Shown piece after piece: positions 1 through 64,000 of a stretch of 64,000 nucleotides of DNA. The stretch comes from Candidatus Bathyarchaeota archaeon (lineage in GTDB: Archaea > Thermoproteota > Bathyarchaeia > 40CM-2-53-6 > RBG-13-38-9). The notes below the pieces were generated by a model, which did not search any database, was not told where the DNA came from, and saw only the letters and a program-made list of their open reading frames with translations. The DNA lies in NCBI GenBank assembly GCA_018396915.1, contig JAGTRD010000003.1, forward strand, positions 173-64,172, in the 5' to 3' direction. Every line of letters begins with the position of its first letter. Positions within the stretch are counted from its first letter, which is position 1. The position numbers and the translations under genes were made by a program.

Positions 1-682
1 GGCCGAACATGAGGTAGGTTAGGCCGACCTTCCACAACATGGTGTCCATACCAACCTCTCTCCAGCCTGAGGTTCCGTCACGCCTCGAAACCTCAGATTT
101 ACCCCTCATGATGAGGCTGCATATCAGGGCGAAGATCAAGGTCGATGCCCCCAACAACATCCAAGATAATCTCCACCCCCAACCTCCAAACATCTCATTC
201 AACCTAGGCACAATGAACCCCGTCCCTAACAAACCAACTCCACTACCGGAAGCGATCAGGCCCGATGCCGAGCCTCTCCTTCTAGTCGAAACCCATGATG
301 CTGGTAAAGTCATCGCTGAAATGTTGGCTCCACCAGACCCAACCCCAGCAAGACATCTCAAGATAAGAGCCTGAAGAAAATTCTTAGCTAATCCAGTCAA
401 GAGCATCGATGCTCCAACTAGCGTTAAAGATATGGTCATCACGACTCTTGCTCCATATTTTGACGCCAGTAAACCCCCCAAAATTGCGAACACCATATAT
501 CCAGAGAAGTTCCCCGACGCCATCAGACCCATCTGAGTGTAAGACAGCCCAAGACCTTCCTTCATCGAAGGCAGAATCATCGAATATCCGAATCGAGCAA
601 ATCCTAAACTTCCAAGAACAGCTAAATGCCCAGAAAGAATTATTAAGTAAACATGAGGCGTCTCTTCAACCTTACCCATCAT
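1..682 (-). CDS. MFS-type transporter, N-terminal ~227 codons (gene continues past window start)
   Basis: Not in the ORF track because there is no stop inside the window. My reverse-strand translation from ATG 682-680 stays open to base 1: MMGKVEETPHVYLIILSGHLAVLGSLGFARFGYSMILPSMKEGLGLSYTQMGLMASGNFSGYMVFAILGGLLASKYGARVVM...LRCLAGVGSGGANISAMTLPASWVSTRRRGSASGLIASGSGVGLLG. It shows alternating hydrophobic helices and MFS-like loop motifs. Confidence 0.8.
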   Translation of the reverse strand, partial: MMGKVEETPHVYLIILSGHLAVLGSLGFARFGYSMILPSMKEGLGLSYTQMGLMASGNFSGYMVFAILGGLLASKYGARVVMTISLTLVGASMLLTGLAKNFLQALILRCLAGVGSGGANISAMTLPASWVSTRRRGSASGLIASGSGVGLLGTGFIVPRLNEMFGGWGWRLSWMLLGASTLIFALICSLIMRGKSEVSRRDGTSGWREVGMDTMLWKVGLTYLMFG

Positions 683-830
683 CGAACCCTACTTAATTCA
701 TAGGTTAATGATATGTTAAAAGGCATCTGCTGGGGGATGATGAGTCTGAGTCACGGTAAATTTCTTGAATCGTCCTGTGATAGCCAGTTTTAAGAAATAG
801 TGACGCGACATAAAAGGTTGGGATGTAGTA

Positions 831-1151
831 TTGGTAACGGCCAGGGAGATGGCCAAAGGCATAACGAGTCTCATCACCCTAACCCAGAGGATTGAGGCGG
901 AGATAAAAGATGTCAGGGCTGATCTTAAAGTCTTGACGGGTGGACTCGACAATATTGAGAGGCTCCTTCATGCGACCAATCAGAGGGTAGACGACCTCGA
1001 TGATAAGCTGAATACGAGGATTCAGGACCTTGACGGGAAGTTAACAGCTCGAATACAGGATCTGGATGCGAAGCTGACAGCAAGGATAGACGATCTGAAG
1101 GTAAGTTTCGGTCAGGTTAAAGAGATAGAGGCCCCTAAGGCTAAAGGGTAG
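831..1151 (+). CDS. small charged coiled-coil protein with tandem 11-residue repeats
   Basis: 106-aa ORF. Residues 54-90 read DDLDDKLNTRI QDLDGKLTARI QDLDAKLTARI DDLK, which are 33-nt tandem units at ~990-1100. No family recognised. Confidence 0.5.
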   Translation: MVTAREMAKGITSLITLTQRIEAEIKDVRADLKVLTGGLDNIERLLHATNQRVDDLDDKLNTRIQDLDGKLTARIQDLDAKLTARIDDLKVSFGQVKEIEAPKAKG

Positions 1152-1395
1152 ATGACTCAAATGGCATCGTTTTAATCGACACAGTTGATCATTCATATAT
1201 GTTGCCATGAGATCTGTTCTTTGCTTGGAGTTGCTGAGAATTCTGACCCTTGACTCATCTAATTGTCAGGTTAATCCACAAAGTTCACGTTCGTAAGGAA
1301 ACCTATTTATTCACGCATTTCTCCCTCAGATTAACCGTAAGATAAGATGATCTTGCGCGGCGGATTATATCGGCCTGACTGAACTTACCCTGCTA

Positions 1396-1992
1396 ATGAT
1401 TCTGCTGGTGTCCGCCATCATGGCAATAAAGATTCTGCTCAATCTCTCATCTAAACATCACCGTCGCCGATATGCTAGGATCATTAAATTCGACTTGACA
1501 GCAGGAGTTATTCTCGGGCTATTCCTCCCATGGATAGAGATTATAGGATTGGTGGCGGCAGCAGTCACCGCTGTACTTTTTCTTGGGTTATCAATTCTTA
1601 TGATGCTTGAATCAAAGTCGCTCTTCAGCCGTAAGATGAAATTATTGAGGAAGGAAAGCATCAGAGAGAGTTTCCTACATTTCTCTATCACCACATGGTT
1701 GGTAGGCATACTCACAACGTTACTGTCCATAGTTGTTCCACCATTCCTTAAACTTAGCTTGGGCTTCCTCGTTCCCTTGGCATTCGATAGTCTCTCGGTC
1801 CTCTCAGCTCTCCTAGAGTTCACTCTACCGTCGACTCCATACACTACAATCTTCGCTTTGACATTCGAATTGATAAGTCGAAGGCCTGGAGGAAATGAAA
1901 TGAGCGAAATATTTTTAGAAGATATAGAGGAGATTGCTTATGTGACAGCTCACAATCGATTCGAATTTTTTGATGCAATTAAGTCTCATTGA
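1396..1992 (+). CDS. hypothetical polytopic membrane protein
   Basis: 198-aa ORF with several hydrophobic helices (e.g. GVILGLFLPWIEIIGLVAAAVTAVLFLGLSILMML). No family recognised. Confidence 0.5.
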   Translation: MILLVSAIMAIKILLNLSSKHHRRRYARIIKFDLTAGVILGLFLPWIEIIGLVAAAVTAVLFLGLSILMMLESKSLFSRKMKLLRKESIRESFLHFSITTWLVGILTTLLSIVVPPFLKLSLGFLVPLAFDSLSVLSALLEFTLPSTPYTTIFALTFELISRRPGGNEMSEIFLEDIEEIAYVTAHNRFEFFDAIKSH

Positions 1993-2066
1993 ACAGAAGC
2001 TGGCAATAAAGAGAGATGATAGACTGACTCTTAACGGTGATGATTTGAAGATCCTCTCAGACTGGC

Positions 2067-2297
2067 TTGGGAGGAGACTTCGGCCAAGATCAAGATTCAA
2101 ACAAGAGACATAGTGGACCGTATAAAAATGCTGAGCCTGAACTCTTTGATCGTAAGGAATATCGTGAGGAAGTAGATCGTCCGGCAGAGTCCATAAGCAA
2201 GATGAGAGATGAGTATGGATTTTTAGTAGATAGGGATTGGACAACCGAGGCTAGAAGAAGGCTGAGTGAGCTGAGAAGTGTTTACAAGTCTCAGTGA
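2067..2297 (+). CDS. hypothetical small hydrophilic protein
   Basis: 76-aa TTG-start ORF and the only ORF in this gap. No motif recognised. Confidence 0.25.
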   Translation: MGGDFGQDQDSNKRHSGPYKNAEPELFDRKEYREEVDRPAESISKMRDEYGFLVDRDWTTEARRRLSELRSVYKSQ

Positions 2298-2362
2298 CAT
2301 CAAAAATTTCACAGAGTATATATTTTGTTTCAAGCAATAATTAATGGCAGAGGCACCGAAGT

Positions 2363-3421
2363 ATGAAGGATAATTATAGAATAGCTGTTATTGAAGGGGA
2401 TGGGATAGGGCCTGACATAGTGAAAGAGGCAATAAGGGTTCTGGAGTCTGTCCAGAGCAAGTTTGGTTTTAGGCTTGAATATGTTGAGGCGCCTATGGGT
2501 GACAGGGTCAAGGAGACTCTCGGCGAGGCTGTGCCGAAAGAGTCTTTGGATGTGTTTCTAAAGTCGGATGCTGGCTTGAAGGGGCCTGTAGGCGAGACCA
2601 CTAGGGACCTTGTCCAAGCCTTAAGGTTCAACTTAGACCTCTACGCCAACATAAGACCTGCCAAGTCATACTCTACAATAACGCCGCCGGCCTTGAGGCC
2701 TGACATAGATATGATCGTTGTCAGGGAGAATACTGAGGGTCTCTACAGGGCTATGGAGGATGAGATAGTTCCCGGGGTCTGGACAACTACTGGTGTGTAT
2801 ACTGAGAAGGCCTGTGAAAGGATCGTCCGCCTATCATTTGACCTTGCAAAGAACAGGCTTGTTAGAGGTGGCAAGGGAGAGGTTGTCCTCGCCCATAAGG
2901 CAAACATATTCCGAAAGACCCATGGTATGTTCAAAGAGCTCTTCAGAAGGATCAGTGTGGATTATCCTGAAGTCAAGGCAAGAGACCTCTATGCGGATGC
3001 TGTATGCGCCTTACTGGTAAAGGAACCTCATAAATTCGACGTAATTGTGGCTGAAAATCTGATCGCTGACCTTCTCAGCGACTTGGCAGGGCAGGTTGCT
3101 GGAGGATTAGGAATGACTGCGGCTACGAACTTCAACATGGAGAGGGGGATAGGATACTTTGAGCCGACTCACGGTTGCGCTTATGATATAGCTGGAACTG
3201 GTAAGGCAAATCCAATAGGCCAAATATCCTCAGCAGGATTGATGCTTGAATTCTTGGGTAACTATCATCAGGATAGACGTCTACTCGATGCTTCACGTTC
3301 AATTGAGATTGCTGTTGAGAAATATCTTACAGGCTCACCGAGGGAAGATTTGCCAATAGAGCTCGGAGGCAGAGCGAACACCTTGAAGGTTGGCGAAAGA
3401 ATCTCAAGACTCATCACTTGA
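2363..3421 (+). CDS. isocitrate/isopropylmalate dehydrogenase family enzyme (substrate not assignable by eye)
   Basis: 352 aa. Motifs: [46 protein letters not shown]. Confidence 0.85.
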   Translation: MKDNYRIAVIEGDGIGPDIVKEAIRVLESVQSKFGFRLEYVEAPMGDRVKETLGEAVPKESLDVFLKSDAGLKGPVGETTRDLVQALRFNLDLYANIRPAKSYSTITPPALRPDIDMIVVRENTEGLYRAMEDEIVPGVWTTTGVYTEKACERIVRLSFDLAKNRLVRGGKGEVVLAHKANIFRKTHGMFKELFRRISVDYPEVKARDLYADAVCALLVKEPHKFDVIVAENLIADLLSDLAGQVAGGLGMTAATNFNMERGIGYFEPTHGCAYDIAGTGKANPIGQISSAGLMLEFLGNYHQDRRLLDASRSIEIAVEKYLTGSPREDLPIELGGRANTLKVGERISRLIT

Positions 3422-3498
3422 ATCCGCCTAAAGACCACCTGTCTCGAATCGAGTTTCATGACCATAATCTTAATTATGTTTAGATTGAGACTGATCTT

Positions 3499-4707
3499 AT
3501 GGGGATGTTCGAGTTGCAACTTAGAATGAACTTCTCAATACAACTTCCTAGAAAGATAATATTCGGGGATGATGCCTTCAAAGAGGTTCCGGACCTAGTC
3601 AAGGCTTTCAATCCTAGATCAGTCCTTATCGTGACGGATCCGGTTATTAGGAAGATAGGGGCCGCCGAAAAAATATCTGAACCCCTCCAAAGTGCAGGTG
3701 TCAATGTTGAAGTTTACGATCAAGTTGAGCCTGAGCCCAGTGTGGAGGCGGCTGAGGCTGTTGTAAACTCAGCCAGGAGTTCACGTTGCGACTTGGTCAT
3801 AGGTTTGGGTGGTGGCAGCTCTATGGATATGGCGAAGTTGGCCTCAATAAGCATAACAAACCAAAATCCGATATCTGACTTTGTGGGAGTTGGTAAAGTT
3901 CCGAAACCCGGCGTACCTAAAATCCTGATTCCAACAACCGCCGGGACAGGCGCCGAGATAACTATGAACGCCATAATCTCCAATAGGGTGGAACATCTGA
4001 AAATGGGGATCGTAAGCCCCCACATCATAGCTGATGTAGCTGTAATCGATCCCCTGCTTACGTTAACCATGCCTCCCAGCGTTACAGCATCCACTGGGCT
4101 CGACGCCCTTACCCATGCTATAGAATCTTTGATGTCTATTGAACTCAATCCATTCTGTGAACCCCTAGCCTTGGAGGCTGTCAGACTCATCTTCAGGAGT
4201 CTACCGAAAGCGTACAGGGATGGTAACAACCTGGAAGCTAGGAGGGAGATGTCCTTAGCTGCCATGTTCGCAGGCATCTCCCTCGCCATCTCAGGCGTAT
4301 GTGCAGGCCACGCAGCCGCATACTCCTTCACAGTCACCGTCCCCCATGGCGTGGCCTGCGCCCTAGCCCTACCATACGTCATGGAGATGAATGCACAAGC
4401 ATGTCCATCCAGACTCGTCTCGGTTGCCGAGGCGGCTGGCGTAAAGAGGGAGGGTGCCGGCCAGATGGAGAACGTGTACAACGCGGTCTCTGCTGTCAGG
4501 GGGTTGATGGAGAATGTTAAGAGCCCCCTATCGTTGATGGATATTGGTATAAAAGAGGCTGATCTCGACCATATGGCTGAGAAGATGCTTACTGTCAAGA
4601 GGCTGCTCGTACGAAACCCGAAGGTCCTGACAGAGGAGGATGCAAAGATACTTATGCGCAGAATGTATGCTGGGGAACAGTTGCCTCTATCGGAATATAA
4701 GGGTTAA
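3499..4707 (+). CDS. iron-containing (type III) alcohol dehydrogenase
   Basis: 402 aa. Motifs: VIGLGGGSSMDMAK glycine-rich site, LDALTHAIES and GHAAAY histidine motifs. Confidence 0.9.
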   Translation: MGMFELQLRMNFSIQLPRKIIFGDDAFKEVPDLVKAFNPRSVLIVTDPVIRKIGAAEKISEPLQSAGVNVEVYDQVEPEPSVEAAEAVVNSARSSRCDLVIGLGGGSSMDMAKLASISITNQNPISDFVGVGKVPKPGVPKILIPTTAGTGAEITMNAIISNRVEHLKMGIVSPHIIADVAVIDPLLTLTMPPSVTASTGLDALTHAIESLMSIELNPFCEPLALEAVRLIFRSLPKAYRDGNNLEARREMSLAAMFAGISLAISGVCAGHAAAYSFTVTVPHGVACALALPYVMEMNAQACPSRLVSVAEAAGVKREGAGQMENVYNAVSAVRGLMENVKSPLSLMDIGIKEADLDHMAEKMLTVKRLLVRNPKVLTEEDAKILMRRMYAGEQLPLSEYKG

Positions 4708-4802
4708 CAGTTCCCCCACCTCAATCCGTCTCATAGCATGTATAGAGTCGTCAGGGCGAAAGGCCTCAAGGATCGATGGGAGTATAGTTACCAGGTTGAT
4801 GT

Positions 4803-6917
4803 TTGAAGATGAGTGTGGATGAAGGCATGGATCCGCTTGACAACTTCTTCACACCCCGAAGTGTAGCCATCGTAGGTGCCTCATCGAAACCTGGAAAGAT
4901 AGGCCACGAGATTGTAAGAAACATTTCACAGTATGATTATAAGGGTCGGGTATACCCTGTGAACCCGACTGCTGAGTCGATACTCGGGCTGAAATGTTAC
5001 AGGACCATAAGTGATGTTGAAGATTCGGTGGACCTTGCGGTTTTTGTAGCGGCTTCAAACATCTTACCAGAACTTGTTGAGGAGGCTTGCAGGAAGGGCG
5101 TGAGAAACGCGATTATAGTCTCAGGTGGCTTCAAGGAGATGGGTGGCGAGGGGGTAAAGTATGAGGAGCAGATCGTCTCGACCGCCCGGAAATTCGGTAT
5201 GAGGATAATTGGTCCAAACTGTATAGGTGTCTTCGACAGCACAACAAGGCTGGACACGTTCTTCTATCCGCATGACCGAATGGTCAGGCCTCCACCTGGA
5301 GGAGTATCCTTCGTCACTCAGAGTGGCACCTTCGGCCTAACCTTCCTTGAATGGGCAACAAACTCGAGGATGGGTGTGAGGAGGCTCGTCAGCTTGGGTA
5401 ATAGATGTGACGTCAATGAGTTGGACATGCTCAGGTATCTTGGCCGCGATCCATTAACGAAGGTTATCGCCCTACACTTGGAGAGTCTAACTGATGGGAG
5501 GCAACTTGTGAAGGAGGCTAGGGAGGTCTCGTCTAGAAAGCATATAGTGACCTTGAAGACAGGTAGGGTGGAGGAGTCTAAGGCAGCCCTCAGCCACACA
5601 GGGGCGATTACTGGGTCTTACCAGGTTTGCATGTCGGTCTTGAAGGATTCAGGGATGATCCTCGTCGACTCTTTCGAGGAGCTCTTCGACGTGTCGAAGG
5701 CGCTGGAGAAGCAGCCTCCCGCTAAGGGCAGTAATGTTACGATTGTAACAAATGCGGCGGGTCCATCGGTAGCGGCAGCTGACCTATGTCACGAGTATGG
5801 CTTCAATATTGTTGAGTATTCTGAGGGGACCATGAAGAGGCTTCGTTCAACCCTTCCACCATACGCTGTGATAGGGGAGTATGTCGATCTGACAGGTAGT
5901 GCAACAAGTGAAGACTATCAAAAGACATTCGAGATTGTTCTTGAAGAACCTAACATAGACGCCGTAATCTGCTTTGTAGTATTTTTGAATCCCCCTATCA
6001 CACCTGAAGTCATCAAGATCATATCGAATGTACGAAATTTCGGGAAACCGATAGTTTGCTGGGCTACAGGGGGTGAATATTCCCAGAGGCTCATAGAGAG
6101 ACTTGAGGAGGCTGGTATTCCAGTATATCCGACGACTGAGAGAGTCATAAGATCTCTAAGGGGGCTCATAGAGGCTGGTTCTTTGAGAGTCTGGTCTGAA
6201 CCTGAACCTGTCCAAGCCGACAGAGAGAGGGTGGGCAGGATAATTTGCAAAGTCTTATCGGAGGGCCGCGACATGTTGACTGAGCAGGAGAGCAAGGATA
6301 TCCTCAGAGCCTACGGAATTAAGACGACTGTTGAGTATGTAGCGAAGTCTGCGGTTGAGGCTGGGGACCTCGCCTCAAAGATAGGTTTCCCCGTTGTAAT
6401 GAAGATTCTTTCACCAGATATAACGCATAAGTCTGATGTCGGCGGCGTATTGACCGATATTAGAAGTCCCCAGGAGGCGTCTGAGGCTTTCAATGTGATA
6501 GTTAAGAATGTTAGGAGGAGTAGGCCAGAAGCTAGGTTTGAGGGAGTTATAGTTGAGAATCAGCTGCCCAGAGGCGTAGAGGTTCTTGTAGGCGCAACAG
6601 TAGACAGAGACTTCGGTCCTGTCGTAGCCTTCGGCCTCGGAGGCATATTCGTCGAGGCCTTCAGGGACGTCTCTTACGGTTTGGCGCCCCTCTCAGAGAG
6701 TGACGCTTTGAGGGTTATCTCCAGAACAAACGTGGCCAAGCTGCTTTCGGGATTCAGAGGATTTGGACCTGCCGATTTGAAGGGTCTCTCAACCCTTCTG
6801 AGAAGGGTGTCTTACCTGGCTTATGAGCAGCCGATAGTTGAGATGGACCTCAACCCTGTAATCGTCACGTCGAGGGATTGTACTGTTGCAGATGCGAGGA
6901 TAAGGATAAAGGTTTGA
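4803..6917 (+). CDS. acetyl-CoA synthetase (ADP-forming), fused alpha-beta (acetate--CoA ligase, NDP-forming)
   Basis: 704 aa. CoA-binding/SCS-alpha-like N-half (SVAIVGASSKPGKIGHEI, IIGPNCIG) fused to an ATP-grasp C-half (VVMKILSPDITHKSDVGGV). TTG at 4803; the first ATG is at 4809. Confidence 0.9.
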   Translation: MKMSVDEGMDPLDNFFTPRSVAIVGASSKPGKIGHEIVRNISQYDYKGRVYPVNPTAESILGLKCYRTISDVEDSVDLAVFVAASNILPELVEEACRKGVRNAIIVSGGFKEMGGEGVKYEEQIVSTARKFGMRIIGPNCIGVFDSTTRLDTFFYPHDRMVRPPPGGVSFVTQSGTFGLTFLEWATNSRMGVRRLVSLGNRCDVNELDMLRYLGRDPLTKVIALHLESLTDGRQLVKEAREVSSRKHIVTLKTGRVEESKAALSHTGAITGSYQVCMSVLKDSGMILVDSFEELFDVSKALEKQPPAKGSNVTIVTNAAGPSVAAADLCHEYGFNIVEYSEGTMKRLRSTLPPYAVIGEYVDLTGSATSEDYQKTFEIVLEEPNIDAVICFVVFLNPPITPEVIKIISNVRNFGKPIVCWATGGEYSQRLIERLEEAGIPVYPTTERVIRSLRGLIEAGSLRVWSEPEPVQADRERVGRIICKVLSEGRDMLTEQESKDILRAYGIKTTVEYVAKSAVEAGDLASKIGFPVVMKILSPDITHKSDVGGVLTDIRSPQEASEAFNVIVKNVRRSRPEARFEGVIVENQLPRGVEVLVGATVDRDFGPVVAFGLGGIFVEAFRDVSYGLAPLSESDALRVISRTNVAKLLSGFRGFGPADLKGLSTLLRRVSYLAYEQPIVEMDLNPVIVTSRDCTVADARIRIKV

Positions 6918-6929
6918 GTTGGTTTGAGC

Positions 6930-8783
6930 CTACTTCCTATGTATGATGTCTGCAACCCAGCCTAGACCTAGATCCCTTAGTTTACATTCATCAGGCTTCC
7001 CATCCTCGTCGAGTCTCCGCTCCCTATAATACTCCTCGAGCATCACATCCAGTTCAACTATCTGCCCTTTTGCAGGTCCTTCATTCACAGATTCTTTGAG
7101 GAACCTCTCAGGGAGGGTGTCGTCCTTTCTTGTGATTCCCATCCTATTGTTGAAGGCACGTTGAAGGTTCCATATTCTCTCACCTATCTTCATGAATTCT
7201 TCAAATGTTAAGGTCTTGCCTGTCACGGCTCCATAGTATTCGGTGAGTATCCTTAATGGGAGCTTTCCCCAGAAGACCATGAACTTACATATTCCAAGGG
7301 AGTCTACGGCGCAGCAGAGGTCTTGGTAAACCTTGGCCATGCGGCCTTTATCCTTCGTCGAGAAGCCGTCTACAGGCTCCTTCCATGGAAGTTCGGGGCT
7401 GAGCAGATTCCTCTCAACGAGCATCGGTGAACCCCTGTTATGGTTTGCTCCAACATTTGACGTTGCGTATGCGACTGCCATAGATTTGAACTTTCGTGGA
7501 TTATGCTCAGGGAACTCCAGGCCCTTAACATGTATAGCGTACTTCTCTGAGCCTTTACCTATCACTTGGGATGCCCTACGAACACCCTCGCCGAGTATGG
7601 CTCCTAAACCTTCCTTCCTCCCTATGAGTTCACACATCTTTACGACGGCGTCTGGATTCCCCCATGTCAGGTCGACGCCGCTGGTGTCTTGCAGGATCCC
7701 TTTCTCATAACATTCCATTGCGAAAGCTATGGCTTGACCTGTCGAGATGGTGTCTATGCCAAGCCTGTTGCAGATGTCGTTTGCTTTAGCTATGGATTCC
7801 AAGTTGCTATTGTAACATAGTGAGCCTAGGGCAGCCATGGTCTCATATTCAGGGCCGCTCCCCTCCATAGCGTATGGGCCGCTGGGCACCTTCACCTTCC
7901 TTCCACATGCTATTGGACATGTCTTGCATGGGTTTGGGCCGACTAGAATCTTCTGGGTCATCGTTGAACCTGTTATATTCTCAGCTTCAGGGAAGGTTCC
8001 CCTTGTCCAGTTTCTTATGGGGAGGTTCCCATTCTGCTCGAAGACTATAAGGCCTGCCGCTGTTCCATGTTCCCTGAGAGTTTTAGTGTTTGGGAGTGCT
8101 ATGTTCAAAGCTTCTCTCCTCAACTCGTCTAGCCTCTCAGGATCTGAAACCGTAATCTTTCCCGATCCTTTACATGCTATGGCCTTCAGGTTCTTTGAAC
8201 CCATCACCGCTCCCATGCCGCATCTTCCTGCGGCCCTGCTGTCATCTGATATGATGCTTGCTATCTTTACGAGTTTCTCACCTGCAGGCCCTATTGCTAT
8301 GACTGAGATCGACCTATCATGCAGTTCCTCCCTCACCGCATCTACAGTCTCAAAAGTATCCATACCCCACAGGCTCTTCGCACTCTTGACCTCCACCTGA
8401 TCGTTATGGATCCATATGTAGGCAGGGTTCTCAGCCCTTCCCTTCACAATCAAGCCGTCGTATCCTGATTGCTTCAGGTCTATACCAAAAGGTGCTGAGA
8501 ATATCGACTCCCCATATATTCCTGTGAGAGGCGATTTGGAGACTACTGTCGTCTTGATCCCGCATGGAATATTTGTGCCTACGAAGGCGCCTGTCATAAA
8601 TATGATTATGTTTTCGGGGCCTAGGGGATCTGTCTCAGGCCCAACCTCCCTGAATAGTATGTTAGATGCTATGCCCTCGCCGCCAAGAAAGTTGTATGCA
8701 AGTTCCATGTCGAGACTCTGCTTTTTAACTTCTCCACTTGAAAGGTTTACCCAAAGAATCTTTCCAGCATATCCGTGAACCAT
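6930..8783 (-). CDS. aor: aldehyde:ferredoxin oxidoreductase (tungstopterin AOR family)
   Basis: 617 aa. AFOR N-domain (GYAGKILWVNLSSGEV) and a 4Fe-4S ligand block NPCKTCPIACGRK. Confidence 0.92.
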   Translation of the reverse strand: MVHGYAGKILWVNLSSGEVKKQSLDMELAYNFLGGEGIASNILFREVGPETDPLGPENIIIFMTGAFVGTNIPCGIKTTVVSKSPLTGIYGESIFSAPFGIDLKQSGYDGLIVKGRAENPAYIWIHNDQVEVKSAKSLWGMDTFETVDAVREELHDRSISVIAIGPAGEKLVKIASIISDDSRAAGRCGMGAVMGSKNLKAIACKGSGKITVSDPERLDELRREALNIALPNTKTLREHGTAAGLIVFEQNGNLPIRNWTRGTFPEAENITGSTMTQKILVGPNPCKTCPIACGRKVKVPSGPYAMEGSGPEYETMAALGSLCYNSNLESIAKANDICNRLGIDTISTGQAIAFAMECYEKGILQDTSGVDLTWGNPDAVVKMCELIGRKEGLGAILGEGVRRASQVIGKGSEKYAIHVKGLEFPEHNPRKFKSMAVAYATSNVGANHNRGSPMLVERNLLSPELPWKEPVDGFSTKDKGRMAKVYQDLCCAVDSLGICKFMVFWGKLPLRILTEYYGAVTGKTLTFEEFMKIGERIWNLQRAFNNRMGITRKDDTLPERFLKESVNEGPAKGQIVELDVMLEEYYRERRLDEDGKPDECKLRDLGLGWVADIIHRK

Positions 8784-8860
8784 GTCTTGATGCGACTCCT
8801 ACAATTATATTATGCTGTATAAAATTTAAGTCTTCAAGTTAAGACTTTGATTTTGTCAGC

Positions 8861-9613
8861 TCAATGAATCGTCCAGCCACCATCCACGGGGAGGACAGCT
8901 CCGGTGATGATGCCGGCCTCATCGCTTACGAGGAAGGAGACGGCGGCTGCAACCTCATCTTGGGTTGCCAGACGCTTCAGGGGGATATTGTCCATTACGA
9001 AATTTCTGAACTCTGGGTCGGCCAGCATCTTCTCTGTGAATGGTGTCTCTACGAATGTTGGTGCGACAGCATTCACCCTTATATTGTATCTTGCCCATTC
9101 ATAGGCGAGTACACGGGTAACCTGATCTACTCCACCTTTACTCGCGCAGTAGGCTGCCCTGTAAGGTAGGGCTACTTTACCTGCTTGGGATGAGATGTTC
9201 ACTATAACACCCTTCCTTCTGGGTATCATGGACTGTACTCCCACCGCTTGACAGCAGAAGAATAGGCCTTTGAGGTTTGTGTCGACGATGGTGTCCCAGG
9301 CTTCGACCGTAACTTCTTCAGCCCTCTGTGGAATGTTGACTCCTGCACTGTTTACTAATATGTCTATCTCACCGAATTCTCGGCGGGTTCTCCTCACGGC
9401 TTCCTGAATCTCATTGGTCTTATTCACATCGACGGAGTACCATTTACATCTTCGACCCAACCTGAGAATCTCCTCCCCTGTCTGGGCGAGTTTACTCTCT
9501 GTACGCCCCCAAAGGATAAGGTCGGCGCCATCTCTTGCTAGTCTTATGGCTGAGGCTCTTCCGAGGCCGCTCCCCGCCCCTGTCACTAAAGCTATCTTTC
9601 CAGATAGCACCAT
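8861..9613 (-). CDS. short-chain dehydrogenase/reductase (FabG-like)
   Basis: 250 aa. Motifs: ALVTGAGSGLGRA, NSAG, catalytic YCASK. Confidence 0.9.
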   Translation of the reverse strand: MVLSGKIALVTGAGSGLGRASAIRLARDGADLILWGRTESKLAQTGEEILRLGRRCKWYSVDVNKTNEIQEAVRRTRREFGEIDILVNSAGVNIPQRAEEVTVEAWDTIVDTNLKGLFFCCQAVGVQSMIPRRKGVIVNISSQAGKVALPYRAAYCASKGGVDQVTRVLAYEWARYNIRVNAVAPTFVETPFTEKMLADPEFRNFVMDNIPLKRLATQDEVAAAVSFLVSDEAGIITGAVLPVDGGWTIH

Positions 9614-9672
9614 TCAAATCCTCACCTATTGAGATCATTATCTCATTGGTTAAATCAGTCTTGCGTTTGCCA

Positions 9673-10989
9673 TTATGGTTGTGCTGGTGTTTTCAAGGTT
9701 GGTGGGGGCGGTATGATTCCCTCCTTCATCAACAGATGTAATGTTTTGCGGTATCTTGATATTCTCAGTTGCGCCATCTCCATTAGATCCTCATATGTAT
9801 GCTTGACCCTTGCCACACCAGATTCGATGGCTGCTCTTCCAACGGCGGCTGCAACTCTGGGGTATAGGTCCGTATCCATCATCGTCGGTAGTATATGTTT
9901 CTCGCTGAGTCCTTGCTCCTCAGCATATCTTCCTATCTCATAGGCTGCAGCCAGCATGATTGATGTGTTTACTCCTCTGGCTCTGACATCTAGTAGGCCT
10001 CGGAACACGGCTGGGAAACATATTGAATTGTTTATCTGGTTTGGATAATCTGCCCTGCCTGTCGCCACTATCTTGGCGCCTGCCTCCAATGCTTCTTCAG
10101 GTGGAATCTCAGGTGTCGGGTTGGCTAGCGCGAATATTATTGGTTTATCAGCCATTGTTGAGATCATGTCGCGGGTCAAGACTCCAGGGCCTGGCTTTGA
10201 GAGAGCTATGGCTACATCTGCTCCTTTCAAGGCGTCTCTCAAGCTGCCCTTCATCATTCTTCTATTTGTCTTCGCAGCCATCTCAACCTTATACTTATCC
10301 ATGTCAGGCCTATCTTGATAGAGTATGCCTTTACTGTCTACTATGATCATGTCTTCAGCATTCGCCCCCGCTTCTATCAGGAGTTTGGCTGAGGCCAGGG
10401 CAGCTGTTCCGGCGCCAACCATCACTATATGTAGTTCCTTAAGCTTCTTTCCAGCAAGTTTCAGAGCATTCTTTAAGGCTGCTAGGACGACTATCGCTGT
10501 TCCATGCTGGTCGTCATGGAATACTGGGATGTCAAGTTCCTTCGATAGTCTATCATATATGTCGAAGCATTTTGGTGCATCTATATCTTCGAGGTTGACT
10601 CCTCCGAAAGACTGTGAGATCCATTTCACAGCTTGAACTATCTCGTCTGGGTCTTGGGTTGAGATGAATATTGGGAAGGCGTCGACGTCGCCTAAATATT
10701 TGAAGAGGAGGGCTTTCGCCTCTATCACAGGCATTCCCGCTCTCCCGATGTTTCCTAAGCCTAGAACCCTTGAGCCGTCGGTGATTACGGCTACAAAATT
10801 TCCTACGTTAGTATATTCGTATATCTTCTCTTTATCCTCATCTATCTCTATGCATGGTTGGGCAACCCCTGGGGCGTAGAGTATTGCTAGGTCCTCATAG
10901 GAGGTTATCGGGGTCTTTATGGTGACTCCTATTTTTCCCTTGTAGAATCTGTGCCACTCGACTGCCATTTTACCATATGGTTCAATCAT
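9673..10989 (-). CDS. NAD(P)-dependent malic enzyme (short prokaryotic type)
   Basis: 438 aa. Motifs: VFHDDQHGTAIVVLAAL and the Rossmann motif IVMVGAGTAALASAKLL. Confidence 0.9.
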   Translation of the reverse strand: MIEPYGKMAVEWHRFYKGKIGVTIKTPITSYEDLAILYAPGVAQPCIEIDEDKEKIYEYTNVGNFVAVITDGSRVLGLGNIGRAGMPVIEAKALLFKYLGDVDAFPIFISTQDPDEIVQAVKWISQSFGGVNLEDIDAPKCFDIYDRLSKELDIPVFHDDQHGTAIVVLAALKNALKLAGKKLKELHIVMVGAGTAALASAKLLIEAGANAEDMIIVDSKGILYQDRPDMDKYKVEMAAKTNRRMMKGSLRDALKGADVAIALSKPGPGVLTRDMISTMADKPIIFALANPTPEIPPEEALEAGAKIVATGRADYPNQINNSICFPAVFRGLLDVRARGVNTSIMLAAAYEIGRYAEEQGLSEKHILPTMMDTDLYPRVAAAVGRAAIESGVARVKHTYEDLMEMAQLRISRYRKTLHLLMKEGIIPPPPTLKTPAQP

Positions 10990-11215
10990 TATAGTCTACC
11001 CTAACTTTTTGGTTACTATGAACCATATGTAAAACAATATTGTCCTCCTATTAACTATTTGGCTTATTCATCGAATACCCCCCAAAAAGGCAGAACGTAG
11101 AAACATAAAATTCTCTGGAAAACCTGCCTGCCATGCAACGGTCCGATCTAAAACAGTATGCGTCTCGGTAAACTTATCTTGAACTGGCAACAATCACAGA
11201 GCAAACGGTAAGAGG

Positions 11216-12370
11216 ATGATTATGGAAAAAGTTGGAATAGTATCCTTCGGCCATACAAAATACGGAACCCTCAAAGATGATACCTCAAGTCTTATAGGTA
11301 GTGTGGTTGAGGAGTGCCTGAACAGAGTCGAGAAGGGAATCGAGCCGAAGGAAATAGGTCTCGTAATAACCAGTTGCGCCGACGACCAATTCTCAAATCA
11401 ACACCAGACAGGAGCCCTGGCGTTGAGATACTTGAAGAATCTGGACGCAGAAGCCTTCAGGGTTGAAGCGGCCTGCTCAAGCGGGAGCCTTGCAGTATAT
11501 TTGGCTAGAAAGATGTTGAACGCAGGCTACTTCGACAACATTTTGGTAGTAGGATTTGAGAAGATGAGTAGACTCTCAACAGAGGTCGCTACCTCAGTCT
11601 TGATAAGGGGAGGGTCACCTGAGGAGAATAGGATTGGGGTAACCCAGCCTGCCGCCTACGCCATGATGGCCCAGCTATATATGGAAAAGTATGGTGCGAC
11701 TGAGGACGACTACGCAAAAGTCTCAGTCAAAAACCATAATAATGCATTGAGAAATCCATGGGCCCAATTCCATAAGAAGATCAGTGTTGAAGACGTTAAG
11801 AGTTCGAGGTTGATAGCCTCACCGATAAGGCTCTTCCACTGCAGCCCAATAAGTGACGGCGCCGCCGCCCTACTCTTAAGCAGAAGGCCTAGAGACTACA
11901 CGGATACACCTGTATATATTAAGGGTATGGCGTTGGCCAACGATACTCTAGGAGTCTTCGAGCGGGATGACCCAACATCTGTGGCGGCGACTAGGAAGGC
12001 GGCAGCCAAAGCCTTCAAGGAAGCCAATATGGAAGTCAAAGACATAGACTTCGCTGAGGTCCACGACGCATTCACCCCAGTAGAACTTATGATCTATGAG
12101 GACTTGGGATTCGCAAGGAAGGGTGAAGGTTACAGGCTGATAAGGGACGGGACCGTCGAGTTTGACGGTGCATTGCCTGTCAATGTGAGTGGAGGATTGA
12201 AAGGGAAAGGCCATCCGATAGGGGCTACTGGTGTTGGGATGATGGTTGAGATCTTCCTGCAACTTCGGGGTGAGGCTGACCAGAGGCAACTTCCAGATGT
12301 TGAGATTGGTCTGGCTGAGAATCATGGAGGGACGGGGGCAACATCCGTAGTGACCATTCTGGGGAGATGA
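11216..12370 (+). CDS. archaeal thiolase-like protein (acetyl-CoA C-acetyltransferase family)
   Basis: 384 aa. Nucleophile Cys context VEAACSSGS; C-terminal NVSGGLKGKGHPIGATG and ENHGGTGA. Confidence 0.9.
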   Translation: MIMEKVGIVSFGHTKYGTLKDDTSSLIGSVVEECLNRVEKGIEPKEIGLVITSCADDQFSNQHQTGALALRYLKNLDAEAFRVEAACSSGSLAVYLARKMLNAGYFDNILVVGFEKMSRLSTEVATSVLIRGGSPEENRIGVTQPAAYAMMAQLYMEKYGATEDDYAKVSVKNHNNALRNPWAQFHKKISVEDVKSSRLIASPIRLFHCSPISDGAAALLLSRRPRDYTDTPVYIKGMALANDTLGVFERDDPTSVAATRKAAAKAFKEANMEVKDIDFAEVHDAFTPVELMIYEDLGFARKGEGYRLIRDGTVEFDGALPVNVSGGLKGKGHPIGATGVGMMVEIFLQLRGEADQRQLPDVEIGLAENHGGTGATSVVTILGR

Positions 12371-12373
12371 TGA

Positions 12374-13327
12374 ATGGCTAAGCTACTTGCATACTCTCTA
12401 GTATCGATCGTCCCCCCACCATTCAAGACTGAGTATATCGTTGGGATCGCTGAGGATGACGGTGTTAGGACGCCTGTCAGAATCGATCGTTTACATCTTA
12501 AGAACTTGAAGATCGGGATGTCAGGGACGGTAACAACAAGAGAGACCGATCAAGGTGAGATCAAATACTTCACCCCCGAAGGGGTTAAGGTAGAGAGTGG
12601 GAAGGTTGCCTTGGTGACAGGGGCTGCTAGAGGGATAGGTAGGGCTATAGCAATTGAACTTGCTGGGAGAGGCTACGACATAGTTTTGAATGATGTTGAA
12701 ACCTCAACTGATGGTGATGGGGCTATCAAGGAGATACAGTCTCTGGGTAGGAGGGCCTTATTCGCAGTTGGCGACGTATCAAGTTACAGCGATGTTCAGA
12801 AGATGGTCGACATGATTGTTAAGAAGTTTGGGAGGATAGATGTGCTGGTGAATAATGCTGGAATAAACATAGACAGGTTGGTGACCAACATGTCACCCCA
12901 GGAATGGCAGAAGGTTATAGATGTGAATCTGACAGGTGTCTTCAACTGTACGAAAGCAGTTCTCCCACATATGATCTCGGCTGGAGGTGGCAGGATCATC
13001 AACATAAGCTCCCAAGGAGCCTTAGATGGGCCTGTAGGTCAAGCCAACTACGCAGCTGCGAAGGGTGGCGTCATATCCTTCACAAAGGTCATTGCCAGAG
13101 AATACGCTCAGTACAACATACTCTGTAATGCAGTCGCACCTGGATGCATCCGAACAAGAATGACTGACTCAATTCCTCCAGGCCAACTACGTGAGAGGGT
13201 ATCTAAGATACCTCTCGGCAGGAGAGGTGAGCCTGGTGAGGTTGCAAAACTAGTTGCATTCTTGGCAGAGGATGGAACATACATAACCGGGCAACTGATC
13301 CTGATAAATGCGGGGGAATACATCTAG
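12374..13327 (+). CDS. fusion protein: DUF35-type OB-fold (no zinc ribbon) + 3-oxoacyl reductase-like SDR
   Basis: 317 aa. Residues 1-70 (LLAYSLVSIVPPPFKTEYIVGIAEDDGVRTPVRIDRLHLKNLKIGMSGTV) look like the OB half of DUF35. The rest is an SDR (VTGAARGIGRAIA, NNAG, YAAAKGG). It starts 3 nt after the thiolase stop. Confidence 0.85.
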   Translation: MAKLLAYSLVSIVPPPFKTEYIVGIAEDDGVRTPVRIDRLHLKNLKIGMSGTVTTRETDQGEIKYFTPEGVKVESGKVALVTGAARGIGRAIAIELAGRGYDIVLNDVETSTDGDGAIKEIQSLGRRALFAVGDVSSYSDVQKMVDMIVKKFGRIDVLVNNAGINIDRLVTNMSPQEWQKVIDVNLTGVFNCTKAVLPHMISAGGGRIINISSQGALDGPVGQANYAAAKGGVISFTKVIAREYAQYNILCNAVAPGCIRTRMTDSIPPGQLRERVSKIPLGRRGEPGEVAKLVAFLAEDGTYITGQLILINAGEYI

Positions 13328-13599
13328 AGGTCAATCATGAATTTCATGGAACCGCTCATCCTTAAGCCGCATAATAACAACAACATAATATCCAGAGAAC
13401 AGCGAAACCAGGCAATCCAGAGGGCCTTAAAATTATGCGCAGGTAAACCTTCCTGAACCTTACCTTCAAAATACGCCCTCGAACATCATCTTAACAGAAA
13501 TTCGACATAACCGTAATCGTCAATATGTTGATTTCGCATAAAGTGTTGGAGGTCCTGCTCCTGCAAGCCTCCACCAACATCCAAGACCATCTAAAAGAT

Positions 13600-14133
13600 T
13601 CATCTTGAGGTGTGGCATAGCACCCCACCTATCAGAACCATGATTCCTGGAAGCCAATTCATAGTAACCATCATTATTATACCGGCTACGATGGCTACTG
13701 TGCCGCCTGTCTTCAAGCCTCCACGCCTGACTTTACTGTATGAGTATATTGCGACAACTCCCAGAACGAGTGAGATTAAGGCTCCAACCATCATGAATCC
13801 AATGATCCATCCTCCAATTGCAGTGGGCATCATCCATCTATCCCACATCATATGGCTCCCCATCAACCTTGAGAAGCCTCCTATCCACAGTTGCATCAGG
13901 AGCAGAGGTATGATGGCGAAGACTATTGCCAATATTCCGCCAGCCAGTATCAATACACCTCCTACACCCGAATAGTCGTGGCCCTCAGATTTTGGGAAGC
14001 ATCCAACCTTCAAGCCGCATCTAGGACATTGCAGAGCTCCATCAGGAATCTCAGCCCCGCACTTCATACAGTAGACCAATCTAAGGCACCTGAACAAAGT
14101 AAGATAACGAGAGGCACTATTATTTCTTTCCAT
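13600..14133 (-). CDS. zinc-ribbon membrane protein
   Basis: 177 aa. N-terminal CMKCGAEIPDGALQCPRCG followed by four hydrophobic helices. Confidence 0.6.
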   Translation of the reverse strand: MERNNSASRYLTLFRCLRLVYCMKCGAEIPDGALQCPRCGLKVGCFPKSEGHDYSGVGGVLILAGGILAIVFAIIPLLLMQLWIGGFSRLMGSHMMWDRWMMPTAIGGWIIGFMMVGALISLVLGVVAIYSYSKVRRGGLKTGGTVAIVAGIIMMVTMNWLPGIMVLIGGVLCHTSR

Positions 14134-14324
14134 TATTTCCCTAAATTATGAGATTAATCTAGATCAATTTTGCAGATTTACGTCATTATTTTTCATATCG
14201 GAAACATTTTTCAAGCCGATGCTGCTATATTTCTAGACTGCCTCAACTCAGGGGGTCTCTATTCGGCTTCACATGTGGGGAGAGGTAAAGCTTTATGAAA
14301 TGTTTGCGTATAAAGTAGTTTAGG

Positions 14325-14612
14325 GTGTGGGGAATGGTTACTGTTGAGCCTATAATAGATTCATTGGCAGCTGCATGTTTTCTCTTTGGAGCTATATTCT
14401 ACTTGATGGTGGCTTATGGTGAGAGGCGGGGTGGAATGGCTTGGAGACTATTTGGGTTTACAGGCGCAGTCTGGTTTACTGTAATGTATTTGAAGTTGAT
14501 CAGTAACATGGCAGGTTGGCCTTGGGCTTATGGTACGGTCAGGGCTACGATCTCTTTGAGTCTCATCATCTATCTGCTGGGCCTGGTGGCTCTTGCAAAG
14601 ATGCTAAGGTAG
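14325..14612 (+). CDS. hypothetical small membrane protein
   Basis: 95-aa ORF with three hydrophobic segments. No family recognised. Confidence 0.35.
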   Translation: MWGMVTVEPIIDSLAAACFLFGAIFYLMVAYGERRGGMAWRLFGFTGAVWFTVMYLKLISNMAGWPWAYGTVRATISLSLIIYLLGLVALAKMLR

Positions 14613-14621
14613 ACGCCTATC

Positions 14622-15563
14622 CTATCTCTGCTCTAGGTATCTTTGAAAGTCCTTTATCATCTCGTCCAGATCATATGTTGTTCTCCAATCCCACTCATTC
14701 CTTGCTGGGCTGTCGTCTATGTAGCTGAAGCCTTTCCCCATCATCTTCACAACTTCAGGATCAGGTTTGAATGTTATCTTTGCTGAAGGAATATGTTTCC
14801 TAACTGTCTCAGCGAACTCTCCGGCTGTGAGGGTTATTCCTGCTAAGGTGTAGACCCTAGTCTTTATTCTCTGGCTTGGAGCGTCATGTAACATTAGGAG
14901 GGCTTTCGCCGCATCCTTGTAATATATGCATGGAACCATTGTATCCTCCTCAACCCATACTTCGAAAGGCTTATTCTGGATTGAGTATTCGATCATCCAA
15001 GCCAGGTACTGGGTCATATGCTTGGTCTTTGCTCCTGGGCCTATGACTGTGGGATATCTGACTGCCCTAAAGTCGAGGTTGAACTTCTTATGATAGAATC
15101 TTCCGAGTAGCTCACAGAAGAGTTTGGTGACTCCATACATGTTCTCAGGCCTCTGAACCGTGGTCTCATCTATCCTCAGAGGGGTCTCAGCCTCTCTAGC
15201 ATATGTTGCTATGGTGCTGGTGAAAATAATCCTATCAACATCGAAGAGTCTAGCGGCCTCCAATACATGCATCGTTCCATTGGCGTTGACCCTGTACGCA
15301 GCCCAAGGGTTTGCGTCTGAAGGGAGGCTGAGCATCCCCCCAAGATGATATATGCTCTTAACTTTGAATTCTTTGACTGTGTTGAAGACTTCAGACCAAT
15401 TCGCCAAATCACCCCTAACAATCTTCACCTTACCGGTAATAGGCTTGACAGATGTCATGTCTGGAGCCACATCAAATAGGACAGGTTCATCTCCCCTCTC
15501 GACAAGCATCCTTGCAAGTTCGGAGCCTATCAGGCCTGTCCCACCGGTTATCAGGATCGACAT
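14622..15563 (-). CDS. NAD-dependent epimerase/dehydratase family protein (extended SDR)
   Basis: 313 aa. N-terminal ILITGGTGLIGSELA; length and layout match an extended SDR. Confidence 0.85.
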   Translation of the reverse strand: MSILITGGTGLIGSELARMLVERGDEPVLFDVAPDMTSVKPITGKVKIVRGDLANWSEVFNTVKEFKVKSIYHLGGMLSLPSDANPWAAYRVNANGTMHVLEAARLFDVDRIIFTSTIATYAREAETPLRIDETTVQRPENMYGVTKLFCELLGRFYHKKFNLDFRAVRYPTVIGPGAKTKHMTQYLAWMIEYSIQNKPFEVWVEEDTMVPCIYYKDAAKALLMLHDAPSQRIKTRVYTLAGITLTAGEFAETVRKHIPSAKITFKPDPEVVKMMGKGFSYIDDSPARNEWDWRTTYDLDEMIKDFQRYLEQR

Positions 15564-15610
15564 GCAACCAGCCCTCTCATTCTTTTATGAAAAAACTGTT
15601 GAGTGAAGGT

Positions 15611-16267
15611 TTACTTGAGACTATTTAAGAAATCATCTTTGGTCATGACTCTGCCTATCTTCGGAAATATGTATCTCTCAGGGTATGTCTGTTCCTCATC
15701 GGTATCGGTGGCTGTGCAGTCCTTGATCACTATCACCCTGTAACCTTTATCATAGGCAGACCTGGCTGTCGATTCGACGCACCAGTTCGTGTGGAACCCA
15801 GCTATCGCAACCCACTCTATCATATTCGCCCTCAAAATATAGTCTAGGGCTGTTGAATGGAAGGCGTCTAGGGTCTTCTTACCCTCTATCACTATGTCAC
15901 CAGGCTGAGGCTTCAACTCATCTATTATCTCAGGTCCTGGGGTGCCTTTAACCCAGGCTCCTCTTCCACCCCAAGCAGGCATCTCCATCTCTATACCCCT
16001 CAAACCCTCAACGGCAGGTCCTCCGGGCTTCAACTCTGGAAAGCCAGGCTCGAACCGGTGGAATGGAACGTAGATTATCTTAACCCTACCCCTTGCCCTG
16101 TTGACTAGGTCTACCAAATTTTCTATAACATTCCTCTTCTTCAACTGGTCCTTGATAAACTCGTACATGGCTCCTCCAGGCTTGAGGAAGTCATTCTGAG
16201 GTTCGATGAGAACTAGGGCGGTCTTATCGGCTGGGATATTTAAAGCCAACAAACTCACCCGAAACAT
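15611..16267 (-). CDS. isochorismatase-family cysteine hydrolase
   Basis: 218 aa. Catalytic Cys context IAGFHTNWCVESTARSA. Confidence 0.85.
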   Translation of the reverse strand: MFRVSLLALNIPADKTALVLIEPQNDFLKPGGAMYEFIKDQLKKRNVIENLVDLVNRARGRVKIIYVPFHRFEPGFPELKPGGPAVEGLRGIEMEMPAWGGRGAWVKGTPGPEIIDELKPQPGDIVIEGKKTLDAFHSTALDYILRANMIEWVAIAGFHTNWCVESTARSAYDKGYRVIVIKDCTATDTDEEQTYPERYIFPKIGRVMTKDDFLNSLK

Positions 16268-16396
16268 ATTTTGACGAAGCAGTCTTTAAGATTTATCGTT
16301 CATCAGACATATACTGATATGTCAAGAGGATTTGAAGATCGGAAATTATTTAGGTCTCGAGATCCCGTGTTATATCTTTGTCTGGTTGGTGGTCGA

Positions 16397-16843
16397 ATGC
16401 CTAAGGGAATGATTCTTGAACATGTAAGTATGATTGTGAGAAACCGTGATGAATCTGTTGACTTCTACACCAAAGTGATGGGATTCAAGGTCCTCAGAAA
16501 ATATGAGACGGAGACGATGAGGGTTGCATATCTTTACCTTGATGATCAATTGTTGGAGTTGAATGAGATGTGCCCCAAGGACCAGCCGGCAGGACTTGTT
16601 CCTTTAGGATTATCACATCTAGGATTTAGGGTCGACGACATGGATGAGGCCATATCTGAATTCAAGAAATACGGCGTCGAGGTTACAGGTGAACCTATAA
16701 AGTTTGAGCCTAAGATCTACGCTGTGGCAGAGGTTTCTGGAGAGAAGTTGTTGAGGGCCCTCAGACCTACAAAGAAGCCATACTGGAAGATAGCGACACT
16801 AAAAGACCCTAATGGAGTGACTATCGAGCTGCTTGAACGTTAA
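16397..16843 (+). CDS. VOC/glyoxalase-family protein (methylmalonyl-CoA epimerase / glyoxalase I-like)
   Basis: The domain begins at LEHVSMIVRNRDESVDFYTKVMGF; the second half has LSHLGFRVDDMDEAI. I prefer ATG 16397 over the TTG 16271 given in the track. Confidence 0.8.
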   Translation: MPKGMILEHVSMIVRNRDESVDFYTKVMGFKVLRKYETETMRVAYLYLDDQLLELNEMCPKDQPAGLVPLGLSHLGFRVDDMDEAISEFKKYGVEVTGEPIKFEPKIYAVAEVSGEKLLRALRPTKKPYWKIATLKDPNGVTIELLER

Positions 16844-16914
16844 GGCAACCAGCACTATCGTAAAAAGTAATTTAACATGAAAGATTACGGCATAGACAGT
16901 TATGTGGGTTTAGG

Positions 16915-17853
16915 ATGGGTCTTGGAACTGTTGCATGTGTAGGGGCTGGGTTGATAGGGCACAGTTGGGCCACGCTCTTCTCGTGGAAGGGATACAAGGT
17001 TAAACTATACGATTTGGATGGGAAAATCCTAGACTCAGCTGTTAAGAGAATAAAAAGTAATCTTGAATTCATGGCTGAGAGGGGGCTCATAAAACCTGAA
17101 TTATGTAGAGAATCCTTGGGGAGAATCAAGGTTGCTCGAGATCTTGAGGAGGCTATAGATGGGGCTGAGTATATACAAGAGTCTGTCTATGAAAGTTATA
17201 ATGTTAAGAAGAAAGTTTTTAAGGAGATGGATAAGGCTGCGCCTGCCGATGCGATTCTAGCCAGCAGCACCTCAACCTTGAGGATGACTATCATACAGAA
17301 GGCGACTGAGAGGCCTGGCAGGTGTATTGTCGCTCATCCGTGGAATCCACCCCACCTCATGCCCCTAGTAGAGATCATACCTGGAAGACAGACTGAACCT
17401 GAAACAGTCGAGGCTACAAGAACCTTGATGTCCAAGCTGGGTAAGGTTACTGTCGTCCAGAGGAGGGAGGTTCCTGGAACTATAGGGAACCGTTTAGCTG
17501 CCGCTTTATGGAGGGAGGCGATAGACCTGGTGTACAGGGGTGTCGCTGACCTCGAGGATGTTGATAGGGCTGTATCGGCAGGTCCAGGTTTGAGGTGGGC
17601 TATATTGGGGCCGCATCTAAGCTACCATCTCGGAGGTGGGAGTGGTGGGATAGAGTATTACCTTAAACATTTGGGTCCAGCAATGGCCTCCAGATGGAGG
17701 ACATTGGCCAAGTGGACGGAGATCCCTCCGAAAGCTGAGAGGAAGATAATTCAGGGCATAAAGGGTATGAAGCTGCTGCGGGAGAGGGGGGTTGAGGAGG
17801 TTGCTAGGTGGAGGGATGAGAAGCTGATAGAACTCCTGAAGATCCTGTATTGA
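16915..17853 (+). CDS. 3-hydroxyacyl-CoA dehydrogenase family protein (lambda-crystallin/L-gulonate 3-DH-like)
   Basis: 312 aa. Rossmann motif VACVGAGLIGHSWA plus the C-terminal helical domain of the family. Confidence 0.85.
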   Translation: MGLGTVACVGAGLIGHSWATLFSWKGYKVKLYDLDGKILDSAVKRIKSNLEFMAERGLIKPELCRESLGRIKVARDLEEAIDGAEYIQESVYESYNVKKKVFKEMDKAAPADAILASSTSTLRMTIIQKATERPGRCIVAHPWNPPHLMPLVEIIPGRQTEPETVEATRTLMSKLGKVTVVQRREVPGTIGNRLAAALWREAIDLVYRGVADLEDVDRAVSAGPGLRWAILGPHLSYHLGGGSGGIEYYLKHLGPAMASRWRTLAKWTEIPPKAERKIIQGIKGMKLLRERGVEEVARWRDEKLIELLKILY

Positions 17854-17894
17854 ACTATTAACGGGTTTCTCTGAATTTTCAACATGTAGAATAG

Positions 17895-18995
17895 TCAGTT
17901 GCCTATGCATGTCCTCTCCTCAAGTATTTTGAGAACCTCATCTAGTTCAACCTTAAGTTTCTCTGGGGTCTCTGCGGGAGGTTCATTGATTCTTTCTGGA
18001 GCATCCTCCCCTGTGAGGTTCTTGTAATATTCACGCCAATCTGGTGGTGTTGAATCTTCGATGGGCGACTCAGTCAAGATGCTGAGTACTGTCGTCCAGC
18101 ATCTCGCCACATTCCCAAGGTTGTAGCCTCCTCCACCGAATACGAGGATTCTTCCACCACAATATTGGTGGGCCAGTCTATGGATACTTGTGGCTATGTA
18201 GCTATATGTTCTGGCTGTTATGGATAGGTGGGCTAGAGGGTCGCCGGTATGTGAGTCGGCTCCAGACTGTAAAAGAATTATCTCCGGTCTGTAATGTTCA
18301 ATTGCAGGTGGAACAACCCTCTCAAAGGCATGGATGTACAGTTGGTCACCGGTTCCAGGTGGGAGTGAAATATTTATTTTGAGTCCTTCACCCTCACCGT
18401 CTCCGGTCTCATGGGGAAACCCTGAGCCTGGATAGAGGTACCGTCCATTCTCATGGAAGTCTATGTTCAAGACTGATGGGTCTGAATAGAAACTGTACAT
18501 GACACCGTCCCCATGGTGGGCGTCTACGTCTATGTAGGCGATTCTGGTGCAGCCGTATCTCATCTTCAACATGCATATGCATAGGGCTGGATCGTTGAAT
18601 ATGCAGAATCCGGCGGCCCTATCGGGGTATGCATGGTGGAGGCCCCCGCTCAAGTTGAATGCGTGATGGACACACCCCTCCATTATCGCCTCAGCAGCAA
18701 ATAGGGAGCTGCCTGCGATCCAGCTCGTTGCTTCATAACATCCCTTGAAGGCAGGGGTGTCACCTGAATCTAGAAGGCCGTATCCGAGTCTACTGTACTC
18801 ACTAACCTTCTCAACATATTTCCTCGAGTGGAACAGCAGCAACTCATCTGATGTAGCCATTCTCGGATGCAAAACCTCGAATCTCGACTTCAAACCGTAA
18901 GAGTCCATCATGGCCCAAGATATCTTTAAACGCTCAGGCCTGAGCGGATGTGTGGGTCCAAGATCATATGTTAAAAGTTGTGTGCCAATAACCAT
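17895..18995 (-). CDS. histone deacetylase-family protein (AcuC/class I HDAC-like)
   Basis: Motifs GGLHHAYPDRAAGFCIFND and IDVDAHHGDGV. The track ORF starts at TTG 19073; ATG 18995 (MVIGTQLLTYDLG) is more likely. Confidence 0.88.
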   Translation of the reverse strand: MVIGTQLLTYDLGPTHPLRPERLKISWAMMDSYGLKSRFEVLHPRMATSDELLLFHSRKYVEKVSEYSRLGYGLLDSGDTPAFKGCYEATSWIAGSSLFAAEAIMEGCVHHAFNLSGGLHHAYPDRAAGFCIFNDPALCICMLKMRYGCTRIAYIDVDAHHGDGVMYSFYSDPSVLNIDFHENGRYLYPGSGFPHETGDGEGEGLKINISLPPGTGDQLYIHAFERVVPPAIEHYRPEIILLQSGADSHTGDPLAHLSITARTYSYIATSIHRLAHQYCGGRILVFGGGGYNLGNVARCWTTVLSILTESPIEDSTPPDWREYYKNLTGEDAPERINEPPAETPEKLKVELDEVLKILEERTCIGN

Positions 18996-19151
18996 TGCTG
19001 TGCTGCCGCTCAAATCAGTAACACCTCCAACATTCAGAGGCCATAGATTACCGATTTTAGGGTGAATATGCAAAATCGCCGAGCCAACGTTCAGCTCAAT
19101 TGATACTGGTTGGGCTGCTTCCGAGAGTCTATTCTCGAATCTATATGATGG

Positions 19152-19583
19152 TTACTCGACAGGAATCTTGTGGCCCCTAACTATCTTAGGCAACTCAACA
19201 GATAGAACTCCATTCTTGAATCTGGCTTTAGCCTCCTCTGGATTAACCTTGGCGGGTAACTCAACGATCTTATAGAATGATTTGAACTCGCAGTGCCTCG
19301 GGATTATACCCCAACGTTCAAACCTTATGGTCCTCTCAAGCGGAGCCTCAAGTTTCAAATAGTCCTCCTCAATGGTTAGATGTATATTCTCCTTCCGAAC
19401 GAGGGGTAGATCCATCGTTACAACTATCTTATCCAATGTCTCAGTCACCTCTGTAAGAGGTTCAAGCCTCCCAGTCGAGGAATCCCACATCGGCCTCCCA
19501 TAGAAGATCTCCTCGAAAGCCTCCTCTATCTCCCTCTCAATCTCATCGAAATAGTCGAAGAGCCACCTACCCTTCCTCACCAT
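19152..19583 (-). CDS. Hsp20/alpha-crystallin small heat-shock protein
   Basis: 143 aa. Alpha-crystallin domain ending AKARFKNGVLSVELPK. Confidence 0.9.
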   Translation of the reverse strand: MVRKGRWLFDYFDEIEREIEEAFEEIFYGRPMWDSSTGRLEPLTEVTETLDKIVVTMDLPLVRKENIHLTIEEDYLKLEAPLERTIRFERWGIIPRHCEFKSFYKIVELPAKVNPEEAKARFKNGVLSVELPKIVRGHKIPVE

Positions 19584-19602
19584 AACCTCTCAACACCCCC
19601 CC

Positions 19603-20349
19603 TCAAACATACATTGCAGGCAGCTCCTGCTCTTGGGTTTTAGACATTCTCTGCAATGATCTAGCGGTCCTCTGCATCAGCTCCCTCGTCTTCACCCTTA
19701 TCTCTTCAGCCTCCTCGAGCAGCTGGCCAACATCAACCTTCAAACCTAATAGACTGTTCAGGGCGTTTACTGCTGAGGCTGCAGCTCCAGGATCTGGATA
19801 CTGGTAATGTGACTGGGCGAGTAGAACTATGTTGGTCAAGCCTTTCGTTAAACATTCTCTCAATATGAGGGCGTGGGGGCCCACCATGAAGCCCTCCTCG
19901 AGCATAGATATTCCCGCAGACTTGAGCATATCTAGACCCCTCTTTGAAGTTGATATTCCGAAGACTTGGGGGGTCTCCAACTCAAGTCTGTTCTGGGTTG
20001 CAACCCCACTCACCGAGAATAAAATGTCAACCTTCTTGGATATCGCCCATCTGACCAAGCTTCTCGATAGGGGTGCTATCGCAGCTATGTTTACAGGAGT
20101 TTCAGAAGTCAATGCAACCAACTTCTCATCCCCGAATATTCTTATAGGAACCTTCGGGTTGCCTTGATGGATGACCATGACAGGCGGTAATATGTCTGAT
20201 TCTACGTGGCCTATCTCAGGTAGATTCATAGACCTGATTATGTGGCTTACGGCTATCATCCCCGTCAGGCCGGTGTCGGGCATACCCACAATAAGATACT
20301 TTATGGAAGATAGAGGTTTAACCTCAATTATCTGCATTTCTTCAGACAT
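19603..20349 (-). CDS. PAC2-family proteasome assembly chaperone-like protein
   Basis: 248 aa. The N-terminal YLIVGMPDTGLTGMIAV pattern and the size are typical of archaeal PAC2/COG1938 proteins. Confidence 0.7.
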   Translation of the reverse strand: MSEEMQIIEVKPLSSIKYLIVGMPDTGLTGMIAVSHIIRSMNLPEIGHVESDILPPVMVIHQGNPKVPIRIFGDEKLVALTSETPVNIAAIAPLSRSLVRWAISKKVDILFSVSGVATQNRLELETPQVFGISTSKRGLDMLKSAGISMLEEGFMVGPHALILRECLTKGLTNIVLLAQSHYQYPDPGAAASAVNALNSLLGLKVDVGQLLEEAEEIRVKTRELMQRTARSLQRMSKTQEQELPAMYV

Positions 20350-20528
20350 TTTTCCTAAACCTTCATAGAGATACTGTAAGCGTATTGATTAAGTTTTCCA
20401 GCTTTTTGAAGATCTAACATCTTCCCCTCTTGAAATGGTTGGTTTTAAATGTGCATATAGCCAGTTTAGAATTATGAATAAAGTTTTTAGGCTGAAGAAT
20501 ATGGTGCGATAGCGTGTGATATCTAAAC

Positions 20529-21458
20529 ATGTCTTCATTAGAGGTTTCTGTCAAGAGACTGAAGACTGTTCTTGTTTTAAGTATTATAGTCAACATCGCT
20601 TTGGCATTTATCTTCTTCTCTAATATTGGAATTAGTGGTGTCTCTGAGAGTGGATACAATGAACTTTTGGTTCAGAATCAAAATTTGACTAGAACAATCA
20701 ACTCCCTAAGGCAGGAGTTAACCATATTGCAGAGTCAACTATCATTCTACAAGAGTCAGGCTGAGTATTACTCCAGGCTGTTAATGGCCAATAGAACCGT
20801 CGGTGGAGGGGTTGTTGGAAAGTCTGAGGTGAACCTGGTTGCGGTCAAGGAGGCATCAAGGTCTTTTGGAGAATTCAGGTATGAGGGGGTTGTTATGGCG
20901 GCTCACCTTGAGTTGAGGGAAGGTGAGGGGCGACTCCTCATAAACACTAAACCTAAGATTGGAATAGATCTTCAGACCAGTGCGAACACAGCCATCTTGG
21001 TTGCGGAGAATATTACAGGAGTATCCCTCAGAATGACTGACATAATATTGACAGTCACCGCTGATAAGGAGACTGATATTGTGGATGGCCCAAGTGCTGG
21101 AGCGGCTCTCACAGTTGCTTTGATTTCGGCTGTGAAGAATCAAACCCTAGACTCTAAAGTCTACATGACGGGGACCATAAACCCTGACGGAACTATAGGT
21201 AAGGTTGGAGGTGTCCTGGAGAAGGCTATTGCAGCAGCCAGATTTGGGGCTAAGAGGTTTCTAGTCCCACCCGGCCAGAGTGTCGCCGTCACTTATAGGG
21301 TTGAGGAGACGCATCCGGCACCCGGATTCACAATAATAACAACGAAGCCTGAGATTGTGAGTGTCAACGAATATTTACGTAGGATGGGCTACGATGTTGA
21401 GGTTATTGAGGTGTATAGAGTAGATAGGGCCTACAGCCTCGCGCTCTCAGAGGGTTGA
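20529..21458 (+). CDS. membrane-anchored Lon-type (S16) serine protease domain protein, no AAA+ module
   Basis: 309 aa. N-terminal TM helix, a coiled-coil stretch, then a Lon proteolytic domain with Ser (VDGPSAGAAL) and Lys (GKVGGVLEKAIAAA) contexts. Confidence 0.75.
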   Translation: MSSLEVSVKRLKTVLVLSIIVNIALAFIFFSNIGISGVSESGYNELLVQNQNLTRTINSLRQELTILQSQLSFYKSQAEYYSRLLMANRTVGGGVVGKSEVNLVAVKEASRSFGEFRYEGVVMAAHLELREGEGRLLINTKPKIGIDLQTSANTAILVAENITGVSLRMTDIILTVTADKETDIVDGPSAGAALTVALISAVKNQTLDSKVYMTGTINPDGTIGKVGGVLEKAIAAARFGAKRFLVPPGQSVAVTYRVEETHPAPGFTIITTKPEIVSVNEYLRRMGYDVEVIEVYRVDRAYSLALSEG

Positions 21459-21473
21459 CGACCTAGTTTTACC

Positions 21474-22322
21474 TTAGACTTTTCGTATCTTAAGTATTGT
21501 TCCAATATAGATCAGAGACACCAACATACCTGCAACTGCGCTTGGGGATGTGTTCCATAAGAGTGAGGAGACTAGACCTGCGAACTGCGTCGTCAAGGCT
21601 ATGGTGAAGGCCCATAATGAGACTGATGTAACTGTCTTACCCCACTCACCAGCCGCAGCAGCCGGTGCAACCATGATCGCATAAACTAGTATTGCGCCGA
21701 CAGCCTTTGTTGCAACAGCGATGGCAAGAGATGAGACAGTTACCAGGAGGTAATGGTATAGTCTAGCATCGAGGCCGTGAGCAGATAAACCCTCCATGTC
21801 GAATGATAGGTAGGTGAATTCTTTGAGGAAGATGATTGTAAGAATAGTTATAGTCGAAGAGGCTAGAGAGAGGAGGATGAGGTCGCTGACCGTCAAAAGG
21901 TAAATGTCTCCGATGAGGTAGCCCCAGATTTGGGGTGTAGATTCAGCTGGTATGTAATACATGAAGAATACAGCTATGCTCATGGCCATTGCGAATGTAA
22001 CACCCACAGCAACCTCCATCCTGCTTGTAACACCCCTCTCACCGGCGTATCCTGTAACCACAGCCACAATCAGGCTGAATAGTATAGCCCCATAGGTAGG
22101 GTTCAAGAAAGGGACGAGACCTGAATATTGAAGGTAGATGGCGAGAGCTGCACCGCCTAGTGCGGCGTGGGCCACAGCTGATGGCATGAATGACAGGCCA
22201 CGTAGAACAGTGAACGTTCCTGATGTGGCAGATATCATAGATGTTAGAGCCAATGCTATGAGGGCTCTCTGCAGGAATGGATGTGTAAAGATCATGGTTA
22301 GAGGATCAGGCATGGATGTCAC
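21474..22322 (-). CDS. metal ABC transporter permease (ZnuB/TroC/MntB family)
   Basis: 282 aa, about 8 hydrophobic helices, overlaps the upstream ATPase gene. Confidence 0.88.
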   Translation of the reverse strand: MTSMPDPLTMIFTHPFLQRALIALALTSMISATSGTFTVLRGLSFMPSAVAHAALGGAALAIYLQYSGLVPFLNPTYGAILFSLIVAVVTGYAGERGVTSRMEVAVGVTFAMAMSIAVFFMYYIPAESTPQIWGYLIGDIYLLTVSDLILLSLASSTITILTIIFLKEFTYLSFDMEGLSAHGLDARLYHYLLVTVSSLAIAVATKAVGAILVYAIMVAPAAAAGEWGKTVTSVSLWAFTIALTTQFAGLVSSLLWNTSPSAVAGMLVSLIYIGTILKIRKV

Positions 22323-23091
22323 CTATTACAGCGTATATGTGGCCTTCATGGGTGATGAGTCTAACATTCGGACCATAAACTTTTGAGAGTATATCCAGCC
22401 TCATCAGGTTGCAAGGCTCCCCATACCCGTATAGTCTCCTATTGAGTAGGATGGCGTTGTCTATGTACGGGTGGCAAGGATTCAAATCATGAGTGACCAT
22501 CAAAATATCGACGTCACTATTCTCTCTCAAATCCTTGAGAAGGTCCAATATCACATATTGGCTCTCAACATCGGCGCCTGAGAGAGGCTCATCTAGAAGC
22601 ATCAGCCTAGCCTCTGAAGCCAGCGCTCTAGCAACTAGAACCCTCTGCTGCTGACCTCCAGAAAGTTCTGGGAAAGGCCTATCCCAACAGTCTTCTAAGC
22701 CTAAAAGACGCAAGGACTTTTTAGCGGCATCAAGATCCCTTCGACTTGCTATTCTAGGCACAGCCTTCTTAGCCAACCTACCCATCAAAACAACATCTTT
22801 GACCTTGATTGGAATGTTGTAGTCTATTGACTTCCTCTGCGGTATGTAGGCTGCAAGCCTCCTGATCTGGAATGATTGACTTGAAGGATCTATGCCCATC
22901 ACCTTTACGGAGCCTTTAGTCGGCTTGACTAGGCCAAGTATCGTTCTGAGGAGTGTTGTCTTGCCTGAACCGTTCGGCCCAATCACCGCTGTGAATGTTG
23001 GATGTTCCAGAGTGAAGCTTACATCCTCAAGAGCAACTGTTCCCGTCGAATATTTCACGTAAAGATTCTTAACGTCTACTATTGTTTCCAT
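22306..23091 (-). CDS. metal ABC transporter ATP-binding protein (ZnuC/TroB family)
   Basis: Walker A GPNGSGKTT, signature LSGGQQQR, Walker B LMLLDEP. Confidence 0.92.
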   Translation of the reverse strand: METIVDVKNLYVKYSTGTVALEDVSFTLEHPTFTAVIGPNGSGKTTLLRTILGLVKPTKGSVKVMGIDPSSQSFQIRRLAAYIPQRKSIDYNIPIKVKDVVLMGRLAKKAVPRIASRRDLDAAKKSLRLLGLEDCWDRPFPELSGGQQQRVLVARALASEARLMLLDEPLSGADVESQYVILDLLKDLRENSDVDILMVTHDLNPCHPYIDNAILLNRRLYGYGEPCNLMRLDILSKVYGPNVRLITHEGHIYAVIGDIHA

Positions 23092-24110
23092 CCTCTAATC
23101 CTCACTATAAGAGCCGCCTCAGCCAGGGCCAATGATGCCAAGATAGCTAAGGCAATCGGGTACAGCAATTGTGTGGATTGAACATCGCTTTTTGTTTTCA
23201 CCATGATGTTTGAAGCTACGCCGGCGTTGAACATCATCAACGTCGAATAATCGAATCCCCTGAAAGTCATGACCCTGAAGTATATTATGGGTGTATCTGT
23301 ATCCTTTGCCAGTTGCTCAGCAAACTCTCCAATCTTCATCTGACTAGACAATTCTGAGGAGACTATAAGGCTTACTTCCCTACTCCTCAGCTTCTCCTCA
23401 AGGTTGGCGAGTTCCCCACCGCTTATGAATATGTTCTCGCCGCGGCTGAGAATTCCGAAAACATTCATCCCTAAGGTCTCCGCCAAGTAAACTTCTGATG
23501 GATGGGTCACCACAACCTTGAGTCTACCTGATCCTTCACCGCTATTTAATAGTTTGATATAGTTCTTGACTTTACTGATATTCTCTTGGAAGACTTCGAG
23601 ATTCTTCTGGTATTTCTGGGCGTTTACTGGATCGATTTTCGCAAGGGTTGAGGCTGCAGCTTTGGCTATTGCTTGGGCGTTGTCTGGTTTCAGCCAGTAA
23701 CCGTGGAGGTTATATCCACCAGAATGTTCTTCATGCTCGTTTGTTGGCATCCTTGAGAGGTTGAGGCCGAAGTCTATGAACTCTCTGAGGCCCACAGAAG
23801 GTTTACCCGTAGCTTTAATCAGCTGCTCTTCGAAGGGGAAGTGGCCTGTTTGCACTATCAGATCTGCGAGGGTTGCTTTGGCCAGTATCTCAGGTGTAAC
23901 TTGAAATGTGTGTGGTTCAACCCCTTCAGGTAGAAGCGTCTGGACCGAGACTTCTTCTCCACCAATAGCTTCGACGATGCTTGCAAGAGGCTCTATTGTA
24001 ACTGCCACTTTGACATCGTGGGCTTCAACCCCTTCTATAAGAATTATTGGTGTGAACGCCAGCAGGATTATGGCGACTCTCAGAATTATCATTTTATTGT
24101 TTTCCACCAT
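23079..24110 (-). CDS. metal ABC substrate-binding protein (TroA/ZnuA cluster A-I) with N- and C-terminal hydrophobic anchors
   Basis: 343 aa. N-terminal TM/signal segment, a central SBP fold with a His-rich loop (NEHEEHSGGYNLHGY), and a C-terminal helix LLYPIALAILASLALAEAALIV. Confidence 0.85.
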   Translation of the reverse strand: MVENNKMIILRVAIILLAFTPIILIEGVEAHDVKVAVTIEPLASIVEAIGGEEVSVQTLLPEGVEPHTFQVTPEILAKATLADLIVQTGHFPFEEQLIKATGKPSVGLREFIDFGLNLSRMPTNEHEEHSGGYNLHGYWLKPDNAQAIAKAAASTLAKIDPVNAQKYQKNLEVFQENISKVKNYIKLLNSGEGSGRLKVVVTHPSEVYLAETLGMNVFGILSRGENIFISGGELANLEEKLRSREVSLIVSSELSSQMKIGEFAEQLAKDTDTPIIYFRVMTFRGFDYSTLMMFNAGVASNIMVKTKSDVQSTQLLYPIALAILASLALAEAALIVRIRGWKQ

Positions 24111-24160
24111 TGTTCGTTCTTGGAATAGACACGACTTATTTATTAATATTGAGGTTCTGA

Positions 24161-24201
24161 GTTAATAACTTTTATATATTTTGATTAACAGACTTATTAA
24201 C
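24161..24201. promoter_or_regulatory. inverted repeat GTTAATAA-N25-TTATTAAC spanning a TATA-like box; candidate NikR-type operator
   Basis: The 8-nt arms at 24161-24168 and 24194-24201 are exact reverse complements. TTTATATATT lies between them, in the divergent nikR-like/ABC intergenic region. The region is AT-rich, so a chance match is possible. Confidence 0.3.
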
Positions 24202-24210
24202 TGAATCAAA

Positions 24211-24594
24211 ATGGCAATAATAAGCATATCAATAAATGAGAAGATGCTGGAGGAGATAGATAAGGCTCAGAAGGACCTTGGATTCTCAGGAAGGTCAGAG
24301 GCTATTAGGGCTGGCATAAGAATGTTGCTTGAAGATGCGAAGGAGAAAGATCTCTTGTCCGGCAGGGTTAGGGGCGTGCTTCTACTCACACATGAACATG
24401 AGGTTGAAGACTTTGTGACGAAGGTCAAACATAACTATCTGGATATAATATATACGCAAATCCATAATAGGTTCAAGGAAAATAGATGTTTGGAGTTATT
24501 CATTCTGGATGGAGAGGCTGAGAGGATTAGGGAGTTAACAAAGGAATTCCAGAGGAACGAGGCCATAGATCATGTCAAACTCATTTTAACATAG
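24211..24594 (+). CDS. nikR: NikR-like ribbon-helix-helix metal-responsive regulator
   Basis: 127 aa. RHH N-domain (ISISINEKMLEEIDKAQKDLGFSGRSEAIRAGIRML) plus a C-domain with a His cluster (LLTHEHEVEDF...KH). Confidence 0.8.
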   Translation: MAIISISINEKMLEEIDKAQKDLGFSGRSEAIRAGIRMLLEDAKEKDLLSGRVRGVLLLTHEHEVEDFVTKVKHNYLDIIYTQIHNRFKENRCLELFILDGEAERIRELTKEFQRNEAIDHVKLILT

Positions 24595-24747
24595 GGACAA
24601 TCTTTGAAATAGGAGACATATGAACATAGGTGAACTATAATGATTATGAAAGTTTAATATGTGGATGAGGGGGGACCTCCTCCCGACCGCCTATGGTTGT
24701 CAGCTATTCTTGGGAGGAGGTTCTGAACTTATTTTTGCGTACACTGT

Positions 24748-25446
24748 TTAGGTGGGTGTCGCCGCAATACATGGTAGAGGTCCTTTCAATACGTTGTACT
24801 CCGTCTCCGCATCTTGTCTTCCAGCCCACTTATGCTCATTGAGTTTCATGATTTTTGGCTTGATGAGCCCCTTCTGCTTTAATGTCGTCTTGATCTTTCT
24901 GACAGCTTGGAATATTTGCTCTTCACTTCTTGCCCCTGCACAGACCATCTTGCCACTGGTGAATAGGAGGAGGGTTACTTTTGGTTCTTTCATTATGTGG
25001 ATCAGACCGGGGAAATTCTCGGGTTCATATATTGTCCTCTCTAGCGTCATCGCTGAATCTTCAAGGTCTACTTTTTCCTTAAGGTCTGCACATGCGACCA
25101 TGTTCTCTATCTCGATCTTCGGCTCCTTCAAGATGACTACGCCTGTAGATTTAAGTTCCTTAATCGCTGTCATGATCGATTTCTTAGCCTGCCTTACTGA
25201 TCTTGTTCCCATAGATATTATCTTTCCCGAGTTGAATATGAGTATGAAACTCTTAGGGTTCTTAAGGTTCAAGTATAGTCCAGGAAATCTTTGTGGATTG
25301 TATCTTGAACCTGGAATGGTCTTATATATGAGGTCAAGGTCGAGAGGTTGCTCAAGTATCCCTGAGGCTACAACATTCTCTATCTCAACTTCACATTCTG
25401 TGATCTCACTCTTCAGGTCTTGGTTGATTATTTGATCTAAGGCCAT
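24748..25446 (-). CDS. tbp: TATA-box binding protein, unusually long (232 aa)
   Basis: Two TBP repeats: ENVVASGIL...FPGLYLNLKNPKSFILIFNSGKIISMG and ENMVACADL...FPGLIHIMKEPKVTLLLFTSGKMVCAG. Then a ~40-residue non-acidic tail. Confidence 0.9.
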   Translation of the reverse strand: MALDQIINQDLKSEITECEVEIENVVASGILEQPLDLDLIYKTIPGSRYNPQRFPGLYLNLKNPKSFILIFNSGKIISMGTRSVRQAKKSIMTAIKELKSTGVVILKEPKIEIENMVACADLKEKVDLEDSAMTLERTIYEPENFPGLIHIMKEPKVTLLLFTSGKMVCAGARSEEQIFQAVRKIKTTLKQKGLIKPKIMKLNEHKWAGRQDAETEYNVLKGPLPCIAATPT

Positions 25447-25467
25447 AAAGGTTCGTTCCCTCCAGTC

Positions 25468-25620
25468 TCATGTTGTGGTGGCTCTCACAAATCTAGATAG
25501 GTTGGTCATGCATGTAGGGCATGTGGCTTTTAGGATCCTTCTCCCATTTACTGTGCCTTCACTTATTTTATCCACATCAACTGTCACTTTTCTCTTACAC
25601 TTGAAACAGAACATTTCCAT
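25468..25620 (-). CDS. 50-aa zinc-ribbon protein (DUF5679-like), not in ORF track
   Basis: My translation: MEMFCFKCKRKVTVDVDKISEGTVNGRRILKATCPTCMTNLSRFVRATTT, with a CxxC...CxxC pair. It ends 21 nt upstream of the tbp start on the same strand. Confidence 0.6.
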   Translation of the reverse strand: MEMFCFKCKRKVTVDVDKISEGTVNGRRILKATCPTCMTNLSRFVRATTT

Positions 25621-25790
25621 ATTGTATCATCACTCCTCAGGCTTTGGGCTCTATTGGCCCAGGTTGTTATATGGTGGAGAAGAATAAAAGTGTTTCTGTG
25701 TAACACAAAAACACAAAAACTCATTTATATAACTCTAAGAAAAATTATATAAAAATCACTTTGCAATCGAAAATAGATTTTTAGAGTGGG

Positions 25791-26831
25791 TCAGCCAAGT
25801 CTGATAACTACCTTAATAGATTCATAATGATCAGGATTAGCCGCCACCGTAAAAGCCCTCTCAGCCTCATCCATACCGAATTCATGGGTTATAACCGGTT
25901 TCACAGAACCGTCAGCTAAACTCTTCAAAGCGAGCCTCACAGAATCCAGTGGACCCAGCCTGGCATTCTTTATAGTCAAACCTTTATCAATCATCTCCCT
26001 AAATGGATGCTCTATAATAAGACTCTCACCGTAAATGCTCACAATAACCACTGTGCCCATTCTTCTGGAGGCCTCGATAACCCTATTGAATGCAGGCGCG
26101 TAACCTGTGCATTCAAAGGCTACATCCACACCGGCGCCTTCAGTCTCCTCCTTTATCAGAGTCACAGGATCTTCTTTTCGAGGATTGAATGTTCTGTATG
26201 CCCCAAGCCTCTCAGCCATCCTCAACCTATAATCTGCAATATCCACAACGAATATTCGATTTGAGCCCATAACCTTGGCATACTGCATCACATACAAGCC
26301 TATAGGTCCAGCACCCCATACCAGCACCGTATTCCCACCGTCAACCTGACCCAGATACTTAACAGCATTCACAGCAACACTCAAAGGTTCTGTCTGAGAG
26401 GCCACCTTCGCATTCAAACCTTCAGGAACATTGAAGAGTAGACTGGTGGGGAAAGCCAGCCTCTGGGAGAAGGCGCCTTGAACCTCAAACCCTACTCTTT
26501 TCCTATTGTAGCACTGGTCTTCACGGCCTACAGTGCAGCTTGGACATGGAGGATATATAGCCTGGCCGTGGCAGCCCAGAGTGCATCCGGCGCTGACAAG
26601 CCTACCGTCATAGATCCCTGACCATTCATGACCCAAAACAACTGGATTATCAGGCGAAGGATCGATACCAGGATATTTCTTCCCGTGGAACCCACATATT
26701 GCTATGTCTGAGCCACATATGCTTCCATATAGTGGTTCAACGATTTCTTCGTGAGCAGCCGCTTTCGGCTCAGATATCTCCCCCACAACTATAGTCTCTG
26801 GGCCTTTACATATTATAGCCTTCAATCGCAC
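25791..26831 (-). CDS. zinc-dependent medium-chain alcohol/polyol dehydrogenase
   Basis: 346 aa. Motifs: GSICGSDIAI, VLGHEWSG, a structural-Zn Cys cluster (CPSCTVGREDQC), and Rossmann VWGAGPIGL. Confidence 0.88.
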   Translation of the reverse strand: MRLKAIICKGPETIVVGEISEPKAAAHEEIVEPLYGSICGSDIAICGFHGKKYPGIDPSPDNPVVLGHEWSGIYDGRLVSAGCTLGCHGQAIYPPCPSCTVGREDQCYNRKRVGFEVQGAFSQRLAFPTSLLFNVPEGLNAKVASQTEPLSVAVNAVKYLGQVDGGNTVLVWGAGPIGLYVMQYAKVMGSNRIFVVDIADYRLRMAERLGAYRTFNPRKEDPVTLIKEETEGAGVDVAFECTGYAPAFNRVIEASRRMGTVVIVSIYGESLIIEHPFREMIDKGLTIKNARLGPLDSVRLALKSLADGSVKPVITHEFGMDEAERAFTVAANPDHYESIKVVIRLG

Positions 26832-26941
26832 ACTACCCTTTTTGAAGCAAGAATAGGCTGAGTCAGCATATATTTTTATTCCACGCCTTATGTCCTTGCA
26901 AATTGAACCTTAGATTATATCAGCTGAGATGTGAATCAAAT

Positions 26942-28102
26942 ATGAATATTCATATAGTAAACACTTTCTATCCACCTTGGAGGGGTGGCGCCGAGACATA
27001 CACTAGAAATCTCGCTGTGAACCTTCAAATGATGGGACATAGAGTCTCAGTCACAGCTGCCCATCCTCCCCTGAAGCCCGGAGATTATGTGCAGGAAGGT
27101 GTGGCGGTGAGAAGGTTAAGGTCGATCGGGATGTTCTATGGAGTTCCAATAGTTCCTGAACTTCCTAGACACTTGATGGGGGTCGAAACTGATATCATCC
27201 ACGTAAATTTTCCAAACCCATACACAGCCTCTTCGGGAGCATTCATGTCAAAACTCAGGAAGATGCCTGCAGTCTTGACTTGGCATAACGATCTTCCGCC
27301 AGTAACCAAGCTAGCTGGGATACTTGTTAAGATGCATGACAACATGTTTTCAAGCCATTACCTGAACATTTACGATGCCATCATAACAACTTCCAACGTT
27401 TATTTTGAAGGTTCGAAGATCTTGAAGAAGTATTGGAGGAAGGTTAGGGTTGTTGAGAATGGTGTCGACTGTGAAAGGTTCAAGCCTGGAGTTGAAGTTG
27501 GAGACTTGAAGATGCGCCTCGGTCTCACAAAGTCTAAGGTAGCTCTATTTGTGGGAGCCTTAACTAAGTGGCATAGGTATAAGGGTCTAGAAGATCTTTT
27601 GGCTGCTCTTAAGATCCTGAATAGGGAGGATGTGAAATTGATTGTTGTGGGTGATGGAGATCTTAGATCTGAATATCAAAATATGTCTGAGCGGCTAGGA
27701 TTATCTGGCAGAGTACTTTTTGTTGGGAATTTACCTGATAACGTCCTACCGAGATACTACGCAGCCTCAGATTTCCTTGTTCTACCCAGCAGGGACAGGT
27801 CTGAAGGTTTCGGTCTTACAATCCTTGAGGCTAATGCCTCTGGAATACCTGCGGTAGCCTCAAATATTGGCGGGATACCTGGAATATTGACTGATAGAGT
27901 TAATGGTTTGCTCGTTCAGCCGAGAGACCCTCAAGCGTTGGCTGACGCTTTACAGGTTATCGTTGAGGATGATGATTTAAGGGTCAGGATGGGTTTGATG
28001 GGTAGGAAGATAGCGCTATCACATGACTGGAGCAGGGTTGCCTTTGAAACCTTTAAGGTTTACTGTGAAGTCCTCCAAAATAGAAGTTTAATGAAATCTT
28101 AA
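26942..28102 (+). CDS. GT4-family glycosyltransferase
   Basis: C-terminal EGFGLTILEANASGIPAVAS motif. ATG 26942 (MNIHIVNTFYPPW) is preferred to the upstream start in the track. Confidence 0.88.
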   Translation: MNIHIVNTFYPPWRGGAETYTRNLAVNLQMMGHRVSVTAAHPPLKPGDYVQEGVAVRRLRSIGMFYGVPIVPELPRHLMGVETDIIHVNFPNPYTASSGAFMSKLRKMPAVLTWHNDLPPVTKLAGILVKMHDNMFSSHYLNIYDAIITTSNVYFEGSKILKKYWRKVRVVENGVDCERFKPGVEVGDLKMRLGLTKSKVALFVGALTKWHRYKGLEDLLAALKILNREDVKLIVVGDGDLRSEYQNMSERLGLSGRVLFVGNLPDNVLPRYYAASDFLVLPSRDRSEGFGLTILEANASGIPAVASNIGGIPGILTDRVNGLLVQPRDPQALADALQVIVEDDDLRVRMGLMGRKIALSHDWSRVAFETFKVYCEVLQNRSLMKS

Positions 28103-28125
28103 GGGCTCAAATTCTAAGGTGAAAG

Positions 28126-28632
28126 CTAAGCTTCACCTATAAGTATGACAGCCAATACTCCCAAAGCTATTCCAAGCCCAACTCTGATGCTAAAGCTCTC
28201 TTTGAAGATTATGTGGCTTACCAGAGCTGTGCCCACAACCAGGAGGGCTGTCAGAAGTGCTGTGAGCCTTCCAACACCTGTGACTGATAGGGGTATGCCT
28301 ATTAGGAATCTGGATATGAAGAGCATAACCAACCCTGCAAGGATGGCTGGTGTATATAGGTATTGCATGGCGAAAGAATATTTGCGGAGCATGTAACCAC
28401 TATACGCAACCATGCCAAGGCCCAAGATGAAAATGGCGAAGTATAAAACTGAGTTGCCATTGAAGTTGACTTCAACCAGCCTCTTGAAGGTTATCTGGCC
28501 TAAACTGTCTGTCCCCCACTTATATAGAATATATCCAAGAACACCTGTCAATGTTATCACTGTTATAGATAGTATGAATGTCTCTCTCGGCATCATGAAA
28601 CTTCCCTTAGAGACTGCATACATAAAATCCAA
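28126..28632 (-). CDS. small EamA/ArnE-like DMT membrane protein
   Basis: 168 aa, about 5 helices, located between a glycosyltransferase and a flippase. The family call is tentative. Confidence 0.5.
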   Translation of the reverse strand: MDFMYAVSKGSFMMPRETFILSITVITLTGVLGYILYKWGTDSLGQITFKRLVEVNFNGNSVLYFAIFILGLGMVAYSGYMLRKYSFAMQYLYTPAILAGLVMLFISRFLIGIPLSVTGVGRLTALLTALLVVGTALVSHIIFKESFSIRVGLGIALGVLAVILIGEA

Positions 28633-28773
28633 TACTTAATCCTTCTGAATTTAGTCTTTCATCATTATCCAGTCGATTCCAAGATAAATCTCAGCAGGTT
28701 CTTATCCGACACAGTTAAAGGGTTGCCACTTCAAGAAATGGCCGTTCAAAGTTTGAATTGATGGTGGCAACAA

Positions 28774-30345
28774 TTGAATTACAAGGCTGACGCCTCCAGG
28801 ACTGTTAAGGGAACTCTAGGATTTGTGATTCAGAGCTCGGCGACTTCACTTCTTGGGCTTGTACTCTTCGCGGTCTTTGCCCGTTTCGTATCGAAGGGTG
28901 AGATGGGTGCCTATGCGGGTTTGACATTCACGGTGACTATTATGCAGCTTTCAGGCGTCTTAGGCCTGAATACCGCTGCGGCCAGGTTCACAGCGAAACT
29001 TTTGGCTGAGGGTGAGAGGGCTGAAGCGTCTGGTGTTGCTAGGATTATTTTGACTGTGGCCGCTCTCTCAGGATGTTTCTTCAGCCTCCTACACTACTTT
29101 TCAGCGCCTTACTTCTCATACCTCATGAGCCAATCTTATGAATATACTGGTTTCTTTCAGGCTGCGTCGGTGATAATCTTGATCTATGTCCCCCTACTCG
29201 TCATTGAAGGTTTGGTGCAGGGAGTCCAAGAATATTGGAGGCTGGCTATGTTGAGGGTTATCGGCCAAATCTTCAGGATCCTGGTCTGCCTTTGGCTATT
29301 CACCTCAGGTTGGGGGGTTTACGGAATGATCGTAGGATGGTCTCTCCTGGGCATCATCATGCTTCTAGGATCCATACTTGTTTTGAGATATCACCTAGAC
29401 TTCAAAGCTGGGAAATATGGTTTGAAGCCTATTCTGAAATATTCCGTGCCAGTTATGGGCGCTGGGTTGGCCACATACCTCTCCAACAGCATAGACCTCT
29501 TTATAGTCATGAGTTACGGGTTACCTGAGGAGTTGGGTGCTTACAATGTGGCTTTGGCCGCCTCAGGAGCCTTATCAACCATCCTAGTGGCCTCAGCTAC
29601 AGCAACCCTGCTACCCGCGACATCCGCAGTTTATGGTGTTGCAAATGTGGATGGTGTAGGTAAGGTATTCTTTAAGGCTTCAAGATACTTAGCCCTCCTT
29701 TTCACCCCCGCCTCTTTTGGACTGGCTTCGCTGGCTTGGCCTGTTATACTCATTATGGGAGGGGCCTCATATAGGGAGTCGACAGCCCCCCTGACCATTA
29801 TAGGCATAACATTCCTAATATATTCTCTATCGACACCCATCACAACATCTCTGACAGCTATAGGTGAGACTAGAAAATTTTTGATGATCACCTTAGCCTC
29901 TGTTGTGGTCGGTTCAACTGTTGCCGCTCTCTCTTACCCAGTATGCGGCATAATCGGAGCAGCCTTGGGCAGGGCCTGCCTCTCAATTTGCACTCTCACA
30001 TTCGGATTCCATCAGGCGCGAAAGGTTTTCAGTCCAAGGTTTGATCTCGAAGCCCTGGCCAAATCTCTTCTAGCCAGCATAATTATGGCTTTCACAGTAT
30101 ACGTGGTTACTTCAAACCTGTCGTCGATCCTGTCGATGCCCATAGGTGTCATGGTTGGTGTAACCATATATGTGATGATGCTCAGGTTCACCCGCGCGGT
30201 GAAAGATGAAGATCTGAGGGTTCTCAGTGGGGCCATATCAAGTAAGGCATGGAGGTTCTCTGAACCCATAATGGATTTAACATCAATCATTCTGACCGGC
30301 CGCAGGGATAGTTGGAGGATTCAGACAGGTAAAGAAAGTAGTTGA
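28774..30345 (+). CDS. MOP/Wzx-type polysaccharide (oligosaccharide) flippase
   Basis: 523 aa, about 12-14 hydrophobic helices, typical polysaccharide-biosynthesis-protein layout. Confidence 0.8.
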   Translation: MNYKADASRTVKGTLGFVIQSSATSLLGLVLFAVFARFVSKGEMGAYAGLTFTVTIMQLSGVLGLNTAAARFTAKLLAEGERAEASGVARIILTVAALSGCFFSLLHYFSAPYFSYLMSQSYEYTGFFQAASVIILIYVPLLVIEGLVQGVQEYWRLAMLRVIGQIFRILVCLWLFTSGWGVYGMIVGWSLLGIIMLLGSILVLRYHLDFKAGKYGLKPILKYSVPVMGAGLATYLSNSIDLFIVMSYGLPEELGAYNVALAASGALSTILVASATATLLPATSAVYGVANVDGVGKVFFKASRYLALLFTPASFGLASLAWPVILIMGGASYRESTAPLTIIGITFLIYSLSTPITTSLTAIGETRKFLMITLASVVVGSTVAALSYPVCGIIGAALGRACLSICTLTFGFHQARKVFSPRFDLEALAKSLLASIIMAFTVYVVTSNLSSILSMPIGVMVGVTIYVMMLRFTRAVKDEDLRVLSGAISSKAWRFSEPIMDLTSIILTGRRDSWRIQTGKESS

Positions 30346-30648
30346 GAAAAATCAGTGCCCTATAGCATATAGATCATCAAAGAAAGCATCACAATCTTTG
30401 TTTGGGATAGGATCGTAGGATACGGCTAGGTTACACCGAAGTTTTCTATTGAATCAATGATCCATCAGGGTTCGATACTGAAGGGGGTAGGGGGGTATAT
30501 GCCCACTCACACACTCTTCCTCCAAATATGGGCTCGCTCCAAATGCTATTAGGTTGACGGAGGATAATCATAATCTTATGAAGTTACGGTAAAACTCAAA
30601 TACTTTATAGCGTCATCATTTGTGAGTGGGTAGGTAGGTAGTAATTCC

Positions 30649-31296
30649 GTGGCTGAGTTAAACTGCCAACATTGTGGCTACAAGTGGAATTATGGCGGAG
30701 CCAACCTATACTATGCTACCTGCCCCCGATGTCGGTATAAAGTCAAGATCCCTAAAGAGAAAACCCGAATGAGAGGACGAGGAATGTCAAGTCTACAATT
30801 AGAGAGGGTGAAAGCGCATGAGAGGAGACCTATCAGACTCCAAGGAGTAGCTGCCATCGTAAATAGAATAGTTGAAGAATACGGATATGACAAGAGCATG
30901 CTCATACAGGTTCTGTTGAGGCTGCAAAAGAGTTTCAGCTGGCTTCCGATGGAAATGTTATTAGAAGTCAGTAAACAACTAAAAGTTCCTTTAAGTCAAG
31001 TATATCAGATCGCAACTTTCTACAAGGCATTCTCCCTCACACCCAGAGGGAGACATCTGGTAAGGGTATGTATGGGCACAGCATGCAAAGTTAGAGGTGC
31101 AACGAACATTCTTGAAAAAATTCAGAGAGTCCTCAAGATAGAAAGAGACGAAACAACACCAGATGGAAGATTCACCCTAGAAACAATAAACTGCGCAGGA
31201 TGCTGCGCATTAGGTCCAGTAATAACAGTCGACGGCGAATATCATGGAAATGTGAAGACCCATAATGTGGAGAAGATCCTGGAACAGTATAGGTAA
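30649..31296 (+). CDS. NuoE/HoxE/HydC-like thioredoxin-fold [2Fe-2S] protein with N-terminal zinc ribbon
   Basis: 215 aa, GTG start. N-terminal CQHC...CPRC. NuoE-type cluster ligands CMGTACKVRGA and CAGCCALGPV. Confidence 0.85.
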   Translation: MAELNCQHCGYKWNYGGANLYYATCPRCRYKVKIPKEKTRMRGRGMSSLQLERVKAHERRPIRLQGVAAIVNRIVEEYGYDKSMLIQVLLRLQKSFSWLPMEMLLEVSKQLKVPLSQVYQIATFYKAFSLTPRGRHLVRVCMGTACKVRGATNILEKIQRVLKIERDETTPDGRFTLETINCAGCCALGPVITVDGEYHGNVKTHNVEKILEQYR

Positions 31297-31306
31297 GGAA
31301 GAAGGT

Positions 31307-33235
31307 ATGGAAGAAATCAAAAGGATAGATTCACCTGAAGATCTAGAGAAACTTCGGCGAAAATTGAGATCGAAGAAGAAAACAGATAAAACTACAATCT
31401 CAGTATGTGTCAGCACCGGATGCGTCGCCCTCGGATCAATAAAAGTACTGGAAGCCATCAAAGCTGAGTTGGAGAGGCAAGGCTTAGTTGAGACTGTAAA
31501 TGTCAAGGAGACAGGATGCCTAGGATTCTGCGAGCAAGGTCCAAGACTTAGCATACATCCAAAAGAGATCTGTTACTTTAAGGTCAAACCTGAAGATGCC
31601 CAAGAGATAGTGTCTAAGACAGTTATTAAAGGTGAAGTTGTTGAGAGACTGCTCTACAAGGATCCAGCAACGGGTAAAGTAGCGAGGAGACTCGACGAGA
31701 TACCATTCTACAGGCATCAAGTTAGACCCCTCCTGGCGAATAATGAGAGAATAGATCCGAAGAGTATCAATGATTATATTGCCCTCGGAGGATACGAAGC
31801 CTTGGCCAAAGCACTCTTCAAAATGACCCCTGAAGATGTTATTGAGGAAATTAAGAGGGCGAACCTGAGGGGGCGAGGTGGAGGGGGATTCCCAACAGGA
31901 ATAAAATGGGAGACTACGCGAAAAGCACCTGGGCATCTTAAATATGTGATCGTCAACTGCGATGAGGGAGATCCAGGAGCATTCATGGATAGATCATTGA
32001 TGGAGGGCAACCCACATAGTGTTCTTGAAGGCCTTATAATAGGAGGCTACGCAATAGGTGCCGGTGAAGGCTTCGTCTACGTCAGAGAAGAATACCCTCT
32101 CGCCGCTGAGAATATAACAAACGCAATAAGGCAAGCCGAAGAGTATGGGCTTTTAGGTGAGAATATTTTAGGGTCAGGCTTCAACTTCAAGGTTAGGGTT
32201 CATAGGGGTGCCGGGGCCTTCGTCTCAGGGGAGTCCAGCGCCCTCATGAACGCTATAGAAGGATGCATCGGCGAGCCGAGACCAAAATATGTCCATACGG
32301 CGGTCAAAGGAGTTTGGGGCAGACCCAGTTGCTTGAATAATGTTAAGACATGGGCGAATATTCCACTCATAATACTAAACGGAGCCGAATGGTTCAGAAA
32401 GATAGGTACAGAAGGCAGCAGTGGAACCGCTATCTTCTCACTGGTGGGAAAAGTCAACAATACAGGTTTGGTTGAGGTGCCTATGGGGATAACCCTTCGA
32501 GACCTCATCTACAAGATAGGTGGTGGAATAAAGGATGGAAAGAAATTCAAGGCCGTCCAGACAGGTGGGCCTTCAGGGGGCTTCATTCCAGAGCAGTATC
32601 TCAACCTCCCAGTAGACTTTGATGAGCTTAACAGAGTCGGTTCAATGATGGGTTCGGGAGGCATGGTTGTTATGGATGAAGATACCTGCATGGTAGACGC
32701 CGCCAGATTCTTCATCGACTTCCTACTTGAAGAGTCATGTGGGAAATGCATTCCATGCCGTGAGGGATTAAGAGTATTATCGAGAATCCTCAACGATATA
32801 TGTGAAGGCAAGGGTGTTGAAGAAGACGTAATGATTGTTGAAGAGATCGCTGAAACCATGCGCGATGCATCCCTATGCGCACTAGGAACAACGGCAGCGA
32901 ACCCTGTACTCACATCCTTAAAATATTTCAGGGATGAATGGGATCAACATCTGAAGGCTAAACGTTGCCCAGCCAAAGCTTGTAAGGCGCTGGTAAACTA
33001 TTACATTGAACCTGAGAAGTGTCAAGCCTGCCAATTATGCAGGAGAGAGTGTCCAACAGGGGCCATTCTAGGTGGGGTCGAGCAGGTTCACTGGATCGAA
33101 CAGGATAAATGTGTGAAGTGCGGCTCATGCTATGAGGCCTGTAGGTTCAATGCAATAGTGAAACTCTCCGGTGAGCCTATCCCTCCACCGCCACCTGAAG
33201 GTACTAAACCAGTTCGGAGAAGAGGTGGTCGATGA
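31307..33235 (+). CDS. NuoF/HoxF/HydB-like NAD(P)H-binding FMN iron-sulfur flavoprotein
   Basis: N-terminal 2Fe-2S domain (CVSTGC...GCLGFCEQGP), GRGGGGFPTGIKW, ESCGKCIPCREG, and two C-terminal ferredoxin motifs (CQACQLCRRECP, CVKCGSCYEACR). ATG 31307 preferred. Confidence 0.9.
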   Translation: MEEIKRIDSPEDLEKLRRKLRSKKKTDKTTISVCVSTGCVALGSIKVLEAIKAELERQGLVETVNVKETGCLGFCEQGPRLSIHPKEICYFKVKPEDAQEIVSKTVIKGEVVERLLYKDPATGKVARRLDEIPFYRHQVRPLLANNERIDPKSINDYIALGGYEALAKALFKMTPEDVIEEIKRANLRGRGGGGFPTGIKWETTRKAPGHLKYVIVNCDEGDPGAFMDRSLMEGNPHSVLEGLIIGGYAIGAGEGFVYVREEYPLAAENITNAIRQAEEYGLLGENILGSGFNFKVRVHRGAGAFVSGESSALMNAIEGCIGEPRPKYVHTAVKGVWGRPSCLNNVKTWANIPLIILNGAEWFRKIGTEGSSGTAIFSLVGKVNNTGLVEVPMGITLRDLIYKIGGGIKDGKKFKAVQTGGPSGGFIPEQYLNLPVDFDELNRVGSMMGSGGMVVMDEDTCMVDAARFFIDFLLEESCGKCIPCREGLRVLSRILNDICEGKGVEEDVMIVEEIAETMRDASLCALGTTAANPVLTSLKYFRDEWDQHLKAKRCPAKACKALVNYYIEPEKCQACQLCRRECPTGAILGGVEQVHWIEQDKCVKCGSCYEACRFNAIVKLSGEPIPPPPPEGTKPVRRRGGR

Positions 33236-33852
33236 TGGGTCTAAAACTAAAGATAGATGATAAGGAGGTTGAGTCGATGGAAGGCGAGACTATCTTGGAC
33301 GCCGCAAAAAAACTCGGTATTGAGATCCCTACACTCTGCCACCATGAAGGCTTGGAACCCTACGGTGCATGCAGAATATGCAGTGTAGAGATTGAGAAGA
33401 ACGGAAGAAAGAGAATAGTCGCCGCATGTTGTTACCCAGCTGAAGATGGCTTGAACGTAAAGACCAGGAGCCCCAGAATAGACAGAATTAGAAGAATCAT
33501 AATTGAGTTGGCCGCTATAAATGTTGGAGGAGACCTCTCCGGAAAGTTTTTGGAACTAGCAGCAGAATATAAGGCTGACACATCTAGGTTCCTTCAAAAA
33601 GTTAAGGTTGAACCGTCAAAATGCATCCTCTGCGGGCTCTGCGTACGCAGATGTGTCGAAGCCTGCTGGGACAGCGTCATAGGATTTGTTGGAAGAGGTG
33701 TAAACAGGCGAATAGTCGTGTATCCTGAGAATGCATCCATCTGTTCAACATGCGATCACTGTCACGGGATCTGCCCAACAGGAAGGATAACATCCATAGG
33801 ACCAGACCCACCGTTCCCATCAATCGACGACGTACTCGCTGGAAGGGAGTAA
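33232..33852 (+). CDS. NuoG N-terminal/HoxU-like [2Fe-2S]+[4Fe-4S] protein (no catalytic domain)
   Basis: 206 aa. Motifs: CHHEGLEPYGACRICSVE, CILCGLCVRRC, CSTCDHCHGICP. ATGA-type overlap with the upstream gene. Confidence 0.8.
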   Translation: MMGLKLKIDDKEVESMEGETILDAAKKLGIEIPTLCHHEGLEPYGACRICSVEIEKNGRKRIVAACCYPAEDGLNVKTRSPRIDRIRRIIIELAAINVGGDLSGKFLELAAEYKADTSRFLQKVKVEPSKCILCGLCVRRCVEACWDSVIGFVGRGVNRRIVVYPENASICSTCDHCHGICPTGRITSIGPDPPFPSIDDVLAGRE

Positions 33853-33976
33853 AGAAGATATTATCTGGATGGTAAAATCTTAATTCGTAGCCAAATATAA
33901 TCGTTGAGAACACTAGCTTAAGGCCAAAAAGGCTTTTATTTGTCAGAATATAGTAATTGCGTAGAGGTCGATATCT

Positions 33977-34471
33977 TTGGGAAAGAAAGCTAGAGAAATA
34001 GTCAAGGTAAATATTCAGGAACTGTTGGCGGATCTTAACAGCGCATATGCAGATGAATGGATAGCATTCTTCTATTATACCTGGGCTAAATCCTATATTG
34101 AGGGACCTGACTATCCTACAGTGGCCTCTGAAATAGATAAGATCGCTAAGGACGAGTTTGAACATTTATCAGAGCTCGCCGATAGAATCTATGAGTTGGG
34201 AGGAGAACCTGAGAGGGACCTTGAGGACCTCCAGAGAATAGCGAACTGTAAGAAGGTGAGCTTCCCTAAGGATGAGAGAGATATTGAGGGTGCCCTGAAG
34301 GCCCTAGCTGACGCTGAAGGATGCGCAATCGACGTCTACAATAGGATCCTGTTGAAGATCTCCGCCTGCTACCAGAAAGACGTTAGGACATTCCATCTGA
34401 TAGAGCATATTCTATCTGAAGAGATAGAGCATGAAGAGGCCTTCGAGAATTTGCTTGCAAAGAAGAGGTAA
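33977..34471 (+). CDS. ferritin-like/Dps-like di-iron protein
   Basis: 164 aa, four-helix pattern with E/H ligand motifs (DEFEHLSELADRI, EEIEHEEAF). Confidence 0.7.
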   Translation: MGKKAREIVKVNIQELLADLNSAYADEWIAFFYYTWAKSYIEGPDYPTVASEIDKIAKDEFEHLSELADRIYELGGEPERDLEDLQRIANCKKVSFPKDERDIEGALKALADAEGCAIDVYNRILLKISACYQKDVRTFHLIEHILSEEIEHEEAFENLLAKKR

Positions 34472-34506
34472 CATATAATCCATAAATAGGCAAGGTATCA
34501 GTATAA

Positions 34507-34941
34507 CTATGTAACTGTGACAGCAACCAACCGGCTCTGCTTAACACCCCTTTTATTCATTATCTCCTCGGACAATTTCCTAACCGTCTTTGCGTCGCCC
34601 CTAACCGATACGATCTCCAAGCAATTTCTATCATCGAGATGTACATGTGTGGTTGAGGTTATTACCCTCTGATATTTATGTTGGACATCCGTCAGAACCT
34701 CCTCTAAACCCTTGACTTCATGGTCATATATTGTAACCAAGCCGCCAGCGACTTCTCCTGAGACTTGGTGTGTCCACTTGTAATCGTCCAAGAAGATGCG
34801 CATAGCAGCCTGGATGGCTTTAGACCTATCATATCCGATCCTCTTTATTGTGGAGTCAAACTCCTCAACTAATCTCGGTGGAGCTGAGATGCTGAATCTA
34901 CAAACACCATTTGAACCCAAAACCATTACCCCCCAAATCAA
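34507..34941 (-). CDS. nikR: second NikR-like ribbon-helix-helix regulator
   Basis: RHH segment RFSISAPPRLVEEFDSTIKRIGYDRSKAIQAAMRIFL. C-domain with IYDHEV...HKY...TTHVHLDDRNCLEIV. Confidence 0.75.
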   Translation of the reverse strand: MIWGVMVLGSNGVCRFSISAPPRLVEEFDSTIKRIGYDRSKAIQAAMRIFLDDYKWTHQVSGEVAGGLVTIYDHEVKGLEEVLTDVQHKYQRVITSTTHVHLDDRNCLEIVSVRGDAKTVRKLSEEIMNKRGVKQSRLVAVTVT

Positions 34942-35011
34942 TGTCGGCTGGTTATTAATATATGTTGGAGATCCCGCTTGTCTGAAAAGATAAAAGTATC
35001 AACATAATAAT

Positions 35012-35833
35012 TTGTTTCTGATGGGTTCAGCAAGTTCAAAGATCCTTATTGTGCCAAACCTCAAAACCTCCTCCGTAAAAGCCTCCAGAGTCATCCAATC
35101 TGAGGAATATGTTGAGAAGATATTCCTGCCTGAACCTGAACGTCTTGAACCATACATAAAAACATATGGTAAGGAAAGAATCTCCTATGAAGATTTCGTC
35201 GGCAGAGTTAGAGATTCACGGCTGATTCCTGAGCCTCTTGGAAGTTGGCTATACACTTTTGAACCGATCCTTATGGGGATCTCTCAGCTTCTCAGACGGA
35301 ATAAGGCGCTAGAGATAATCTGCTACAAGGATGCAGAGGACCTTGAGAGGGCTTCAAGGTTCTCATCTGAAATCGCCCTCCTAACATATAGGAGCAACGT
35401 ATCAGGCAGGATAAATATTGACGATTGGATTTATACAATCTCAGAGTATATGGTCAGTAGTGAAGATATGTTGTTGAGGGAGGCGCAACGCATCATCGCC
35501 ATGGCTGGTGATTCAGGCAACATAGTTCTATCAGGCCTTGGAGGTAAAGAACTGAAACGGCTGTTAAGCGGATCCTTGAATATTCAACTTGAATGTGTAG
35601 AGAAATTCTACCATTTCACGCCGATAGAGATTTTGCAGACTGTAGTCGTAAGAGGGGATATTGATAGATGTTATATTGAGAGTTTGGTCAGATGTCACCT
35701 TGAGTATGTCAACCGTTACGTCCTCAGGAGCTGGAACCGGGATGTGGCTTATTACCGTTGGGTCTATGACAAGATACCGAGGCTTAGGAGTTGCCTATGT
35801 GAATTCGAAATTGAAGAGTTGAAGGTTCTCTAG
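35012..35833 (+). CDS. hypothetical soluble protein
   Basis: 273-aa ORF. No motif or TM segment recognised. Confidence 0.5.
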   Translation: MFLMGSASSKILIVPNLKTSSVKASRVIQSEEYVEKIFLPEPERLEPYIKTYGKERISYEDFVGRVRDSRLIPEPLGSWLYTFEPILMGISQLLRRNKALEIICYKDAEDLERASRFSSEIALLTYRSNVSGRINIDDWIYTISEYMVSSEDMLLREAQRIIAMAGDSGNIVLSGLGGKELKRLLSGSLNIQLECVEKFYHFTPIEILQTVVVRGDIDRCYIESLVRCHLEYVNRYVLRSWNRDVAYYRWVYDKIPRLRSCLCEFEIEELKVL

Positions 35834-35882
35834 TCACCATCAGTTCAGTAAAGAGATCCTGTGTATTTTTACTTAGTTGAAT

Positions 35883-36221
35883 CTATTCCAGAATCATCTC
35901 TTTGCGGTCGAATCCGAAATTCTCAAACTGTTGGGTGAGACCTATGGCCTTCGTTGGACATACATCCTCACATTGCTGGCAGTGTGTGCAACGGTCAAGA
36001 TAGAATCTGGGCCTCTTCCCCTTCTCATCCTCAAACATCTCCACAGTCTCTGAGGGACATACTCTGAAGCACATTCCGCATCCTATACATAGCTGCCTGT
36101 TAAATGTGAGTCTCCCCCTCAAACCTTCAGGGACATGAACCTTCTCCCTATCCTTGAACGGATAGAGCACAGTAGCTCTTCTACTCACTAAGTTCCTCAG
36201 AAGTTCAACCGCCAAAGACAT
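35883..36221 (-). CDS. NuoI/MbhN-like 2x[4Fe-4S] ferredoxin subunit
   Basis: Motifs CIGCGMCFRVCP and CTHCQQCEDVCP. I prefer ATG 36221 (MSLAVELLRNL...), which avoids a 49-nt overlap with the large subunit. Confidence 0.85.
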   Translation of the reverse strand: MSLAVELLRNLVSRRATVLYPFKDREKVHVPEGLRGRLTFNRQLCIGCGMCFRVCPSETVEMFEDEKGKRPRFYLDRCTHCQQCEDVCPTKAIGLTQQFENFGFDRKEMILE

Positions 36222-36232
36222 CTCAAGCCACC

Positions 36233-37423
36233 TCACAATTTCCTCGTATATTTCTTGAGTTGCTCCATCGTCCAGACCCAACTCCTACCCTTCGAAGGCT
36301 CTATGAACCTCAGCATCCTGTCCATGCAGCACATGCAAGGATCTATGCCGGCCAGCAGCACAGGAATGTCGGCGACATTGACCTCATACTTCCCTCTTGT
36401 AGTCATGCTCTGGAGTAAGGGCGCAAGGTTTCCGAGGGTCGGCGCGCGAACCTTATACCTAGCAGGCTTGTCTGTCCCATTAGATCTAACATAATGGATG
36501 TCTTCACCTCTGGGAGCCTCAACCTTACTCACCGCTTCCCCTACAGGCGGGGTGTTCGGCAGCCTCACCCTCACCGGTCCAGAAGGCATATGGTCAAGAC
36601 AGTATCTTACCATCTCAATGGACTCCAAGGTCTCATCGACCCTAACCATTATCCTAGCATAGAAGTCGCATGTATCGTAGCTTATTACGTTGAACGGGAC
36701 CTCGTCATGGGCTGCATATGGATCGTCTTTCCTAACATCCTCCTTTATAGCTGAGGCCCTGCGCATAGGTCCTACAGCACATAATTGGATAGCCTCCTCA
36801 GGGGTCAATATACCTATGCCCTTCGACCTGGCGCTTATAGTCGGATCTACGGGAACTGTTCTCTTGTAGTATCTTGTTCGCTCCTCCAAAACATCCATGC
36901 CTTTCCTGATTCTATATTCAACTTGAGGTGTGAGGTCTCTTCTAGTTCCACCTATTGTTGTGAAGGACATAGATACCCTATTTCCCGTGAGGGCTTCAAT
37001 AAGATCAAGCACAAGTTCCCGGTCACGCCAGACATACATGAAGAGTGTGTCGAAGCCAACCTCATGCCCCACCACTCCAAGCCAGAGCAGGTGGCTATGT
37101 ATCCTGTTCAACTCCTCTATTAGAACCCTCAGATATTCAGCCCTTCTTGGTGGAGGTTTCTCATATAGGTACTCTATGTTTTGGGTGTAACAGACCGTGT
37201 GGGCTGTATTGCATATTCCACATATCCTCTCCACCAGTGGAATGTTCTGCAGATATGTTTTCGACTCCATAAGTTTCTCTATTCCTTTGTGGGCATATCC
37301 TATTCTGGCCTCCACTTTGACAATGTTCTCTCCCTCCACATAGAATGTGAAGTTTTCAGGCTCCTTGAGTGCTGGATGTTGGGGACCTACTGGGACCTTA
37401 AATAGTGTGGTCGACAATTTCAC
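36233..37423 (-). CDS. group-4-type [NiFe]-hydrogenase large subunit (NuoD/MbhL/EchE-like) with intact Ni ligands
   Basis: 396 aa. N-terminal RICGICNTAH and C-terminal DPCMCCMDR, followed by a 27-residue tail. Confidence 0.9.
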   Translation of the reverse strand: MKLSTTLFKVPVGPQHPALKEPENFTFYVEGENIVKVEARIGYAHKGIEKLMESKTYLQNIPLVERICGICNTAHTVCYTQNIEYLYEKPPPRRAEYLRVLIEELNRIHSHLLWLGVVGHEVGFDTLFMYVWRDRELVLDLIEALTGNRVSMSFTTIGGTRRDLTPQVEYRIRKGMDVLEERTRYYKRTVPVDPTISARSKGIGILTPEEAIQLCAVGPMRRASAIKEDVRKDDPYAAHDEVPFNVISYDTCDFYARIMVRVDETLESIEMVRYCLDHMPSGPVRVRLPNTPPVGEAVSKVEAPRGEDIHYVRSNGTDKPARYKVRAPTLGNLAPLLQSMTTRGKYEVNVADIPVLLAGIDPCMCCMDRMLRFIEPSKGRSWVWTMEQLKKYTRKL

Positions 37424-37896
37424 TCAACCTCCCTTGGTCCCTTCAACCTAGTGACTTTATACTCTTTCCTTAAGGGGTAGACTCCGGCAGGCCAGTCCTC
37501 AGGAAGGATTAAACGTTCGAGGTTCGGGTGGCCTTCAAAGACTATTCCAAAAAGGTCGAATACTTCACGTTCATAGAAAGTGGCTCCTGGAACTATGTCT
37601 GTGAGGGTTGGTATTTTTGGGTCTTCCTTTGGGACTGTTGCCTTCAAAGTAACTTCAACACCCCTACCGAAGAGGTATGCCATAACATCCATCTCCTTCC
37701 CAGAATCAGCCGCAGTTATCGTCGATACATGATTTATGTTCATGTTTTGGATCAAGTGTTTCGCTGCTTGTTTGTAGGCTTCCCTACTGACCTTCAGGAA
37801 GAGCCTTCTCGGTCTTGGAATCTTCACCTCCAAGAGATTCTCCCCCAGAAGACTCTTCACCTCACTTGCAATATACTCCTCATTGCTTGTTGACAT
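37420..37896 (-). CDS. NuoC/MbhK-like hydrogenase subunit
   Basis: 158 aa. NuoC-family core (FYEREVFDLFGIVFEGHP); 4-nt overlap with the large subunit. Confidence 0.85.
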   Translation of the reverse strand: MSTSNEEYIASEVKSLLGENLLEVKIPRPRRLFLKVSREAYKQAAKHLIQNMNINHVSTITAADSGKEMDVMAYLFGRGVEVTLKATVPKEDPKIPTLTDIVPGATFYEREVFDLFGIVFEGHPNLERLILPEDWPAGVYPLRKEYKVTRLKGPREVE

Positions 37897-37902
37897 ATCC
37901 GA

Positions 37903-38337
37903 TCACCCCGACTTTATCTTCGCCTGTAAGGCGGCTACCGCTCCCAAGATCGCCTCAGGCTTAGGTGGACAACCGTAAACATATGCACTCACAGGAATAA
38001 CCGAGTCTAGTCCTGGATAGACATTGTAGCATCCCCTGTATACTCCGCCACTGTTGCAGCAGTTTCCGACGGAGAGGACGAACTTAGGCTCAGGCATCTG
38101 CTCATATATCCTGATGATGCGGTCTCTGATCTGTCTGTTTACTGGGCCCGTCACAACCAAGATATCTCCGTGTCTTGGACTCCCCTTCAACAGGACACCG
38201 AACCTTTCAACATCGAATCTTGGGTCGAGGGCCGCTAGAACCTCTATATCGCATGCGTTGCATCCGCCTGTGTTGAAGTGTACTATCCATGGGCTTTGGG
38301 CTCTACTCCAACTCACCAAACCCAACCTGAACCACAA
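37903..38337 (-). CDS. NuoB/MbhJ-like [NiFe]-hydrogenase small subunit
   Basis: 144 aa. Cluster ligands TGGCNACDIE, GNCCNSGG, VYGCPPKPEA. Confidence 0.9.
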   Translation of the reverse strand: MWFRLGLVSWSRAQSPWIVHFNTGGCNACDIEVLAALDPRFDVERFGVLLKGSPRHGDILVVTGPVNRQIRDRIIRIYEQMPEPKFVLSVGNCCNSGGVYRGCYNVYPGLDSVIPVSAYVYGCPPKPEAILGAVAALQAKIKSG

Positions 38338-38395
38338 CCCTTTAGATTTACTTCAGGTATTCTAGGATGCTTTTAAATTCTTGTATCCTAGGTTA

Positions 38396-39325
38396 CTATG
38401 TTACATGCTCCCCAGCCAGACTCAGTATCCTCTTATACTCGTCCTCAACCTCCCTCTTTATCGCCTCAAGCTCATCTTTAAACTCGGGCTTCAGAAGGTG
38501 GCTAAATCTTCCTTGAAGTTTCAGGTATTCTTCTAGGGGTATGAGTCTACCTGGCTTCAGGCTCAACTTATATTTTCCATCTATGATCTCATATATCGGG
38601 AAGAGGCCTGTCTGAACCGCCATCTTTGCCAATTTTATAGTGTCGGAGGGGTTGGAGCGCCAACCCAGTGGGCAAGGCGCTAGAACATGTACTACGGCAG
38701 GTCCATCAACCTCTATAGCCCTCCTGACCTTGTCTATGTAGTCGCCGAAGAACCCTATTGAGGCTGTTGCGACATAGCTTATTCCATGGGCTGCACATAT
38801 ACCTGCTAGATCCTTCTTCTTACCACGTTTTCCAGGAATGACCTTGCCGGCTGGACTGGTAGTTGTTGCTGCTCCTCTGGGGGTTGCACCTGAACGTTGT
38901 ATCCCAGTATTCATGTATGCTTCATTATCATAACATATGTACACTACATCGTGGCCCCTCTCCAACATTCCTGAGAGGGCCTGTATCCCTATGTCGAAGG
39001 TTCCACCGTCTCCACCGAGGGCTATAATGTCAACCTTCCCTTTAAGTTGGCCACGCCTCTCCAAAGCTTCATAAGCATATTCTAACCCTCCTGCTACAGC
39101 TCCAATATTCTCGAATAGTGTGTGGACCCAAGGGATCCTCCAAGCAGTATATGGATATATTGTGGTTGAGACTTCAACACAGCCTGTGGCGTTGACGACG
39201 ACTGTGGGTCCTCTAGATGCCTTCAGAGCCATCCTGACCGATATAGATGGACCGCATCCCGCACAGAGTCTATGTCCTGGAGCGTAAGGCTCTTCCTTCG
39301 GAAGATCTTTCAGGGCGACCATCAT
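38396..39325 (-). CDS. porB: 2-oxoacid (pyruvate-type):ferredoxin oxidoreductase beta subunit
   Basis: 309 aa. Motifs: RLCAGCGPSI and the TPP motif ALGGDGGTFDIG. Substrate not provable by eye. Confidence 0.9.
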   Translation of the reverse strand: MMVALKDLPKEEPYAPGHRLCAGCGPSISVRMALKASRGPTVVVNATGCVEVSTTIYPYTAWRIPWVHTLFENIGAVAGGLEYAYEALERRGQLKGKVDIIALGGDGGTFDIGIQALSGMLERGHDVVYICYDNEAYMNTGIQRSGATPRGAATTTSPAGKVIPGKRGKKKDLAGICAAHGISYVATASIGFFGDYIDKVRRAIEVDGPAVVHVLAPCPLGWRSNPSDTIKLAKMAVQTGLFPIYEIIDGKYKLSLKPGRLIPLEEYLKLQGRFSHLLKPEFKDELEAIKREVEDEYKRILSLAGEHVT

Positions 39326-40590
39326 TCCCTCACATCCAGAAACCTGATCCTCTCCTTAACCCTTCCAGTCTTCGCTGTTCTCAAAGCTTCATCGAATACT
39401 TCTCTTACTGTTGATGGTGGAGTATCCCTCCCTCCTAAGCCATATATCATATTCATGACCTTGATGTCCATCCCAGTATTCTGGAGGGCTGATGAAACAT
39501 CGCTGCATAAAGCACCGTAAGGGGCTCCGAAACTTATAGCCCTATCCATAACTGCTAAGGCCTTCAAGTCTTTGATAGTCGATAGAAACTCTTCTGTGGG
39601 GAAAGGTCTATACGTCCAGAGTTTAATCAAACCAACCTTCTTACCTTTGGCCCTGAGGTCTTTAGCTACTGAACGGACTGTTCCACATGTGCTACCCAAA
39701 CACATTATAGCCGCATCTGCATCTTCGAGTCCGAAAGTCTCCATAAAACCGTATCTCCTACCTGTGAACTTACCATACTCATCCCCAACCATCTTAACCA
39801 CACCTTTAGACTTTTGGATAGCCTCCTCCTGTTGACGTTTAACCTCATAATAATATTCAGGCAGAGCCATCGCACCTACAGTTATCGGTGTCTCAGGATC
39901 GACTTTAAATATTGGTTTCCTCGGCGGTAGAAACTTATCAACATCCTCATCTGAGAGAACCTTCATACTCTCTGTTGCATGTGAGACTGTGAATCCATCT
40001 AGGTTCACTGTCACAGGGAGTTGGACAGTCTCCTCCTCAGCTATCTTGAATGCTTGAACTATTAGATCGTAGGTTTCTTGGGCGTTCTCTGCATAGAGCT
40101 GTATCCAACCGCAGTCTCTTGAGCCCATCATGTCGCTGTGATCTCCGTGTATATTGATCGGTGCTGATAGAGCCCTGTTGACTACAGCCATTACAATTGG
40201 GCATCTGAGGCCTGACGCGAGGTATAGAACCTCATGCATCAATGCCAAGCCCTGGCTGGCTGTTGCTGTGAAAACCCTTGCGCCGGCCAGGCTTGCGCCT
40301 ACACAAGCGGACATCGCAGAATGTTCAGACTCTGCGTATAGATACTTTGTATCAACCTCCCCGTCGGCGACATAGTCGCTGAACCTCTCAACTATTATCG
40401 TTTGGGGTGTTATAGGATAAGCCGCTACTACGTCGACCCTGCACTGTTTAGCGGCGTAGGCTGCAGCTTCATCGCCTGTATATGCTCCAGGTATCTGGCT
40501 GGATGCCTTGATCTTTCCAATATGTTTGGTGGCCTCGCCCAAATATGAAACTACACCATCGGTCTTACAGACTCCCTTTCTACGCGACAA
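39322..40590 (-). CDS. porA: 2-oxoacid:ferredoxin oxidoreductase alpha subunit
   Basis: 422 aa. AAYPITPQT motif; overlaps its neighbours. Confidence 0.9.
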   Translation of the reverse strand: MSRRKGVCKTDGVVSYLGEATKHIGKIKASSQIPGAYTGDEAAAYAAKQCRVDVVAAYPITPQTIIVERFSDYVADGEVDTKYLYAESEHSAMSACVGASLAGARVFTATASQGLALMHEVLYLASGLRCPIVMAVVNRALSAPINIHGDHSDMMGSRDCGWIQLYAENAQETYDLIVQAFKIAEEETVQLPVTVNLDGFTVSHATESMKVLSDEDVDKFLPPRKPIFKVDPETPITVGAMALPEYYYEVKRQQEEAIQKSKGVVKMVGDEYGKFTGRRYGFMETFGLEDADAAIMCLGSTCGTVRSVAKDLRAKGKKVGLIKLWTYRPFPTEEFLSTIKDLKALAVMDRAISFGAPYGALCSDVSSALQNTGMDIKVMNMIYGLGGRDTPPSTVREVFDEALRTAKTGRVKERIRFLDVRE

Positions 40591-40918
40591 CCCTCGACTC
40601 CTCCACCATCTCTATTGCTTTTACAGGACATTCTGCTGAACATATTCCGCAACCTTTACAGTGGTAATAGTCAACCTCAATTGTCTCCTCATATTTTCCA
40701 TATGGTTTCTGCAGCCTGTTGATTGAGACGTCTGGGCAGATTATCCAGCATATCAAGCATCTGATACATTTATCCTGGTTGATGATGGGTTTCTTCTCTA
40801 TCCTCCAGTCGCCTGTCCTATACTCGGCTGAGGAGCCGGGCTCAAAGATGATTCCTGCAATAGGAGTCTTCCTCCAACTCAGCTTCATCCTCTCCGCCAA
40901 ACTCTCTCTCCTATTCAT
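40580..40918 (-). CDS. porD: 2-oxoacid:ferredoxin oxidoreductase delta subunit (2x[4Fe-4S])
   Basis: 112 aa. Motifs CIRCLICWIICPD and CKGCGICSAECP. Confidence 0.9.
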   Translation of the reverse strand: MNRRESLAERMKLSWRKTPIAGIIFEPGSSAEYRTGDWRIEKKPIINQDKCIRCLICWIICPDVSINRLQKPYGKYEETIEVDYYHCKGCGICSAECPVKAIEMVEESRVVA

Positions 40919-41484
40919 CCTCTAACAACCTCCTGGCTTCCACTCTCAAGAAGTACCAAGTTCTTTTCTAAAATATCTCCTTTGAATCTTGACTTCATAG
41001 CATCCCTAACAGCATTCATAGAGACTATTCCTGTGGCTTTAGCCAGCGCACCCAGCATCACTGTGTTTATTCCCCTTGCGCTGCCAAGAGTCTTTATAGA
41101 GATCTCTGTGGCGTCGACCGAGTAGCATGATGGGCCCTTGAGGCCTAACTCTTCAAGAACCGTTCTTGGATGTTTCTTAGTATTCATTATGATCTTGCCG
41201 TCTTTCTTCAATCCCTCACTCACATCGATGAAGGAGGGCAGAGTTGGGTCTAGAATTATGACCGCGTCAGGATTGTATATCTTACTTCTCACCTCTATAG
41301 GCTTATCAGAGATTCTTGTGAATCCGGACATCGGGGCGCCTATTCTTTCAGGTCCAAACTCTGGAAAAGCCTGGATATGTTTCCCCTCCATCATAGCAGC
41401 TATTCCTAAAAGACGGCTGACCGTTATCACACCTTGTCCAGCCCTTCCATGCCACCTAACCTCATACATCAAACTTACCACCAT
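40915..41484 (-). CDS. porG: 2-oxoacid:ferredoxin oxidoreductase gamma subunit
   Basis: 189 aa. Motif RWHGRAGQGVITVSRLLG. Confidence 0.9.
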   Translation of the reverse strand: MVVSLMYEVRWHGRAGQGVITVSRLLGIAAMMEGKHIQAFPEFGPERIGAPMSGFTRISDKPIEVRSKIYNPDAVIILDPTLPSFIDVSEGLKKDGKIIMNTKKHPRTVLEELGLKGPSCYSVDATEISIKTLGSARGINTVMLGALAKATGIVSMNAVRDAMKSRFKGDILEKNLVLLESGSQEVVRG

Positions 41485-41669
41485 CTAATCATCAAAGACT
41501 CTTATCCACATCTACACATCGTAATAGGTACTTAAGAAAAAGTTCATACTACTTAAGTTTGATCATCGTCTTCTGGCTTGAATCAAAACCACCTTCATAT
41601 GTGTACGTTTGAGGGTATGTGAGTTACATTTTAGAGGTTATGAGGTTATGCTGATGATCCATTTCAGAT

Positions 41670-41831
41670 CTAATCTACGGGTTCGAACTGGTCTTTGGGA
41701 GCGCCACATAATGGACACACCCATGTCTCAGGCAACTCTTCGAAGGATATTCCTGGCTCAACGCCTCCTTCAGGATCTCCGACTAGGGGATCATAAACGT
41801 AGCCACATACACTACATCTGTATTTCTTCAA
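41670..41831 (-). CDS. rubredoxin (53 aa, TTG start), not in ORF track
   Basis: My codon-by-codon reverse translation: (TTG)[53 protein letters not shown]. It has the canonical CxxCG...CPxCG rubredoxin signature. Confidence 0.8.
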
Positions 41832-41954
41832 TGACAACTTCAACTCTCCATCAGATGAACATCATAATGTTATTGGTCTGCTAATTAAGTATTGACATTT
41901 CTATAATTATTGATTTCACAGTCTAATGAATGATTTTTAGATCATGTCGGAAGA

Positions 41955-43133
41955 TCAGCCTAATACTCTTTTTATGCGTTCCATGGCCTCCCTTATATTT
42001 TCCTTAGAGTTGGCGAAAGAGAATCGGAGGTTACCTTCACCTGACTCACCGAACGCTACCCCAGGGATTATTGCAACCTTAGCCTTCCTAAGAATCATCT
42101 GAGCAAGATCCATCGACGATAAGCCTACTCTCTTTATGTTTGGAAATGCATAGAAAGCACCTCTCGGAGTATTACATTTGAAACCGCTTATCTGGTTCAG
42201 ACCCAATATGATCAGATCTCTCCTCTCCTTGAACTCGTCAACCATCTTCCTCACACATTCTTGTGGGCCCTTCAAAGCAGCTACAGCTGCCTTCTGCGCT
42301 ATTGAGTTTGGACACCACACTGCATGTTCACTTATCATCCGGATCTTATCGATCAAGTTGCTGTCACCTGCCACATATCCTACACGCCATCCTGTCATCG
42401 CATATGTTTTCGATAGAGAATTGATTGTCAACGTTCTATCATCCATTCCCTCGATACTTGCGAAGCTGATGTGTTCAGACCCGTCGTAAATGAATTTCTC
42501 ATAGACTTCATCTGAGAGGACCAGGAGGTTGTTGTTTTCAGCGAGATCCGCGATTTCCTTCATATCTTTCAATTTCAATATTGAGCCTGTTGGGTTTTGT
42601 GGTGAGTTTATCAGGATCAACTTTGTTCTGCTTGTAATTTTTCTCTTGAGATCATCGAGATCAGGTCTGAAATCTTCATCCTCAATCAATCTGATAGGGA
42701 CCGGTATGCCGCCTGCCATGCTTATATCTCCCCAGTACTGGGGTAGGCAAGGTTCAGGGACGATAACCTCATCCCCTGGGTCGACTAAGGCTTGGAATGC
42801 GCAGAACAATGCGTTATAACCTCCTGAGAGAACAGCGACTTCCCTGCGTGGGTCTACGTCAATCTTATTATCTCGACGGAGCTTCTCTGATATGGCTTCT
42901 CTAAGTTCGAGTATTCCCCCTGGAGGGGTGTAATGTGTATAACCATCATCCATTGCCTTCGAGGCGGCTTCCACTATATGTGGTGGTGTAGGAAGGTCAG
43001 GCTCTCCGACGTGTAAATGTATAATGTCCTCACCTGAACGCTCCATTTCAACAGCCTCAGCGAAGAATTCTGCGAAGGCGGATTGTCTGAGTCTCCTCGA
43101 CCTCTCAGAGAGATGCTTATTCACATCAACCAT
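41955..43133 (-). CDS. class I/II PLP-dependent aminotransferase (aspartate aminotransferase-like)
   Basis: 392 aa. PLP-lysine context SLSKTYAMTGWRVGY. Confidence 0.9.
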   Translation of the reverse strand: MVDVNKHLSERSRRLRQSAFAEFFAEAVEMERSGEDIIHLHVGEPDLPTPPHIVEAASKAMDDGYTHYTPPGGILELREAISEKLRRDNKIDVDPRREVAVLSGGYNALFCAFQALVDPGDEVIVPEPCLPQYWGDISMAGGIPVPIRLIEDEDFRPDLDDLKRKITSRTKLILINSPQNPTGSILKLKDMKEIADLAENNNLLVLSDEVYEKFIYDGSEHISFASIEGMDDRTLTINSLSKTYAMTGWRVGYVAGDSNLIDKIRMISEHAVWCPNSIAQKAAVAALKGPQECVRKMVDEFKERRDLIILGLNQISGFKCNTPRGAFYAFPNIKRVGLSSMDLAQMILRKAKVAIIPGVAFGESGEGNLRFSFANSKENIREAMERIKRVLG

Positions 43134-43259
43134 GCCGGTTGGAATCCCCCTCTAAATCGAAGATCTTCATGGCATTCAGACTGATTGCTCTGGTTCATTC
43201 AATTGGGGAAACTATATAAGGAGTGTTGTAATTCAGTCTGGTCTTAAAGGTGTTTGGTT

Positions 43260-43463
43260 ATGCCAAAGGTTACAGTTGACTTCTCCAAATGTAACGGCGA
43301 TGGGACATGTGTAAGTGTTTGTCCAGTCGGTGTCTTTGAGATTCAGAATAAGCCCGACTTCAACAATGAGCCCAAAGCCGTTCCGGTAAACAGTGATGCC
43401 TGCATAGTCTGCCGTTCATGTGAAACTCAGTGTCCAACACAGGCTATTGTTGTGGAGGAATAG
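43260..43463 (+). CDS. 2x[4Fe-4S] ferredoxin
   Basis: Motifs CNGDGTCVSVCP and CIVCRSCETQCP. ATG 43260. Confidence 0.85.
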   Translation: MPKVTVDFSKCNGDGTCVSVCPVGVFEIQNKPDFNNEPKAVPVNSDACIVCRSCETQCPTQAIVVEE

Positions 43464-44163
43464 AGGGGCCTAGGCTCTGCATGGCATCACCACATTTTTT
43501 TATCAAGTAAACTATTCGACTTATAGCATCAATCTCATCTTTCGTGAATTCTCTTAAGTTTCTGTCAAGTGGAGGTAGAGCTCTCAGATATTTATAGATA
43601 AGGTCGAGGTTTCTATTAAGATCTTGATCGAAAGTCACTTTCAGGTGCTCCATTCTACCACGAAGTATCTCAGCAGCATCTTTATAGCCTAGAGAGTCAA
43701 ACACAGCCATTTTCAGAATGTTTCTCTGCAAGATCCATGAAAGGAGATTGTCGTCGACCTCTTCATGAACATGCTCAGGGTGATGATCACTATTAATGAG
43801 TTTCAACCTCATCGATGAGAAGCTCTCTGGAAATCTATCCTCCAATATTATGTCCGCGTAATAGTCTTCATGTAAGGTTTTCAGAACTTGACTTGTCATA
43901 CTAATATTCAAGTTCGGCTCAGCCTCGAATACGGGAAGGCCCATAAGGTACAGTTTAAGGTGGCACAACTCATGTTTGAGGGCATCTACGCTTAAGCTTC
44001 CCCTATACTCTATAATATACTCGAGTCTGGAGTTCTCACTCTGCCTGAAATATATAATATTCGAATGTAAGGGGGTTCTCTTACTCCTGATGAGTTTGAC
44101 CTCTATTGTCTTAGGGATCCCTAGGATCTCAATCGTACTCTTCAGGTCTCCTGGAAACTTCAT
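43444..44163 (-). CDS. hypothetical protein with HExxH motif
   Basis: 239 aa. A single HELCH at ~residue 64. No family recognised. Confidence 0.5.
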   Translation of the reverse strand: MKFPGDLKSTIEILGIPKTIEVKLIRSKRTPLHSNIIYFRQSENSRLEYIIEYRGSLSVDALKHELCHLKLYLMGLPVFEAEPNLNISMTSQVLKTLHEDYYADIILEDRFPESFSSMRLKLINSDHHPEHVHEEVDDNLLSWILQRNILKMAVFDSLGYKDAAEILRGRMEHLKVTFDQDLNRNLDLIYKYLRALPPLDRNLREFTKDEIDAISRIVYLIKKCGDAMQSLGPSIPPQQ

Positions 44164-44198
44164 ATAGCCACCCCTTCTGGGGATGTTGAGGTAAATTC

Positions 44199-45380
44199 TT
44201 ACTGAGTATGAAATTCGACTATGTCGCCGTCCTGAAGGATATGGGTGGGCCCCACTCTCTCCCCTGGATATTTACAGCTAGAACCCCATACCTTCACATA
44301 CTTTAGGTTTCGCTGAAGGTCGGTATGAATCTGGCCTGCTACTTCAGAGGCCACTGTCCCCTTCCTAACGACTATAGGCTCAGTTGAAGGCTCCTTCTCA
44401 TTAGGATCTTTCGTGTAGACTCTCATCAATTCTAAGGCTTGAAATATTGACGAGCCAATCTCGTCGAGTCCAGTTCCTGTTTTGCATGAGACTGGAGCTA
44501 TCGGAACGTCTCTAGGAACGGAGCTTCTCAATTTTACCAGGTTCTCAACAGCATTTGGCGAATCCATCTTGTTAGCGATCACAATTGAAGGTTTATATGT
44601 CGTTGTACTCTCGAGGATTGCCTCTTCCACATCATCTATCTCAACATCTCCCCAGATTCTGACCGCAACTCCTGTCAACCCATAGCTTCTAACAAGCCCC
44701 TCCACATCTCTCAGGCTGCATCCTCTAAGGTTACCTGATATGTGAACCTGTACCCCACCTATTCCTTTTCTTCTTATTATCTCAACCCTGCTCTTTCTCC
44801 TCTCAAGGGATATTCCGAATCTCTCCAGCTCACCTTTTATCAGGGTAAAGTCTCTACAGGGATCTCTGGACATGTCTAAAATTATGGCTAGACCATCAGT
44901 CTGCTTGGCAAGGTTTAGTGTCTGGGAGTTCCATCCCGAACCTTCGGTTAGATTCGGGTTTATGGCAGGCGCCTCGACGAGTTGGAATTGAATATCCATG
45001 AAACTTAGCATTCCGGGTGTTGGCTTCTGTGTGGTGTATGGATAGTCGGCTACTGTCGGTCTTGCCGAAGTCAAGGATGACAGTAAACTACTCTTGCCAG
45101 AGTTTGTAAGGCCGAGTAGCACAATCTGTACGGCTCCCTCTCTACCTGGTAGGTTGGACCTAACTCCTCCTGAGGGTCTCCTCCTCTCCTTGACCTCTAG
45201 GCGTAATGTAGCTATCTTCCTCTTTACTTGGGCTCTTAACCGTTCGTTTCCTTTATGTTTGGGGACTGCTGAGAGAAATTCTTCGAGGGCCTTTATCTTC
45301 TCCTCAGGATCTCTGGTTGCACTTGCCTTCATCCAAAGAGACTTTGCTTCAGCTGTAAGGTTCGCAGGCATCGACCTCAA
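44199..45380 (-). CDS. OBG/DRG-family GTPase with C-terminal TGS domain
   Basis: 393 aa. G1 motif LLGLTNSGKSS; C-terminal TGS-like LQDGDIVEF. Confidence 0.85.
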   Translation of the reverse strand: MRSMPANLTAEAKSLWMKASATRDPEEKIKALEEFLSAVPKHKGNERLRAQVKRKIATLRLEVKERRRPSGGVRSNLPGREGAVQIVLLGLTNSGKSSLLSSLTSARPTVADYPYTTQKPTPGMLSFMDIQFQLVEAPAINPNLTEGSGWNSQTLNLAKQTDGLAIILDMSRDPCRDFTLIKGELERFGISLERRKSRVEIIRRKGIGGVQVHISGNLRGCSLRDVEGLVRSYGLTGVAVRIWGDVEIDDVEEAILESTTTYKPSIVIANKMDSPNAVENLVKLRSSVPRDVPIAPVSCKTGTGLDEIGSSIFQALELMRVYTKDPNEKEPSTEPIVVRKGTVASEVAGQIHTDLQRNLKYVKVWGSSCKYPGERVGPTHILQDGDIVEFHTQ

Positions 45381-45841
45381 CCTTCAACTGAAAGATTCCG
45401 AAGGCCTACGAGGATTTTTGCCTTCTCTACCGTTTATGTCTGCTCCTCCCTCTTAGGTTTTACACCCACCCTCGCCGGTATCTACGAGCCTCTGAACGTC
45501 TGGGAGAATAGATATATGTGGAGAAGGCAGTCTAGATCTTCTTCTTGAAAATTGGGTAATAGACAGTAAACATTTCACTAAATTTTTTCAAGATTATATA
45601 TTTGCGTGAAATCTCTTTTTCAGGTTCGGCTGCCTACGGTCGTGCATGGCGAAAAGGTTCAGGTTTAGTCGGATCATACAAAGACTGTTGATGGTGGTTT
45701 TCACACATCATTTTTATGCGTTTCCGATGGATGTATCAAATGTATGGTTCAATTGATGGGAAATTTTGAGCATGTTAGTCAAAAATTTTTCTACAAACTC
45801 ATATGAGGATCGTCACCCAATATTTCAGAGGATAAATATCC

Positions 45842-46885
45842 TTAACGAAGTCTGAGTTTGCCCATCTCCATTATTCTCACACCATCAGCCTCAACTGTGG
45901 GTCTTTTGATTATGAAGTCTTGATGATGATCAGCCTTGACCTTACCGCCGATGTGTGAGTTGTCACCTAAAGCTATGTGGACGGTCCCCCTTATCTTCTC
46001 AGCCTCAAGAATATTGCCTATTCTTTTCGCCTTAGGATTTGTTCCGATACCGAACTCGGCAAGGTTTCTTCTTGCCAGGCTCATACTGTCAACTTCATTC
46101 AGCCTAAGGAATTTTCGCATCGAGTCTCCGACATCCCCTCCACCCTCAACCTTGACAACTAGTCCGTCACGGAAATGGATAGCCATATCCTCAATCAATC
46201 TTGGATGCCACCCCCTCTCAATGATGACTATACCTTCACCGGTACCCTCGACAGGAGCTATGTAGGCTTCTCCAGCTGGAAGGTTACCCCAAGATCCAGG
46301 ATCAGTATATATTCCTGTGTCGCATTTACCCTCCCTCCCATCGACGCTCATGGTTAGGTCTGTCCCAGCCTCGCTTGTCAACCTTAACTTAGAAGTTTCC
46401 GATAAGAGATTGGCGACTCTGACGGTTTCAGAGGCAACTTTCTTATAGTCTATGTCGATCGGGCCGTCAGGATAGAGCATCTCAGGCAATAGGCCAGGCA
46501 TACTGGCTACCCTAACACCTCTACTGGTTGCTGAGGCCCTCGCCTCTGTATGGGTTATGGAGTATGTCGTCACAGCGAGTAAGATGTCTGTGTGAAGAAT
46601 CCTCTCTGAAACGTCGAGGCCAGGCTCAGCAGAGTCTCTTCCAACTGAGGGGTAGGCGTACAGCTCAAGATTTACCTTCGAAATACTTCTCGCAGCAACC
46701 TCTACAATCCCCTTAGCAAGAAGGTTTCTCAGAGTCATTTCGCTCAGTCTCTCAAGATTCTGTGCAGCCCAATCCTGGGCTGTTGGGATGTCCGTTATAA
46801 CGAGCACATACTCACCTTCACGTAAACCCATACTCTCAAGAAGTAACTTCTTAACTCCGAACTCTATCTTTGAAATTGAGATCAT
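45842..46885 (-). CDS. M29-family aminopeptidase (AmpS/PepS-like)
   Basis: 347 aa. Motifs NLPAGEAYIAP and EFGIGTNP. Confidence 0.85.
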   Translation of the reverse strand: MISISKIEFGVKKLLLESMGLREGEYVLVITDIPTAQDWAAQNLERLSEMTLRNLLAKGIVEVAARSISKVNLELYAYPSVGRDSAEPGLDVSERILHTDILLAVTTYSITHTEARASATSRGVRVASMPGLLPEMLYPDGPIDIDYKKVASETVRVANLLSETSKLRLTSEAGTDLTMSVDGREGKCDTGIYTDPGSWGNLPAGEAYIAPVEGTGEGIVIIERGWHPRLIEDMAIHFRDGLVVKVEGGGDVGDSMRKFLRLNEVDSMSLARRNLAEFGIGTNPKAKRIGNILEAEKIRGTVHIALGDNSHIGGKVKADHHQDFIIKRPTVEADGVRIMEMGKLRLR

Positions 46886-47047
46886 GGACTTTACTTGGAA
46901 GTTGTGGGTGTGTTAAAGGTTCCGATGATTCCCCCTAAAGCAGATAGAGAAGGTGTACCATGAGGAAATGACTTTTCAGAAAACTTTAATTTCAGACGCA
47001 TTTGAATCTAGGCAAGTACTATGACCAAGTTGTAGGAAGATCGGTGG

Positions 47048-48835
47048 TTGCGATTGTTCAAGGAGGGTAAGATACAGAGGGTTGCAGGGCCTGTCGTGAT
47101 CGGAAAGAACATGTCTGGGGCTCTGATGTATGAGCTTGTCAAGGTCGGTGAGGCTGAGCTCATCGGAGAAATAATTAGGGTTGAGGGGGAGACTGCAACT
47201 ATCCAAGTATATGAGGAGACCACAGGGATAAGGCCTGGGGAGAAGATTCTAAGGACTGGTAAACCTCTCTCTGTCGAGTTAGGCCCAGGCATACTGGGAC
47301 AGATATATGATGGGATACAGAGACCCCTACCGAAGATCATGGATCTTACAGGTGACTTCATTGAGAGGGGGGTCACAGTGCCATCCCTTGACCGGAATAG
47401 AGAATGGAGATTCATTCCAGTCCAGAGGGATGGTTCTAATGTTCAGTCTGGAGATGTCTTGGGAACTGTTGAAGAGACAAGTCTGATAAAACATAAGATT
47501 CTGGTTCCGCCAAATATTTCAGGAACTGTTGAAAACATGGTCTCTGAAGGCGATTATAAGGTTGAGGACCAAATATGTATAATATCTGGTCCAGCAGGGA
47601 AGGTTCCAGCCAGACTCATGCATACCTGGCCTGTAAGGTCTCCTAGACCTTTCAAGAGGAAGGTTCCATCAGACACACCTCTGGTGACAGGCCAGAGGAT
47701 AATAGATTTCCTCTTTCCAATAGCGAAGGGTGGAACAGCAGCTATCCCAGGTGGTTTCGGAACTGGAAAGACTGTGATGCAGCAGCAACTTGCGCAGTGG
47801 GCTGACGCTGACATAATAGTCTATGTCGGTTGCGGTGAGAGGGGGAATGAGATGGCTGAGGTTCTTGAGAGGTTCCCTAAACTTAAAGATCCTAGATCGG
47901 GGAAGCCTCTGATGGATCGAACTGTTCTCTTCGCAAATACCTCAAACATGCCCATTGCAGCTAGGGAGGCTAGTGTATATACTGGCATAACGGTAAGCGA
48001 ATATTTCAGGGATATGGGCTACGATGTTGCCTTGATGGCTGACTCAACATCTAGATGGGCTGAGGCTTTGAGGGAGATATCTGGCCGTCTGGAGGAGATG
48101 CCTGGTGAGGAGGGTTACCCAGCATACTTGGCATCAAGGCTCGCAGAGTTCTATGAGAGGTCGGGGAGGGTTGAGGTATCAGGAACCAGAACAGACCTAG
48201 GATCTGTATCGGTCGTGGGCGCAGTCTCACCTCCAGGAGCAGACTTCTCTGAGCCTGTGACCCAGAACACACTCAGAATAGTAAAGGTTTTCTGGGCTTT
48301 GGATAAGGCTCTGGCTGAGAGGAGACACTTCCCAGCGATAAGCTGGTTGACGAGCTACTCTCTATACTTTGACAGTTTAGAGGAATGGTATAGGAGGGAG
48401 TTCGGGGAGGAATGGGTTGAATACCGTCGGGAAGCGATGCAGATACTCCAGAGAGATGAAGAGTTGAGGGAGATAGTGATGCTCGTCGGTCCGGACGCCC
48501 TCTCTGAAGCTCAGAGGGTAACTTTGGAGGTTGCTAGAATGTTGAAGGAAGACTTTCTAATGCAGAATGCAAGTCACCCAATAGACAGCTACTGTCCAGT
48601 AAATAAGACCTTCCACATGATCAAGATCATAATGAGTTTCTACCATAGAACAGTTAAGGCTGTTGAAGCAGGCATATCTCTACAGAGGATTCTTGAGCTT
48701 CCAGTGAAGGAGGAAATTTCCAGAATGAAGATAAAGCCCCCTGAAGAATTCGACACCTATGCAGATGAGCTGCTGAGAAGGATCGATGAAGAGTTTAACC
48801 AGTTAACTCCCCACATCCTTGCAAGGGCTAGGTGA
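47048..48835 (+). CDS. atpA: A-type (A1AO) ATP synthase catalytic subunit A
   Basis: 595 aa, TTG start. Walker A GGFGTGKTV. The length argues against an intein. Confidence 0.95.
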   Translation: MRLFKEGKIQRVAGPVVIGKNMSGALMYELVKVGEAELIGEIIRVEGETATIQVYEETTGIRPGEKILRTGKPLSVELGPGILGQIYDGIQRPLPKIMDLTGDFIERGVTVPSLDRNREWRFIPVQRDGSNVQSGDVLGTVEETSLIKHKILVPPNISGTVENMVSEGDYKVEDQICIISGPAGKVPARLMHTWPVRSPRPFKRKVPSDTPLVTGQRIIDFLFPIAKGGTAAIPGGFGTGKTVMQQQLAQWADADIIVYVGCGERGNEMAEVLERFPKLKDPRSGKPLMDRTVLFANTSNMPIAAREASVYTGITVSEYFRDMGYDVALMADSTSRWAEALREISGRLEEMPGEEGYPAYLASRLAEFYERSGRVEVSGTRTDLGSVSVVGAVSPPGADFSEPVTQNTLRIVKVFWALDKALAERRHFPAISWLTSYSLYFDSLEEWYRREFGEEWVEYRREAMQILQRDEELREIVMLVGPDALSEAQRVTLEVARMLKEDFLMQNASHPIDSYCPVNKTFHMIKIIMSFYHRTVKAVEAGISLQRILELPVKEEISRMKIKPPEEFDTYADELLRRIDEEFNQLTPHILARAR

Positions 48836-48841
48836 AAGGCT

Positions 48842-50245
48842 ATGTCGATGATGAGGAGTATTGAGAGGGAGTACTGTACAGTCAGCAGAATATCTGGTCC
48901 GCTGCTGTTCGTGAGGGCGGTGAGTGGGGTTGGGTATGGAGAGATAGTTAGGATAACGACCCCAAGCGGTGAGGAGAGGAGAGGCCAGGTCCTCGAAGTC
49001 GGTGAAGATATGGCGGTGGTTCAAGTATTTGAGGGGACATCAGGTCTAGATGTCCCATCGACGAGAGTATCATTCAGCGGAGAGACGATTAAGCTCCCCG
49101 TATCCTCAGATATGTTGGGTAGGATCTTCGACGGAAGCGGGAAACCCATAGACGGTGGGCCGAAAATTATTCCAGAGGATTACCTTGACGTTCACGGATC
49201 CCCGATCAACCCTTATTCAAGGGAGTATCCGAGAGACTTTATTCAGACAGGAATCTCTACAATAGACGGAATGAATACCCTGGTCAGGGGGCAGAAGCTG
49301 CCGCTATTCTCAGGTTCAGGCCTACCACACAACACAATAGTGGCACAGATTGCGAGGCAGGCTAAGGTCAGGGGGACCGAGGAGCCTTTCACAACAGTTT
49401 TCGCCGCCATGGGTATAACAGCGGATGAGGCTAGATTCTTCATGGAAGATTTCGAGAGGCAAGGGGCATTCGAACATGTGACCCTATTCATAAATTTGGC
49501 TGACGACCCGGCGATAGAGAGGATTCTAACCCCTAGGATAGCCCTGACAGCAGCTGAGTTCTTCGCCCATAGGTTAGGCATGCATGTACTAGTTATTCTG
49601 ACGGATATGACAAACTACTGTGAGGCTCTGAGGGAGATATCTGCAGCTAGGGAGGAGGTTCCTGGAAGGAGAGGGTACCCAGGCTACATGTATACAGACC
49701 TGGCTACAATATATGAGAGGGCTGGTCGAACACATGGAAGTAAAGGTTCCGTCACCCAGATGCCTATCCTGACTATGCCTCATGACGATATGACCCATCC
49801 CATACCTGACCTTACCGGCTACATAACCGAGGGGCAGATAATAGTGGATAGGGGCCTATACCGTAAAGGCGTATACCCACCGATAGATGTCTCACCATCC
49901 CTGTCGAGGCTGATGAAGGAGGGCATAGGTAAGGGTAGGACCAGGGAAGACCACAGGGAGGTTTCAGACCAGCTGTATTATGCTTACGCTGAGGGTAGGG
50001 GGTTCAGGGATCTAGTAGCTGTGGTTGGTGAGGAAGCCCTATCCGCTAGGGACAAGCTCTATCTGAAGTTTGCAGACGAATTCGAGAGGAGATTCGTCAA
50101 TCAGGGTGTCTATGAGGATAGGGATATTGATGAGACCCTTGATCTGGGATGGGAACTATTGACGATGCTTCCTGAAGGTGAGTTGAAGAGGATAGACCCC
50201 CAGACCATAAAGACGTACCATCCAAAATATAGAAGGCCAAGCTGA
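48842..50245 (+). CDS. atpB: A-type ATP synthase subunit B
   Basis: 467 aa. Non-catalytic P-loop remnant SGSGLPHN; follows atpA by 6 nt. Confidence 0.95.
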
Positions 50246-50260
50246 GTAAGGGTTCCTCGA

Positions 50261-50899
50261 ATGCCAGAGCAGTTGATGGATGTCCATCCGACGAGGATGG
50301 AGCTTCTTGCCCTCCGCAAGAGGATGGAGATAGCGGAGAGGGGGAGGGACCTTCTCAGAGAGAAGCTTGACGCAATGATGATTGAATTTTTCGAGTTTGT
50401 AAGGGAGATCTCGAACCTTAGGGCTAAGGCTCAGAAGGTCCTCGGCGAGGCATACTCAGCATTCAGTGAAGCTCAGATGATCCTTGGATTCACAAAGCTG
50501 AGGGAGATATCATATGGAGTAGGGGATAGGTTTGACGTAATAGCGAAGACAAGGAACGTCATAGGTGTCTCCATACCAAGCTTGCAGGTTGAGATGAAGC
50601 CCCTGAATACCCTTCCATATGGGATGTTGGATACGACAGCGAGACTCGACGAGGCCTCCCTAGCCATGGCTGAGGCTATAAGAATCTTGGTTGAACTCTC
50701 AGCTGTCGAGGCTGCTGTCATCAAGTTGGCTGAGGCAATAGCCTCTGTCAAGAGGAGGGTCAACAGTCTAGAATATGTGATAATTCCAAGAATGATAAAT
50801 ACCATACGGTACATCAGGATGCATCTTGAGGAGAGGGAGAGGGAGGACTTCTTCAGGTTGAAGATGATCAAGGGGAGGTTGAGGGGGCCCTCCTCTTGA
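50261..50899 (+). CDS. atpD: A-type ATP synthase subunit D (central stalk)
   Basis: 212 aa, coiled-coil, N-terminal VHPTRMELLALRKR typical of V/A-type D. Confidence 0.92.
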   Translation: MPEQLMDVHPTRMELLALRKRMEIAERGRDLLREKLDAMMIEFFEFVREISNLRAKAQKVLGEAYSAFSEAQMILGFTKLREISYGVGDRFDVIAKTRNVIGVSIPSLQVEMKPLNTLPYGMLDTTARLDEASLAMAEAIRILVELSAVEAAVIKLAEAIASVKRRVNSLEYVIIPRMINTIRYIRMHLEEREREDFFRLKMIKGRLRGPSS

Positions 50900-51269
50900 T
50901 TGATAGGATAGCTTCAGCAAGGTCCCCCCCAGAATCTTCCAAGGCCCTCCTAGCCTCATCCAGAGAGACGTTGGTCTGTCGAGCAACCAACTCAACGTCA
51001 CCCTCAGGTATTCCAGGCTTAGCCTCTAACCTGATATTCTCCTCCCTCAAGTTTCCACCAGCCACCTGAAATATTCTTTGACCCTGAACCACAATAGACA
51101 TAACCGTAGGCTCCTCAATGATTATCCTCTTATCACCTGTTGTGATAGTGACATCCCTCACACCATCCAAGGGTTTGGTCTCCATACCCATCCTCTGCAT
51201 CATTCTCAGAGCCTCTCTGCTTGGGATTCCCCTCATCGACCTCAAGACCCTGTGCGCCAAACCGAACAC
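50868..51269 (-). CDS. nac: nascent polypeptide-associated complex protein (NAC + UBA)
   Basis: NAC domain VTITTGDKRIIIEEPTVMSIVVQGQRIFQV. C-terminal UBA ARRALEDSGGDLAEAI. Convergent 32-nt overlap with atpD. Confidence 0.85.
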   Translation of the reverse strand: MFGLAHRVLRSMRGIPSREALRMMQRMGMETKPLDGVRDVTITTGDKRIIIEEPTVMSIVVQGQRIFQVAGGNLREENIRLEAKPGIPEGDVELVARQTNVSLDEARRALEDSGGDLAEAILSIKRRAPSTSP

Positions 51270-51325
51270 CTCAAACTGAAAATACTCTTACTTGTAGGCC
51301 TGATAATCTTTATGTTTAATAAAAT

Positions 51326-51841
51326 TCAGGGTTGAGACGAAGATCTCCCCATCTCACATACACCCTTCCTAACCTTCACAGCCAAGCCTAGTCTAAATGA
51401 AGTCATCTCAACACCGCTCAGAACAGCCTTACCAACAGCTAGCAACCTACCGTACCTGTCAACTATGAGAACCTCGCTTCTAGGCCTTATCGCTGGATCA
51501 GCCTCCAAAACATGCTTGGCGAAGAGGCTCCTACCCTCCTTGATGAACTCTTCAAAGCCCTCCTTAACCTTCACCGTCAAAGGAGTTTCAGAACCCATTC
51601 TATCAACAAGCCTCTTGGCCCCATCGATCGTTAAGCTCAGGAGCCCATCGCTGCTTCTGAGGGTTGCCAGAACCTTACCCCTGTAAATGATGAGTCTAAC
51701 CCTACCAGTCCGTTGGGAGCGTGTAACCTTCACACCCTTAGGGAAGAGGACCCTGCCTGTCTGGCCTCCGAACTGGTAGTTGGCGACACCCCTTATCCTC
51801 CTCAGCTCCCATAGAGTAGGCTTGTCCATTGTCCCTCGCAA
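51326..51841 (-). CDS. PUA-domain RNA-binding protein (ArcTGT C-terminal-like)
   Basis: 171 aa. The C-terminal PUA-like segment IRPRSEVLIVDRYGRLLAVGKAVLSGVEM is preceded by a pre-PUA region. Confidence 0.7.
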   Translation of the reverse strand: MRGTMDKPTLWELRRIRGVANYQFGGQTGRVLFPKGVKVTRSQRTGRVRLIIYRGKVLATLRSSDGLLSLTIDGAKRLVDRMGSETPLTVKVKEGFEEFIKEGRSLFAKHVLEADPAIRPRSEVLIVDRYGRLLAVGKAVLSGVEMTSFRLGLAVKVRKGVCEMGRSSSQP

Positions 51842-51888
51842 AACTAATAGCCTTGCACCGAATTTAAGTTTCCACAGTTCCTTGAAGG

Positions 51889-52389
51889 ATGTGTTTAAAT
51901 TTGAACTGTGAAGTGTGCGGCTCAGTCATACATGGAAACCCTAAGAGAATAGTTCTTGAAGGCACGAGGCTCGTCGTATGTTCAGAATGCTCTGTACTGG
52001 GTGAACCTGACCTGAAGCCTCAATTTGAATCAACCGTTAAACCCAAACCTGCGAAAGCCCAAACTATAAGATTTGGCTCCAGTAGACTTCCTAAGGAGTT
52101 TGAGGAACTGGACATAGTCGAGGACTTCTCAGAGAGAATAAGGGATGCTAGGGAGAAGATGGGTATAACCCAGAAGGACCTTGCTAAGATGGTGAAGGAA
52201 CGCCTCTCCATAATACAGAAGTTGGAGGTTGGCAAGATGGTTCCTGACATGAGGCTGGCACGGATGCTTGAACATGCGCTCAAGATCAAACTCCTCACAC
52301 CTAGAAGCGAGCCTGAGGTAGAAGATGTCGAAGGAGCTGAGTATGAGCTTACCCTAGGAGACGTAATCCAGTATAGGAAGAAGGATTAG
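51889..52389 (+). CDS. archaeal multiprotein-bridging factor 1 (zinc ribbon + XRE HTH)
   Basis: Zinc ribbon CEVCGSVIHGNPKRIVLEGTRLVVCSEC plus HTH ITQKDLAKMVKERLSIIQKLEVG. Confidence 0.85.
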   Translation: MCLNLNCEVCGSVIHGNPKRIVLEGTRLVVCSECSVLGEPDLKPQFESTVKPKPAKAQTIRFGSSRLPKEFEELDIVEDFSERIRDAREKMGITQKDLAKMVKERLSIIQKLEVGKMVPDMRLARMLEHALKIKLLTPRSEPEVEDVEGAEYELTLGDVIQYRKKD

Positions 52390-52441
52390 AGTTACATGAT
52401 TCAATTCATCGCACCCTTCTCAGCCTGAGAGAGGCTTCCGG

Positions 52442-52984
52442 TTGAGAGTTATAGTGCTGCGTTGGGGGCACAGACCCAGAGATTTCAGGGTGACAAGCCA
52501 CGTTGCCTTAACCGCAAGGGCATTCGGAGCCTCAGGCATCATTATCGCAGATGTCTCTGACAAGACAATCGAAAAGACAGTCAGGAAAGTCGTGGAGGAG
52601 TGGGGTGGACCATTCAGTGTGGAGATGGGTATCCCATGGAGGAGATGCGTAAAAGAATGGAGAGATAATGGTGGCGTAACAGTCCACCTCACAGTTTATG
52701 GAGAGAACATTCAGACAAGCGATGTCATGAATAGAATAAGGTCTTTGGGACGAGACCTCCTCATACTTATTGGAAGCCGGAAGGTACCGTCAGAATTCTA
52801 TAAACCTGAGTTTTCAGACTTTAACGTTGCCGTTGGAAATCAGCCCCACTCAGAAGTTGCGGCTTTAGCTGTTTTCTTGGACAGACTGTTCAATGGAGAA
52901 GAATTGTCTAGGGAATTCTCAAGTGCCAAGTTGAGGGTTTTGCCCTCCAGACATGGTAAGAAGATTCTGAAGGTATCTACGTGA
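52442..52984 (+). CDS. tRNA (cytidine56-2'-O)-methyltransferase aTrm56 (SPOUT)
   Basis: Motifs VLRWGHRPRDFRVTSHVALTARAFGASGII and VAVGNQPHSEVAALAVFLDRL. Confidence 0.85.
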   Translation: MRVIVLRWGHRPRDFRVTSHVALTARAFGASGIIIADVSDKTIEKTVRKVVEEWGGPFSVEMGIPWRRCVKEWRDNGGVTVHLTVYGENIQTSDVMNRIRSLGRDLLILIGSRKVPSEFYKPEFSDFNVAVGNQPHSEVAALAVFLDRLFNGEELSREFSSAKLRVLPSRHGKKILKVST

Positions 52985-53228
52985 AACTGTTGGAAGGACG
53001 ATTTTTCGGCTCCATATGAAATAAACAGTTTACTGGGATAATAATTTAAAATAGGAATTACATTTAATATATTGTGACGGTTGGTGAAACTCGCCAGAAG
53101 GGTTACAAGGGATATAGAAATACCTAGCAGCCTGTGACGCTGCAAAGTATGATGAATACATGAGGATTGGCCCAACCCAGATCTAAACCTAACATGAAAT
53201 TACAAGAGGACAGGTTGAGGATGCGCCT

Positions 53229-53735
53229 ATGACGCCCTACGATGATGAGCTCATCAAGGTTGCAGGTCTCCTAGGTGAGGAGGACGCTACCAAGATAGTA
53301 ACATCCCTGATGAAACTCAAAGAAGCAACAGATGAAGTTATAGCAAACGATTCAGGGGTCAGAATAAACATTGTGAGGAAGGTCCTCTACAAATTATATG
53401 ATAAGGCTTTGGTCTCATGTACAAGGGTTAGGGATGAGAAGACAGGATGGTTCGTATTCTACTGGAGGCTCCAACCTGAACAGTTAGATGCCTTCATAAG
53501 GAGTAGAAAGAGGAAGAGTGTAGAGAAGCTGAAGGCAAGGCTGGAGTATGAGAAGTCACATAGCTTCTTCACCTGCAACAAGTGCAGCAACATCAGACTG
53601 CCATTCGAGGAGGCTATCGAGACCGTCTTCAAATGTCCAAAATGCAGCGGGCAACTTGTTGAATGTGACAATAGCAAGATAATAGACGAACTATCGAAAG
53701 TAATTCAGAAGCTTGAGGGCGAACTCTCAGATTAA
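53229..53735 (+). CDS. tfe: transcription factor E (TFE alpha / TFIIE-alpha homologue)
   Basis: 168 aa. Winged-helix N-half plus zinc ribbon CNKCSNIRLPFEEAIETVFKCPKCSGQL. Confidence 0.85.
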   Translation: MTPYDDELIKVAGLLGEEDATKIVTSLMKLKEATDEVIANDSGVRINIVRKVLYKLYDKALVSCTRVRDEKTGWFVFYWRLQPEQLDAFIRSRKRKSVEKLKARLEYEKSHSFFTCNKCSNIRLPFEEAIETVFKCPKCSGQLVECDNSKIIDELSKVIQKLEGELSD

Positions 53736-54016
53736 CATGTAGAACAGGAGTTTCAATTCTAAGAGAACGAGACGATTAGAATCTAAGATATCTGATGTTT
53801 GACCGGTAAAATATCAGGATTCTTGAAGTAGTAAAGATCCCCCCTTCACGAATATGCCTGCCGGAGCAACACCCTTGACAGCATCAGGGTCAATATGGCA
53901 ACTGTGGTCAACGCTACAAGGGCAAGTATACCTTCAGCTATCATCGCCAACGATAAAGCATACCGGAAAACAAGTATCCTTAATATTATAATTCAGATGT
54001 AAATAGTGAGCCGACT

Positions 54017-55111
54017 ATGTCGAATAAAGAATTATCTATCGTATTGGAGTCGCCGAGGAGAGTGGTACCCCGATACTTCGATATTCCAACAGTAGGCTCA
54101 GAAGGATTGTTGCTGAAAGTCGAGGCTGTCAGCATATGCGGCTCAGACGCTGAAAGGTATATTGGTGTGAAGTTCGGTGGACCATTGTCCTCACCCTTAC
54201 CGATAATAATGGGCCATGAGGTTGTAGGCACAGTACACCAGATCGGTGAGGAGGCCTCAAAACATTACGGCGTCGACAGGGGAGACAGGATTGTTGTTGA
54301 ACCGTACATTCTATGCGGTAGATGCAGGTATTGCCTCACAGGATACTACCAACTCTGCGTTAACGTTAGATGTTATGGGATAAATATATCATGTGAGGAG
54401 CCACCCCACCTATGGGGGGCCTACGGCCAGTACATGTACGTAGCACCAAACTCTAGGGTTCACAAGATCTCAACATCAGTTCCAAAGGAGGAGGCGTGTC
54501 TTGCATCAACCTTAGGAAACGCTTTCAGGTGGGTATGCACAAAAGGCGACGTTAAGCCTGGGGAGACTGTGGCTGTGTTGGGGCCAGGCCCCCAAGGCTT
54601 GGCGACAGTCATGGTTGCCCAGCATGCAGGGGCGGGAAAGATTATTCTGGCAGGGACCTCAATCGATAGGAGGAGACTCCAGCTTGGAATAGAGTATGGA
54701 GCAGACCACACAGTAAACGTTGATGAGAGAGATCTAATGGAGGCGGTTTCAGACTTTACCTCAGGGGAGATGGCTGATAAGGTGATATGTACAACAGGAT
54801 CTGTAAAGGCAATCTCTGAAGCGGTAAGGCTTTTGAAGCCTCTGGGGGTCTGTGTCATACCAGGCCTGACCGGCGGCAGGACGGTTCCAATATTGACAGA
54901 TGAAATTGTGACAAAAGAGTTGAGGATCATAGGAGGTTTGGGCCAGCCTTGGAATGTGGAAGCAGCTATAAAACTGTTGGAGAGCAGGAAGTATCCGGTG
55001 GGGAAGATGGCTACACACATCCTCAGCTTGGATGAGGCGGATAAAGGGTTGAGGTTGGCAGCCCAAGAGGTTGAAGGTGAGGATCCGATCAAGGTTGTCC
55101 TCACACCTTAA
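54017..55111 (+). CDS. zinc-dependent medium-chain dehydrogenase/reductase
   Basis: 364 aa. Motifs: SICGSDAERY, IMGHEVVG, CGRCRYCLTGYYQLC, VLGPGPQGL. Confidence 0.88.
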   Translation: MSNKELSIVLESPRRVVPRYFDIPTVGSEGLLLKVEAVSICGSDAERYIGVKFGGPLSSPLPIIMGHEVVGTVHQIGEEASKHYGVDRGDRIVVEPYILCGRCRYCLTGYYQLCVNVRCYGINISCEEPPHLWGAYGQYMYVAPNSRVHKISTSVPKEEACLASTLGNAFRWVCTKGDVKPGETVAVLGPGPQGLATVMVAQHAGAGKIILAGTSIDRRRLQLGIEYGADHTVNVDERDLMEAVSDFTSGEMADKVICTTGSVKAISEAVRLLKPLGVCVIPGLTGGRTVPILTDEIVTKELRIIGGLGQPWNVEAAIKLLESRKYPVGKMATHILSLDEADKGLRLAAQEVEGEDPIKVVLTP

Positions 55112-55139
55112 GAGAGGCCTGCCAACTTTAAGGGAAGCG

Positions 55140-55634
55140 ATGCGTCTACTGAGAAGAAAGGGTTGCAACAGCAAGATCGTTGAACATTCGATCCTAGTAT
55201 CGGAGAAGGCTGAGAAGCTAGCCGAGAAATGTTTGAGGAGAGGGTTGAACGTTGACTTGGAGCTTGTTAGGATCGGAGGATTACTCCACGATCTAGGCCG
55301 GTCTGTTACTGCAGATGTCAGGCATGGAGTTGTAGGGGCTGAGATTCTGAGGAAGGCTGGATTCGATGAGGGACTGGCGAGGATAGTTGAGAGGCATGTA
55401 GGCGCCGGTATACCGAGATGCGAGGCTGAAGCCTTAGGCCTACCATCAAGAGATTACATGCCGGAAACATTGGAGGAGAAGATAGTTTGCTACGCCGATA
55501 AACTTGCGGCTGGAGACAAGATTATCAGTATCGATCAAGTCTTGAAAGAATACTCTAGCAGATTGGGGTCAGAGCATCCAGCAATATCCAGGATAAAAAA
55601 GCTTCATGAAGAGATTATGGGCATCATAGAATGA
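55140..55634 (+). CDS. HD-domain phosphohydrolase (TIGR00295-like)
   Basis: GLLHDLGRS HD motif. ATG 55140 is preferred to the track start, which overlaps the previous gene. Confidence 0.8.
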   Translation: MRLLRRKGCNSKIVEHSILVSEKAEKLAEKCLRRGLNVDLELVRIGGLLHDLGRSVTADVRHGVVGAEILRKAGFDEGLARIVERHVGAGIPRCEAEALGLPSRDYMPETLEEKIVCYADKLAAGDKIISIDQVLKEYSSRLGSEHPAISRIKKLHEEIMGIIE

Positions 55635-55635
55635 T

Positions 55636-56415
55636 GTGTCGATGAAGGTTCTGTTATCAGAGAGGTTAGATGAGCACATAAAGGTTGAGGGACTCAAAGA
55701 GTTGGAGGCTGAGCTTGAGAGAGAAACTTCAGACCTCAAAGTAAATATCATGAATCTTCAGGTTGAGGTGGACGGTTGGGTCAGCCTCGAATATGAAGGT
55801 GAAGACAGCGAAATATTCACTGAGACCCTGAGAAGAAGATACGGGTTCGCTCCAACTCAAACCTCAAGCCTCAGGTTGGGAGACACCTATAAAGGCTTCA
55901 TAAGAGATTCTGGTAAGACTGTGGAGAATATATGCATTGACGTAGGGATAATCTATCCTAAAAGAAAATACTGTTTCTATCCAGCGTCTAGGTTAAGAGC
56001 CCAACTCGCCGACGGCTCCCCTGAACCTGTAAAGAGGATAAGGGAGATGTTCTGCCTCCACGAAGGGTTACCCATAAAAATTAGGATGGAGGGGATTGAA
56101 AGGTCTGGTAGAATATGTGTAGCCCTCACAGATAGGCAGGAGGAGACCCTGAAGAGATGGAGAAGAACACCGCCTGACAGGATCATAGTCATAGGCGCGG
56201 TTACGAGCAGAATATCGGAGGCTATTAGAGAAGCAAATTTGGAATGGGATATAATAAACGTGGTCAGGCTGAGCCTTACAGCGAGCATCCTAGAATGTAA
56301 GCTTGGAAGGAGTGTGGAAAATATTGTTTCAAAGTTGAGGCCCAGACTTCCGAAATCGATGTTGAAAACCTTAATATCAACCAGAGACCTCGAGCCGGAG
56401 ACAGGAAGCCTTTAA
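55636..56415 (+). CDS. conserved-looking hypothetical protein
   Basis: 259-aa ORF starting 2 nt after the HD gene. No motif recognised. Confidence 0.55.
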   Translation: MSMKVLLSERLDEHIKVEGLKELEAELERETSDLKVNIMNLQVEVDGWVSLEYEGEDSEIFTETLRRRYGFAPTQTSSLRLGDTYKGFIRDSGKTVENICIDVGIIYPKRKYCFYPASRLRAQLADGSPEPVKRIREMFCLHEGLPIKIRMEGIERSGRICVALTDRQEETLKRWRRTPPDRIIVIGAVTSRISEAIREANLEWDIINVVRLSLTASILECKLGRSVENIVSKLRPRLPKSMLKTLISTRDLEPETGSL

Positions 56416-56453
56416 GTTAAGGTTGATCTCCATAAATACGGCAGTGATCTAGT

Positions 56454-56654
56454 ATGGTGAAGGCTGACATATCCTCCGGATCATACTCTGACGAGCAGAT
56501 AGAGGAGATACTTGATCTGCAGAGGGACATAATACGTAACAACGTCGAGTTTTTGAAGAATGAGATCAGATACTTTCCATTCCTCTCCATAGCGATAGCT
56601 TTCCTACTAGGTTTCCTACTCGGCTTAGCTAAAGCCCCGAGATCCAAGAAATAG
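56454..56654 (+). CDS. tail-anchored small membrane protein (DUF883/YqjD-like architecture)
   Basis: 66 aa. Charged helical N-part plus a C-terminal TM FPFLSIAIAFLLGFLLGLAKAPRSKK. Confidence 0.5.
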   Translation: MVKADISSGSYSDEQIEEILDLQRDIIRNNVEFLKNEIRYFPFLSIAIAFLLGFLLGLAKAPRSKK

Positions 56655-56721
56655 TTGGATGACCTCAGATACGAGAGATTTATATGAGATGAAAGGGCTT
56701 AACATCAGGAGTTGATACTTT

Positions 56722-56916
56722 ATGACTGAGAAGGTTAAGTTGAGCCCCGAAGAATTGCAGAAGAGAATAAAAGAGGTTAGAGACCTCGCTGAGAAGTCTA
56801 AGCTCGAGATAGAGGAGATGCTGAGGAAGAGGCCTCTGGAGTCTGCTGGAGTAGTCTTCATAGCTGGGATAGTTATAGGTATTCTTATAGGTGTATCACT
56901 CTCAAGGCGCAGTTGA
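56722..56916 (+). CDS. tail-anchored DUF883/ElaB/YqjD-like protein
   Basis: 64 aa. Coiled-coil N-part, then RPLESAGVVFIAGIVIGILIGVSLSRRS. This resembles the DUF883 C-terminal anchor. Confidence 0.55.
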   Translation: MTEKVKLSPEELQKRIKEVRDLAEKSKLEIEEMLRKRPLESAGVVFIAGIVIGILIGVSLSRRS

Positions 56917-57221
56917 AAATGTCCAGAGGATTCATAGAAAATTTGATCGAGTTGTTCTCATCAGCAATAGTCAGAGAGATGCTGATCGACCTAGATAAAA
57001 GGTTGAAAATATACGTCACAGATATGATCCATGGAATATTGAAGAGAATAATCTTGACTATTGCTGGTATCACCCTAACCATGGTTGGAATAATATTTCT
57101 ACTGATCGCCTCCGCAATATACTTGGGTGAGTATCTCCACTCAAGCTGGATGGGTTGTGGTATAGTAGGGATCATAATAGTTATTGCAGGCCTAATACTA
57201 TACGCTGCCAGTCACCGTTGA
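56913..57221 (+). CDS. two-helix membrane protein, YqjE/Holin-X (phage_holin_3_6)-like
   Basis: 102 aa. Two long TM helices after an amphipathic N-part. 4-nt overlap with the previous ORF. Confidence 0.5.
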   Translation: MKMSRGFIENLIELFSSAIVREMLIDLDKRLKIYVTDMIHGILKRIILTIAGITLTMVGIIFLLIASAIYLGEYLHSSWMGCGIVGIIIVIAGLILYAASHR

Positions 57222-57254
57222 AGGCTGAGGACCCAAGGGCAGATACCTATAAAA

Positions 57255-58061
57255 ATGCTACAACACATATCATGGAGAGTTGAGCAAGTCATGGACCTGA
57301 GTCAGAATATTAACAGCTCAATGGATTATGTTAGGGGATTATTCACAGACATCGGGAGACTCGTCATACTGATCATCTTAAACATCATTCCAATAGTGAA
57401 CCTCATAATTATTGGGTATATGGCGAAGACCGTTAAGGAGACCCCTACCTCGGAGAGTCCACCTAGACTTGAAGGTTATGGAGGCCTATGGATAGATGGG
57501 TTGAAGGTTGCGGTGGCCTCGATAATCTACATGATCATACCCCTGATACTTGTGATTTTGGGGGCGTTCTCGATCTTTATGCCTATGATGCCCCGCCACA
57601 TTATCGGCCTGACGCCTATATCGCTCGGTCTAGGCTTTGCACTCATGATCGTGGGAGTTATACTAACATTCGTCATAGCGATCATTATGGCGATGGCTAT
57701 CGTCCACATGGTGAAGACTGAAAGCTTCGCAAAGGCCTTCGAGATCAGTGAGATCCTCAAAATAATCAATATGATAGGTTGGGGGAAGTATATTCTCTGG
57801 TTGATAGTTATGTTCATCCTCGCCATCATAGTAGGAGCCGCAGGATCTATTCCGGCGATAGGTTGGCTCATCTCACTCATCATATCACCGATATTCGGCG
57901 TATTCGCAGCGAGGTCAGCAGCCCTACTATATGTAGACGCTAAAGGTCCAAAAGAGGTTCCTGAGAGAAAGTTTGAGAGGAGATTCTGCATCGCATGTGG
58001 ATCCGAGATTCCACCTGAAGCAGTCTATTGCACAGTCTGCGGGAAACCTCAACAGGCATAA
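57255..58061 (+). CDS. polytopic membrane protein (DUF4013-like) with C-terminal zinc ribbon
   Basis: 268 aa, about 6 helices, C-terminal CIACGSEIPPEAVYCTVCG. Confidence 0.6.
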   Translation: MLQHISWRVEQVMDLSQNINSSMDYVRGLFTDIGRLVILIILNIIPIVNLIIIGYMAKTVKETPTSESPPRLEGYGGLWIDGLKVAVASIIYMIIPLILVILGAFSIFMPMMPRHIIGLTPISLGLGFALMIVGVILTFVIAIIMAMAIVHMVKTESFAKAFEISEILKIINMIGWGKYILWLIVMFILAIIVGAAGSIPAIGWLISLIISPIFGVFAARSAALLYVDAKGPKEVPERKFERRFCIACGSEIPPEAVYCTVCGKPQQA

Positions 58062-58092
58062 CCTCACATAAACCCTCTAGCCTTTCTTTCAA

Positions 58093-58512
58093 CTACTCCC
58101 CTACGATCTGTACAATTATCTCCCTCTTCCTAGGTCGAACATCAAGTTCAACTAAGACTATTTGCTGCCATGTTCCAAGGGTCAACCTACTGTTTATGAA
58201 TGGAACTGTGAGGCTGGGTCCAAGCATCGAGGCCCTCACATGTGAGTGGCCGTTCCCGTCATGCCACCTCCTCTCATGTTCATAACCTATGCCTTTAGGG
58301 AAGAGTCTCTCCAGAGCAGCTGGAAAGTCTCGGAGTAAGCCACTCTCATACTCGATCGTTGTCAAAGCGCCTGTTGAACCTGGAATGAAGACTGTTACAA
58401 TACCATTTCTTAAACCTGAGTCTCCAACAGCATTCTCAACACTGTCCGTCAAGTCTATCATATCAACCTCGCCTTTGGTCTCCACAGAGATTCTCCTAGT
58501 CACCACAACCAC
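58093..58512 (-). CDS. YjbQ/UPF0047 family protein (secondary thiamine-phosphate synthase)
   Basis: 139 aa. Motifs GHSHVRASMLGPSLTVP and LTLGTWQQIVLVELD. Confidence 0.88.
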   Translation of the reverse strand: MVVVTRRISVETKGEVDMIDLTDSVENAVGDSGLRNGIVTVFIPGSTGALTTIEYESGLLRDFPAALERLFPKGIGYEHERRWHDGNGHSHVRASMLGPSLTVPFINSRLTLGTWQQIVLVELDVRPRKREIIVQIVGE

Positions 58513-58608
58513 AGATCGTCACCTCCAAAGATTTAATGTTAAGATCTGGTGGGTGAGAGATAAACGGATTGAGTCGGGGTAGATGTAGATATGCTGCAAC
58601 GCTGTCCG

Positions 58609-59880
58609 TCATATTACTTGCATATTCTCTATGACTGCGTCGGCGAACTTTGATGTTCCTATCGGTTGGACCCCTTCAAGTTGCCTTGCAAGGTCGTATG
58701 TCACCCTCCTCTGGCTTATGGTCCTTGCAATAGCCTTCTCAACCTTATCCGCGGCCTCCTTCCAACCTATGTGTCTGAGCATCAGAACTCCTGAGAGTAT
58801 CGTCGATGTTGGGTTGACTTTGTCCTGGTTCGCGTAGGCTGGGGCTGTTCCATGTGTAGGTTCGAAGACAGCTACCCCAGTTTCGAAGTTTATGTTTGCC
58901 CCTGGGGCTAGTCCTAAGCCACCAGCCATCGCGGCGGCTAAATCTGAGATGTAATCGCCGTTCAGGTTTGGGAGGACGAGAACGTCATACTCTCCTGTTC
59001 TGAGTATCAGTTGCTGGAACATATTGTCGGCGAGCCTGTCTTTGATTATGATCTTGCCTGGCGGTGCGGCGCCTCTGTATGGGCCTTCAGGTTTAAGTTC
59101 ACTTTCAGTGACTATTCTGTCTTTGAACTCTGTATTAGCAACCTCGTAGGCCCACTTCATGAATCCGCCCTCAGTATACTTCATTATATTCCCCTTATGG
59201 ACTATGGTGACGCTTCTTCTGTTGTTTTTGATTGCGTAGTCTATGGCGGCCCTCACTATCCTCTTCGTAGCGTATTCACTTATCGGCTTGATCCCTAGGG
59301 CTGAGTCTGGTCTGACCTCGCTCTTCAACTCCTTCCTGAGGAAATCTATGAGTCTTCTAGCTTCCTCTGAACCTTCCTCAAACTCTATTCCAGAATAGAC
59401 GTCTTCAGTATTCTCTCTGAATATGACTAGGTCTAGCTCTTCAGGATGCTTCAGCCTTGAGGGTGCTGATGGAATATATTTGACTGGTCTCACGCAGGCG
59501 TATAGGTCGAGCCTCTGTCTGAGGGCTACATTCAGGCTCCTGTATCCTTCAGCTATTGGTGTCTCTAGTGGTCCTTTGAGGGCTACGACATGTTCTTGGA
59601 TGGTCTTCAGGGTCTCCTCAGGTAGGGATTCACCATACTCTTTCGTTGCCTTCTCTCCAGCGTAGGCTTCGACCCAGTTTATTCTCCTACGGGTTCCATA
59701 AGCGCCTTCAACAGCTGCGTCTAAAACTCTTAAGGCGGCCCTGACGACTTCGGGACCTATCCCATCACCCTCAATATATGGTATGGTTGGTTTATCTGGG
59801 ACAGCCAAGGTTCCGGAGACGCTGACTATTCTTGAACCCTCAACCTTTATAGTTCTATTCTTCAGACTTGCATCCATCAA
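58609..59880 (-). CDS. icd: NADP-type isocitrate dehydrogenase
   Basis: 423 aa. Motifs: [48 protein letters not shown]. Confidence 0.92.
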
Positions 59881-59946
59881 AGTTCACGACGTTTGAATCT
59901 TTTATTCGGTTGAATGATGTATTTAGTATTTCCCATGTTCGAATCT

Positions 59947-61269
59947 TCAATATAGGGTTTTGAGCTTTTCTCTCCAAGAAGGAAATTCTTCGGGGCTTGG
60001 ATAATTTAGAAAGTGTGTCTTGACTCTTCGCATCCTGTTGGAGACTTCTCTGAGCCTGAGGAGGAACCTCAGTCTACCTATGTTTCTGAGTATTCTTCCA
60101 GCCTTGTCTGTTAGGCTCAGGTTCAGGTCTCCTTCAAGACTCGCCTTTAGAACATCATCCTCCATAACAAGCTTCTGCGCCATCCCGTAATTCAACTCTT
60201 CGTCTGTTAGACTTTGTAGGAAGATTCTGAAGACATCCAATCCAGCCTGTTTGGCACCGTAGGCCGCCATATATTTCAGGTTATAGTTCCAGAGGCCCCG
60301 GCTGGTTGCATCGTTCTTCTCCAGGGCTTCAGCCGCAACCTGGGCTGCTATGGCGCCGCTGATCATCGATGGTCCTATGCCTCCGCCATGTATTGGGTTC
60401 ACGAGGCAGGCGGCGTCTCCTATGAACATAACACCGTCCCCTACCAGACAGTCGAGGGGTCTTCTAGTTGGAACAGTCCCCCCACCTGCATCTTGAACCT
60501 TTGAGTCTTTGAATATCGGTTTATTCAATATGTGCTTGTAGAGTTGGGCTTTAGGGTTTGGATTCTCAATGTTTGCTTGGACCCCAACTCCGACGTTGAC
60601 TTCTCCATTGCTTCTGGGGAAGATCCAGAAGTAGCCTCCCCTAGCAACCTTCTGGTTCAAGTATATGTGGCAGTAGCCTTGCTCAATCTCGACGTTGCTC
60701 CTTACCTCTCTGTAACAGACCATGAGGTCCCTCCTGGACACCTCCCTCTCAACATTGAAACCTTCAGGTAGACTCCGCCTGATGGTTGCTGCAACTCCAC
60801 TCGCATCAATGGTTACTTTTGCCTTCAAGACTCGTCTTCGACCTTGGCTTTGAGTGATTACGCCTTTGACTGTGTTGTTTTCGATGTTCGGGCCGATGAC
60901 AAGGGTTGAATCGACGAGTTCAGCTCCAGAGTCTGTGGCGTCCTTTAGGAGGCGCTGGCCGAAATTGTATCTGTCAACCATGTAACCCGAGACCCCTGGC
61001 CCATCTATGACGAAGACGCTGGAGAGGTCTGGTGAATATATTTTGACGCCGACCATCTTTGAGTCTAACTCATCACCTTTGGGGTGTGGGATCTTTAACT
61101 CATCGAAGTGATGGGAGCCTATGGCGTCGCCACAGACCTTCTCACCTATCTTGACTTTTGGTTTACAATCGATCAAACAAACCTTCAGACCCATCCTAGC
61201 GGCTTTCGATGCTGCTGTGCAGCCGGCTGTTCCAGCTCCGACGACAACAAGATCATATGTATCAGGCAC
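59947..61269 (-). CDS. geranylgeranyl reductase-family FAD-dependent oxidoreductase
   Basis: 440 aa. Motifs: VVVGAGTAGCTAA, FIGDAACLVNPIHGGGIG. Confidence 0.88.
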   Translation of the reverse strand: MPDTYDLVVVGAGTAGCTAASKAARMGLKVCLIDCKPKVKIGEKVCGDAIGSHHFDELKIPHPKGDELDSKMVGVKIYSPDLSSVFVIDGPGVSGYMVDRYNFGQRLLKDATDSGAELVDSTLVIGPNIENNTVKGVITQSQGRRRVLKAKVTIDASGVAATIRRSLPEGFNVEREVSRRDLMVCYREVRSNVEIEQGYCHIYLNQKVARGGYFWIFPRSNGEVNVGVGVQANIENPNPKAQLYKHILNKPIFKDSKVQDAGGGTVPTRRPLDCLVGDGVMFIGDAACLVNPIHGGGIGPSMISGAIAAQVAAEALEKNDATSRGLWNYNLKYMAAYGAKQAGLDVFRIFLQSLTDEELNYGMAQKLVMEDDVLKASLEGDLNLSLTDKAGRILRNIGRLRFLLRLREVSNRMRRVKTHFLNYPSPEEFPSWREKLKTLY

Positions 61270-61376
61270 AAGCTCGACCTCACAGATGACGATTCAGATC
61301 AGAGAACCGATCTTTTATCACTTAAATATTTGATGGATGACGTTTCACCGACCTCTTTAGATGGGCCCTAAAGATT

Positions 61377-61913
61377 TCATGTCAGATGTAGGAATATCTT
61401 GAGGATCTCGACTGCGACTTGCCCCCTGACGACATTGCCTTTGAGATATGTGTCCCAGAAGTGGGCTATCGAATGGAAGACTGGATCAGGCTCTATATGT
61501 GGTAGAGATATCAAAATGTCATCATCGACCCTGCATATGTCGACGTGAACCCTACATATCCACCTGCTGTATCTGCGTAGCTCAGGATAGTCCTTGGGGA
61601 GGTTGAAGGGGAAACCTATTGGGCAGTAGACGGTTGGGCCTGGATGTCCGAAAGGATCTTGGACAACATGTCTGGTCTCGAAACCGTTCGACTCATATAG
61701 TTTTATGACCTCCTCAACAATCTTCGTATTGTGGTTAAGATACTGTTCTGGAGTTATCTGGAATGTCTGGTAGTAGTAGGTTTCCTTCGTCAAAGGGTCT
61801 TGGAAGCTTGCTGTCGAATAGTAATTTTCAACGTCGACTTTTCTGGGGATCCATGTCCAGTCAACAGGCTGTGTTTGAATATACTCTATTCTAGAGTATG
61901 GTTCCATCCACAC
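61377..61913 (-). CDS. hypothetical protein
   Basis: 178-aa ORF, aromatic-rich, no motif recognised. Confidence 0.45.
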   Translation of the reverse strand: MWMEPYSRIEYIQTQPVDWTWIPRKVDVENYYSTASFQDPLTKETYYYQTFQITPEQYLNHNTKIVEEVIKLYESNGFETRHVVQDPFGHPGPTVYCPIGFPFNLPKDYPELRRYSRWICRVHVDICRVDDDILISLPHIEPDPVFHSIAHFWDTYLKGNVVRGQVAVEILKIFLHLT

Positions 61914-62307
61914 CGCCTACAATCGATACATAATCTAAAATGGTAAACATATTAATTAAGATGTTTTCATCATTTGGATGGCCGGTGCCTATTTATTCTG
62001 TGGCTTCACTCATCCGATATGTGTCTTCAATATCTGGGTGCTTGGCCGGTCATGCCGATATTTAGCCTGGAGATAGGATGCTATGGAAAGTATTCATTTG
62101 ATTTTGATCCATCGAACCTTTTCCAACCCAACAAGACTCACAGACGGGGAACTGACCTAGCTTCATTCCAGCCGGGAACGTGTTTTCAATTAGCTTGCCG
62201 CCGTATAGATTATAGCGTTACTGTTCAACTTGAATGGAGCAGTCAAGAAGGTTATCAGGCCAGATCCTTTGCCGTATTGGGATGGGTTTGGTTTGACGCG
62301 GGTTTGT

Positions 62308-62481
62308 TGGCGCCCCTCGCCAGGGGAGGCCTGCTTGCGCACCCCTTAGGGCGGGATTTGAACCCGCGTCACGTCTCCTCTTCGAACGATGTCGCACGGG
62401 TGACAGCCGTACATTCTAGACCCGCATAGGGCCTACTAGGCCAGACTATACTACCTTTATGCACCTTCTTTGAGGTTGGGC
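62308..62481 (-). tRNA. tRNA-Asp(GUC) gene interrupted by four putative introns, CCA encoded
   Basis: Hand fold of the minus strand. Exons are 62481-62478 GCCC, 62456-62434 AGG UA GUAU AGUCUGGCCUA GUA, 62413-62395 UG UACGG CUGUCAC CCGUG, 62371-62348 UGAC GCGGG UUCAAAU CCCGC CCU, and 62315-62308 GGGC G CCA. Joined, they give a 78-nt tRNA. It has a perfect 7-bp acceptor (GCCCAGG/CCUGGGC), U8, A14, G18G19, U33, anticodon GUC at 62404-62402, A37, G53:C61 and a UUCAAAU T-loop. Exons (78 nt) plus insertions (21+20+23+32 nt) sum to exactly 174 nt. I did not verify BHB splice motifs. Confidence 0.75.
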
Positions 62482-62610
62482 ACGGCCAATCCTAGTCTGG
62501 CCACCCTCCTAATAGATTTAGAAGGAACTTTAAAGCCTTTCGAGTAGCGTTCAGGCTCGTTGATTCGAATACATTTGACGGTGCTCGATTGTTGCTCTTC
62601 TTATAGGCTG

Positions 62611-62620
62611 AAAGTTTTTA
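62611..62620 (+). promoter_or_regulatory. TATA-like box upstream of tRNA-Lys
   Basis: AAAGTTTTTA lies about 28-37 nt upstream of the mature 5' end at 62648. This spacing fits an archaeal promoter with a short leader. Confidence 0.35.
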
Positions 62621-62647
62621 GGGCACAAAGAGGAGTAGGTGCTGTTT

Positions 62648-62757
62648 GGGCCCGTAGCTTAGTCAGGTAGAGTACCGGGCTTTTAACAGACTCGGAGGCC
62701 ACCCGGAGAGGTTTAAACCTTGGGTTAGGGTCCCGGGTTCAATTCCCGGCGGGCCCG
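62648..62757 (+). tRNA. tRNA-Lys(UUU) with two introns (canonical 37/38 and variable-loop)
   Basis: GGGCCCG UA GCUU AGUCAGGUA GAGU A CCGGG CUUUUA[15-nt intron 62686-62700]A CCCGG AG[21-nt insertion 62709-62729]GUC CCGGG UUCAAUU CCCGG CGGGCCC G. The acceptor has 7/7 pairs; the anticodon is at 62682-62684. Confidence 0.85.
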
Positions 62758-62984
62758 CTATATCATTTGGGTAAAGCAAGGCTTTCATCTTGAGGTGGGG
62801 TTGAGGAACTGGATGCAAATCTGGTTTAGACCTCTCAACAGTTGAAACGAGTGAAAATGTGTGAGAACTTCCGGTTTTAATTCAGGAGTGGGGTGTAAAT
62901 GGTTCTTCGGTTAAGTTTTGAGTATGTTACGTGCATTTGAGTGCTGATATGCTGGAGAGAACATGTATGTGTGTGTGGCAGTCA

Positions 62985-63005
62985 CCCCCCACCCCCCCAC
63001 CCCCC
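62985..63005. repeat. C6-A-C7-A-C6 homopolymer tract (G-rich on minus strand)
   Basis: Read directly from the sequence: CCCCCCACCCCCCCACCCCCC in a non-coding stretch. Confidence 0.9.
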
Positions 63006-63180
63006 TAGTGGGGTCGGAGGCTTACGGAAGTGATGTTGCATAAGAGGCGTTCCGATTCTGGATAAATGGGTCTCAACGGTTTTCACAATGTCCCTAAATG
63101 GGTTAGGCTGGTCGTCGATGTCCCTGTAATGTCTATAAGCTCTTATGTGTTACATTAAGTAATACAAAAGAGTTTACAGG

Positions 63181-63408
63181 ATGTGTTCTTTGAGTTCGAC
63201 GTTAACAATTAGAGTACCGAAAGAAGTCAAGGAGAAATTGAGAAAGTTTGATGTGAAATGGAGTTTGGAGATCAGGAGATTTCTGGAGGAGAGGGTTAAG
63301 CAGCTTGAGTCACTCTCGGTTATGGAAGAGATTTCAAAGAGGAGTGTAAATCGTAGGATCGAGATCGATAGTGTCAAACTCATCCGCGAGGACCGTGAGA
63401 GGAGATGA
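63181..63408 (+). CDS. vapB: VapB-type antitoxin (small RHH-like, archaeal type)
   Basis: 75 aa. TLTIRVPKEVKEKLRKF beta-strand/helix start. Its stop TGA overlaps the ATG of the PIN gene (ATGA). Confidence 0.7.
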   Translation: MCSLSSTLTIRVPKEVKEKLRKFDVKWSLEIRRFLEERVKQLESLSVMEEISKRSVNRRIEIDSVKLIREDRERR

Positions 63409-63824
63409 TAGTCCTCGACGCATAAGTCCTGGTCAAAATCATTATTGAGGAGTCGGGCTCCCATGAAGCCAGGGAGATAGTCTCCAGCGCACTCAACAGT
63501 GGAATGGAAGTCATAGCGCCAGATATTGCTCTGTCGGAATCTCTAAACGTTCTGTGGAAACACTGCTTCATAGTCAAGGACTTAAAGTCAGATGAGCTGG
63601 TGGCAGCTGTTGAAGACCTCTTGGCCCTGTGGAATGGTTTGAAGGAGTGCCCCATATGTTCGGTAGCGAGAGAAGTCATCCAGATTGCATCGTCCCTATC
63701 AATAACAGTCTATGATTCAATATATTTAGCGGTGGCTAGATTCTATAAGTCGAGACTTTTCACATTTGACCGGAACCTGGAAGAGGCAGCGTGGAAGCTG
63801 GGTATATCAACGTTACCAGGCTGA
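63405..63824 (+). pseudogene. vapC: PIN-domain VapC toxin gene with in-frame TAA at codon 7
   Basis: ATG ATA GTC CTC GAC GCA TAA GTC CTG GTC AAA... translates to MIVLDA*VLVKIIIEESGSHEAREIVSSALNSGMEVIAPDI... The frame is the same as track ORF 63504-63824. PIN acidic residues are present at D5, YDSIYLAVA and TFD. Confidence 0.75.
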
Positions 63825-63858
63825 GATACCAACCCAATTCTGACCAAAAACTTCAAAC

Positions 63859-64000
63859 ATGTTTCAGACTCGTTTAATGTTGGGGTTGGAGGTTCAGTTG
63901 GAGCCTATTCTATTAGCCGCCCTCGCTGTTCTTCTCTTCTTCTCATTCTGGAATGGCTTCACAGACGCAGCGAACGCTATCGCAACGGTTGTTGCGACGA
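63859..64000 (+). CDS. PiT-family inorganic phosphate transporter, N-terminal fragment (runs off window end)
   Basis: My translation: MFQTRLMLGLEVQLEPILLAALAVLLFFSFWNGFTDAANAIATVVAT, containing the PiT signature NGxxDxANAIAT. An alternative ATG lies at 63877. Confidence 0.75.
   Translation, partial: MFQTRLMLGLEVQLEPILLAALAVLLFFSFWNGFTDAANAIATVVAT

Follow-up and report, generated by a model that had tools for sequence, protein, structure and literature searches.

A thiolase paired with a zinc-free DUF35-type OB–reductase fusion in a Bathyarchaeia archaeon: a probable condensation–reduction module

The thiolase condensation is thermodynamically uphill, and the way it is driven in archaea is central to the debate on fatty-acid and mevalonate metabolism. 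The present window, a stretch of 64,000 nucleotides from an uncultured Bathyarchaeia archaeon, raises this question in a compact form: a thiolase gene is followed on the same (+) strand by the gene of a ketoacyl-CoA reductase tagged with an OB fold. What is the tag for, and which pathway does the pair serve? The thiolase, P0001, is an archaeal SCP-x-type protein of 384 residues encoded at 11216–12370 (+), and the second open reading frame, P0002, covers 12374–13327 (+) and 317 residues. The thiolase stop codon (TGA, 12368–12370) is followed by a second in-frame TGA (12371–12373) and then by the P0002 ATG at 12374. The intergenic gap is thus of 3 nt, as the initial annotation had it and as verified here together with both reading frames, and no upstream extension of P0002 is possible. 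A GGGGAG Shine–Dalgarno-like motif (12361–12366, +) lies within the thiolase 3′ end, 7 nt 5′ of this ATG, and translation of P0002 is probably coupled to that of the thiolase, judging from the sequence. The two genes form one operon, which stands alone in the window, with a divergent malic enzyme gene on one side and a convergent membrane-protein gene on the other. The assignment of P0001 comes from Pfam (Thiolase_N and Thiolase_C_1), from NCBIfam (PRK06064, 404 bits for a cut-off of 420) and from its PDB relatives 7yvy_A, 4yzo_A and 6esq_A (E 2e-65), the last being a DUF35-binding thiolase. Its nucleophile Cys87, its HDxF motif (His283-Asp284-Ala285-Phe286) and His333 are invariant among 31 aligned sequences.

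The N-terminal 70 or so residues of P0002 are a DUF35-type OB fold minus its zinc ribbon. This domain (residues 1–68, 12374–12577, +) was delineated by profile, hhalign and fold matching, and is followed by a linker (residues 69–76, 12578–12601, +) recognized by its variable alignment columns and low model confidence, with pLDDT values below 50 at residues 72–74 of the full-length model. The OB part itself is predicted with a pLDDT of 88.8 by AF2 and shows an OB topology of five strands (b1 2–12, b2 19–28, b3 31–37, b4 50–58 and b5 61–68) with a helix at 39–44. The Pfam families in question are PF01796 (OB_ChsH2_C) and PF12172 (zf-ChsH2). Residues 1–80 of P0002 alone gave no match in Pfam or NCBIfam, and the OB modules of its relatives reach PF01796 only below the gathering score (16 of 35, best E 1.4e-4). 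A profile from nine close orthologues (A2) found no DUF35 protein in the PDB, and only 46% by hhalign, so that a broader alignment of 35 OB-module relatives (A3) was needed. With hmmsearch, the PDB chains matched by the A3 profile were all of DUF35 proteins (6esq_E, E 3.5e-7; 6ok1_B, E 1.3e-3), and by hhalign this profile aligned with residues 66–126 of the canonical DUF35 of the same genome (94%, E 1.4e-7). When run genome by genome, it also retrieved canonical DUF35 reading frames of 130–160 residues in 175 of 401 Thermoproteota genomes. The top fold matches of the model are likewise DUF35 structures (6ok1, 6htj and 6esq, Z 7.4–8.2), with scores (Foldseek E 8e-3, Z about 8) that only modestly exceed those of generic OB folds. 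The OB half of DUF35 that had been proposed at this N-terminus is thus significant at the profile level and by fold, though P0002 alone has no Pfam match.

A rubredoxin-like zinc ribbon ahead of the OB fold has been described as a feature that every DUF35 homologue conserves (PMC2954200), and two CxxC motifs are indeed present in 17 of 17 canonical comparators. The absence of this ribbon from P0002, already noticed in the initial annotation, is borne out: residues 1–76 contain no cysteine, and there is no room for a ribbon, with b1 beginning at residue 2. The N-terminal helices of canonical DUF35 are missing as well. Two candidate sources of a “missing” ribbon were discarded. The putative zinc-ribbon protein at 13600–14133 is a convergent polytopic membrane protein, and supply in trans was rejected, the sole zf-ChsH2 match above cut-off in the genome being the canonical DUF35 on contig C10 (locus L001).

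The remainder of P0002 (residues 77–317 plus stop, 12602–13327, +) is a classical SDR of the FabG/acetoacetyl-CoA-reductase type, according to Pfam, NCBIfam and the PDB. The border search by HMM settled one side of the fusion, adh_short being placed at residues 77–268 (E 2.6e-64), and left residues 1–76 without a Pfam match. Among the NCBIfam models, only the subfamily NF009466 is passed (233 bits, cut-off 222); TIGR01830 (268/297.75 bits), TIGR01829 (231/302) and NF004198 (260/296) remain below their cut-offs. FabG structures of the PDB match the domain at about 1e-60. The apparent top rank of 2ET6 was an artefact of its two tandem domains, which score 64–66 bits each and are outscored over the same stretch by single-domain FabGs (110 bits). 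The TGxxxGxG motif (G83, G87, G89) and the tetrad N185-S213-Y226-K230 are present, and are conserved in 14 of 16 fusions. The SDR domain is catalytically intact as judged by these residues, in agreement with the complete FabG-like SDR first described. The end of beta-2 carries Asp107, whose counterpart in 2ET6, an NAD-dependent (3R)-hydroxyacyl-CoA dehydrogenase, is the Asp of a VVVND motif, and in the FabG 2UVD a Tyr; the beta-2 Asp is kept in 12 of 14 active fusions. The cofactor call for P0002 is uncertain because its glycine motif also contains Arg86, a feature often seen in NADPH-using SDRs.

Is this architecture a real one? The same organization of 317–325 residues recurs in many independent assemblies, which excludes a frameshift artefact, the main concern with such a fusion. 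At least 26 SDR fusions were found among the matches listed, in a word-index search for longer architectures that says little on other fusion partners. The zinc-free OB module occurs in three forms: fused to an SDR, some of these SDR partners being catalytically dead; fused to unrelated dehydrogenases of the 3HCDH type (P0027, P0034); or free, as proteins of 70–90 residues with no enzyme domain. It lies directly 3′ of a thiolase gene, with a gap of 0–24 nt or an overlap, in 13 of the 13 relatives with enough flanking sequence (L002–L005, L009–L011, L028–L031 and two more), a count that is not made of independent cases, the loci having been gathered partly by similarity to P0001. Ten of 12 thiolases paired with a mini-OB group in a single clade (SH-aLRT 99), separate from the thiolase partners of canonical DUF35, and a single branch (98.9) separates the mini-OBs from the canonical OB halves. 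A literature search retrieved no paper describing a zinc-free DUF35–reductase fusion; the one related remark met with is a sentence from 2010 saying that Rossmann-fold domains can be found joined to homologues of DUF35.

Such strict synteny suggests that the OB domain acts on the thiolase. In the modelled thiolase/OB complex, the score was 0.86, against 0.02 for the best of three controls. Of 80 solved complexes 58 attain this value, as do two of 110 mismatched pairs, counts that are only a rough guide here since, unlike the calibration runs, the model used its own alignments and two thiolase copies. The runs share at least 95% of their contacts, with a partner pLDDT of at least 84. The pass may nevertheless reflect memory of solved thiolase/DUF35 complexes (6ET9, 6OK1, 7PXP). 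On the OB side, the residues predicted to make contact are somewhat less variable than the others (entropy 1.77 vs 2.14, p 0.04); on the thiolase side, the positions that set the mini-OB clade apart show no enrichment at the predicted interface (3 of 33, p 0.6).

It could also be proposed that the OB domain works within the reductase, in acyl-CoA binding or oligomerisation, the linkage to the thiolase then reflecting a shared pathway only. DUF35 was indeed put forward as a non-covalent acyl-CoA-delivery domain in the 2010 paper on SSO2064 (PMC2954200), OB folds often mediate oligomerisation, and no co-variation signal was seen at the predicted interface. However, the solved DUF35 proteins matched here (6ESQ/6ET9, 6OK1, 7PXP, 5M3K, 9MYR, 9VBO) are all in complexes with thiolase-fold enzymes, the free mini-OBs, which have no enzyme domain to serve, nevertheless have their genes directly behind that of a thiolase, and the complex model passed its controls, which makes this explanation very improbable. 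Docking on the thiolase is thus preferred, with the reserve that the DUF35 proteins of the solved complexes, unlike the P0002 domain, possess a zinc ribbon. The zinc-free domain probably clamps the thiolase and the reductase together, as predicted by the model. The OB module would dock through strands b1–b3 on a thiolase surface made of residues about 123–157, 198–204 and 246–253, and the 8-residue linker would then hold the reductase active site beside the thiolase. Acetoacetyl-CoA could be handed directly from one enzyme to the other, so that reduction would pull the unfavourable Claisen condensation or, in the opposite direction, thiolysis would pull the unfavourable oxidation. The tethering of ketoreduction to the thiolase, first suggested from the gene order, gains support from the strict synteny and from this predicted complex.

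P0002 would accordingly be read as a 3-ketoacyl-CoA reductase/(3R)-hydroxyacyl-CoA dehydrogenase hard-wired to its thiolase. The initial annotation had mentioned an ACP-independent fatty-acid or reverse beta-oxidation route, in which the pair would be an archaeal fatty-acid synthase's condensing and reducing core, with the dehydratase and the MDR enoyl-CoA reductase encoded elsewhere. A precedent exists in Sulfolobus acidocaldarius, where a complex of KT/DUF35, the SDR reductase and a MaoC-type dehydratase makes C4–C10 acyl-CoAs with an NADPH-dependent MDR enoyl-CoA reductase. The Bathyarchaeia genome has one crotonase and one acyl-CoA dehydrogenase, and the window holds one MDR gene (25791–26831, ADH_zinc_N). 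The MDR enzymes announced as neighbours are reduced to this single one, which is found 12 kb away on the other strand and is unlinked to the pair. Several features speak against such a synthase. No MaoC-type (R)-dehydratase (PF01575) was found in this 96.3%-complete genome by a search that gave matches in control genomes. The crotonase is of the kind that acts specifically on (S)-hydroxyacyl-CoA, the opposite isomer to the (R) product of FabG-like SDRs. Asp107 predicts NAD(H), in contrast to the strictly NADPH-dependent Saci_1104. The genes for the crotonase, the acyl-CoA dehydrogenase and the MDR do not form a cluster, the candidate partners being spread over four contigs. Lastly, the relatives add a CoA-transferase to the pair, not a dehydratase or an enoyl reductase. 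The synthase is therefore considered unlikely, and the route mentioned at the outset is not supported in that form.

These CoA-transferase genes follow the thiolase/reductase pair in Hadarchaeota, MSBL1 and one metagenome relative, the closest relatives of the thiolase, and another one follows a free mini-OB. Because the operons of the closest thiolase relatives continue in this way, a C4 module dealing with 3-hydroxybutyrate and acetoacetyl-CoA is preferred to chain elongation. The window itself has no CoA-transferase next to the pair, the genome's copies being on another contig. In this organism, the pair would form an NAD(H)-linked C4 module, 2 acetyl-CoA ↔ (R)-3-hydroxybutyryl-CoA, taking part in fermentative or energy metabolism through the use of 3-hydroxybutyrate or through its formation as an electron sink, and not in iterative fatty-acid elongation. 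A fermentation block lies nearby (Fe-ADH, ADP-forming acyl-CoA synthetase, AOR and malic enzyme). The 3-hydroxyacyl-CoA dehydrogenase gene at 16915–17853 (+), pointed out earlier and confirmed by Pfam (3HCDH_N/3HCDH), is a stand-alone enzyme of the S-specific class in a separate transcription unit; it provides context only, and its membership in the module is putative. PHA synthesis was set aside as the role of the pair, no class III PHA synthase being found in the genome.

A different outlet for 3-hydroxybutyryl-CoA would be its use as acyl donor in the N-acylation of amino sugars of cell-surface glycans. In three distant relatives the thiolase/OB-reductase pair does lie inside sugar-modification clusters: with DegT aminotransferases, CTP_transf_3, an epimerase and GFO at locus L005; with NeuB and PIG-L at L004, where a GNAT acyltransferase is directly downstream; and with glycosyltransferases and methyltransferases at an OB-3HCDH locus. 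The window also contains an NAD-dependent epimerase/dehydratase gene (14622–15563) and a GT4 gene (26903–28102). But the thiolases of these three relatives are long-branch sequences outside the P0001 clade, their SDRs lack Asp107, and the pair in the window stands alone, with no adjacent aminotransferase or acyltransferase. We regard this as the least probable of the explanations weighed here. An operon encoding a thiolase and a docked OB-reductase, together forming an NAD-linked acetyl-CoA/3-hydroxybutyryl-CoA module, remains the favoured reading, with a probability of about 0.7, and is more likely than a fatty-acid synthase.

A close parallel is the S. acidocaldarius complex of ketothiolase Saci_1121, DUF35 Saci_1120, reductase Saci_1104 and MaoC dehydratase Saci_1085, in which the SDR ketoacyl-CoA reductase is a binding partner of KT/DUF35 (Schmerling et al., bioRxiv 10.1101/2024.07.05.601840). 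Both systems have an archaeal SCP-x-type thiolase, whose gene is directly followed downstream by that of a DUF35-type OB module, and a FabG-like reductase that is proposed to pull the Claisen condensation, its association with the thiolase being predicted in the present case. In contrast, the DUF35 module is here without ribbon and N-terminal helices and forms one polypeptide with the reductase, the Asp of the SDR is of the NAD type, no MaoC dehydratase was found in the genome, and the substrates are likely of C4 length instead of C4–C10. Like the thiolase/HMG-CoA synthase/DUF35 complex of Methanothermococcus thermolithotrophicus (6ESQ/6ET9), the pair would channel acetoacetyl-CoA to the enzyme that acts on it next. 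That complex provides the best match both for the OB domain (6esq_E) and, among DUF35-binding thiolases, for P0001 (6esq_A), and the Bathyarchaeia genome encodes a canonical copy of it on contig C10 (L001). There, however, a free zinc-ribbon DUF35 of 130 residues bridges two thiolase-fold enzymes, whereas the partner here is a fused SDR, and the thiolases belong to separate clades. The closest structural match to the OB domain is of the ChsH2/Shy type (Z 8.2, rmsd 2.3 over 67 residues), as seen in the complexes ChsH1–ChsH2(DUF35)–Ltp2 and Shy(DUF35)–Sal (6OK1, 9MYR), aldolases of steroid side chains, where a beta-oxidation-type enzyme fused to DUF35 likewise docks on a thiolase-fold partner. 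These bacterial proteins have the DUF35 domain at the C-terminus, zinc ribbon included, joined to a MaoC hydratase and bound to a retro-aldolase; the archaeal P0002 has it at the N-terminus, zinc-free and joined to a dehydrogenase, with a true thiolase as the other member of the pair. The haloarchaeal beta-ketothiolases PhaA and BktB, made of a catalytic alpha and an OB-fold beta subunit, offer a further parallel, in that the thiolase depends on a small OB-fold subunit and the next metabolic step is that of an SDR acetoacetyl-CoA reductase (PhaB) giving (R)-3-hydroxybutyryl-CoA. Their subunits and reductase are separate and serve PHA synthesis, unlike the present pair. The thiolase and its OB-reductase thus represent an enzyme complex already known, in a fused version, with no new principle involved.

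As a natural fusion, P0002 is nevertheless a Rosetta stone with which to read the contact of thiolase, DUF35 and reductase known from biochemical work on Sulfolobus: the thiolase would be bound by the OB half, and the reductase would be located at the C-terminus of the OB fold. A more tentative generalization, to which we give somewhat less than even odds, is that the zinc-free mini-DUF35 serves as a portable tag for docking on thiolases. The OB half would suffice for binding, the canonical ribbon would only recruit a second, non-covalent partner, and the tag would have been attached repeatedly to consumers of 3-ketoacyl-CoA (SDR, 3HCDH, dead SDR). If this is true, it would define a family of self-assembling condensation–reduction modules, some feeding glycan acylation and others fermentation. 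The minimal 68-residue tag of P0002 could also serve to build channelled acetoacetyl-CoA pathways. The public annotation “3-oxoacyl-ACP reductase FabG” of such proteins is corrected, their hosts having no ACP-dependent FAS. For this genome, the pair is a reason not to interpret each thiolase/DUF35/SDR set as a fatty-acid synthase.

The thiolase gene (P0001, 11216–12370, forward strand, 384 residues) and the gene of the fusion protein (P0002, 12374–13327, forward strand, 317 residues) form a unit of their own, flanked by a divergent malic-enzyme gene upstream and a convergent membrane-protein gene downstream. The thiolase TGA stop (12368–12370) is followed by another in-frame TGA and then by the ATG of P0002 at 12374, so that a start further upstream is impossible and the 3-nt gap described in the initial annotation is confirmed. 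A GGGGAG motif can be read at 12361–12366. Genes for Fe-ADH, ADP-forming acyl-CoA synthetase, AOR, SDR and malic enzyme are found nearby. An untagged FabG-like SDR of 250 residues, the second in the window (8861–9613, reverse strand), is encoded on the opposite strand, 1.6 kb upstream of the thiolase, with the AOR gene on one side and the malic-enzyme gene on the other. The convergent gene (13600–14133, reverse strand, 177 residues) encodes a protein that begins with a zinc ribbon and continues with membrane helices rich in Gly and Met; this neighbourhood may be conserved, since a comparable zinc-ribbon gene (183 residues, 3315–3866) also adjoins the thiolase at the related locus L028.

P0001 matches Thiolase_N, Thiolase_C_1 and PRK06064 (404 bits) and is, judging from its sequence, an archaeal SCP-x-type thiolase. 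Cys87, the HDxF motif (283–286) and His333 are unchanged across 31 relatives, and among the relatives with solved structures is 6esq_A (E 2e-65), the thiolase that binds DUF35. The nearest protein relatives of the window carry the label Candidatus Bathyarchaeia.

The N-terminal domain of P0002 had been proposed to resemble the OB half of DUF35 proteins without their zinc ribbon, and this is upheld. Residues 1–76 contain no cysteine and, searched alone, match no family; PF01796 appears in several orthologues, below threshold and always in the same register. The domain is strongly conserved among nine orthologues (62–75% identity over this part). When 1.8 billion representatives were searched exhaustively by profile, 40 matched, about 33 of them credibly, with no canonical zinc-ribbon DUF35 among the 40. 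A3, a profile built from 35 diverse members, retrieves only DUF35 proteins from the PDB (6esq_E, E 3.5e-7; 6ok1_B, E 1.3e-3; 7pxp_A, E 0.4), and hhalign places it on the OB half (residues 66–126) of the genome's canonical DUF35 (94%, E 1.4e-7). AlphaFold models (pLDDT 86.6 for full-length P0002, 88.8 for the domain alone) display the OB order b1-b2-b3-helix-b4-b5, followed by a low-confidence linker (69–76). The 6ESQ and 6OK1 DUF35 chains come out on top in Foldseek (TM 0.66–0.70, E 8e-3), and an independent all-against-representatives structure alignment is led by 6htj_B (Z 8.2), 6ok1_D (Z 8.2) and 6esq_E (Z 7.4), with PhlB, MucC, Shy and BbsA (Z 6.1–6.7) amid generic OB folds (Z 5–7). Taken together, these profile, fold-model and structure matches identify a predicted DUF35-type OB fold that has shed both its ribbon and its N-terminal helices.

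Residues 77–317 match adh_short (E 2.6e-64), with an intact glycine motif and Asn185-Ser213-Tyr226-Lys230 tetrad; this half is assigned as a classical SDR, complete as initially described. It is FabG/acetoacetyl-CoA-reductase-like, yet scores under the equivalog cut-offs. The PDB entry 2ET6 owes its first rank solely to its two tandem domains; FabGs with one domain are closer. Where strand beta-2 ends, at the position that discriminates between cofactors, P0002 carries Asp107 within IVLNDVE, aligned with VVVNDLG of 2ET6, an NAD-dependent (3R)-hydroxyacyl-CoA dehydrogenase; FabG 2UVD has a Tyr there. NAD(H) is therefore the predicted cofactor. Asp107 is present in 12 of 14 active OB-SDR fusions and missing from the two within sugar-modification clusters.

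The zinc-free module occurs in four forms: joined to SDRs (about 320 residues; Bathyarchaeia, Fervidicoccaceae, Hadarchaeota, MSBL1 and others), joined to 3HCDH-type dehydrogenases that share no homology with SDRs (about 360 residues; P0027, P0034), joined to SDR domains which have lost the Tyr and Lys (P0035, P0036), and as free proteins of 70–90 residues. In every member with enough flanking DNA, a thiolase gene lies 0–24 nt before the module's gene or overlaps it. The fusion is a real feature and a family, seen in several lineages and not a one-off. It is rare within the phylum (3 of 400 other Thermoproteota genomes sampled); a per-genome search found it in none of the four genomes from the host's order. 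Searched in the same per-genome way, A3 found canonical DUF35 ORFs of 130–160 residues in 175 of 401 Thermoproteota genomes. One branch (SH-aLRT 98.9, on a short alignment) splits the 35 zinc-free OBs from the OB halves of 17 canonical proteins, each of which has two CxxC motifs. Likewise, 10 of 12 thiolases partnered with zinc-free OBs form one clade (99), apart from those partnered with canonical DUF35, including the host's own mevalonate-type copy; both trees use samples gathered in part by similarity to the query.

Several relatives deserve description. P0027 and P0034, from metagenome contigs, carry a 3HCDH-type, non-SDR 3-hydroxyacyl-CoA dehydrogenase behind the zinc-free OB, and their genes start 5–6 nt after a thiolase; one copy lies inside a glycosyltransferase/DegT/methyltransferase cluster. 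P0035 (L006:81-1046, L007:80-1045) and P0036 have lost the SDR glycine motif, with the catalytic Tyr replaced by Leu or Ala, Lys by Glu and Asn by Arg; they are probably non-catalytic scaffolds still bearing the thiolase tag. At the MSBL1 locus L030:5091-6107 (GCA_001549225.1), the deposited SDR gene begins at 5367 (246 residues); the annotation has cut off the N-terminal domain, as the open frame extends back to 5091 and the whole fusion is regained with a start near 5148. At L004:2871-5571 and L005:1147-8356, the pair sits inside amino-sugar or nonulosonic-acid-type clusters, with NeuB, PIG-L, DegT, CTP_transf_3 and GFO genes and, directly downstream, a GNAT gene; the SDRs are without the NAD-type Asp. 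This setting suggests that the pair provides 3-hydroxybutyryl groups with which glycans are N-acylated.

It is already known that DUF35 docks a partner on the thiolase, with channelling of the product. Complex modelling with the thiolase, proposed initially as a check, was run on two thiolase copies plus the OB domain and scored 0.86 in three runs (best of three controls 0.02). In the tool's calibration, 58 of 80 solved complexes and 2 of 110 mismatched pairs attained this mark; because our own alignments and a 2:1 arrangement were employed, these figures apply only approximately. The runs share at least 95% of their contacts, with partner pLDDT of at least 84. This pass shows likeness, not binding, and may reflect memory, since thiolase/DUF35 complexes have already been solved. 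The modelled contacts involve OB strands b1–b3 (residues 5–15, 21–25, 32–36) and thiolase residues 123–157, 198–204 and 246–253. Within the OB domain, conservation is slightly higher at interface positions than elsewhere (p 0.04), and the predicted interface shows no enrichment of clade-specific thiolase positions (p 0.6). A biochemical precedent for docking is the S. acidocaldarius KT/DUF35, which binds its SDR reductase and MaoC dehydratase (bioRxiv 10.1101/2024.07.05.601840). In steroid-degrading bacteria a hydratase fused to DUF35 docks on a thiolase-like aldolase (6OK1, 9MYR).

The pair had been read as part of an ACP-independent fatty-acid synthase or reverse beta-oxidation route, which would also need an (R)-dehydratase and an enoyl reductase. 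However, no MaoC domain was found in the 1.63-Mb, 96%-complete genome, and its single crotonase, single acyl-CoA dehydrogenase and CoA-transferase A/B pair all lie on other contigs, none in a lipid cluster. With the candidate partners unlinked and Asp107 of NAD type, this reading is unlikely; a PHA synthase, looked for in the same genome, was not found either. A family-I CoA-transferase gene comes next after the pair at the loci of the closest thiolase relatives (from Hadarchaeota, MSBL1 and a 300-kb metagenome contig), and at one locus a free zinc-free OB precedes CoA-transferase subunits. The host's only family-I CoA-transferase subunit pair is on contig C12 (L034:5797-8418), with a DUF362 protein directly after. 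The pair is most economically read as a reversible module linked to NAD, 2 acetyl-CoA <-> acetoacetyl-CoA <-> (R)-3-hydroxybutyryl-CoA, which would belong to fermentative carbon and redox metabolism; its direction and stereochemistry are inferred.

A 2010 paper states that all DUF35 proteins conserve the combination of ribbon and OB fold, and mentions in one sentence that fusions of DUF35 homologues to Rossmann-fold domains can occur (PMC2954200). No description of the zinc-free clade or its fusions was found in the literature searched, and public records name these proteins FabG or SDR. New here are the forms fused to 3HCDH or to a dead SDR, the placement of the thiolases and of the OBs in clades of their own, the occurrence within glycan clusters, and the evidence from the genome as a whole that speaks against a fatty-acid synthase in the host organism.

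Follow-up and report, generated by a model that had tools for sequence, protein, structure and literature searches.

The window, a 64,000-nt stretch of bathyarchaeal DNA, encodes a four-subunit oxidoreductase of the POR/VOR family together with the NuoB-, C-, D-, and I-like peripheral arm of a putative Hfo-type group-4g [NiFe] hydrogenase. We favor, with moderate confidence, the explanation that these products belong to a 2-oxoacid-to-H2 complex that is bound to the membrane, translocates ions, and has its genes at two loci. NuoA, H, J, and K, three antiporter-like subunits (L, M, and N), and a HycI endopeptidase would be encoded at a second, distant locus, and the mature membrane-bound enzyme, with 11 subunits, would be the product of two separate sets of genes. 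The direct observations concern gene content and motifs, conserved synteny and phylogeny, and the way subunits complement each other within MAGs.

The eight genes, with the gap between the two groups, are as follows.
40915..41484, minus strand: porG/porC, gamma subunit of a four-subunit 2-oxoacid:ferredoxin oxidoreductase (PF01558, 1.2e-39; TIGR02175 PorC_KorC, 199 bits, cutoff 81)
40580..40918, minus strand: porD, delta subunit, 2x[4Fe-4S] (Fer4 dicluster families; TIGR02179 PorD_KorD, 97.5 bits, cutoff 60)
39322..40590, minus strand: porA, alpha subunit (POR_N and PFOR_II; best NCBIfam match PorA_Arch, 501 bits, cutoff 550)
38396..39325, minus strand: porB, beta (TPP-binding) subunit (TPP_enzyme_C; NCBIfam PorB, 390 bits, cutoff 405)
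38338..38395: gap separating porB from the small-subunit gene (58 nt if the first TTG is the start, about 70 nt with the alignment-supported TTG)
37903..38337, minus strand: hfoB, NuoB/MbhJ-like small subunit (PF01058, 6e-27)
37420..37896, minus strand: hfoC, NuoC/MbhK-like subunit (PF00329, 1.5e-32)
36233..37423, minus strand: hfoD, [NiFe] large subunit, 396 aa (PF00346 and PF00374)
35883..36221, minus strand: hfoI, NuoI/MbhN-like 2x[4Fe-4S] subunit, 112 aa (Fer4 families; NuoI subfamily, 8e-23)

All eight products were assigned using Pfam and NCBIfam, in gene order as POR, Fer4 dicluster, POR_N with PFOR_II, TPP_enzyme_C, Oxidored_q6, Complex1_30kDa, Complex1_49kDa with NiFeSe_Hases, and Fer4 dicluster. 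The por genes overlap by 4 nt (porG/porD), 11 nt (porD/porA), and 4 nt (porA/porB); hfoB and hfoC are separated by 6 nt, and hfoC and hfoD overlap by 4 nt. An earlier note, made from the letters of this DNA, had described this same-strand string with its overlaps and gaps, and the ORF coordinates and family profiles bore it out. About 35 N-terminal residues of the porA ORF precede the profile match. Since the PorA_Arch score is just below its cutoff, the substrate was left unassigned. Alignment with relatives places the probable start of the small subunit at TTG 38325. In relatives with a reliably placed small-subunit start, the corresponding gap is 58–83 nt; the 25-nt value of L112 is the product of an over-long ORF call. 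The gap sequence is unconserved among relatives, and an A/T-rich TTTAAAA lies approximately 40 nt upstream of the small-subunit start in the window and in L110.

The hydrogenase head retains the expected residues. The four cysteines of the proximal [4Fe-4S] cluster (GGCNAC..., VGNCC..., GCPP) are kept in HfoB. HfoD carries both Ni-ligand cysteine pairs (L1, RICGICNTAH; L2, DPCMCCMDR), followed by a 27-aa C-terminal extension that aligns with that of HycE. Its best solved relatives are MbhL (6cfw_L, 2e-76) and then HycE (7z0s_E, 1.3e-72). As had been proposed, the motifs and the HycE-aligned tail argue for a live group-4 [NiFe] hydrogenase that would need C-terminal processing, not a NuoD. The hfoI ORF opens at 36281, and the Met at 36221 is supported by relatives, whose proteins are also 112 aa. 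A 19-residue Kyte-Doolittle scan detected no transmembrane segment in the eight products (no window of the scan reached 1.6), in agreement with the view that none is polytopic.

The NuoH gene is missing from the cluster, as previously noticed. A Pfam survey of the remaining large ORFs (110 aa or longer, excluding shadow ORFs) detected no gene for NuoH, NuoL/M/N, Mrp, hyp, or HycI elsewhere in the window, which likewise upheld the claim that maturation genes are absent from it. The por-B-C-D-I string was present in at least four distinct lineages (L110; L009/L114; L005/L112; L007/L010/L111/L113), with large subunits 82–96% identical, and this recurrence indicates that the arrangement is not due to chance. 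Conservation of this order in relatives was among the checks suggested in the earlier note. No membrane gene was found in the string or within 7–10 kb of it at at least nine por-type loci. No record of the exact protein of the window was found.

We placed the large subunit in a phylogeny; all trees were neighbor-joining only. All heads lacking a NuoH gene between D and I, HfoD included, formed a single clade (300/300 bootstraps), and the por subclade was recovered equally often (300/300). The clade is nested among complete A-B-C-D-H-I-J-K-L-M-N Bathyarchaeia clusters. Such clusters correspond to Hfo (Loh et al. 2021, PMC7886697), an Fpo-like [NiFe] hydrogenase of 11 subunits that occurs in Bathyarchaeia and is assigned to subgroup 4g-6. 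Judged from its sequence, the head is a member of this Hfo family (subgroup 4g). Like Hfo, the window encodes B, C, D, and I of the same lengths with the L1 and L2 motifs kept, and por-type heads retain 204 of the 226 positions (90%) with 95% or greater invariance across complete membrane-bound clusters. The N-terminal loop PALKEPENFTF is identical between the por-type head and complete clusters. By these alignments, the por-type head is neither relaxed nor remodeled relative to complete clusters. Unlike in Hfo, the B-C-D-I genes of the window are contiguous behind a por operon without H between D and I, and in the relative examined A, H, J–N, and hycI lie at another locus, and head and arm come from different Hfo lineages. 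In the nearest clade members (L265, L250, L325, and L326), whose L265/L325-type heads are 70% identical to that of the window, I-D-C-B is divergent from an adjoining nuoA-H-J-J2-K operon. In L325/L326, hycI directly follows nuoK, and no antiporter-like gene was found within 9 kb of the operon in these members.

The membrane arm was found in a relative. In MAG SRP098346_co1_347, por-BCDI (88% identical to that of the window) is located on the 66-kb contig CAYZRW010000011 (L009), and nuoA-nuoH on the separate 67-kb contig CAYZRW010000009 (L297); their GC contents are 0.501 and 0.502. This is the one por-type MAG with long contigs, and co-binning is no proof of a shared genome. Metagenome contigs with an identical NuoH protein (P0121; L312–L314) contain the full arm, nuoA-nuoH-nuoJ-J2-K-L-M-N-hycI, with a nuoI scar between nuoH and nuoJ. 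The subunits absent from this arm, B, C, D, and I, are exactly those of the por string. Beside this arm, where no hydrogenase subunit is encoded in cis, lies the hydrogenase protease gene hycI. Similarly, sister B-D-I heads without NuoC co-occur with A-C-H-J-K-L-M-N arms without B, D, and I in two MAGs, CAZSNM01 (L015 with L157/L254) and JAWBPF01 (L011 with L274). Head and arm are complementary in two independent configurations, BCDI with AHJKLMN and BDI with ACHJKLMN. Of the three species-representative MAGs of por type, the other two, CAZRDQ01 and JAGTQO01, gave no NuoH match in a motif scan; they are very fragmented (por-bearing contigs of only 14.5 and 3.3 kb); JAGTQO01 is 98% identical to the window over 54 recovered C-terminal residues. 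The evidence for the arm thus comes from the MAG of a relative, and the organism of the window is represented by 64 kb only, the arm not among it.

Complete clusters that share the flanks of the arm (HMGL-like, guaA ... hycI, NTP-transferase, MoCF) encode NuoH proteins 76–88% identical to that of the arm, and 50 codons corresponding to the two ends of nuoI remain in the arm. The nearest complete relatives of the arm differ from the window, with large subunits 59% and NuoI 34% identical. The arm locus is orthologous to such clusters minus their own B, C, D, and I, and together with the distance between the large subunits this suggests that the native head gave way to a foreign head linked to POR. 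Pairing of head and arm would then be cross-lineage, and the two would have to be compatible. Two head-less lineages keep all eight membrane genes and hycI intact. Nonsynonymous change is low (pN 0.10–0.18 in seven of the eight arm genes and 0.25 in nuoJ2, range 0.10–0.25) compared with pS of 0.71–0.91, and the NuoH loop PFDIPEAETEIVAGWQTEFSGRK is unchanged. By these measures, the arm genes are under purifying selection, in keeping with an arm that still functions. NuoH of the L297 arm is 88% identical to that of a complete cluster and 79% to that of the other head-less arm, and head loss may be recent and repeated; if so, the intact arm is weaker evidence for long-term use.

Four genes beside the string are conserved in relatives.
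34507..34941, minus strand: nikR, nickel-responsive regulator (NF002169, 139 bits, cutoff 111)
41670..41843, minus strand: rubredoxin, directly upstream of porG (PF00301, 8e-24)
41955..43133, minus strand: class I/II aminotransferase, upstream neighbor (PF00155, 1e-78)
43254..43463, plus strand: ferredoxin, 69 aa, 2x[4Fe-4S], divergent from the aminotransferase gene (ORF and Cys motifs)

nikR also lies near the head in L005, L007, L110, and L029, adjoining a CbiMNQO-type metal transporter in L007. The rubredoxin gene upstream of porG is kept in L110, L009/L114, and L007/L113. Copies of the aminotransferase (70–94% identical) and of the ferredoxin (69–100% identical) occupy the same positions in L110, L005, and L007, and an M20 peptidase is encoded near the string in L005/L007. 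The aminotransferase is a likely source of 2-oxoacids, and the ferredoxin is a candidate electron carrier from POR to the head. The window also encodes an ADP-forming acetyl-CoA synthetase, aldehyde:ferredoxin oxidoreductase, and A-ATPase subunits A, B, and D; the Pfam survey of its large ORFs found no Wood-Ljungdahl genes.

In the proposed working, POR would oxidize pyruvate or aminotransferase-derived 2-oxoacids and deliver electrons to the HfoI clusters, either via the 69-aa ferredoxin or straight from PorD. By analogy with the family, electrons would then pass through the HfoB cluster to the [NiFe] site of HfoD, where H2 would be produced, and this redox step would power ion translocation in the trans-encoded arm. 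The ion gradient could drive the A-type ATP synthase encoded in the window, with substrate-level ATP formed in parallel by the ADP-forming acetyl-CoA synthetase. As expected for the family, HycI would cut off the 27-residue tail once Ni is inserted, and NikR would couple expression to nickel.

The earlier note had instead proposed a soluble or unconventionally anchored module. Here the por-BCDI products would be a soluble, non-energy-conserving 2-oxoacid:H+ oxidoreductase, with POR wired to a membrane-free group-4 core and the head-less arm serving another purpose or head. Even with no membrane involved, coupling pyruvate oxidation (about −500 mV) to H2 formation (−414 mV) releases energy, which favors this possibility, as do the products without transmembrane segments, the por-type loci without nearby membrane genes, the two MAGs without a NuoH match, and the origin of the original head of the arm in another lineage. 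We nevertheless regard it as unlikely. Subunit complementarity is exact in two independent configurations, the closest clade members adjoin their own nuoA-H-J-K operon, hycI accompanies an arm without a hydrogenase subunit, the head is neither relaxed nor remodeled relative to complete clusters, and the arm genes are intact and under purifying selection. NuoH-type and antiporter-like genes elsewhere, named in the earlier note as evidence against its proposal, were found for the best-assembled relative, SRP098346_co1_347, in which nuoA-nuoH is co-binned with por-BCDI and whose NuoH recurs, identical, on the contigs with the full arm, and the proposal is probably wrong.

Slightly more doubtful is that the same split membrane complex runs anabolically, with gradient-driven H2 oxidation reducing ferredoxin and POR acting as pyruvate synthase. 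Group-4 hydrogenases are reversible, and anabolic oxidoreductases of methanogens are linked to Eha/Ehb. Hfo has been proposed to serve H2-dependent ferredoxin reduction (Loh, Herve and Brune 2021, PMC7886697). Among NCBIfam models, those for archaeal "pyruvate synthase" PorA/PorB fit best, but this name weighs little since both scores are below the equivalog cutoffs. The conserved neighbors are catabolic (the aminotransferase, and the M20 peptidase in L005/L007), and the acetyl-CoA synthetase and aldehyde:ferredoxin oxidoreductase in the window, together with its lack of Wood-Ljungdahl genes, also argue against this direction.

A smaller anchor, such as NuoA-H-J-K without antiporter-like subunits, tethering the head with little or no ion pumping, is very improbable: the L265/L325 type has this organization and its heads are closer to that of the window (70% identity) than the native head of the L297-type arm (59%), but the sole NuoH detected in por-type MAG SRP098346_co1_347 is of the A-H-J-K-L-M-N type, and the motif scan was able to match the L265 type because it had itself found L265.

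We compared the split complex with known systems. Mbh of Pyrococcus furiosus is a ferredoxin-oxidizing, H2-evolving respiratory enzyme fed by POR and is a plausible physiological parallel to the window. Its 14 genes form one operon, in which mbhM stands between L and N and a Mrp-type Na+ module is included, and por is unlinked to mbh in Pyrococcus. The window shares the J-K-L-N core with Mbh (group 4d; PDB 6CFW), and MbhL is the best solved-structure match; unlike in Mbh, no membrane genes lie in cis here, and the arm belongs to the Nuo/Fpo type. E. coli FHL-1 (PDB 7Z0S) and the CO-dehydrogenase/Coo system, in which a group-4 hydrogenase is attached to its electron-donating dehydrogenase or co-encoded with it, resemble the window in that a dehydrogenase with its own 2x[4Fe-4S] subunit shares the gene string of the hydrogenase head, and HycE of FHL-1, with its tail-aligned extension, is the second-best structural match. 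However, the donor in the window is a TPP-dependent 2-oxoacid oxidoreductase instead of formate or CO dehydrogenase, any physical attachment of POR to the head would be putative, with a free ferredoxin gene conserved nearby, and the membrane subunits of FHL, HycC and HycD, are encoded in the same operon.

Fpo-like operons with divergent cluster topologies, some missing subunits, were described in hot-spring Bathyarchaeia (Qi et al. 2021, PMC8407382). The passages of that paper retrieved by term search treat the complexes as Fpo-like and make no mention of por linkage, head/arm complementarity, the nuoI scar, or the hycI link. These operons come from the same organism class and habitat as the window, and one relative of the window, L029, is QZM_A2_bin_35, whose sample name, QZM_A2, is listed in the sampling of that paper.

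We annotated the window with Pfam and NCBIfam models, which gave concordant assignments for all eight genes of a minus-strand string. Its coordinates, overlaps and gaps are in full those that the earlier note had read from the sequence. The genes are as follows.

41484..40915, minus strand: porG; PF01558, PorC_KorC subfamily cutoff passed
40918..40580, minus strand: porD; Fer4 dicluster, PorD_KorD subfamily cutoff passed; 4-nt overlap with porG
40590..39322, minus strand: porA; PF01855 and PF17147; 11-nt overlap with porD
39325..38396, minus strand: porB; PF02775; 4-nt overlap with porA
38337..37903, minus strand: hfoB, NuoB-like small subunit; PF01058; 58-nt gap after porB
37896..37420, minus strand: hfoC, NuoC-like; 6-nt gap after hfoB
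37423..36233, minus strand: hfoD, large subunit, 396 aa; 4-nt overlap with hfoC
frame open from 36281, start Met at 36221 by comparison with relatives, minus strand: hfoI, NuoI-like 2x[4Fe-4S] subunit, 112 aa

porGDAB is a gene set of the POR/VOR oxidoreductase family, encoding gamma, delta, alpha and beta subunits with TPP-binding and 2x[4Fe-4S] domains. The pyruvate equivalog models of NCBIfam scored just below their cutoffs (PorA_Arch 501 against 550, PorB 390 against 405), and the VOR models scored somewhat lower.

The products of hfoB, hfoC, hfoD and hfoI are referred to as the head. The small subunit has four cysteines for one proximal [4Fe-4S] cluster, in GGCNAC, NCC and GCPP, and HfoI has two CxxCxxCxxxCP motifs. 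Both Ni-ligand cysteine pairs of HfoD were confirmed: the L1 motif RICGICNTAH fits the pattern C[GS][ILV]C[AGNS]xxH, and the L2 motif DPCMCCMDR keeps both L2 cysteines, with a cysteine where the pattern quoted by Loh et al. (PMC7886697), [DE][PL]Cx[AGST]Cx[DE][RL], has A, G, S or T. The best solved relatives of HfoD were MbhL (6cfw_L, 2e-76) and HycE (7z0s_E, 1.3e-72), both aligned over the full length, whereas NuoD chains aligned only to about residue 295. The 27-residue tail after L2, which had also been claimed, is present and aligned with the C-terminal extension of HycE. Thus, the large subunit reads as that of a group-4 [NiFe] hydrogenase with an extension for endopeptidase processing and not as a NuoD, as first read.

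None of the eight products contains a hydrophobic stretch able to span a membrane, and among the window's remaining large ORFs the Pfam models identified no NuoH, antiporter-like, hyp or hycI (maturation endopeptidase) gene; both results agree with the earlier reading. A 273-aa protein encoded between the head and NikR (35012-35833, plus strand) was considered as a novel anchor and rejected, as it has no TM segment and no family match and occurs only in the nearest relatives. NuoE-like, NuoF-like and 206-aa 2Fe-2S/4Fe-4S NuoG-N-terminal-like genes at 30649-33852 (plus strand) were also rejected as parts of the system, being kept only in two loci of the nearest relatives, L110 and L029, and not in L005, L007 or L009. 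This string has no catalytic hydrogenase or dehydrogenase subunit alongside, and its NuoF-like protein (656 aa) has extra 2Fe-2S and 4Fe-4S domains.

Outside these strings, the window encodes the following.

4803-6917: ADP-forming acetyl-CoA synthetase
6930-8783: aldehyde:ferredoxin oxidoreductase
34507-34941: NikR
41955-43133: aminotransferase
47048-50899: A-type ATP synthase subunits A, B and D

This gene context is a fermentative setting. The window has two NikR paralogues, one beside the hydrogenase head and the second (24211-24594, plus strand) adjoining a ZnuABC-type metal ABC transporter (21474-24110, minus strand).

No protein on record is identical to the window's large subunit. The closest proteins come from MAGs of Bathyarchaeia and other Thermoproteota, many from hot springs. 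Loci from species-representative genomes and metagenomes were sorted by gene content into three kinds.

Kind (a), por-B-C-D-I, like the window: L110 (96% large-subunit identity, whole neighbourhood syntenic), L009/L114 (88%), L005/L006/L112 (82-84%) and L007/L008/L010/L111/L113 (84-87%)
Kind (b), B-D-I without NuoC: L001-L004, L011, L012, L015, L115-L120 and L135 (69-73% identity), usually with a convergent FrhB-like gene
Kind (c), complete nuoA-B-C-D-H-I-J-K-L-M-N (55-66% identity over the full length; 67-69% in two partial loci); D and I flank a NuoH gene (PF00146), and antiporter-like genes are three in number

Clusters of kind (c) encode Hfo, an Fpo-like hydrogenase of 11 subunits already known as subgroup 4g from Loh et al. 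2021 (PMC7886697). In contrast to Hfo, whose 11 subunits (A, B, C, D, H, I, J, K, L, M and N) are encoded in one Fpo/Nuo-order cluster, the window holds only B, C, D and I in cis. In neighbour-joining trees, the heads without H between D and I formed one clade (300/300 bootstraps) nested among the complete clusters, and the por subclade was recovered equally often (300/300). The window's large subunit fell within the Bathyarchaeia Hfo clusters in these trees of the collected loci. The gene order singled out at first reading thus marks a real, conserved lineage with por synteny kept inside it; in at least four lineages, porGDAB immediately precedes the head genes on their strand. In alignments, the extra cysteine beside the Ni ligand (DPCMCC, residues 361-369 of the window's HfoD, 36233-37423) is common to the whole head clade, whereas complete clusters have DPCFSC; L1 is RICGICN in the head clade and RICGICS/A in complete clusters.

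Among relatives whose small-subunit start could be placed reliably, porB and hfoB are 58-83 nt apart, the 25 nt of L112 reflecting an over-long ORF call. The gap sequence is not conserved, and A/T-rich stretches resembling TATA boxes occur in it (TTTAAAA both in the window and in L110). In L007 the gap has a perfect inverted repeat, CCGTTATACATATAACGG (about 8585-8605), which L111 and L113 share and which the window's gap lacks. The por and head genes are likely co-transcribed across the gap. The donor dehydrogenase genes lie in the same string as the hydrogenase, which is a hydrogenlyase-type gene linkage; por and the head would be the 2-oxoacid analogue of the formate hydrogenlyase and CO-dependent hydrogenase gene strings.

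Conserved neighbours of the string are a rubredoxin gene directly upstream of porG, the aminotransferase and NikR genes, and a gene for a 69-aa 2x[4Fe-4S] ferredoxin (43254-43463). Because this free ferredoxin gene lies nearby, diffusible coupling is as plausible as the direct PorD-to-HfoI wiring first proposed, cluster to cluster within a stable POR-hydrogenase complex. A 239-aa protein with no family match (43444-44163, minus strand) is encoded beside the ferredoxin gene in L110, L005 and L007 as well (43-86% identity). In L007, a CbiMNQO-type metal transporter is among the neighbours of the head.

No NuoH/MbhM/EchB-type or antiporter-like gene was found within 7-10 kb on either side in any of the por-type loci. 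NuoH scans uncovered clusters that mirror the heads, which we call head-less arms. They are of two types.

nuoA-nuoC-nuoH-nuoJ-K-L-M-N, without B/D/I: L150-152, L155, L157, L175, L246 and L274
nuoA-nuoH-nuoJ-K..., without B/C/D/I: L281, L285, L289, L307 and L297

The scan with an alignment query covered 80 of 600 matching stretches and missed known loci, so no negative is drawn from it. The scan with a single protein, the source of the first A-C-H-J-K arms, matched exact 8-mers only (for the most part EQEIVAGW and KLMAKEDI), and the majority of NuoH proteins of Bathyarchaeia would escape it.

Heads and arms are complementary inside MAGs. The MAG SRP104967_co1_100 has the B-D-I head L015 and the A-C-H-J-K arm L157/L254, and HHBFW-2_201803_bins_83 has the B-D-I head L011 and the arm L274. 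SRP098346_co1_347, a relative of the window's organism, has por-B-C-D-I at L009 (CAYZRW010000011, 66 kb) and, at a second locus, nuoA-nuoH (L297; CAYZRW010000009, 67 kb), to which the seven remaining Hfo subunits are ascribed. The analysed stretches of L009 and L297 have a GC content of 0.501 and 0.502, and co-binning of two contigs in one MAG is not proof of one shared genome. In two other por-type species-representative MAGs, whose por-bearing contigs are only 14.5 and 3.3 kb, no NuoH match was obtained.

Contigs with a NuoH identical to that of L297 (P0121) carry guaA, nuoA, nuoH, a 50-codon ORF, nuoJ, a second small membrane gene (J2) and nuoK, followed by genes for three antiporter-like proteins of 620, 494 and 501 aa and finally by hycI (PF01750). 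The same arm occurs in a second head-less lineage (NuoH 79% identical), where hycI follows nuoN directly and in the same orientation. The maturation endopeptidase gene missing from the window is thus located at the head-less arm locus of relatives.

The closest relatives of the arm NuoH (76-88% identical) lie in complete clusters with the same flanks, namely HMGL-like and guaA on one side and hycI, nucleotidyl-transferase and MoCF biosynthesis on the other. The arm locus is therefore the orthologous Hfo locus after deletion of the B, C, D and I genes. The 50-codon ORF between nuoH and nuoJ (L312, 10977-11129; also L313, L314 and L297) matches the first ~15 residues of NuoI and a C-terminal TDY-containing segment, without the Fe-S cluster-binding core, and we interpret it as the deletion scar of the native nuoI. 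The native subunits of those complete clusters are only 59% (large subunit) and 34% (NuoI) identical to those of the window, and their large subunit falls in a different clade, with L016 (neighbour-joining). Thus, the head linked to por is no relocated copy of the native one; it belongs to another lineage and appears to have replaced the native head.

Both head-less lineages keep hycI and every arm gene intact. Between them the arm genes show 0.10-0.25 nonsynonymous differences per site (0.10-0.18 in seven of the eight, 0.25 in nuoJ2), and the synonymous differences are saturated at 0.71-0.91. The L297 NuoH is nearer to that of a complete cluster (88%) than to that of the other head-less arm (79%), so the head loss may be recent and repeated, which weakens the argument from purifying selection. 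Relative-rate and convergence tests of head-less-arm NuoH against complete clusters gave mixed signs. A long conserved NuoH loop, PFDIPEAETEIVAGWQTEFSGRK, is unaltered in the head-less arm. Por-type head subunits are unaltered in length, keep 204 of the 226 positions whose invariance across complete clusters is 95% or more, and have an identical large-subunit N-terminal loop (PALKEPENFTF). Remodelling of the head at the membrane interface was rejected, as B, C, D and I have only 3, 3, 10 and 1 group-specific switches, respectively, and no indels. In the closest members of the clade (L265, L250, L325 and L326; 70% identical heads), I-D-C-B is divergent from an adjacent nuoA-H-J-J2-K operon. We conclude that this clade of heads is ancestrally NuoH-docked. 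We assume that the window-type head is compatible with the cross-lineage arm.

The earlier note had suggested that the string, with its lack of a membrane subunit, may be a soluble or unconventionally anchored 2-oxoacid-to-H2 module. The por-BCDI products would then need no arm and would form a soluble group-4 [NiFe] hydrogenase coupled to POR, either at all times or as a free sub-complex beside a docked form; the complex-I-related hydrogenases would thereby gain their first membrane-free member. We consider this unlikely, as a head-less arm complementary to por-BCDI exists in a por-type MAG, albeit that of a relative, an outcome that the note itself had named as refuting. In the most likely mechanism, with a trans-encoded arm, POR would oxidise pyruvate or 2-oxoacids from amino-acid transamination, electrons would reach the head via ferredoxin or PorD, and the [NiFe] site would form H2. 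The head, seated on the NuoH-type arm, would drive ion translocation, with ATP supplied both by the A-type synthase and by the ADP-forming acetyl-CoA synthetase. The anabolic reverse, in which H2 and an ion gradient yield reduced ferredoxin for pyruvate formation, is possible but less likely in view of the catabolic neighbours.

For hot-spring Bathyarchaeia, "fpo-like" operons that are rearranged or incomplete have been mentioned in passing (PMC8407382). The searched literature gave nothing on a por-linked head or por-linked 4g/Hfo cluster, nothing relevant on a soluble group-4 hydrogenase, and nothing on the two configurations in which heads and arms are exactly complementary, on a head-less arm tagged by hycI, on the nuoI scar or on cross-lineage head replacement. 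The archaeal hybrid [FeFe]/[NiFe] hydrogenases (Greening et al. 2024) are group 3-based and were set aside as unrelated.

If our reading is right, living archaea still handle head and arm as separable cassettes. It is accepted that respiratory complex I descends from group-4 hydrogenases, and the standard account of the origin of these hydrogenases is the joining of modules, a soluble hydrogenase head and an Mrp-like membrane arm. One head clade would occur with a minimal A-H-J-K anchor, with a split A-C-H-J-K-L-M-N arm, or with a split A-H-J-K-L-M-N arm of another lineage that still bears the scar of its own lost NuoI, and one head lineage would be tied to a 2-oxoacid oxidoreductase operon. 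Scoring energy-converting hydrogenases or Fpo-like complexes as "complete" or "incomplete" from single clusters would then misread these organisms.

Several further arrangements were observed. The compact I-D-C-B / nuoA-H-J-J2-K system (L325, 5974-11417; L326; L265, 37-4961; L250, 3813-8001) lacks any antiporter-like (NuoL/M/N) gene within 9 kb in L325 and L326, where hycI immediately follows nuoK, and in the 2-4 kb seen past nuoK in L265 and L250. This type would be a group-4 hydrogenase with a membrane anchor and without an obvious pump module. The A-C-H-J-K-L-M-N arms (L157, L274, L150-152, L155 and L175) keep the NuoC that is absent from B-D-I heads (e.g., L001, 9548-12687). In L001-L004, L015, L115-L119 and L135, every such head is accompanied by the convergent FrhB-like gene. 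In other head-less arms (L281, L289, L307 and L278), an FrhB-like gene is divergent from nuoA; such FrhB-like (F420-binding) neighbours may indicate an F420-linked variant of the split complex.

Some 2.3 kb upstream of the head-less arm there are Cas12f1-like/TnpB genes of the IS200/IS605 type (L297, 3001-4044; L312, 6173-7216), and a fragment of one lies at the edge of the por-type locus L007 (2-160). Mobile elements may be behind the head/arm rearrangements.

Stand-alone Hfo-like large-subunit genes, with no small-subunit, NuoC or NuoI gene adjacent, were found in L124 (814-2001), L130 (7001-8188), L025 (10001-11200), L134 and L028 (10001-10575), and are candidate orphan catalytic-subunit paralogues. 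That of L124 is near NikR and metal-transporter-like genes. Upstream in L028 are a protein with a [NiFe]-large-subunit-like motif and an Mrp/NBP35-like protein, both read from their sequences only.

Follow-up and report, generated by a model that had tools for sequence, protein, structure and literature searches.

The splice signal of archaeal tRNA introns, the BHB motif, is a 4-bp helix between two 3-nt bulges that carry the splice sites (PMC4090602; the hBHBh' definition is given in PMC7714728). In canonical introns, anticodon nucleotides 34 and 35 lie inside the 4-bp helix, and archaeal tRNA introns range from 11 to 129 nt in length, most of them measuring 12–25 nt (PMC4090602). A maximum of three introns per archaeal tRNA gene is stated by Kanai (2015), by Popow (2012) and in the tRNAscan-SE 2.0 paper, and a full-text literature search retrieved no four-intron archaeal tRNA from main texts. 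Introns are present in 92–95% of the tRNA genes of three Asgard genomes (Valentin-Alvarado et al., 2024; PMC11291895), and Supplementary Data 4 of that paper gives four observed introns for tRNA-Arg(TCT), tRNA-Ile2(CAT) and tRNA-Leu(GAG) of Freyarchaeia and for tRNA-Trp(CCA) of Atabeyarchaeia-2. The three-intron genes of Thermoproteales (tRNA-Glu(UUC) of Pyrobaculum calidifontis, tRNA-Pro(UGG) of P. islandicum) carry their introns at both canonical and non-canonical sites, including one in the acceptor stem (3/4).

The 64,000-nt stretch of DNA analysed here (the window) holds at 62308..62481 what is very probably, judging by sequence and its conservation, a working tRNA-Asp(GUC) gene of a Bathyarchaeia archaeon, with four short introns at sites 4/5, 24/25, 48/49 and 68/69. 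The Asgard genes are likewise archaeal, with four introns mostly at non-canonical positions, but they belong to another phylum and to other isotypes and stand in a supplementary table in which no BHB or conservation analysis was seen, whereas the four-intron state of the window gene can be followed in no fewer than 16 variants, is backed by covariation and can be set beside relatives with one or three introns. Given these tabulated Asgard genes, the window gene ties the tabulated maximum and sets no record, contrary to the preliminary description, which had offered a record intron load as one of two readings. It shares with the Thermoproteales genes the possession of several short BHB introns in Thermoproteota, and differs from them in having one intron more, a Bathyarchaeia host and no intron at the canonical site 37/38. 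In the split tRNAs of Nanoarchaeum equitans and Caldivirga, pairing between flanks likewise builds a helix that presents the BHB to the endonuclease; those tRNAs, however, are made as separate transcripts joined in trans, whereas the exons of the window gene are collinear within 174 nt and its leader is predicted to pair with the D-loop exon. The nuclear tRNAs of Cyanidioschyzon merolae have up to three BHB introns, removed in a preferred order set by BHB stability, but they belong to a eukaryotic nucleus, reach a maximum of three introns and are in some cases encoded by permuted genes. A Nitrososphaerales tRNA-Asp (L034) has the same isotype and the same 68/69 site, and when inspected by eye it also shares the layout of intron 4 (A, 6-bp hairpin, GCCG, AA), but its 68/69 intron stands alone and is unrelated in sequence to intron 4 of the window gene.

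Organization of the gene and its BHB motifs

The gene is missed by ordinary searches: ARAGORN made no tRNA call on the whole raw window and still overlooked the unspliced tRNA-Asp region when run with its intron option, and the Rfam tRNA model also missed it, its sole match in the window being a different tRNA (62648..62757, plus strand). When the exons are joined, ARAGORN calls the spliced 78 nt tRNA-Asp(GTC). As in the preliminary description, the acceptor stem has 7 bp, the anticodon loop reads CUGUCAC and the terminus is GCCA; G10:U25 and G73 are also present on sequence inspection. The spliced product is identical at 76 of 78 positions to the spliced product of a one-intron relative (the Type C gene of L072, see below) and at 62 of 78 to an intronless tRNA-Asp of Acidilobaceae, and these identities settle the exon assembly as correct. 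The components of the gene are as follows; hyphens within bulges mark the cleavage site.

62308..62481, minus strand: whole tRNA-Asp(GUC) gene, from G1 (62481) to A76 (62308), five exons and four BHB introns
62478..62481, minus strand: exon 1, GCCC, tRNA nucleotides 1–4, invariant in 16 homologues
62457..62477, minus strand: intron 1, 21 nt, site 4/5; central helix GUGC/GCAU, inner helix 4 bp (ACCU/AGGU), outer helix 3 bp, bulges CC-A and AA-A
62434..62456, minus strand: exon 2, 23 nt, tRNA nucleotides 5–24 (three acceptor nucleotides and the D-arm)
62414..62433, minus strand: intron 2, 20 nt, site 24/25; central helix CUAG/CUAG, inner helix 4 bp (GCCC/GGGU), outer helix 2 bp, bulges UA-G and AA-U
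62391..62413, minus strand: exon 3, 23 nt, tRNA nucleotides 25–48 (anticodon arm with GUC, variable loop CGAC)
62368..62390, minus strand: intron 3, 23 nt, site 48/49; central helix UGCG/CGUG, inner helix just 2 bp in the window gene, outer helix 5 bp (ACCCG/CGGGU), bulges AC-A and AC-G
62348..62367, minus strand: exon 4, 20 nt, the T-arm with C66, C67 and U68
62316..62347, minus strand: intron 4, 32 nt, site 68/69; central helix CGCC/GGCG, inner helix 5 bp (AGGGG/CCCCU), outer helix 2 bp, bulges CU-A and AG-G
62308..62315, minus strand: exon 5, GGGCGCCA, 8 nt, tRNA nucleotides 69–76, with the CCA encoded

The encoded CCA is absent from some homologues, which have GCGCUA or GCGCUU instead. The intron lengths of 21, 20, 23 and 32 nt are inside the archaeal range. 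Self-splicing group I or II introns, which measure hundreds of nucleotides and have a ribozyme fold, do not fit insertions of 20–32 nt, and no Rfam intron family was matched; the arrangement is not that of a split or permuted gene, the five exons being collinear on one strand.

The splice sites were placed with a BHB rule that agrees with the published definition of the motif (PMC4090602) and according to which the four nucleotides preceding the last two of the exon pair with the four preceding the last two of the intron, cleavage being set after the second nucleotide of each bulge. A scan of the gene with this rule gave a single solution, in which all four central helices are paired at 4/4 positions and every intron has an inner helix of 2–5 bp and an outer helix of 2–5 bp, which is the hBHBh' arrangement. 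The four motifs occupy separate nucleotides (-5..8, 19–27, 37–54 and 61–71) and would be able to coexist, since none is shared between them. The rule also fits, by eye, the canonical 15-nt 37/38 intron (CUUU/GAGG) of the neighbouring tRNA-Lys; the scan missed this intron, owing to an inner helix of a single base pair, and recovered a second tRNA-Lys intron, at 43/44. A rough calculation puts the random-sequence expectation for four 4/4 central helices with their inner helices at about (0.375^6)^4, or below 1e-9, and the four helices, their flanking helices and the 76/78 identity of the product together rule out coincidence. Two side candidates in the neighbourhood were rejected: a reading of the neighbouring tRNA as tRNA-Ala(GGC), which lacks the G3:U70 pair and carries a pyrimidine as nucleotide 37, and weak snoRNA-like Rfam matches at 61900..61981, which have no D box and form a hairpin over a start codon.

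The preliminary description had divided the minus strand from 62481 to 62308 into successive exons and insertions of 4, 21, 23, 20, 19, 23, 24, 32 and 8 nt. These lengths account for the span exactly and yield a product called tRNA-Asp(GTC), but the division is not, as had been claimed, the only one possible, for a repeat (CGAC...TGAC) allows more than one register for the third insertion. Insertions 1, 2 and 4 had been placed exactly, whereas the BHB rule and the homologues move the third 4 nt downstream, giving exons of 4, 23, 23, 20 and 8 nt; with this re-placement, a BHB motif is found at all four junctions, where the description had proposed to look for one. At 43/44 (62372..62394), the third intron would have no BHB (CCCG against GAGA), and 48/49, at the boundary between variable loop and T-stem, is preferred. 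The intron 3 of three-intron (Type B) relatives ends in GCGUGUU, followed by GCGGG, which makes the 48/49 site unambiguous, and the central helix of intron 3 covaries among the homologues, appearing as UGCG/CGUG, UACG/CGUG or UAUG/CAUA. With intron 3 at 48/49, the mature tRNA has C44 rather than U44.

Host, homologous loci and covariation

The preliminary description had cited multi-intron and split tRNAs of Thermoproteales-type archaea. Among named sequences, those closest to the neighbouring geranylgeranyl reductase (59947..61269, minus strand) come from MAGs of "Candidatus Bathyarchaeia", and contigs with exactly the same reductase (GCA_038848145.1 and GCA_038870475.1) have an identical tRNA locus; the host is therefore assigned to Bathyarchaeia and not to Thermoproteales. 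The gene and its four insertions recur on syntenic contigs on which the reductase is 90% (ENA) or 81% (GCA_052743835.1) identical. No splicing enzymes were found among the eight reading frames nearest to the tRNA-Asp gene.

A scan with a D-arm sequence pattern, with one genome per species, returned 52 loci, including four-insertion genes in five further Bathyarchaeia/Bathyarchaeota MAGs (L017, L032, L042, L049 and L060). Each of these five has a single D-arm match, so that the search for another tRNA-Asp suggested at the outset found none by D-arm in the five genomes, which are MAGs. In the same scan, the tRNA-Asp genes of Desulfurococcales, Acidilobaceae and Pyrodictiaceae were intronless or had one intron at 37/38. 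A second scan, with an anticodon-arm pattern in metagenomes, added 62 loci. All the Bathyarchaeia genomes compared are MAGs or metagenome contigs, and the four-intron structure recurs in independent NCBI, ENA, JGI and Logan assemblies. Three types of gene were distinguished:

Type A: introns at 4/5, 24/25, 48/49 and 68/69; 27 loci, 16 distinct genes
Type B: introns at 4/5, 20b/21 and 48/49; 36 loci
Type C: a single intron at 24/25, the site of intron 2 in the window gene; 6 loci

The exons are nearly identical across the three types. When the 16 distinct Type A genes are aligned together with their flanking sequences (A2), the cloverleaf pairs in 100% of cells and the four-BHB structure in 96.5%, versus 30–50% for slid partners. 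The exons are nearly invariant, and the intron loops, in which substitutions are concentrated, differ in sequence and length. Eight BHB pairs show changes on both sides, with at least one in every intron: the inner helix of intron 1 covaries as CG8/UA7, pair 99:122 of the central helix of intron 2 as UA10/CG5 and pair 145:167 of the central helix of intron 3 as CG10/UA5, and pairs 196:216 and 197:215 of the inner helix of intron 4 also covary. The BHB of intron 1 was recovered de novo by RNAalifold. Short palindromes had been noted in each insertion, and two of them coincide with parts of the motifs: in intron 2, the CUAG of UCUAGA makes up the 3' strand of the central helix, and in intron 1, UGCA shares nucleotides with the GCAU strand. 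The remaining two, UUCGAA and UGCGCA, belong to loops that vary among homologues.

Flanking sequences and a possible splicing route

Three elements were located outside the gene:

62526..62541, minus strand: archaeal promoter GAAAGGCTTTAAAGTT (BRE and TATA), shared by 15 of 15 Type A loci examined
62493..62502, minus strand: leader box GGCCAGACUA, 10 nt, complementary to UAGUCUGGCC in the D-loop exon (62439..62448)
62295..62303, minus strand: trailer box ACCCGCGUC with the core CCGCGU, complementary to GACGCGGGU, that is, to the last nt of intron 3 and the 5' strand of the T-stem

The usual archaeal spacing between the TATA start and the transcription start is about 30 nt. TTTAAA (62529..62534) precedes G1 by 53 nt (53–58 nt across Type A genes), and with the usual spacing transcription would start near 62504, giving a leader of about 23 nt. 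By the same reasoning, the neighbouring tRNA-Lys, with its TATA about 32 nt from G1, would have a leader of about 2 nt and Type C genes one of about 7 nt. An earlier promoter guess (CTATAGAG, at about -31) was dropped, GAAAGGCTTTAAAG at -60..-47 being far better conserved.

The leader contributes nucleotides -2 and -1, together with G1 and C2, to the central helix of intron 1 and nucleotides -5..-3 to its outer helix. The complementarity of the leader box to the D-loop is 10–12 nt in 11 of the 15 Type A genes tested (p 0.00–0.03 versus shuffles) and 8–9 nt in the remaining ones (p 0.06–0.17). In part of Type B, a leader box of 8 nt follows an altered D-loop sequence and thus covaries with it; Type C, which is without intron 1, has no such box. 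When 29 distinct Type A and Type B sequences are aligned with a covariance model, in an alignment that is fitted to the structure and biased towards it, the box:D-loop helix is paired in 92.4% of cells, with pair 11:78 as GC10/AU8/GU4 and the pair between leader nucleotide -1 and intron 1 as CG15/UA14. In ensemble models, the probability of the central helix of intron 1 rises from 0.01–0.07 with a 6-nt leader to 0.88 with a 24-nt leader, for which the minimum-energy fold consists of the box:D-loop helix and the exact BHB of intron 1; the local minimum-free-energy fold at intron 1 is also exactly the BHB, and the 220-nt precursor has a z-score of -3.63. These models suggest that the leader box may act as an extended outer helix that stabilizes the BHB of intron 1.

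On the 3' side, CCGCGU is invariant in 16/16 Type A genes amid variable flanks, 8–14 nt past the 3' end, and RNAalifold predicts a 9-bp trailer helix with an end pair varying as GC8/AU5/GU3. Neither Type B nor Type C has the trailer box, which is thus specific to the four-intron type. No conserved fifth BHB involving the trailer was found. The idea that the trailer releases the 3' strand of the T-stem and so makes it available to the BHB of intron 4 was abandoned, the energy model showing the opposite: the probability of this BHB is 0.75–0.94 without the trailer and 0.04–0.15 with it, and that of its central helix depends on the presence of intron 3 and the trailer.

In the whole precursor, only the BHB of intron 1 (with a long leader) and that of intron 4 (with no trailer) are favoured. 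In free-precursor ensembles, introns 2 and 3 show central-helix probabilities near 0, and the fold with all four BHBs is less stable than the minimum-free-energy fold by about 31 kcal/mol, poor energetics that are treated here as a limit of free-RNA models. As the motifs of introns 2 and 3 are unfavoured in free RNA, protein capture, co-transcriptional folding or an ordered pathway has to be assumed, and these two introns probably need either protein capture or an ordered pathway. Ordered removal of introns has been shown experimentally in Cyanidioschyzon merolae and is allowed for by tRNAscan-SE 2.0.

The following route may be proposed for the window gene. The BRE/TATA promoter, about 53 nt upstream, would drive transcription with a leader of some 23 nt, the last nucleotides of which would enter into the central and the outer helix of the BHB of intron 1, while the 10-nt leader box would pair with the D-loop and lock the intron 1 fold. 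EndA would cut after the second nucleotide of each bulge, an RtcB-type ligase would join the exons and circularize the introns, and RNase P and RNase Z would trim the ends afterwards; on this route, removal of the leader would have to come after the excision of intron 1. More tentatively, and with somewhat less than even confidence, the leader and trailer boxes could be cis folding guides that decide which of the four BHBs form, and in what order.

Alternative explanations and significance

A decayed pseudogene, that is, a former tRNA-Asp broken by four insertions and now disused, had been named as an alternative, and ordinary tRNA finders are indeed blind to the unspliced sequence. This reading is nevertheless highly improbable, and exon conservation and compensatory changes in the BHB helices exclude it: the exons are near-invariant in 16 genes in which the loops vary, the BRE/TATA promoter is conserved, and no other tRNA-Asp D-arm is present in the five Bathyarchaeia genomes scanned. 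A chance resemblance or an assembly artefact, for which only the small size of two exons (4 and 8 nt) could be invoked, is more improbable still, given the agreement of the independent assemblies and the random expectation calculated above. The preliminary description had also suggested that introns 1 and 4 pair with each other and are removed through a joint, unusual acceptor-stem helix instead of separate BHBs. Both introns do interrupt the acceptor stem between pairs 4:69 and 5:68, as described, and the complementarity reported between them (GUGCAU with GUGCGC, CCUC with GAGG) is present in the window. Across the 16 genes, however, it amounts to 63.5% pairing, the level of shuffled sequences (63.0%) and below one of the slid controls, which reach 69.4%; the GUGCGC segment sits in the variable loop of intron 4, each of the two introns has its own complete, covarying BHB, and Type B retains intron 1 without intron 4. 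A joint helix is therefore about as improbable as the pseudogene, and removal of each intron through its own BHB is preferred.

A strictly cis-ordered form of this splicing would be a refinement of the main explanation rather than a replacement for it, with the flanks as part of the mechanism. In this scheme, the leader box would present intron 1 first, and the trailer would hold the 5' strand of the T-stem and so time introns 3 and 4. It is consistent with a leader box that is conserved and covarying and lifts the BHB of intron 1 to 0.88, with a trailer box that is invariant and confined to the four-intron type, and with the variation of the intron 4 helix probability with the presence of intron 3 and the trailer. 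The energy model, however, has the trailer lowering the BHB of intron 4, the covariance-model alignment is biased towards its own structure, and the extents of leader and trailer are estimates from sequence. Strict cis-ordering is thus conceivable, the likelihood lying somewhat against it.

Taken at the level of its sequence, the locus is a functional-looking four-intron tRNA-Asp gene, expected to be processed by the standard archaeal BHB route. What is new here is the Bathyarchaeia lineage, the Asp isotype, the conservation and covariation of the four motifs and the series of one-, three- and four-intron orthologues; the leader and trailer boxes also appear to be new. If these boxes do guide folding, they would form a cis-acting RNA chaperone arrangement, none of which was found described for cis-spliced archaeal tRNAs. 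Genomes of this kind would seem to lack a tRNA-Asp when annotated with ARAGORN or the Rfam tRNA model, and a tRNA-Asp missed in this way affects annotation and the completeness measures that count tRNA genes. Together with the Asgard table, the window gene makes the phrase "up to three introns" out of date, and it adds a widespread archaeal class of sediments, soils and hot springs to Thermoproteales and two Asgard classes as hosts of multi-intron tRNAs. One orthologous gene with one, three or four introns, at five sites in total, constitutes a natural series for the study of BHB intron gain and loss, and its leader and trailer boxes offer a testable case of flanking sequences that may assist or time BHB recognition.

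The 3' trailer box of the four-intron genes

The predicted 3' flank of the four-intron tRNA-Asp(GUC) precursor contains a short sequence box that is invariant and restricted to genes of this type, occupying the equivalent place in the related loci L004, L008, L017 and others:

62295..62303, minus strand: 3' trailer box, (A)CCCGCGU(C)

This sequence is complementary to the T-stem 5' strand, and the energy model predicts competition between the box and two bulge-helix-bulge (BHB) motifs, those of introns 3 and 4.

Direct copies of tRNA sequence were observed in the flanks of the three-intron (Type B) relatives. In loci such as L064, L084 and L122, the predicted leader opens with a direct copy of GCCCAGGU, corresponding to nucleotides 1-8 of the mature tRNA, about 35 nt upstream of its first nucleotide (G1). 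This copy may be a relic of the origin of the acceptor-stem intron, or may serve as a decoy that pairs with the 3' strand of the acceptor stem. In a group of related Type B loci that includes L065, L077 and L082, part of the gene's own T-arm recurs in the trailer as a direct copy, GGGUUCGAAUC, some 20-35 nt beyond the 3' end.

Neighbouring genes and structures

The tRNA-Asp gene starts 166 nt from a divergent tRNA-Lys(UUU) gene with two introns, and the surrounding region contains several other features:

62648..62757, plus strand: tRNA-Lys(UUU), two introns
62686..62700, plus strand: canonical 37/38 intron, 15 nt, central helix CUUU/GAGG
62707..62727, plus strand: 43/44 intron, 21 nt, central helix ACCC/GGGU
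63504..63824, plus strand: PIN-domain (VapC-like) reading frame
61900..61990, minus strand: hairpin CCAUCCA...UGGAUGG
61377..61913, minus strand: conserved 176/178-aa protein of unknown family

The 43/44 intron of tRNA-Lys(UUU) has an inner helix of 6 bp and an outer helix of 4 bp. The leader of this tRNA is predicted to be almost absent, because only about 32 nt separate the gene from its upstream TATA-like box. An AUGAUGA motif lies within the minus-strand hairpin, together with the start codon of the 176/178-aa protein; the hairpin gave weak snoRNA-like matches in Rfam and lacks a D box, and is possibly a 5'-UTR structure.

tRNA-Asp introns in other archaea

Six of the related loci (L011, L016, L020, L047, L054 and L062) belong to Desulfurococcales, Acidilobaceae and Thermodiscus MAGs, and in some of them tRNA-Asp has a long intron (about 100-190 nt) at 37/38, the ends of which form a GC-rich inverted repeat, GCCCGCCUCCGCCCC ... 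GGGGCGGAGGCGGG. A single BHB intron was found in the tRNA-Asp of L034, a Nitrososphaerales MAG:

JBHICH010000003.1, about 6700..6740: 27-nt intron at 68/69

Its central helix, read by eye, is CGGC/GCCG, with an inner helix of 6 bp, and its site is identical to that of intron 4 of the window gene. The 68/69 position common to these two genes may be either an old shared site or the result of recurrent gain.
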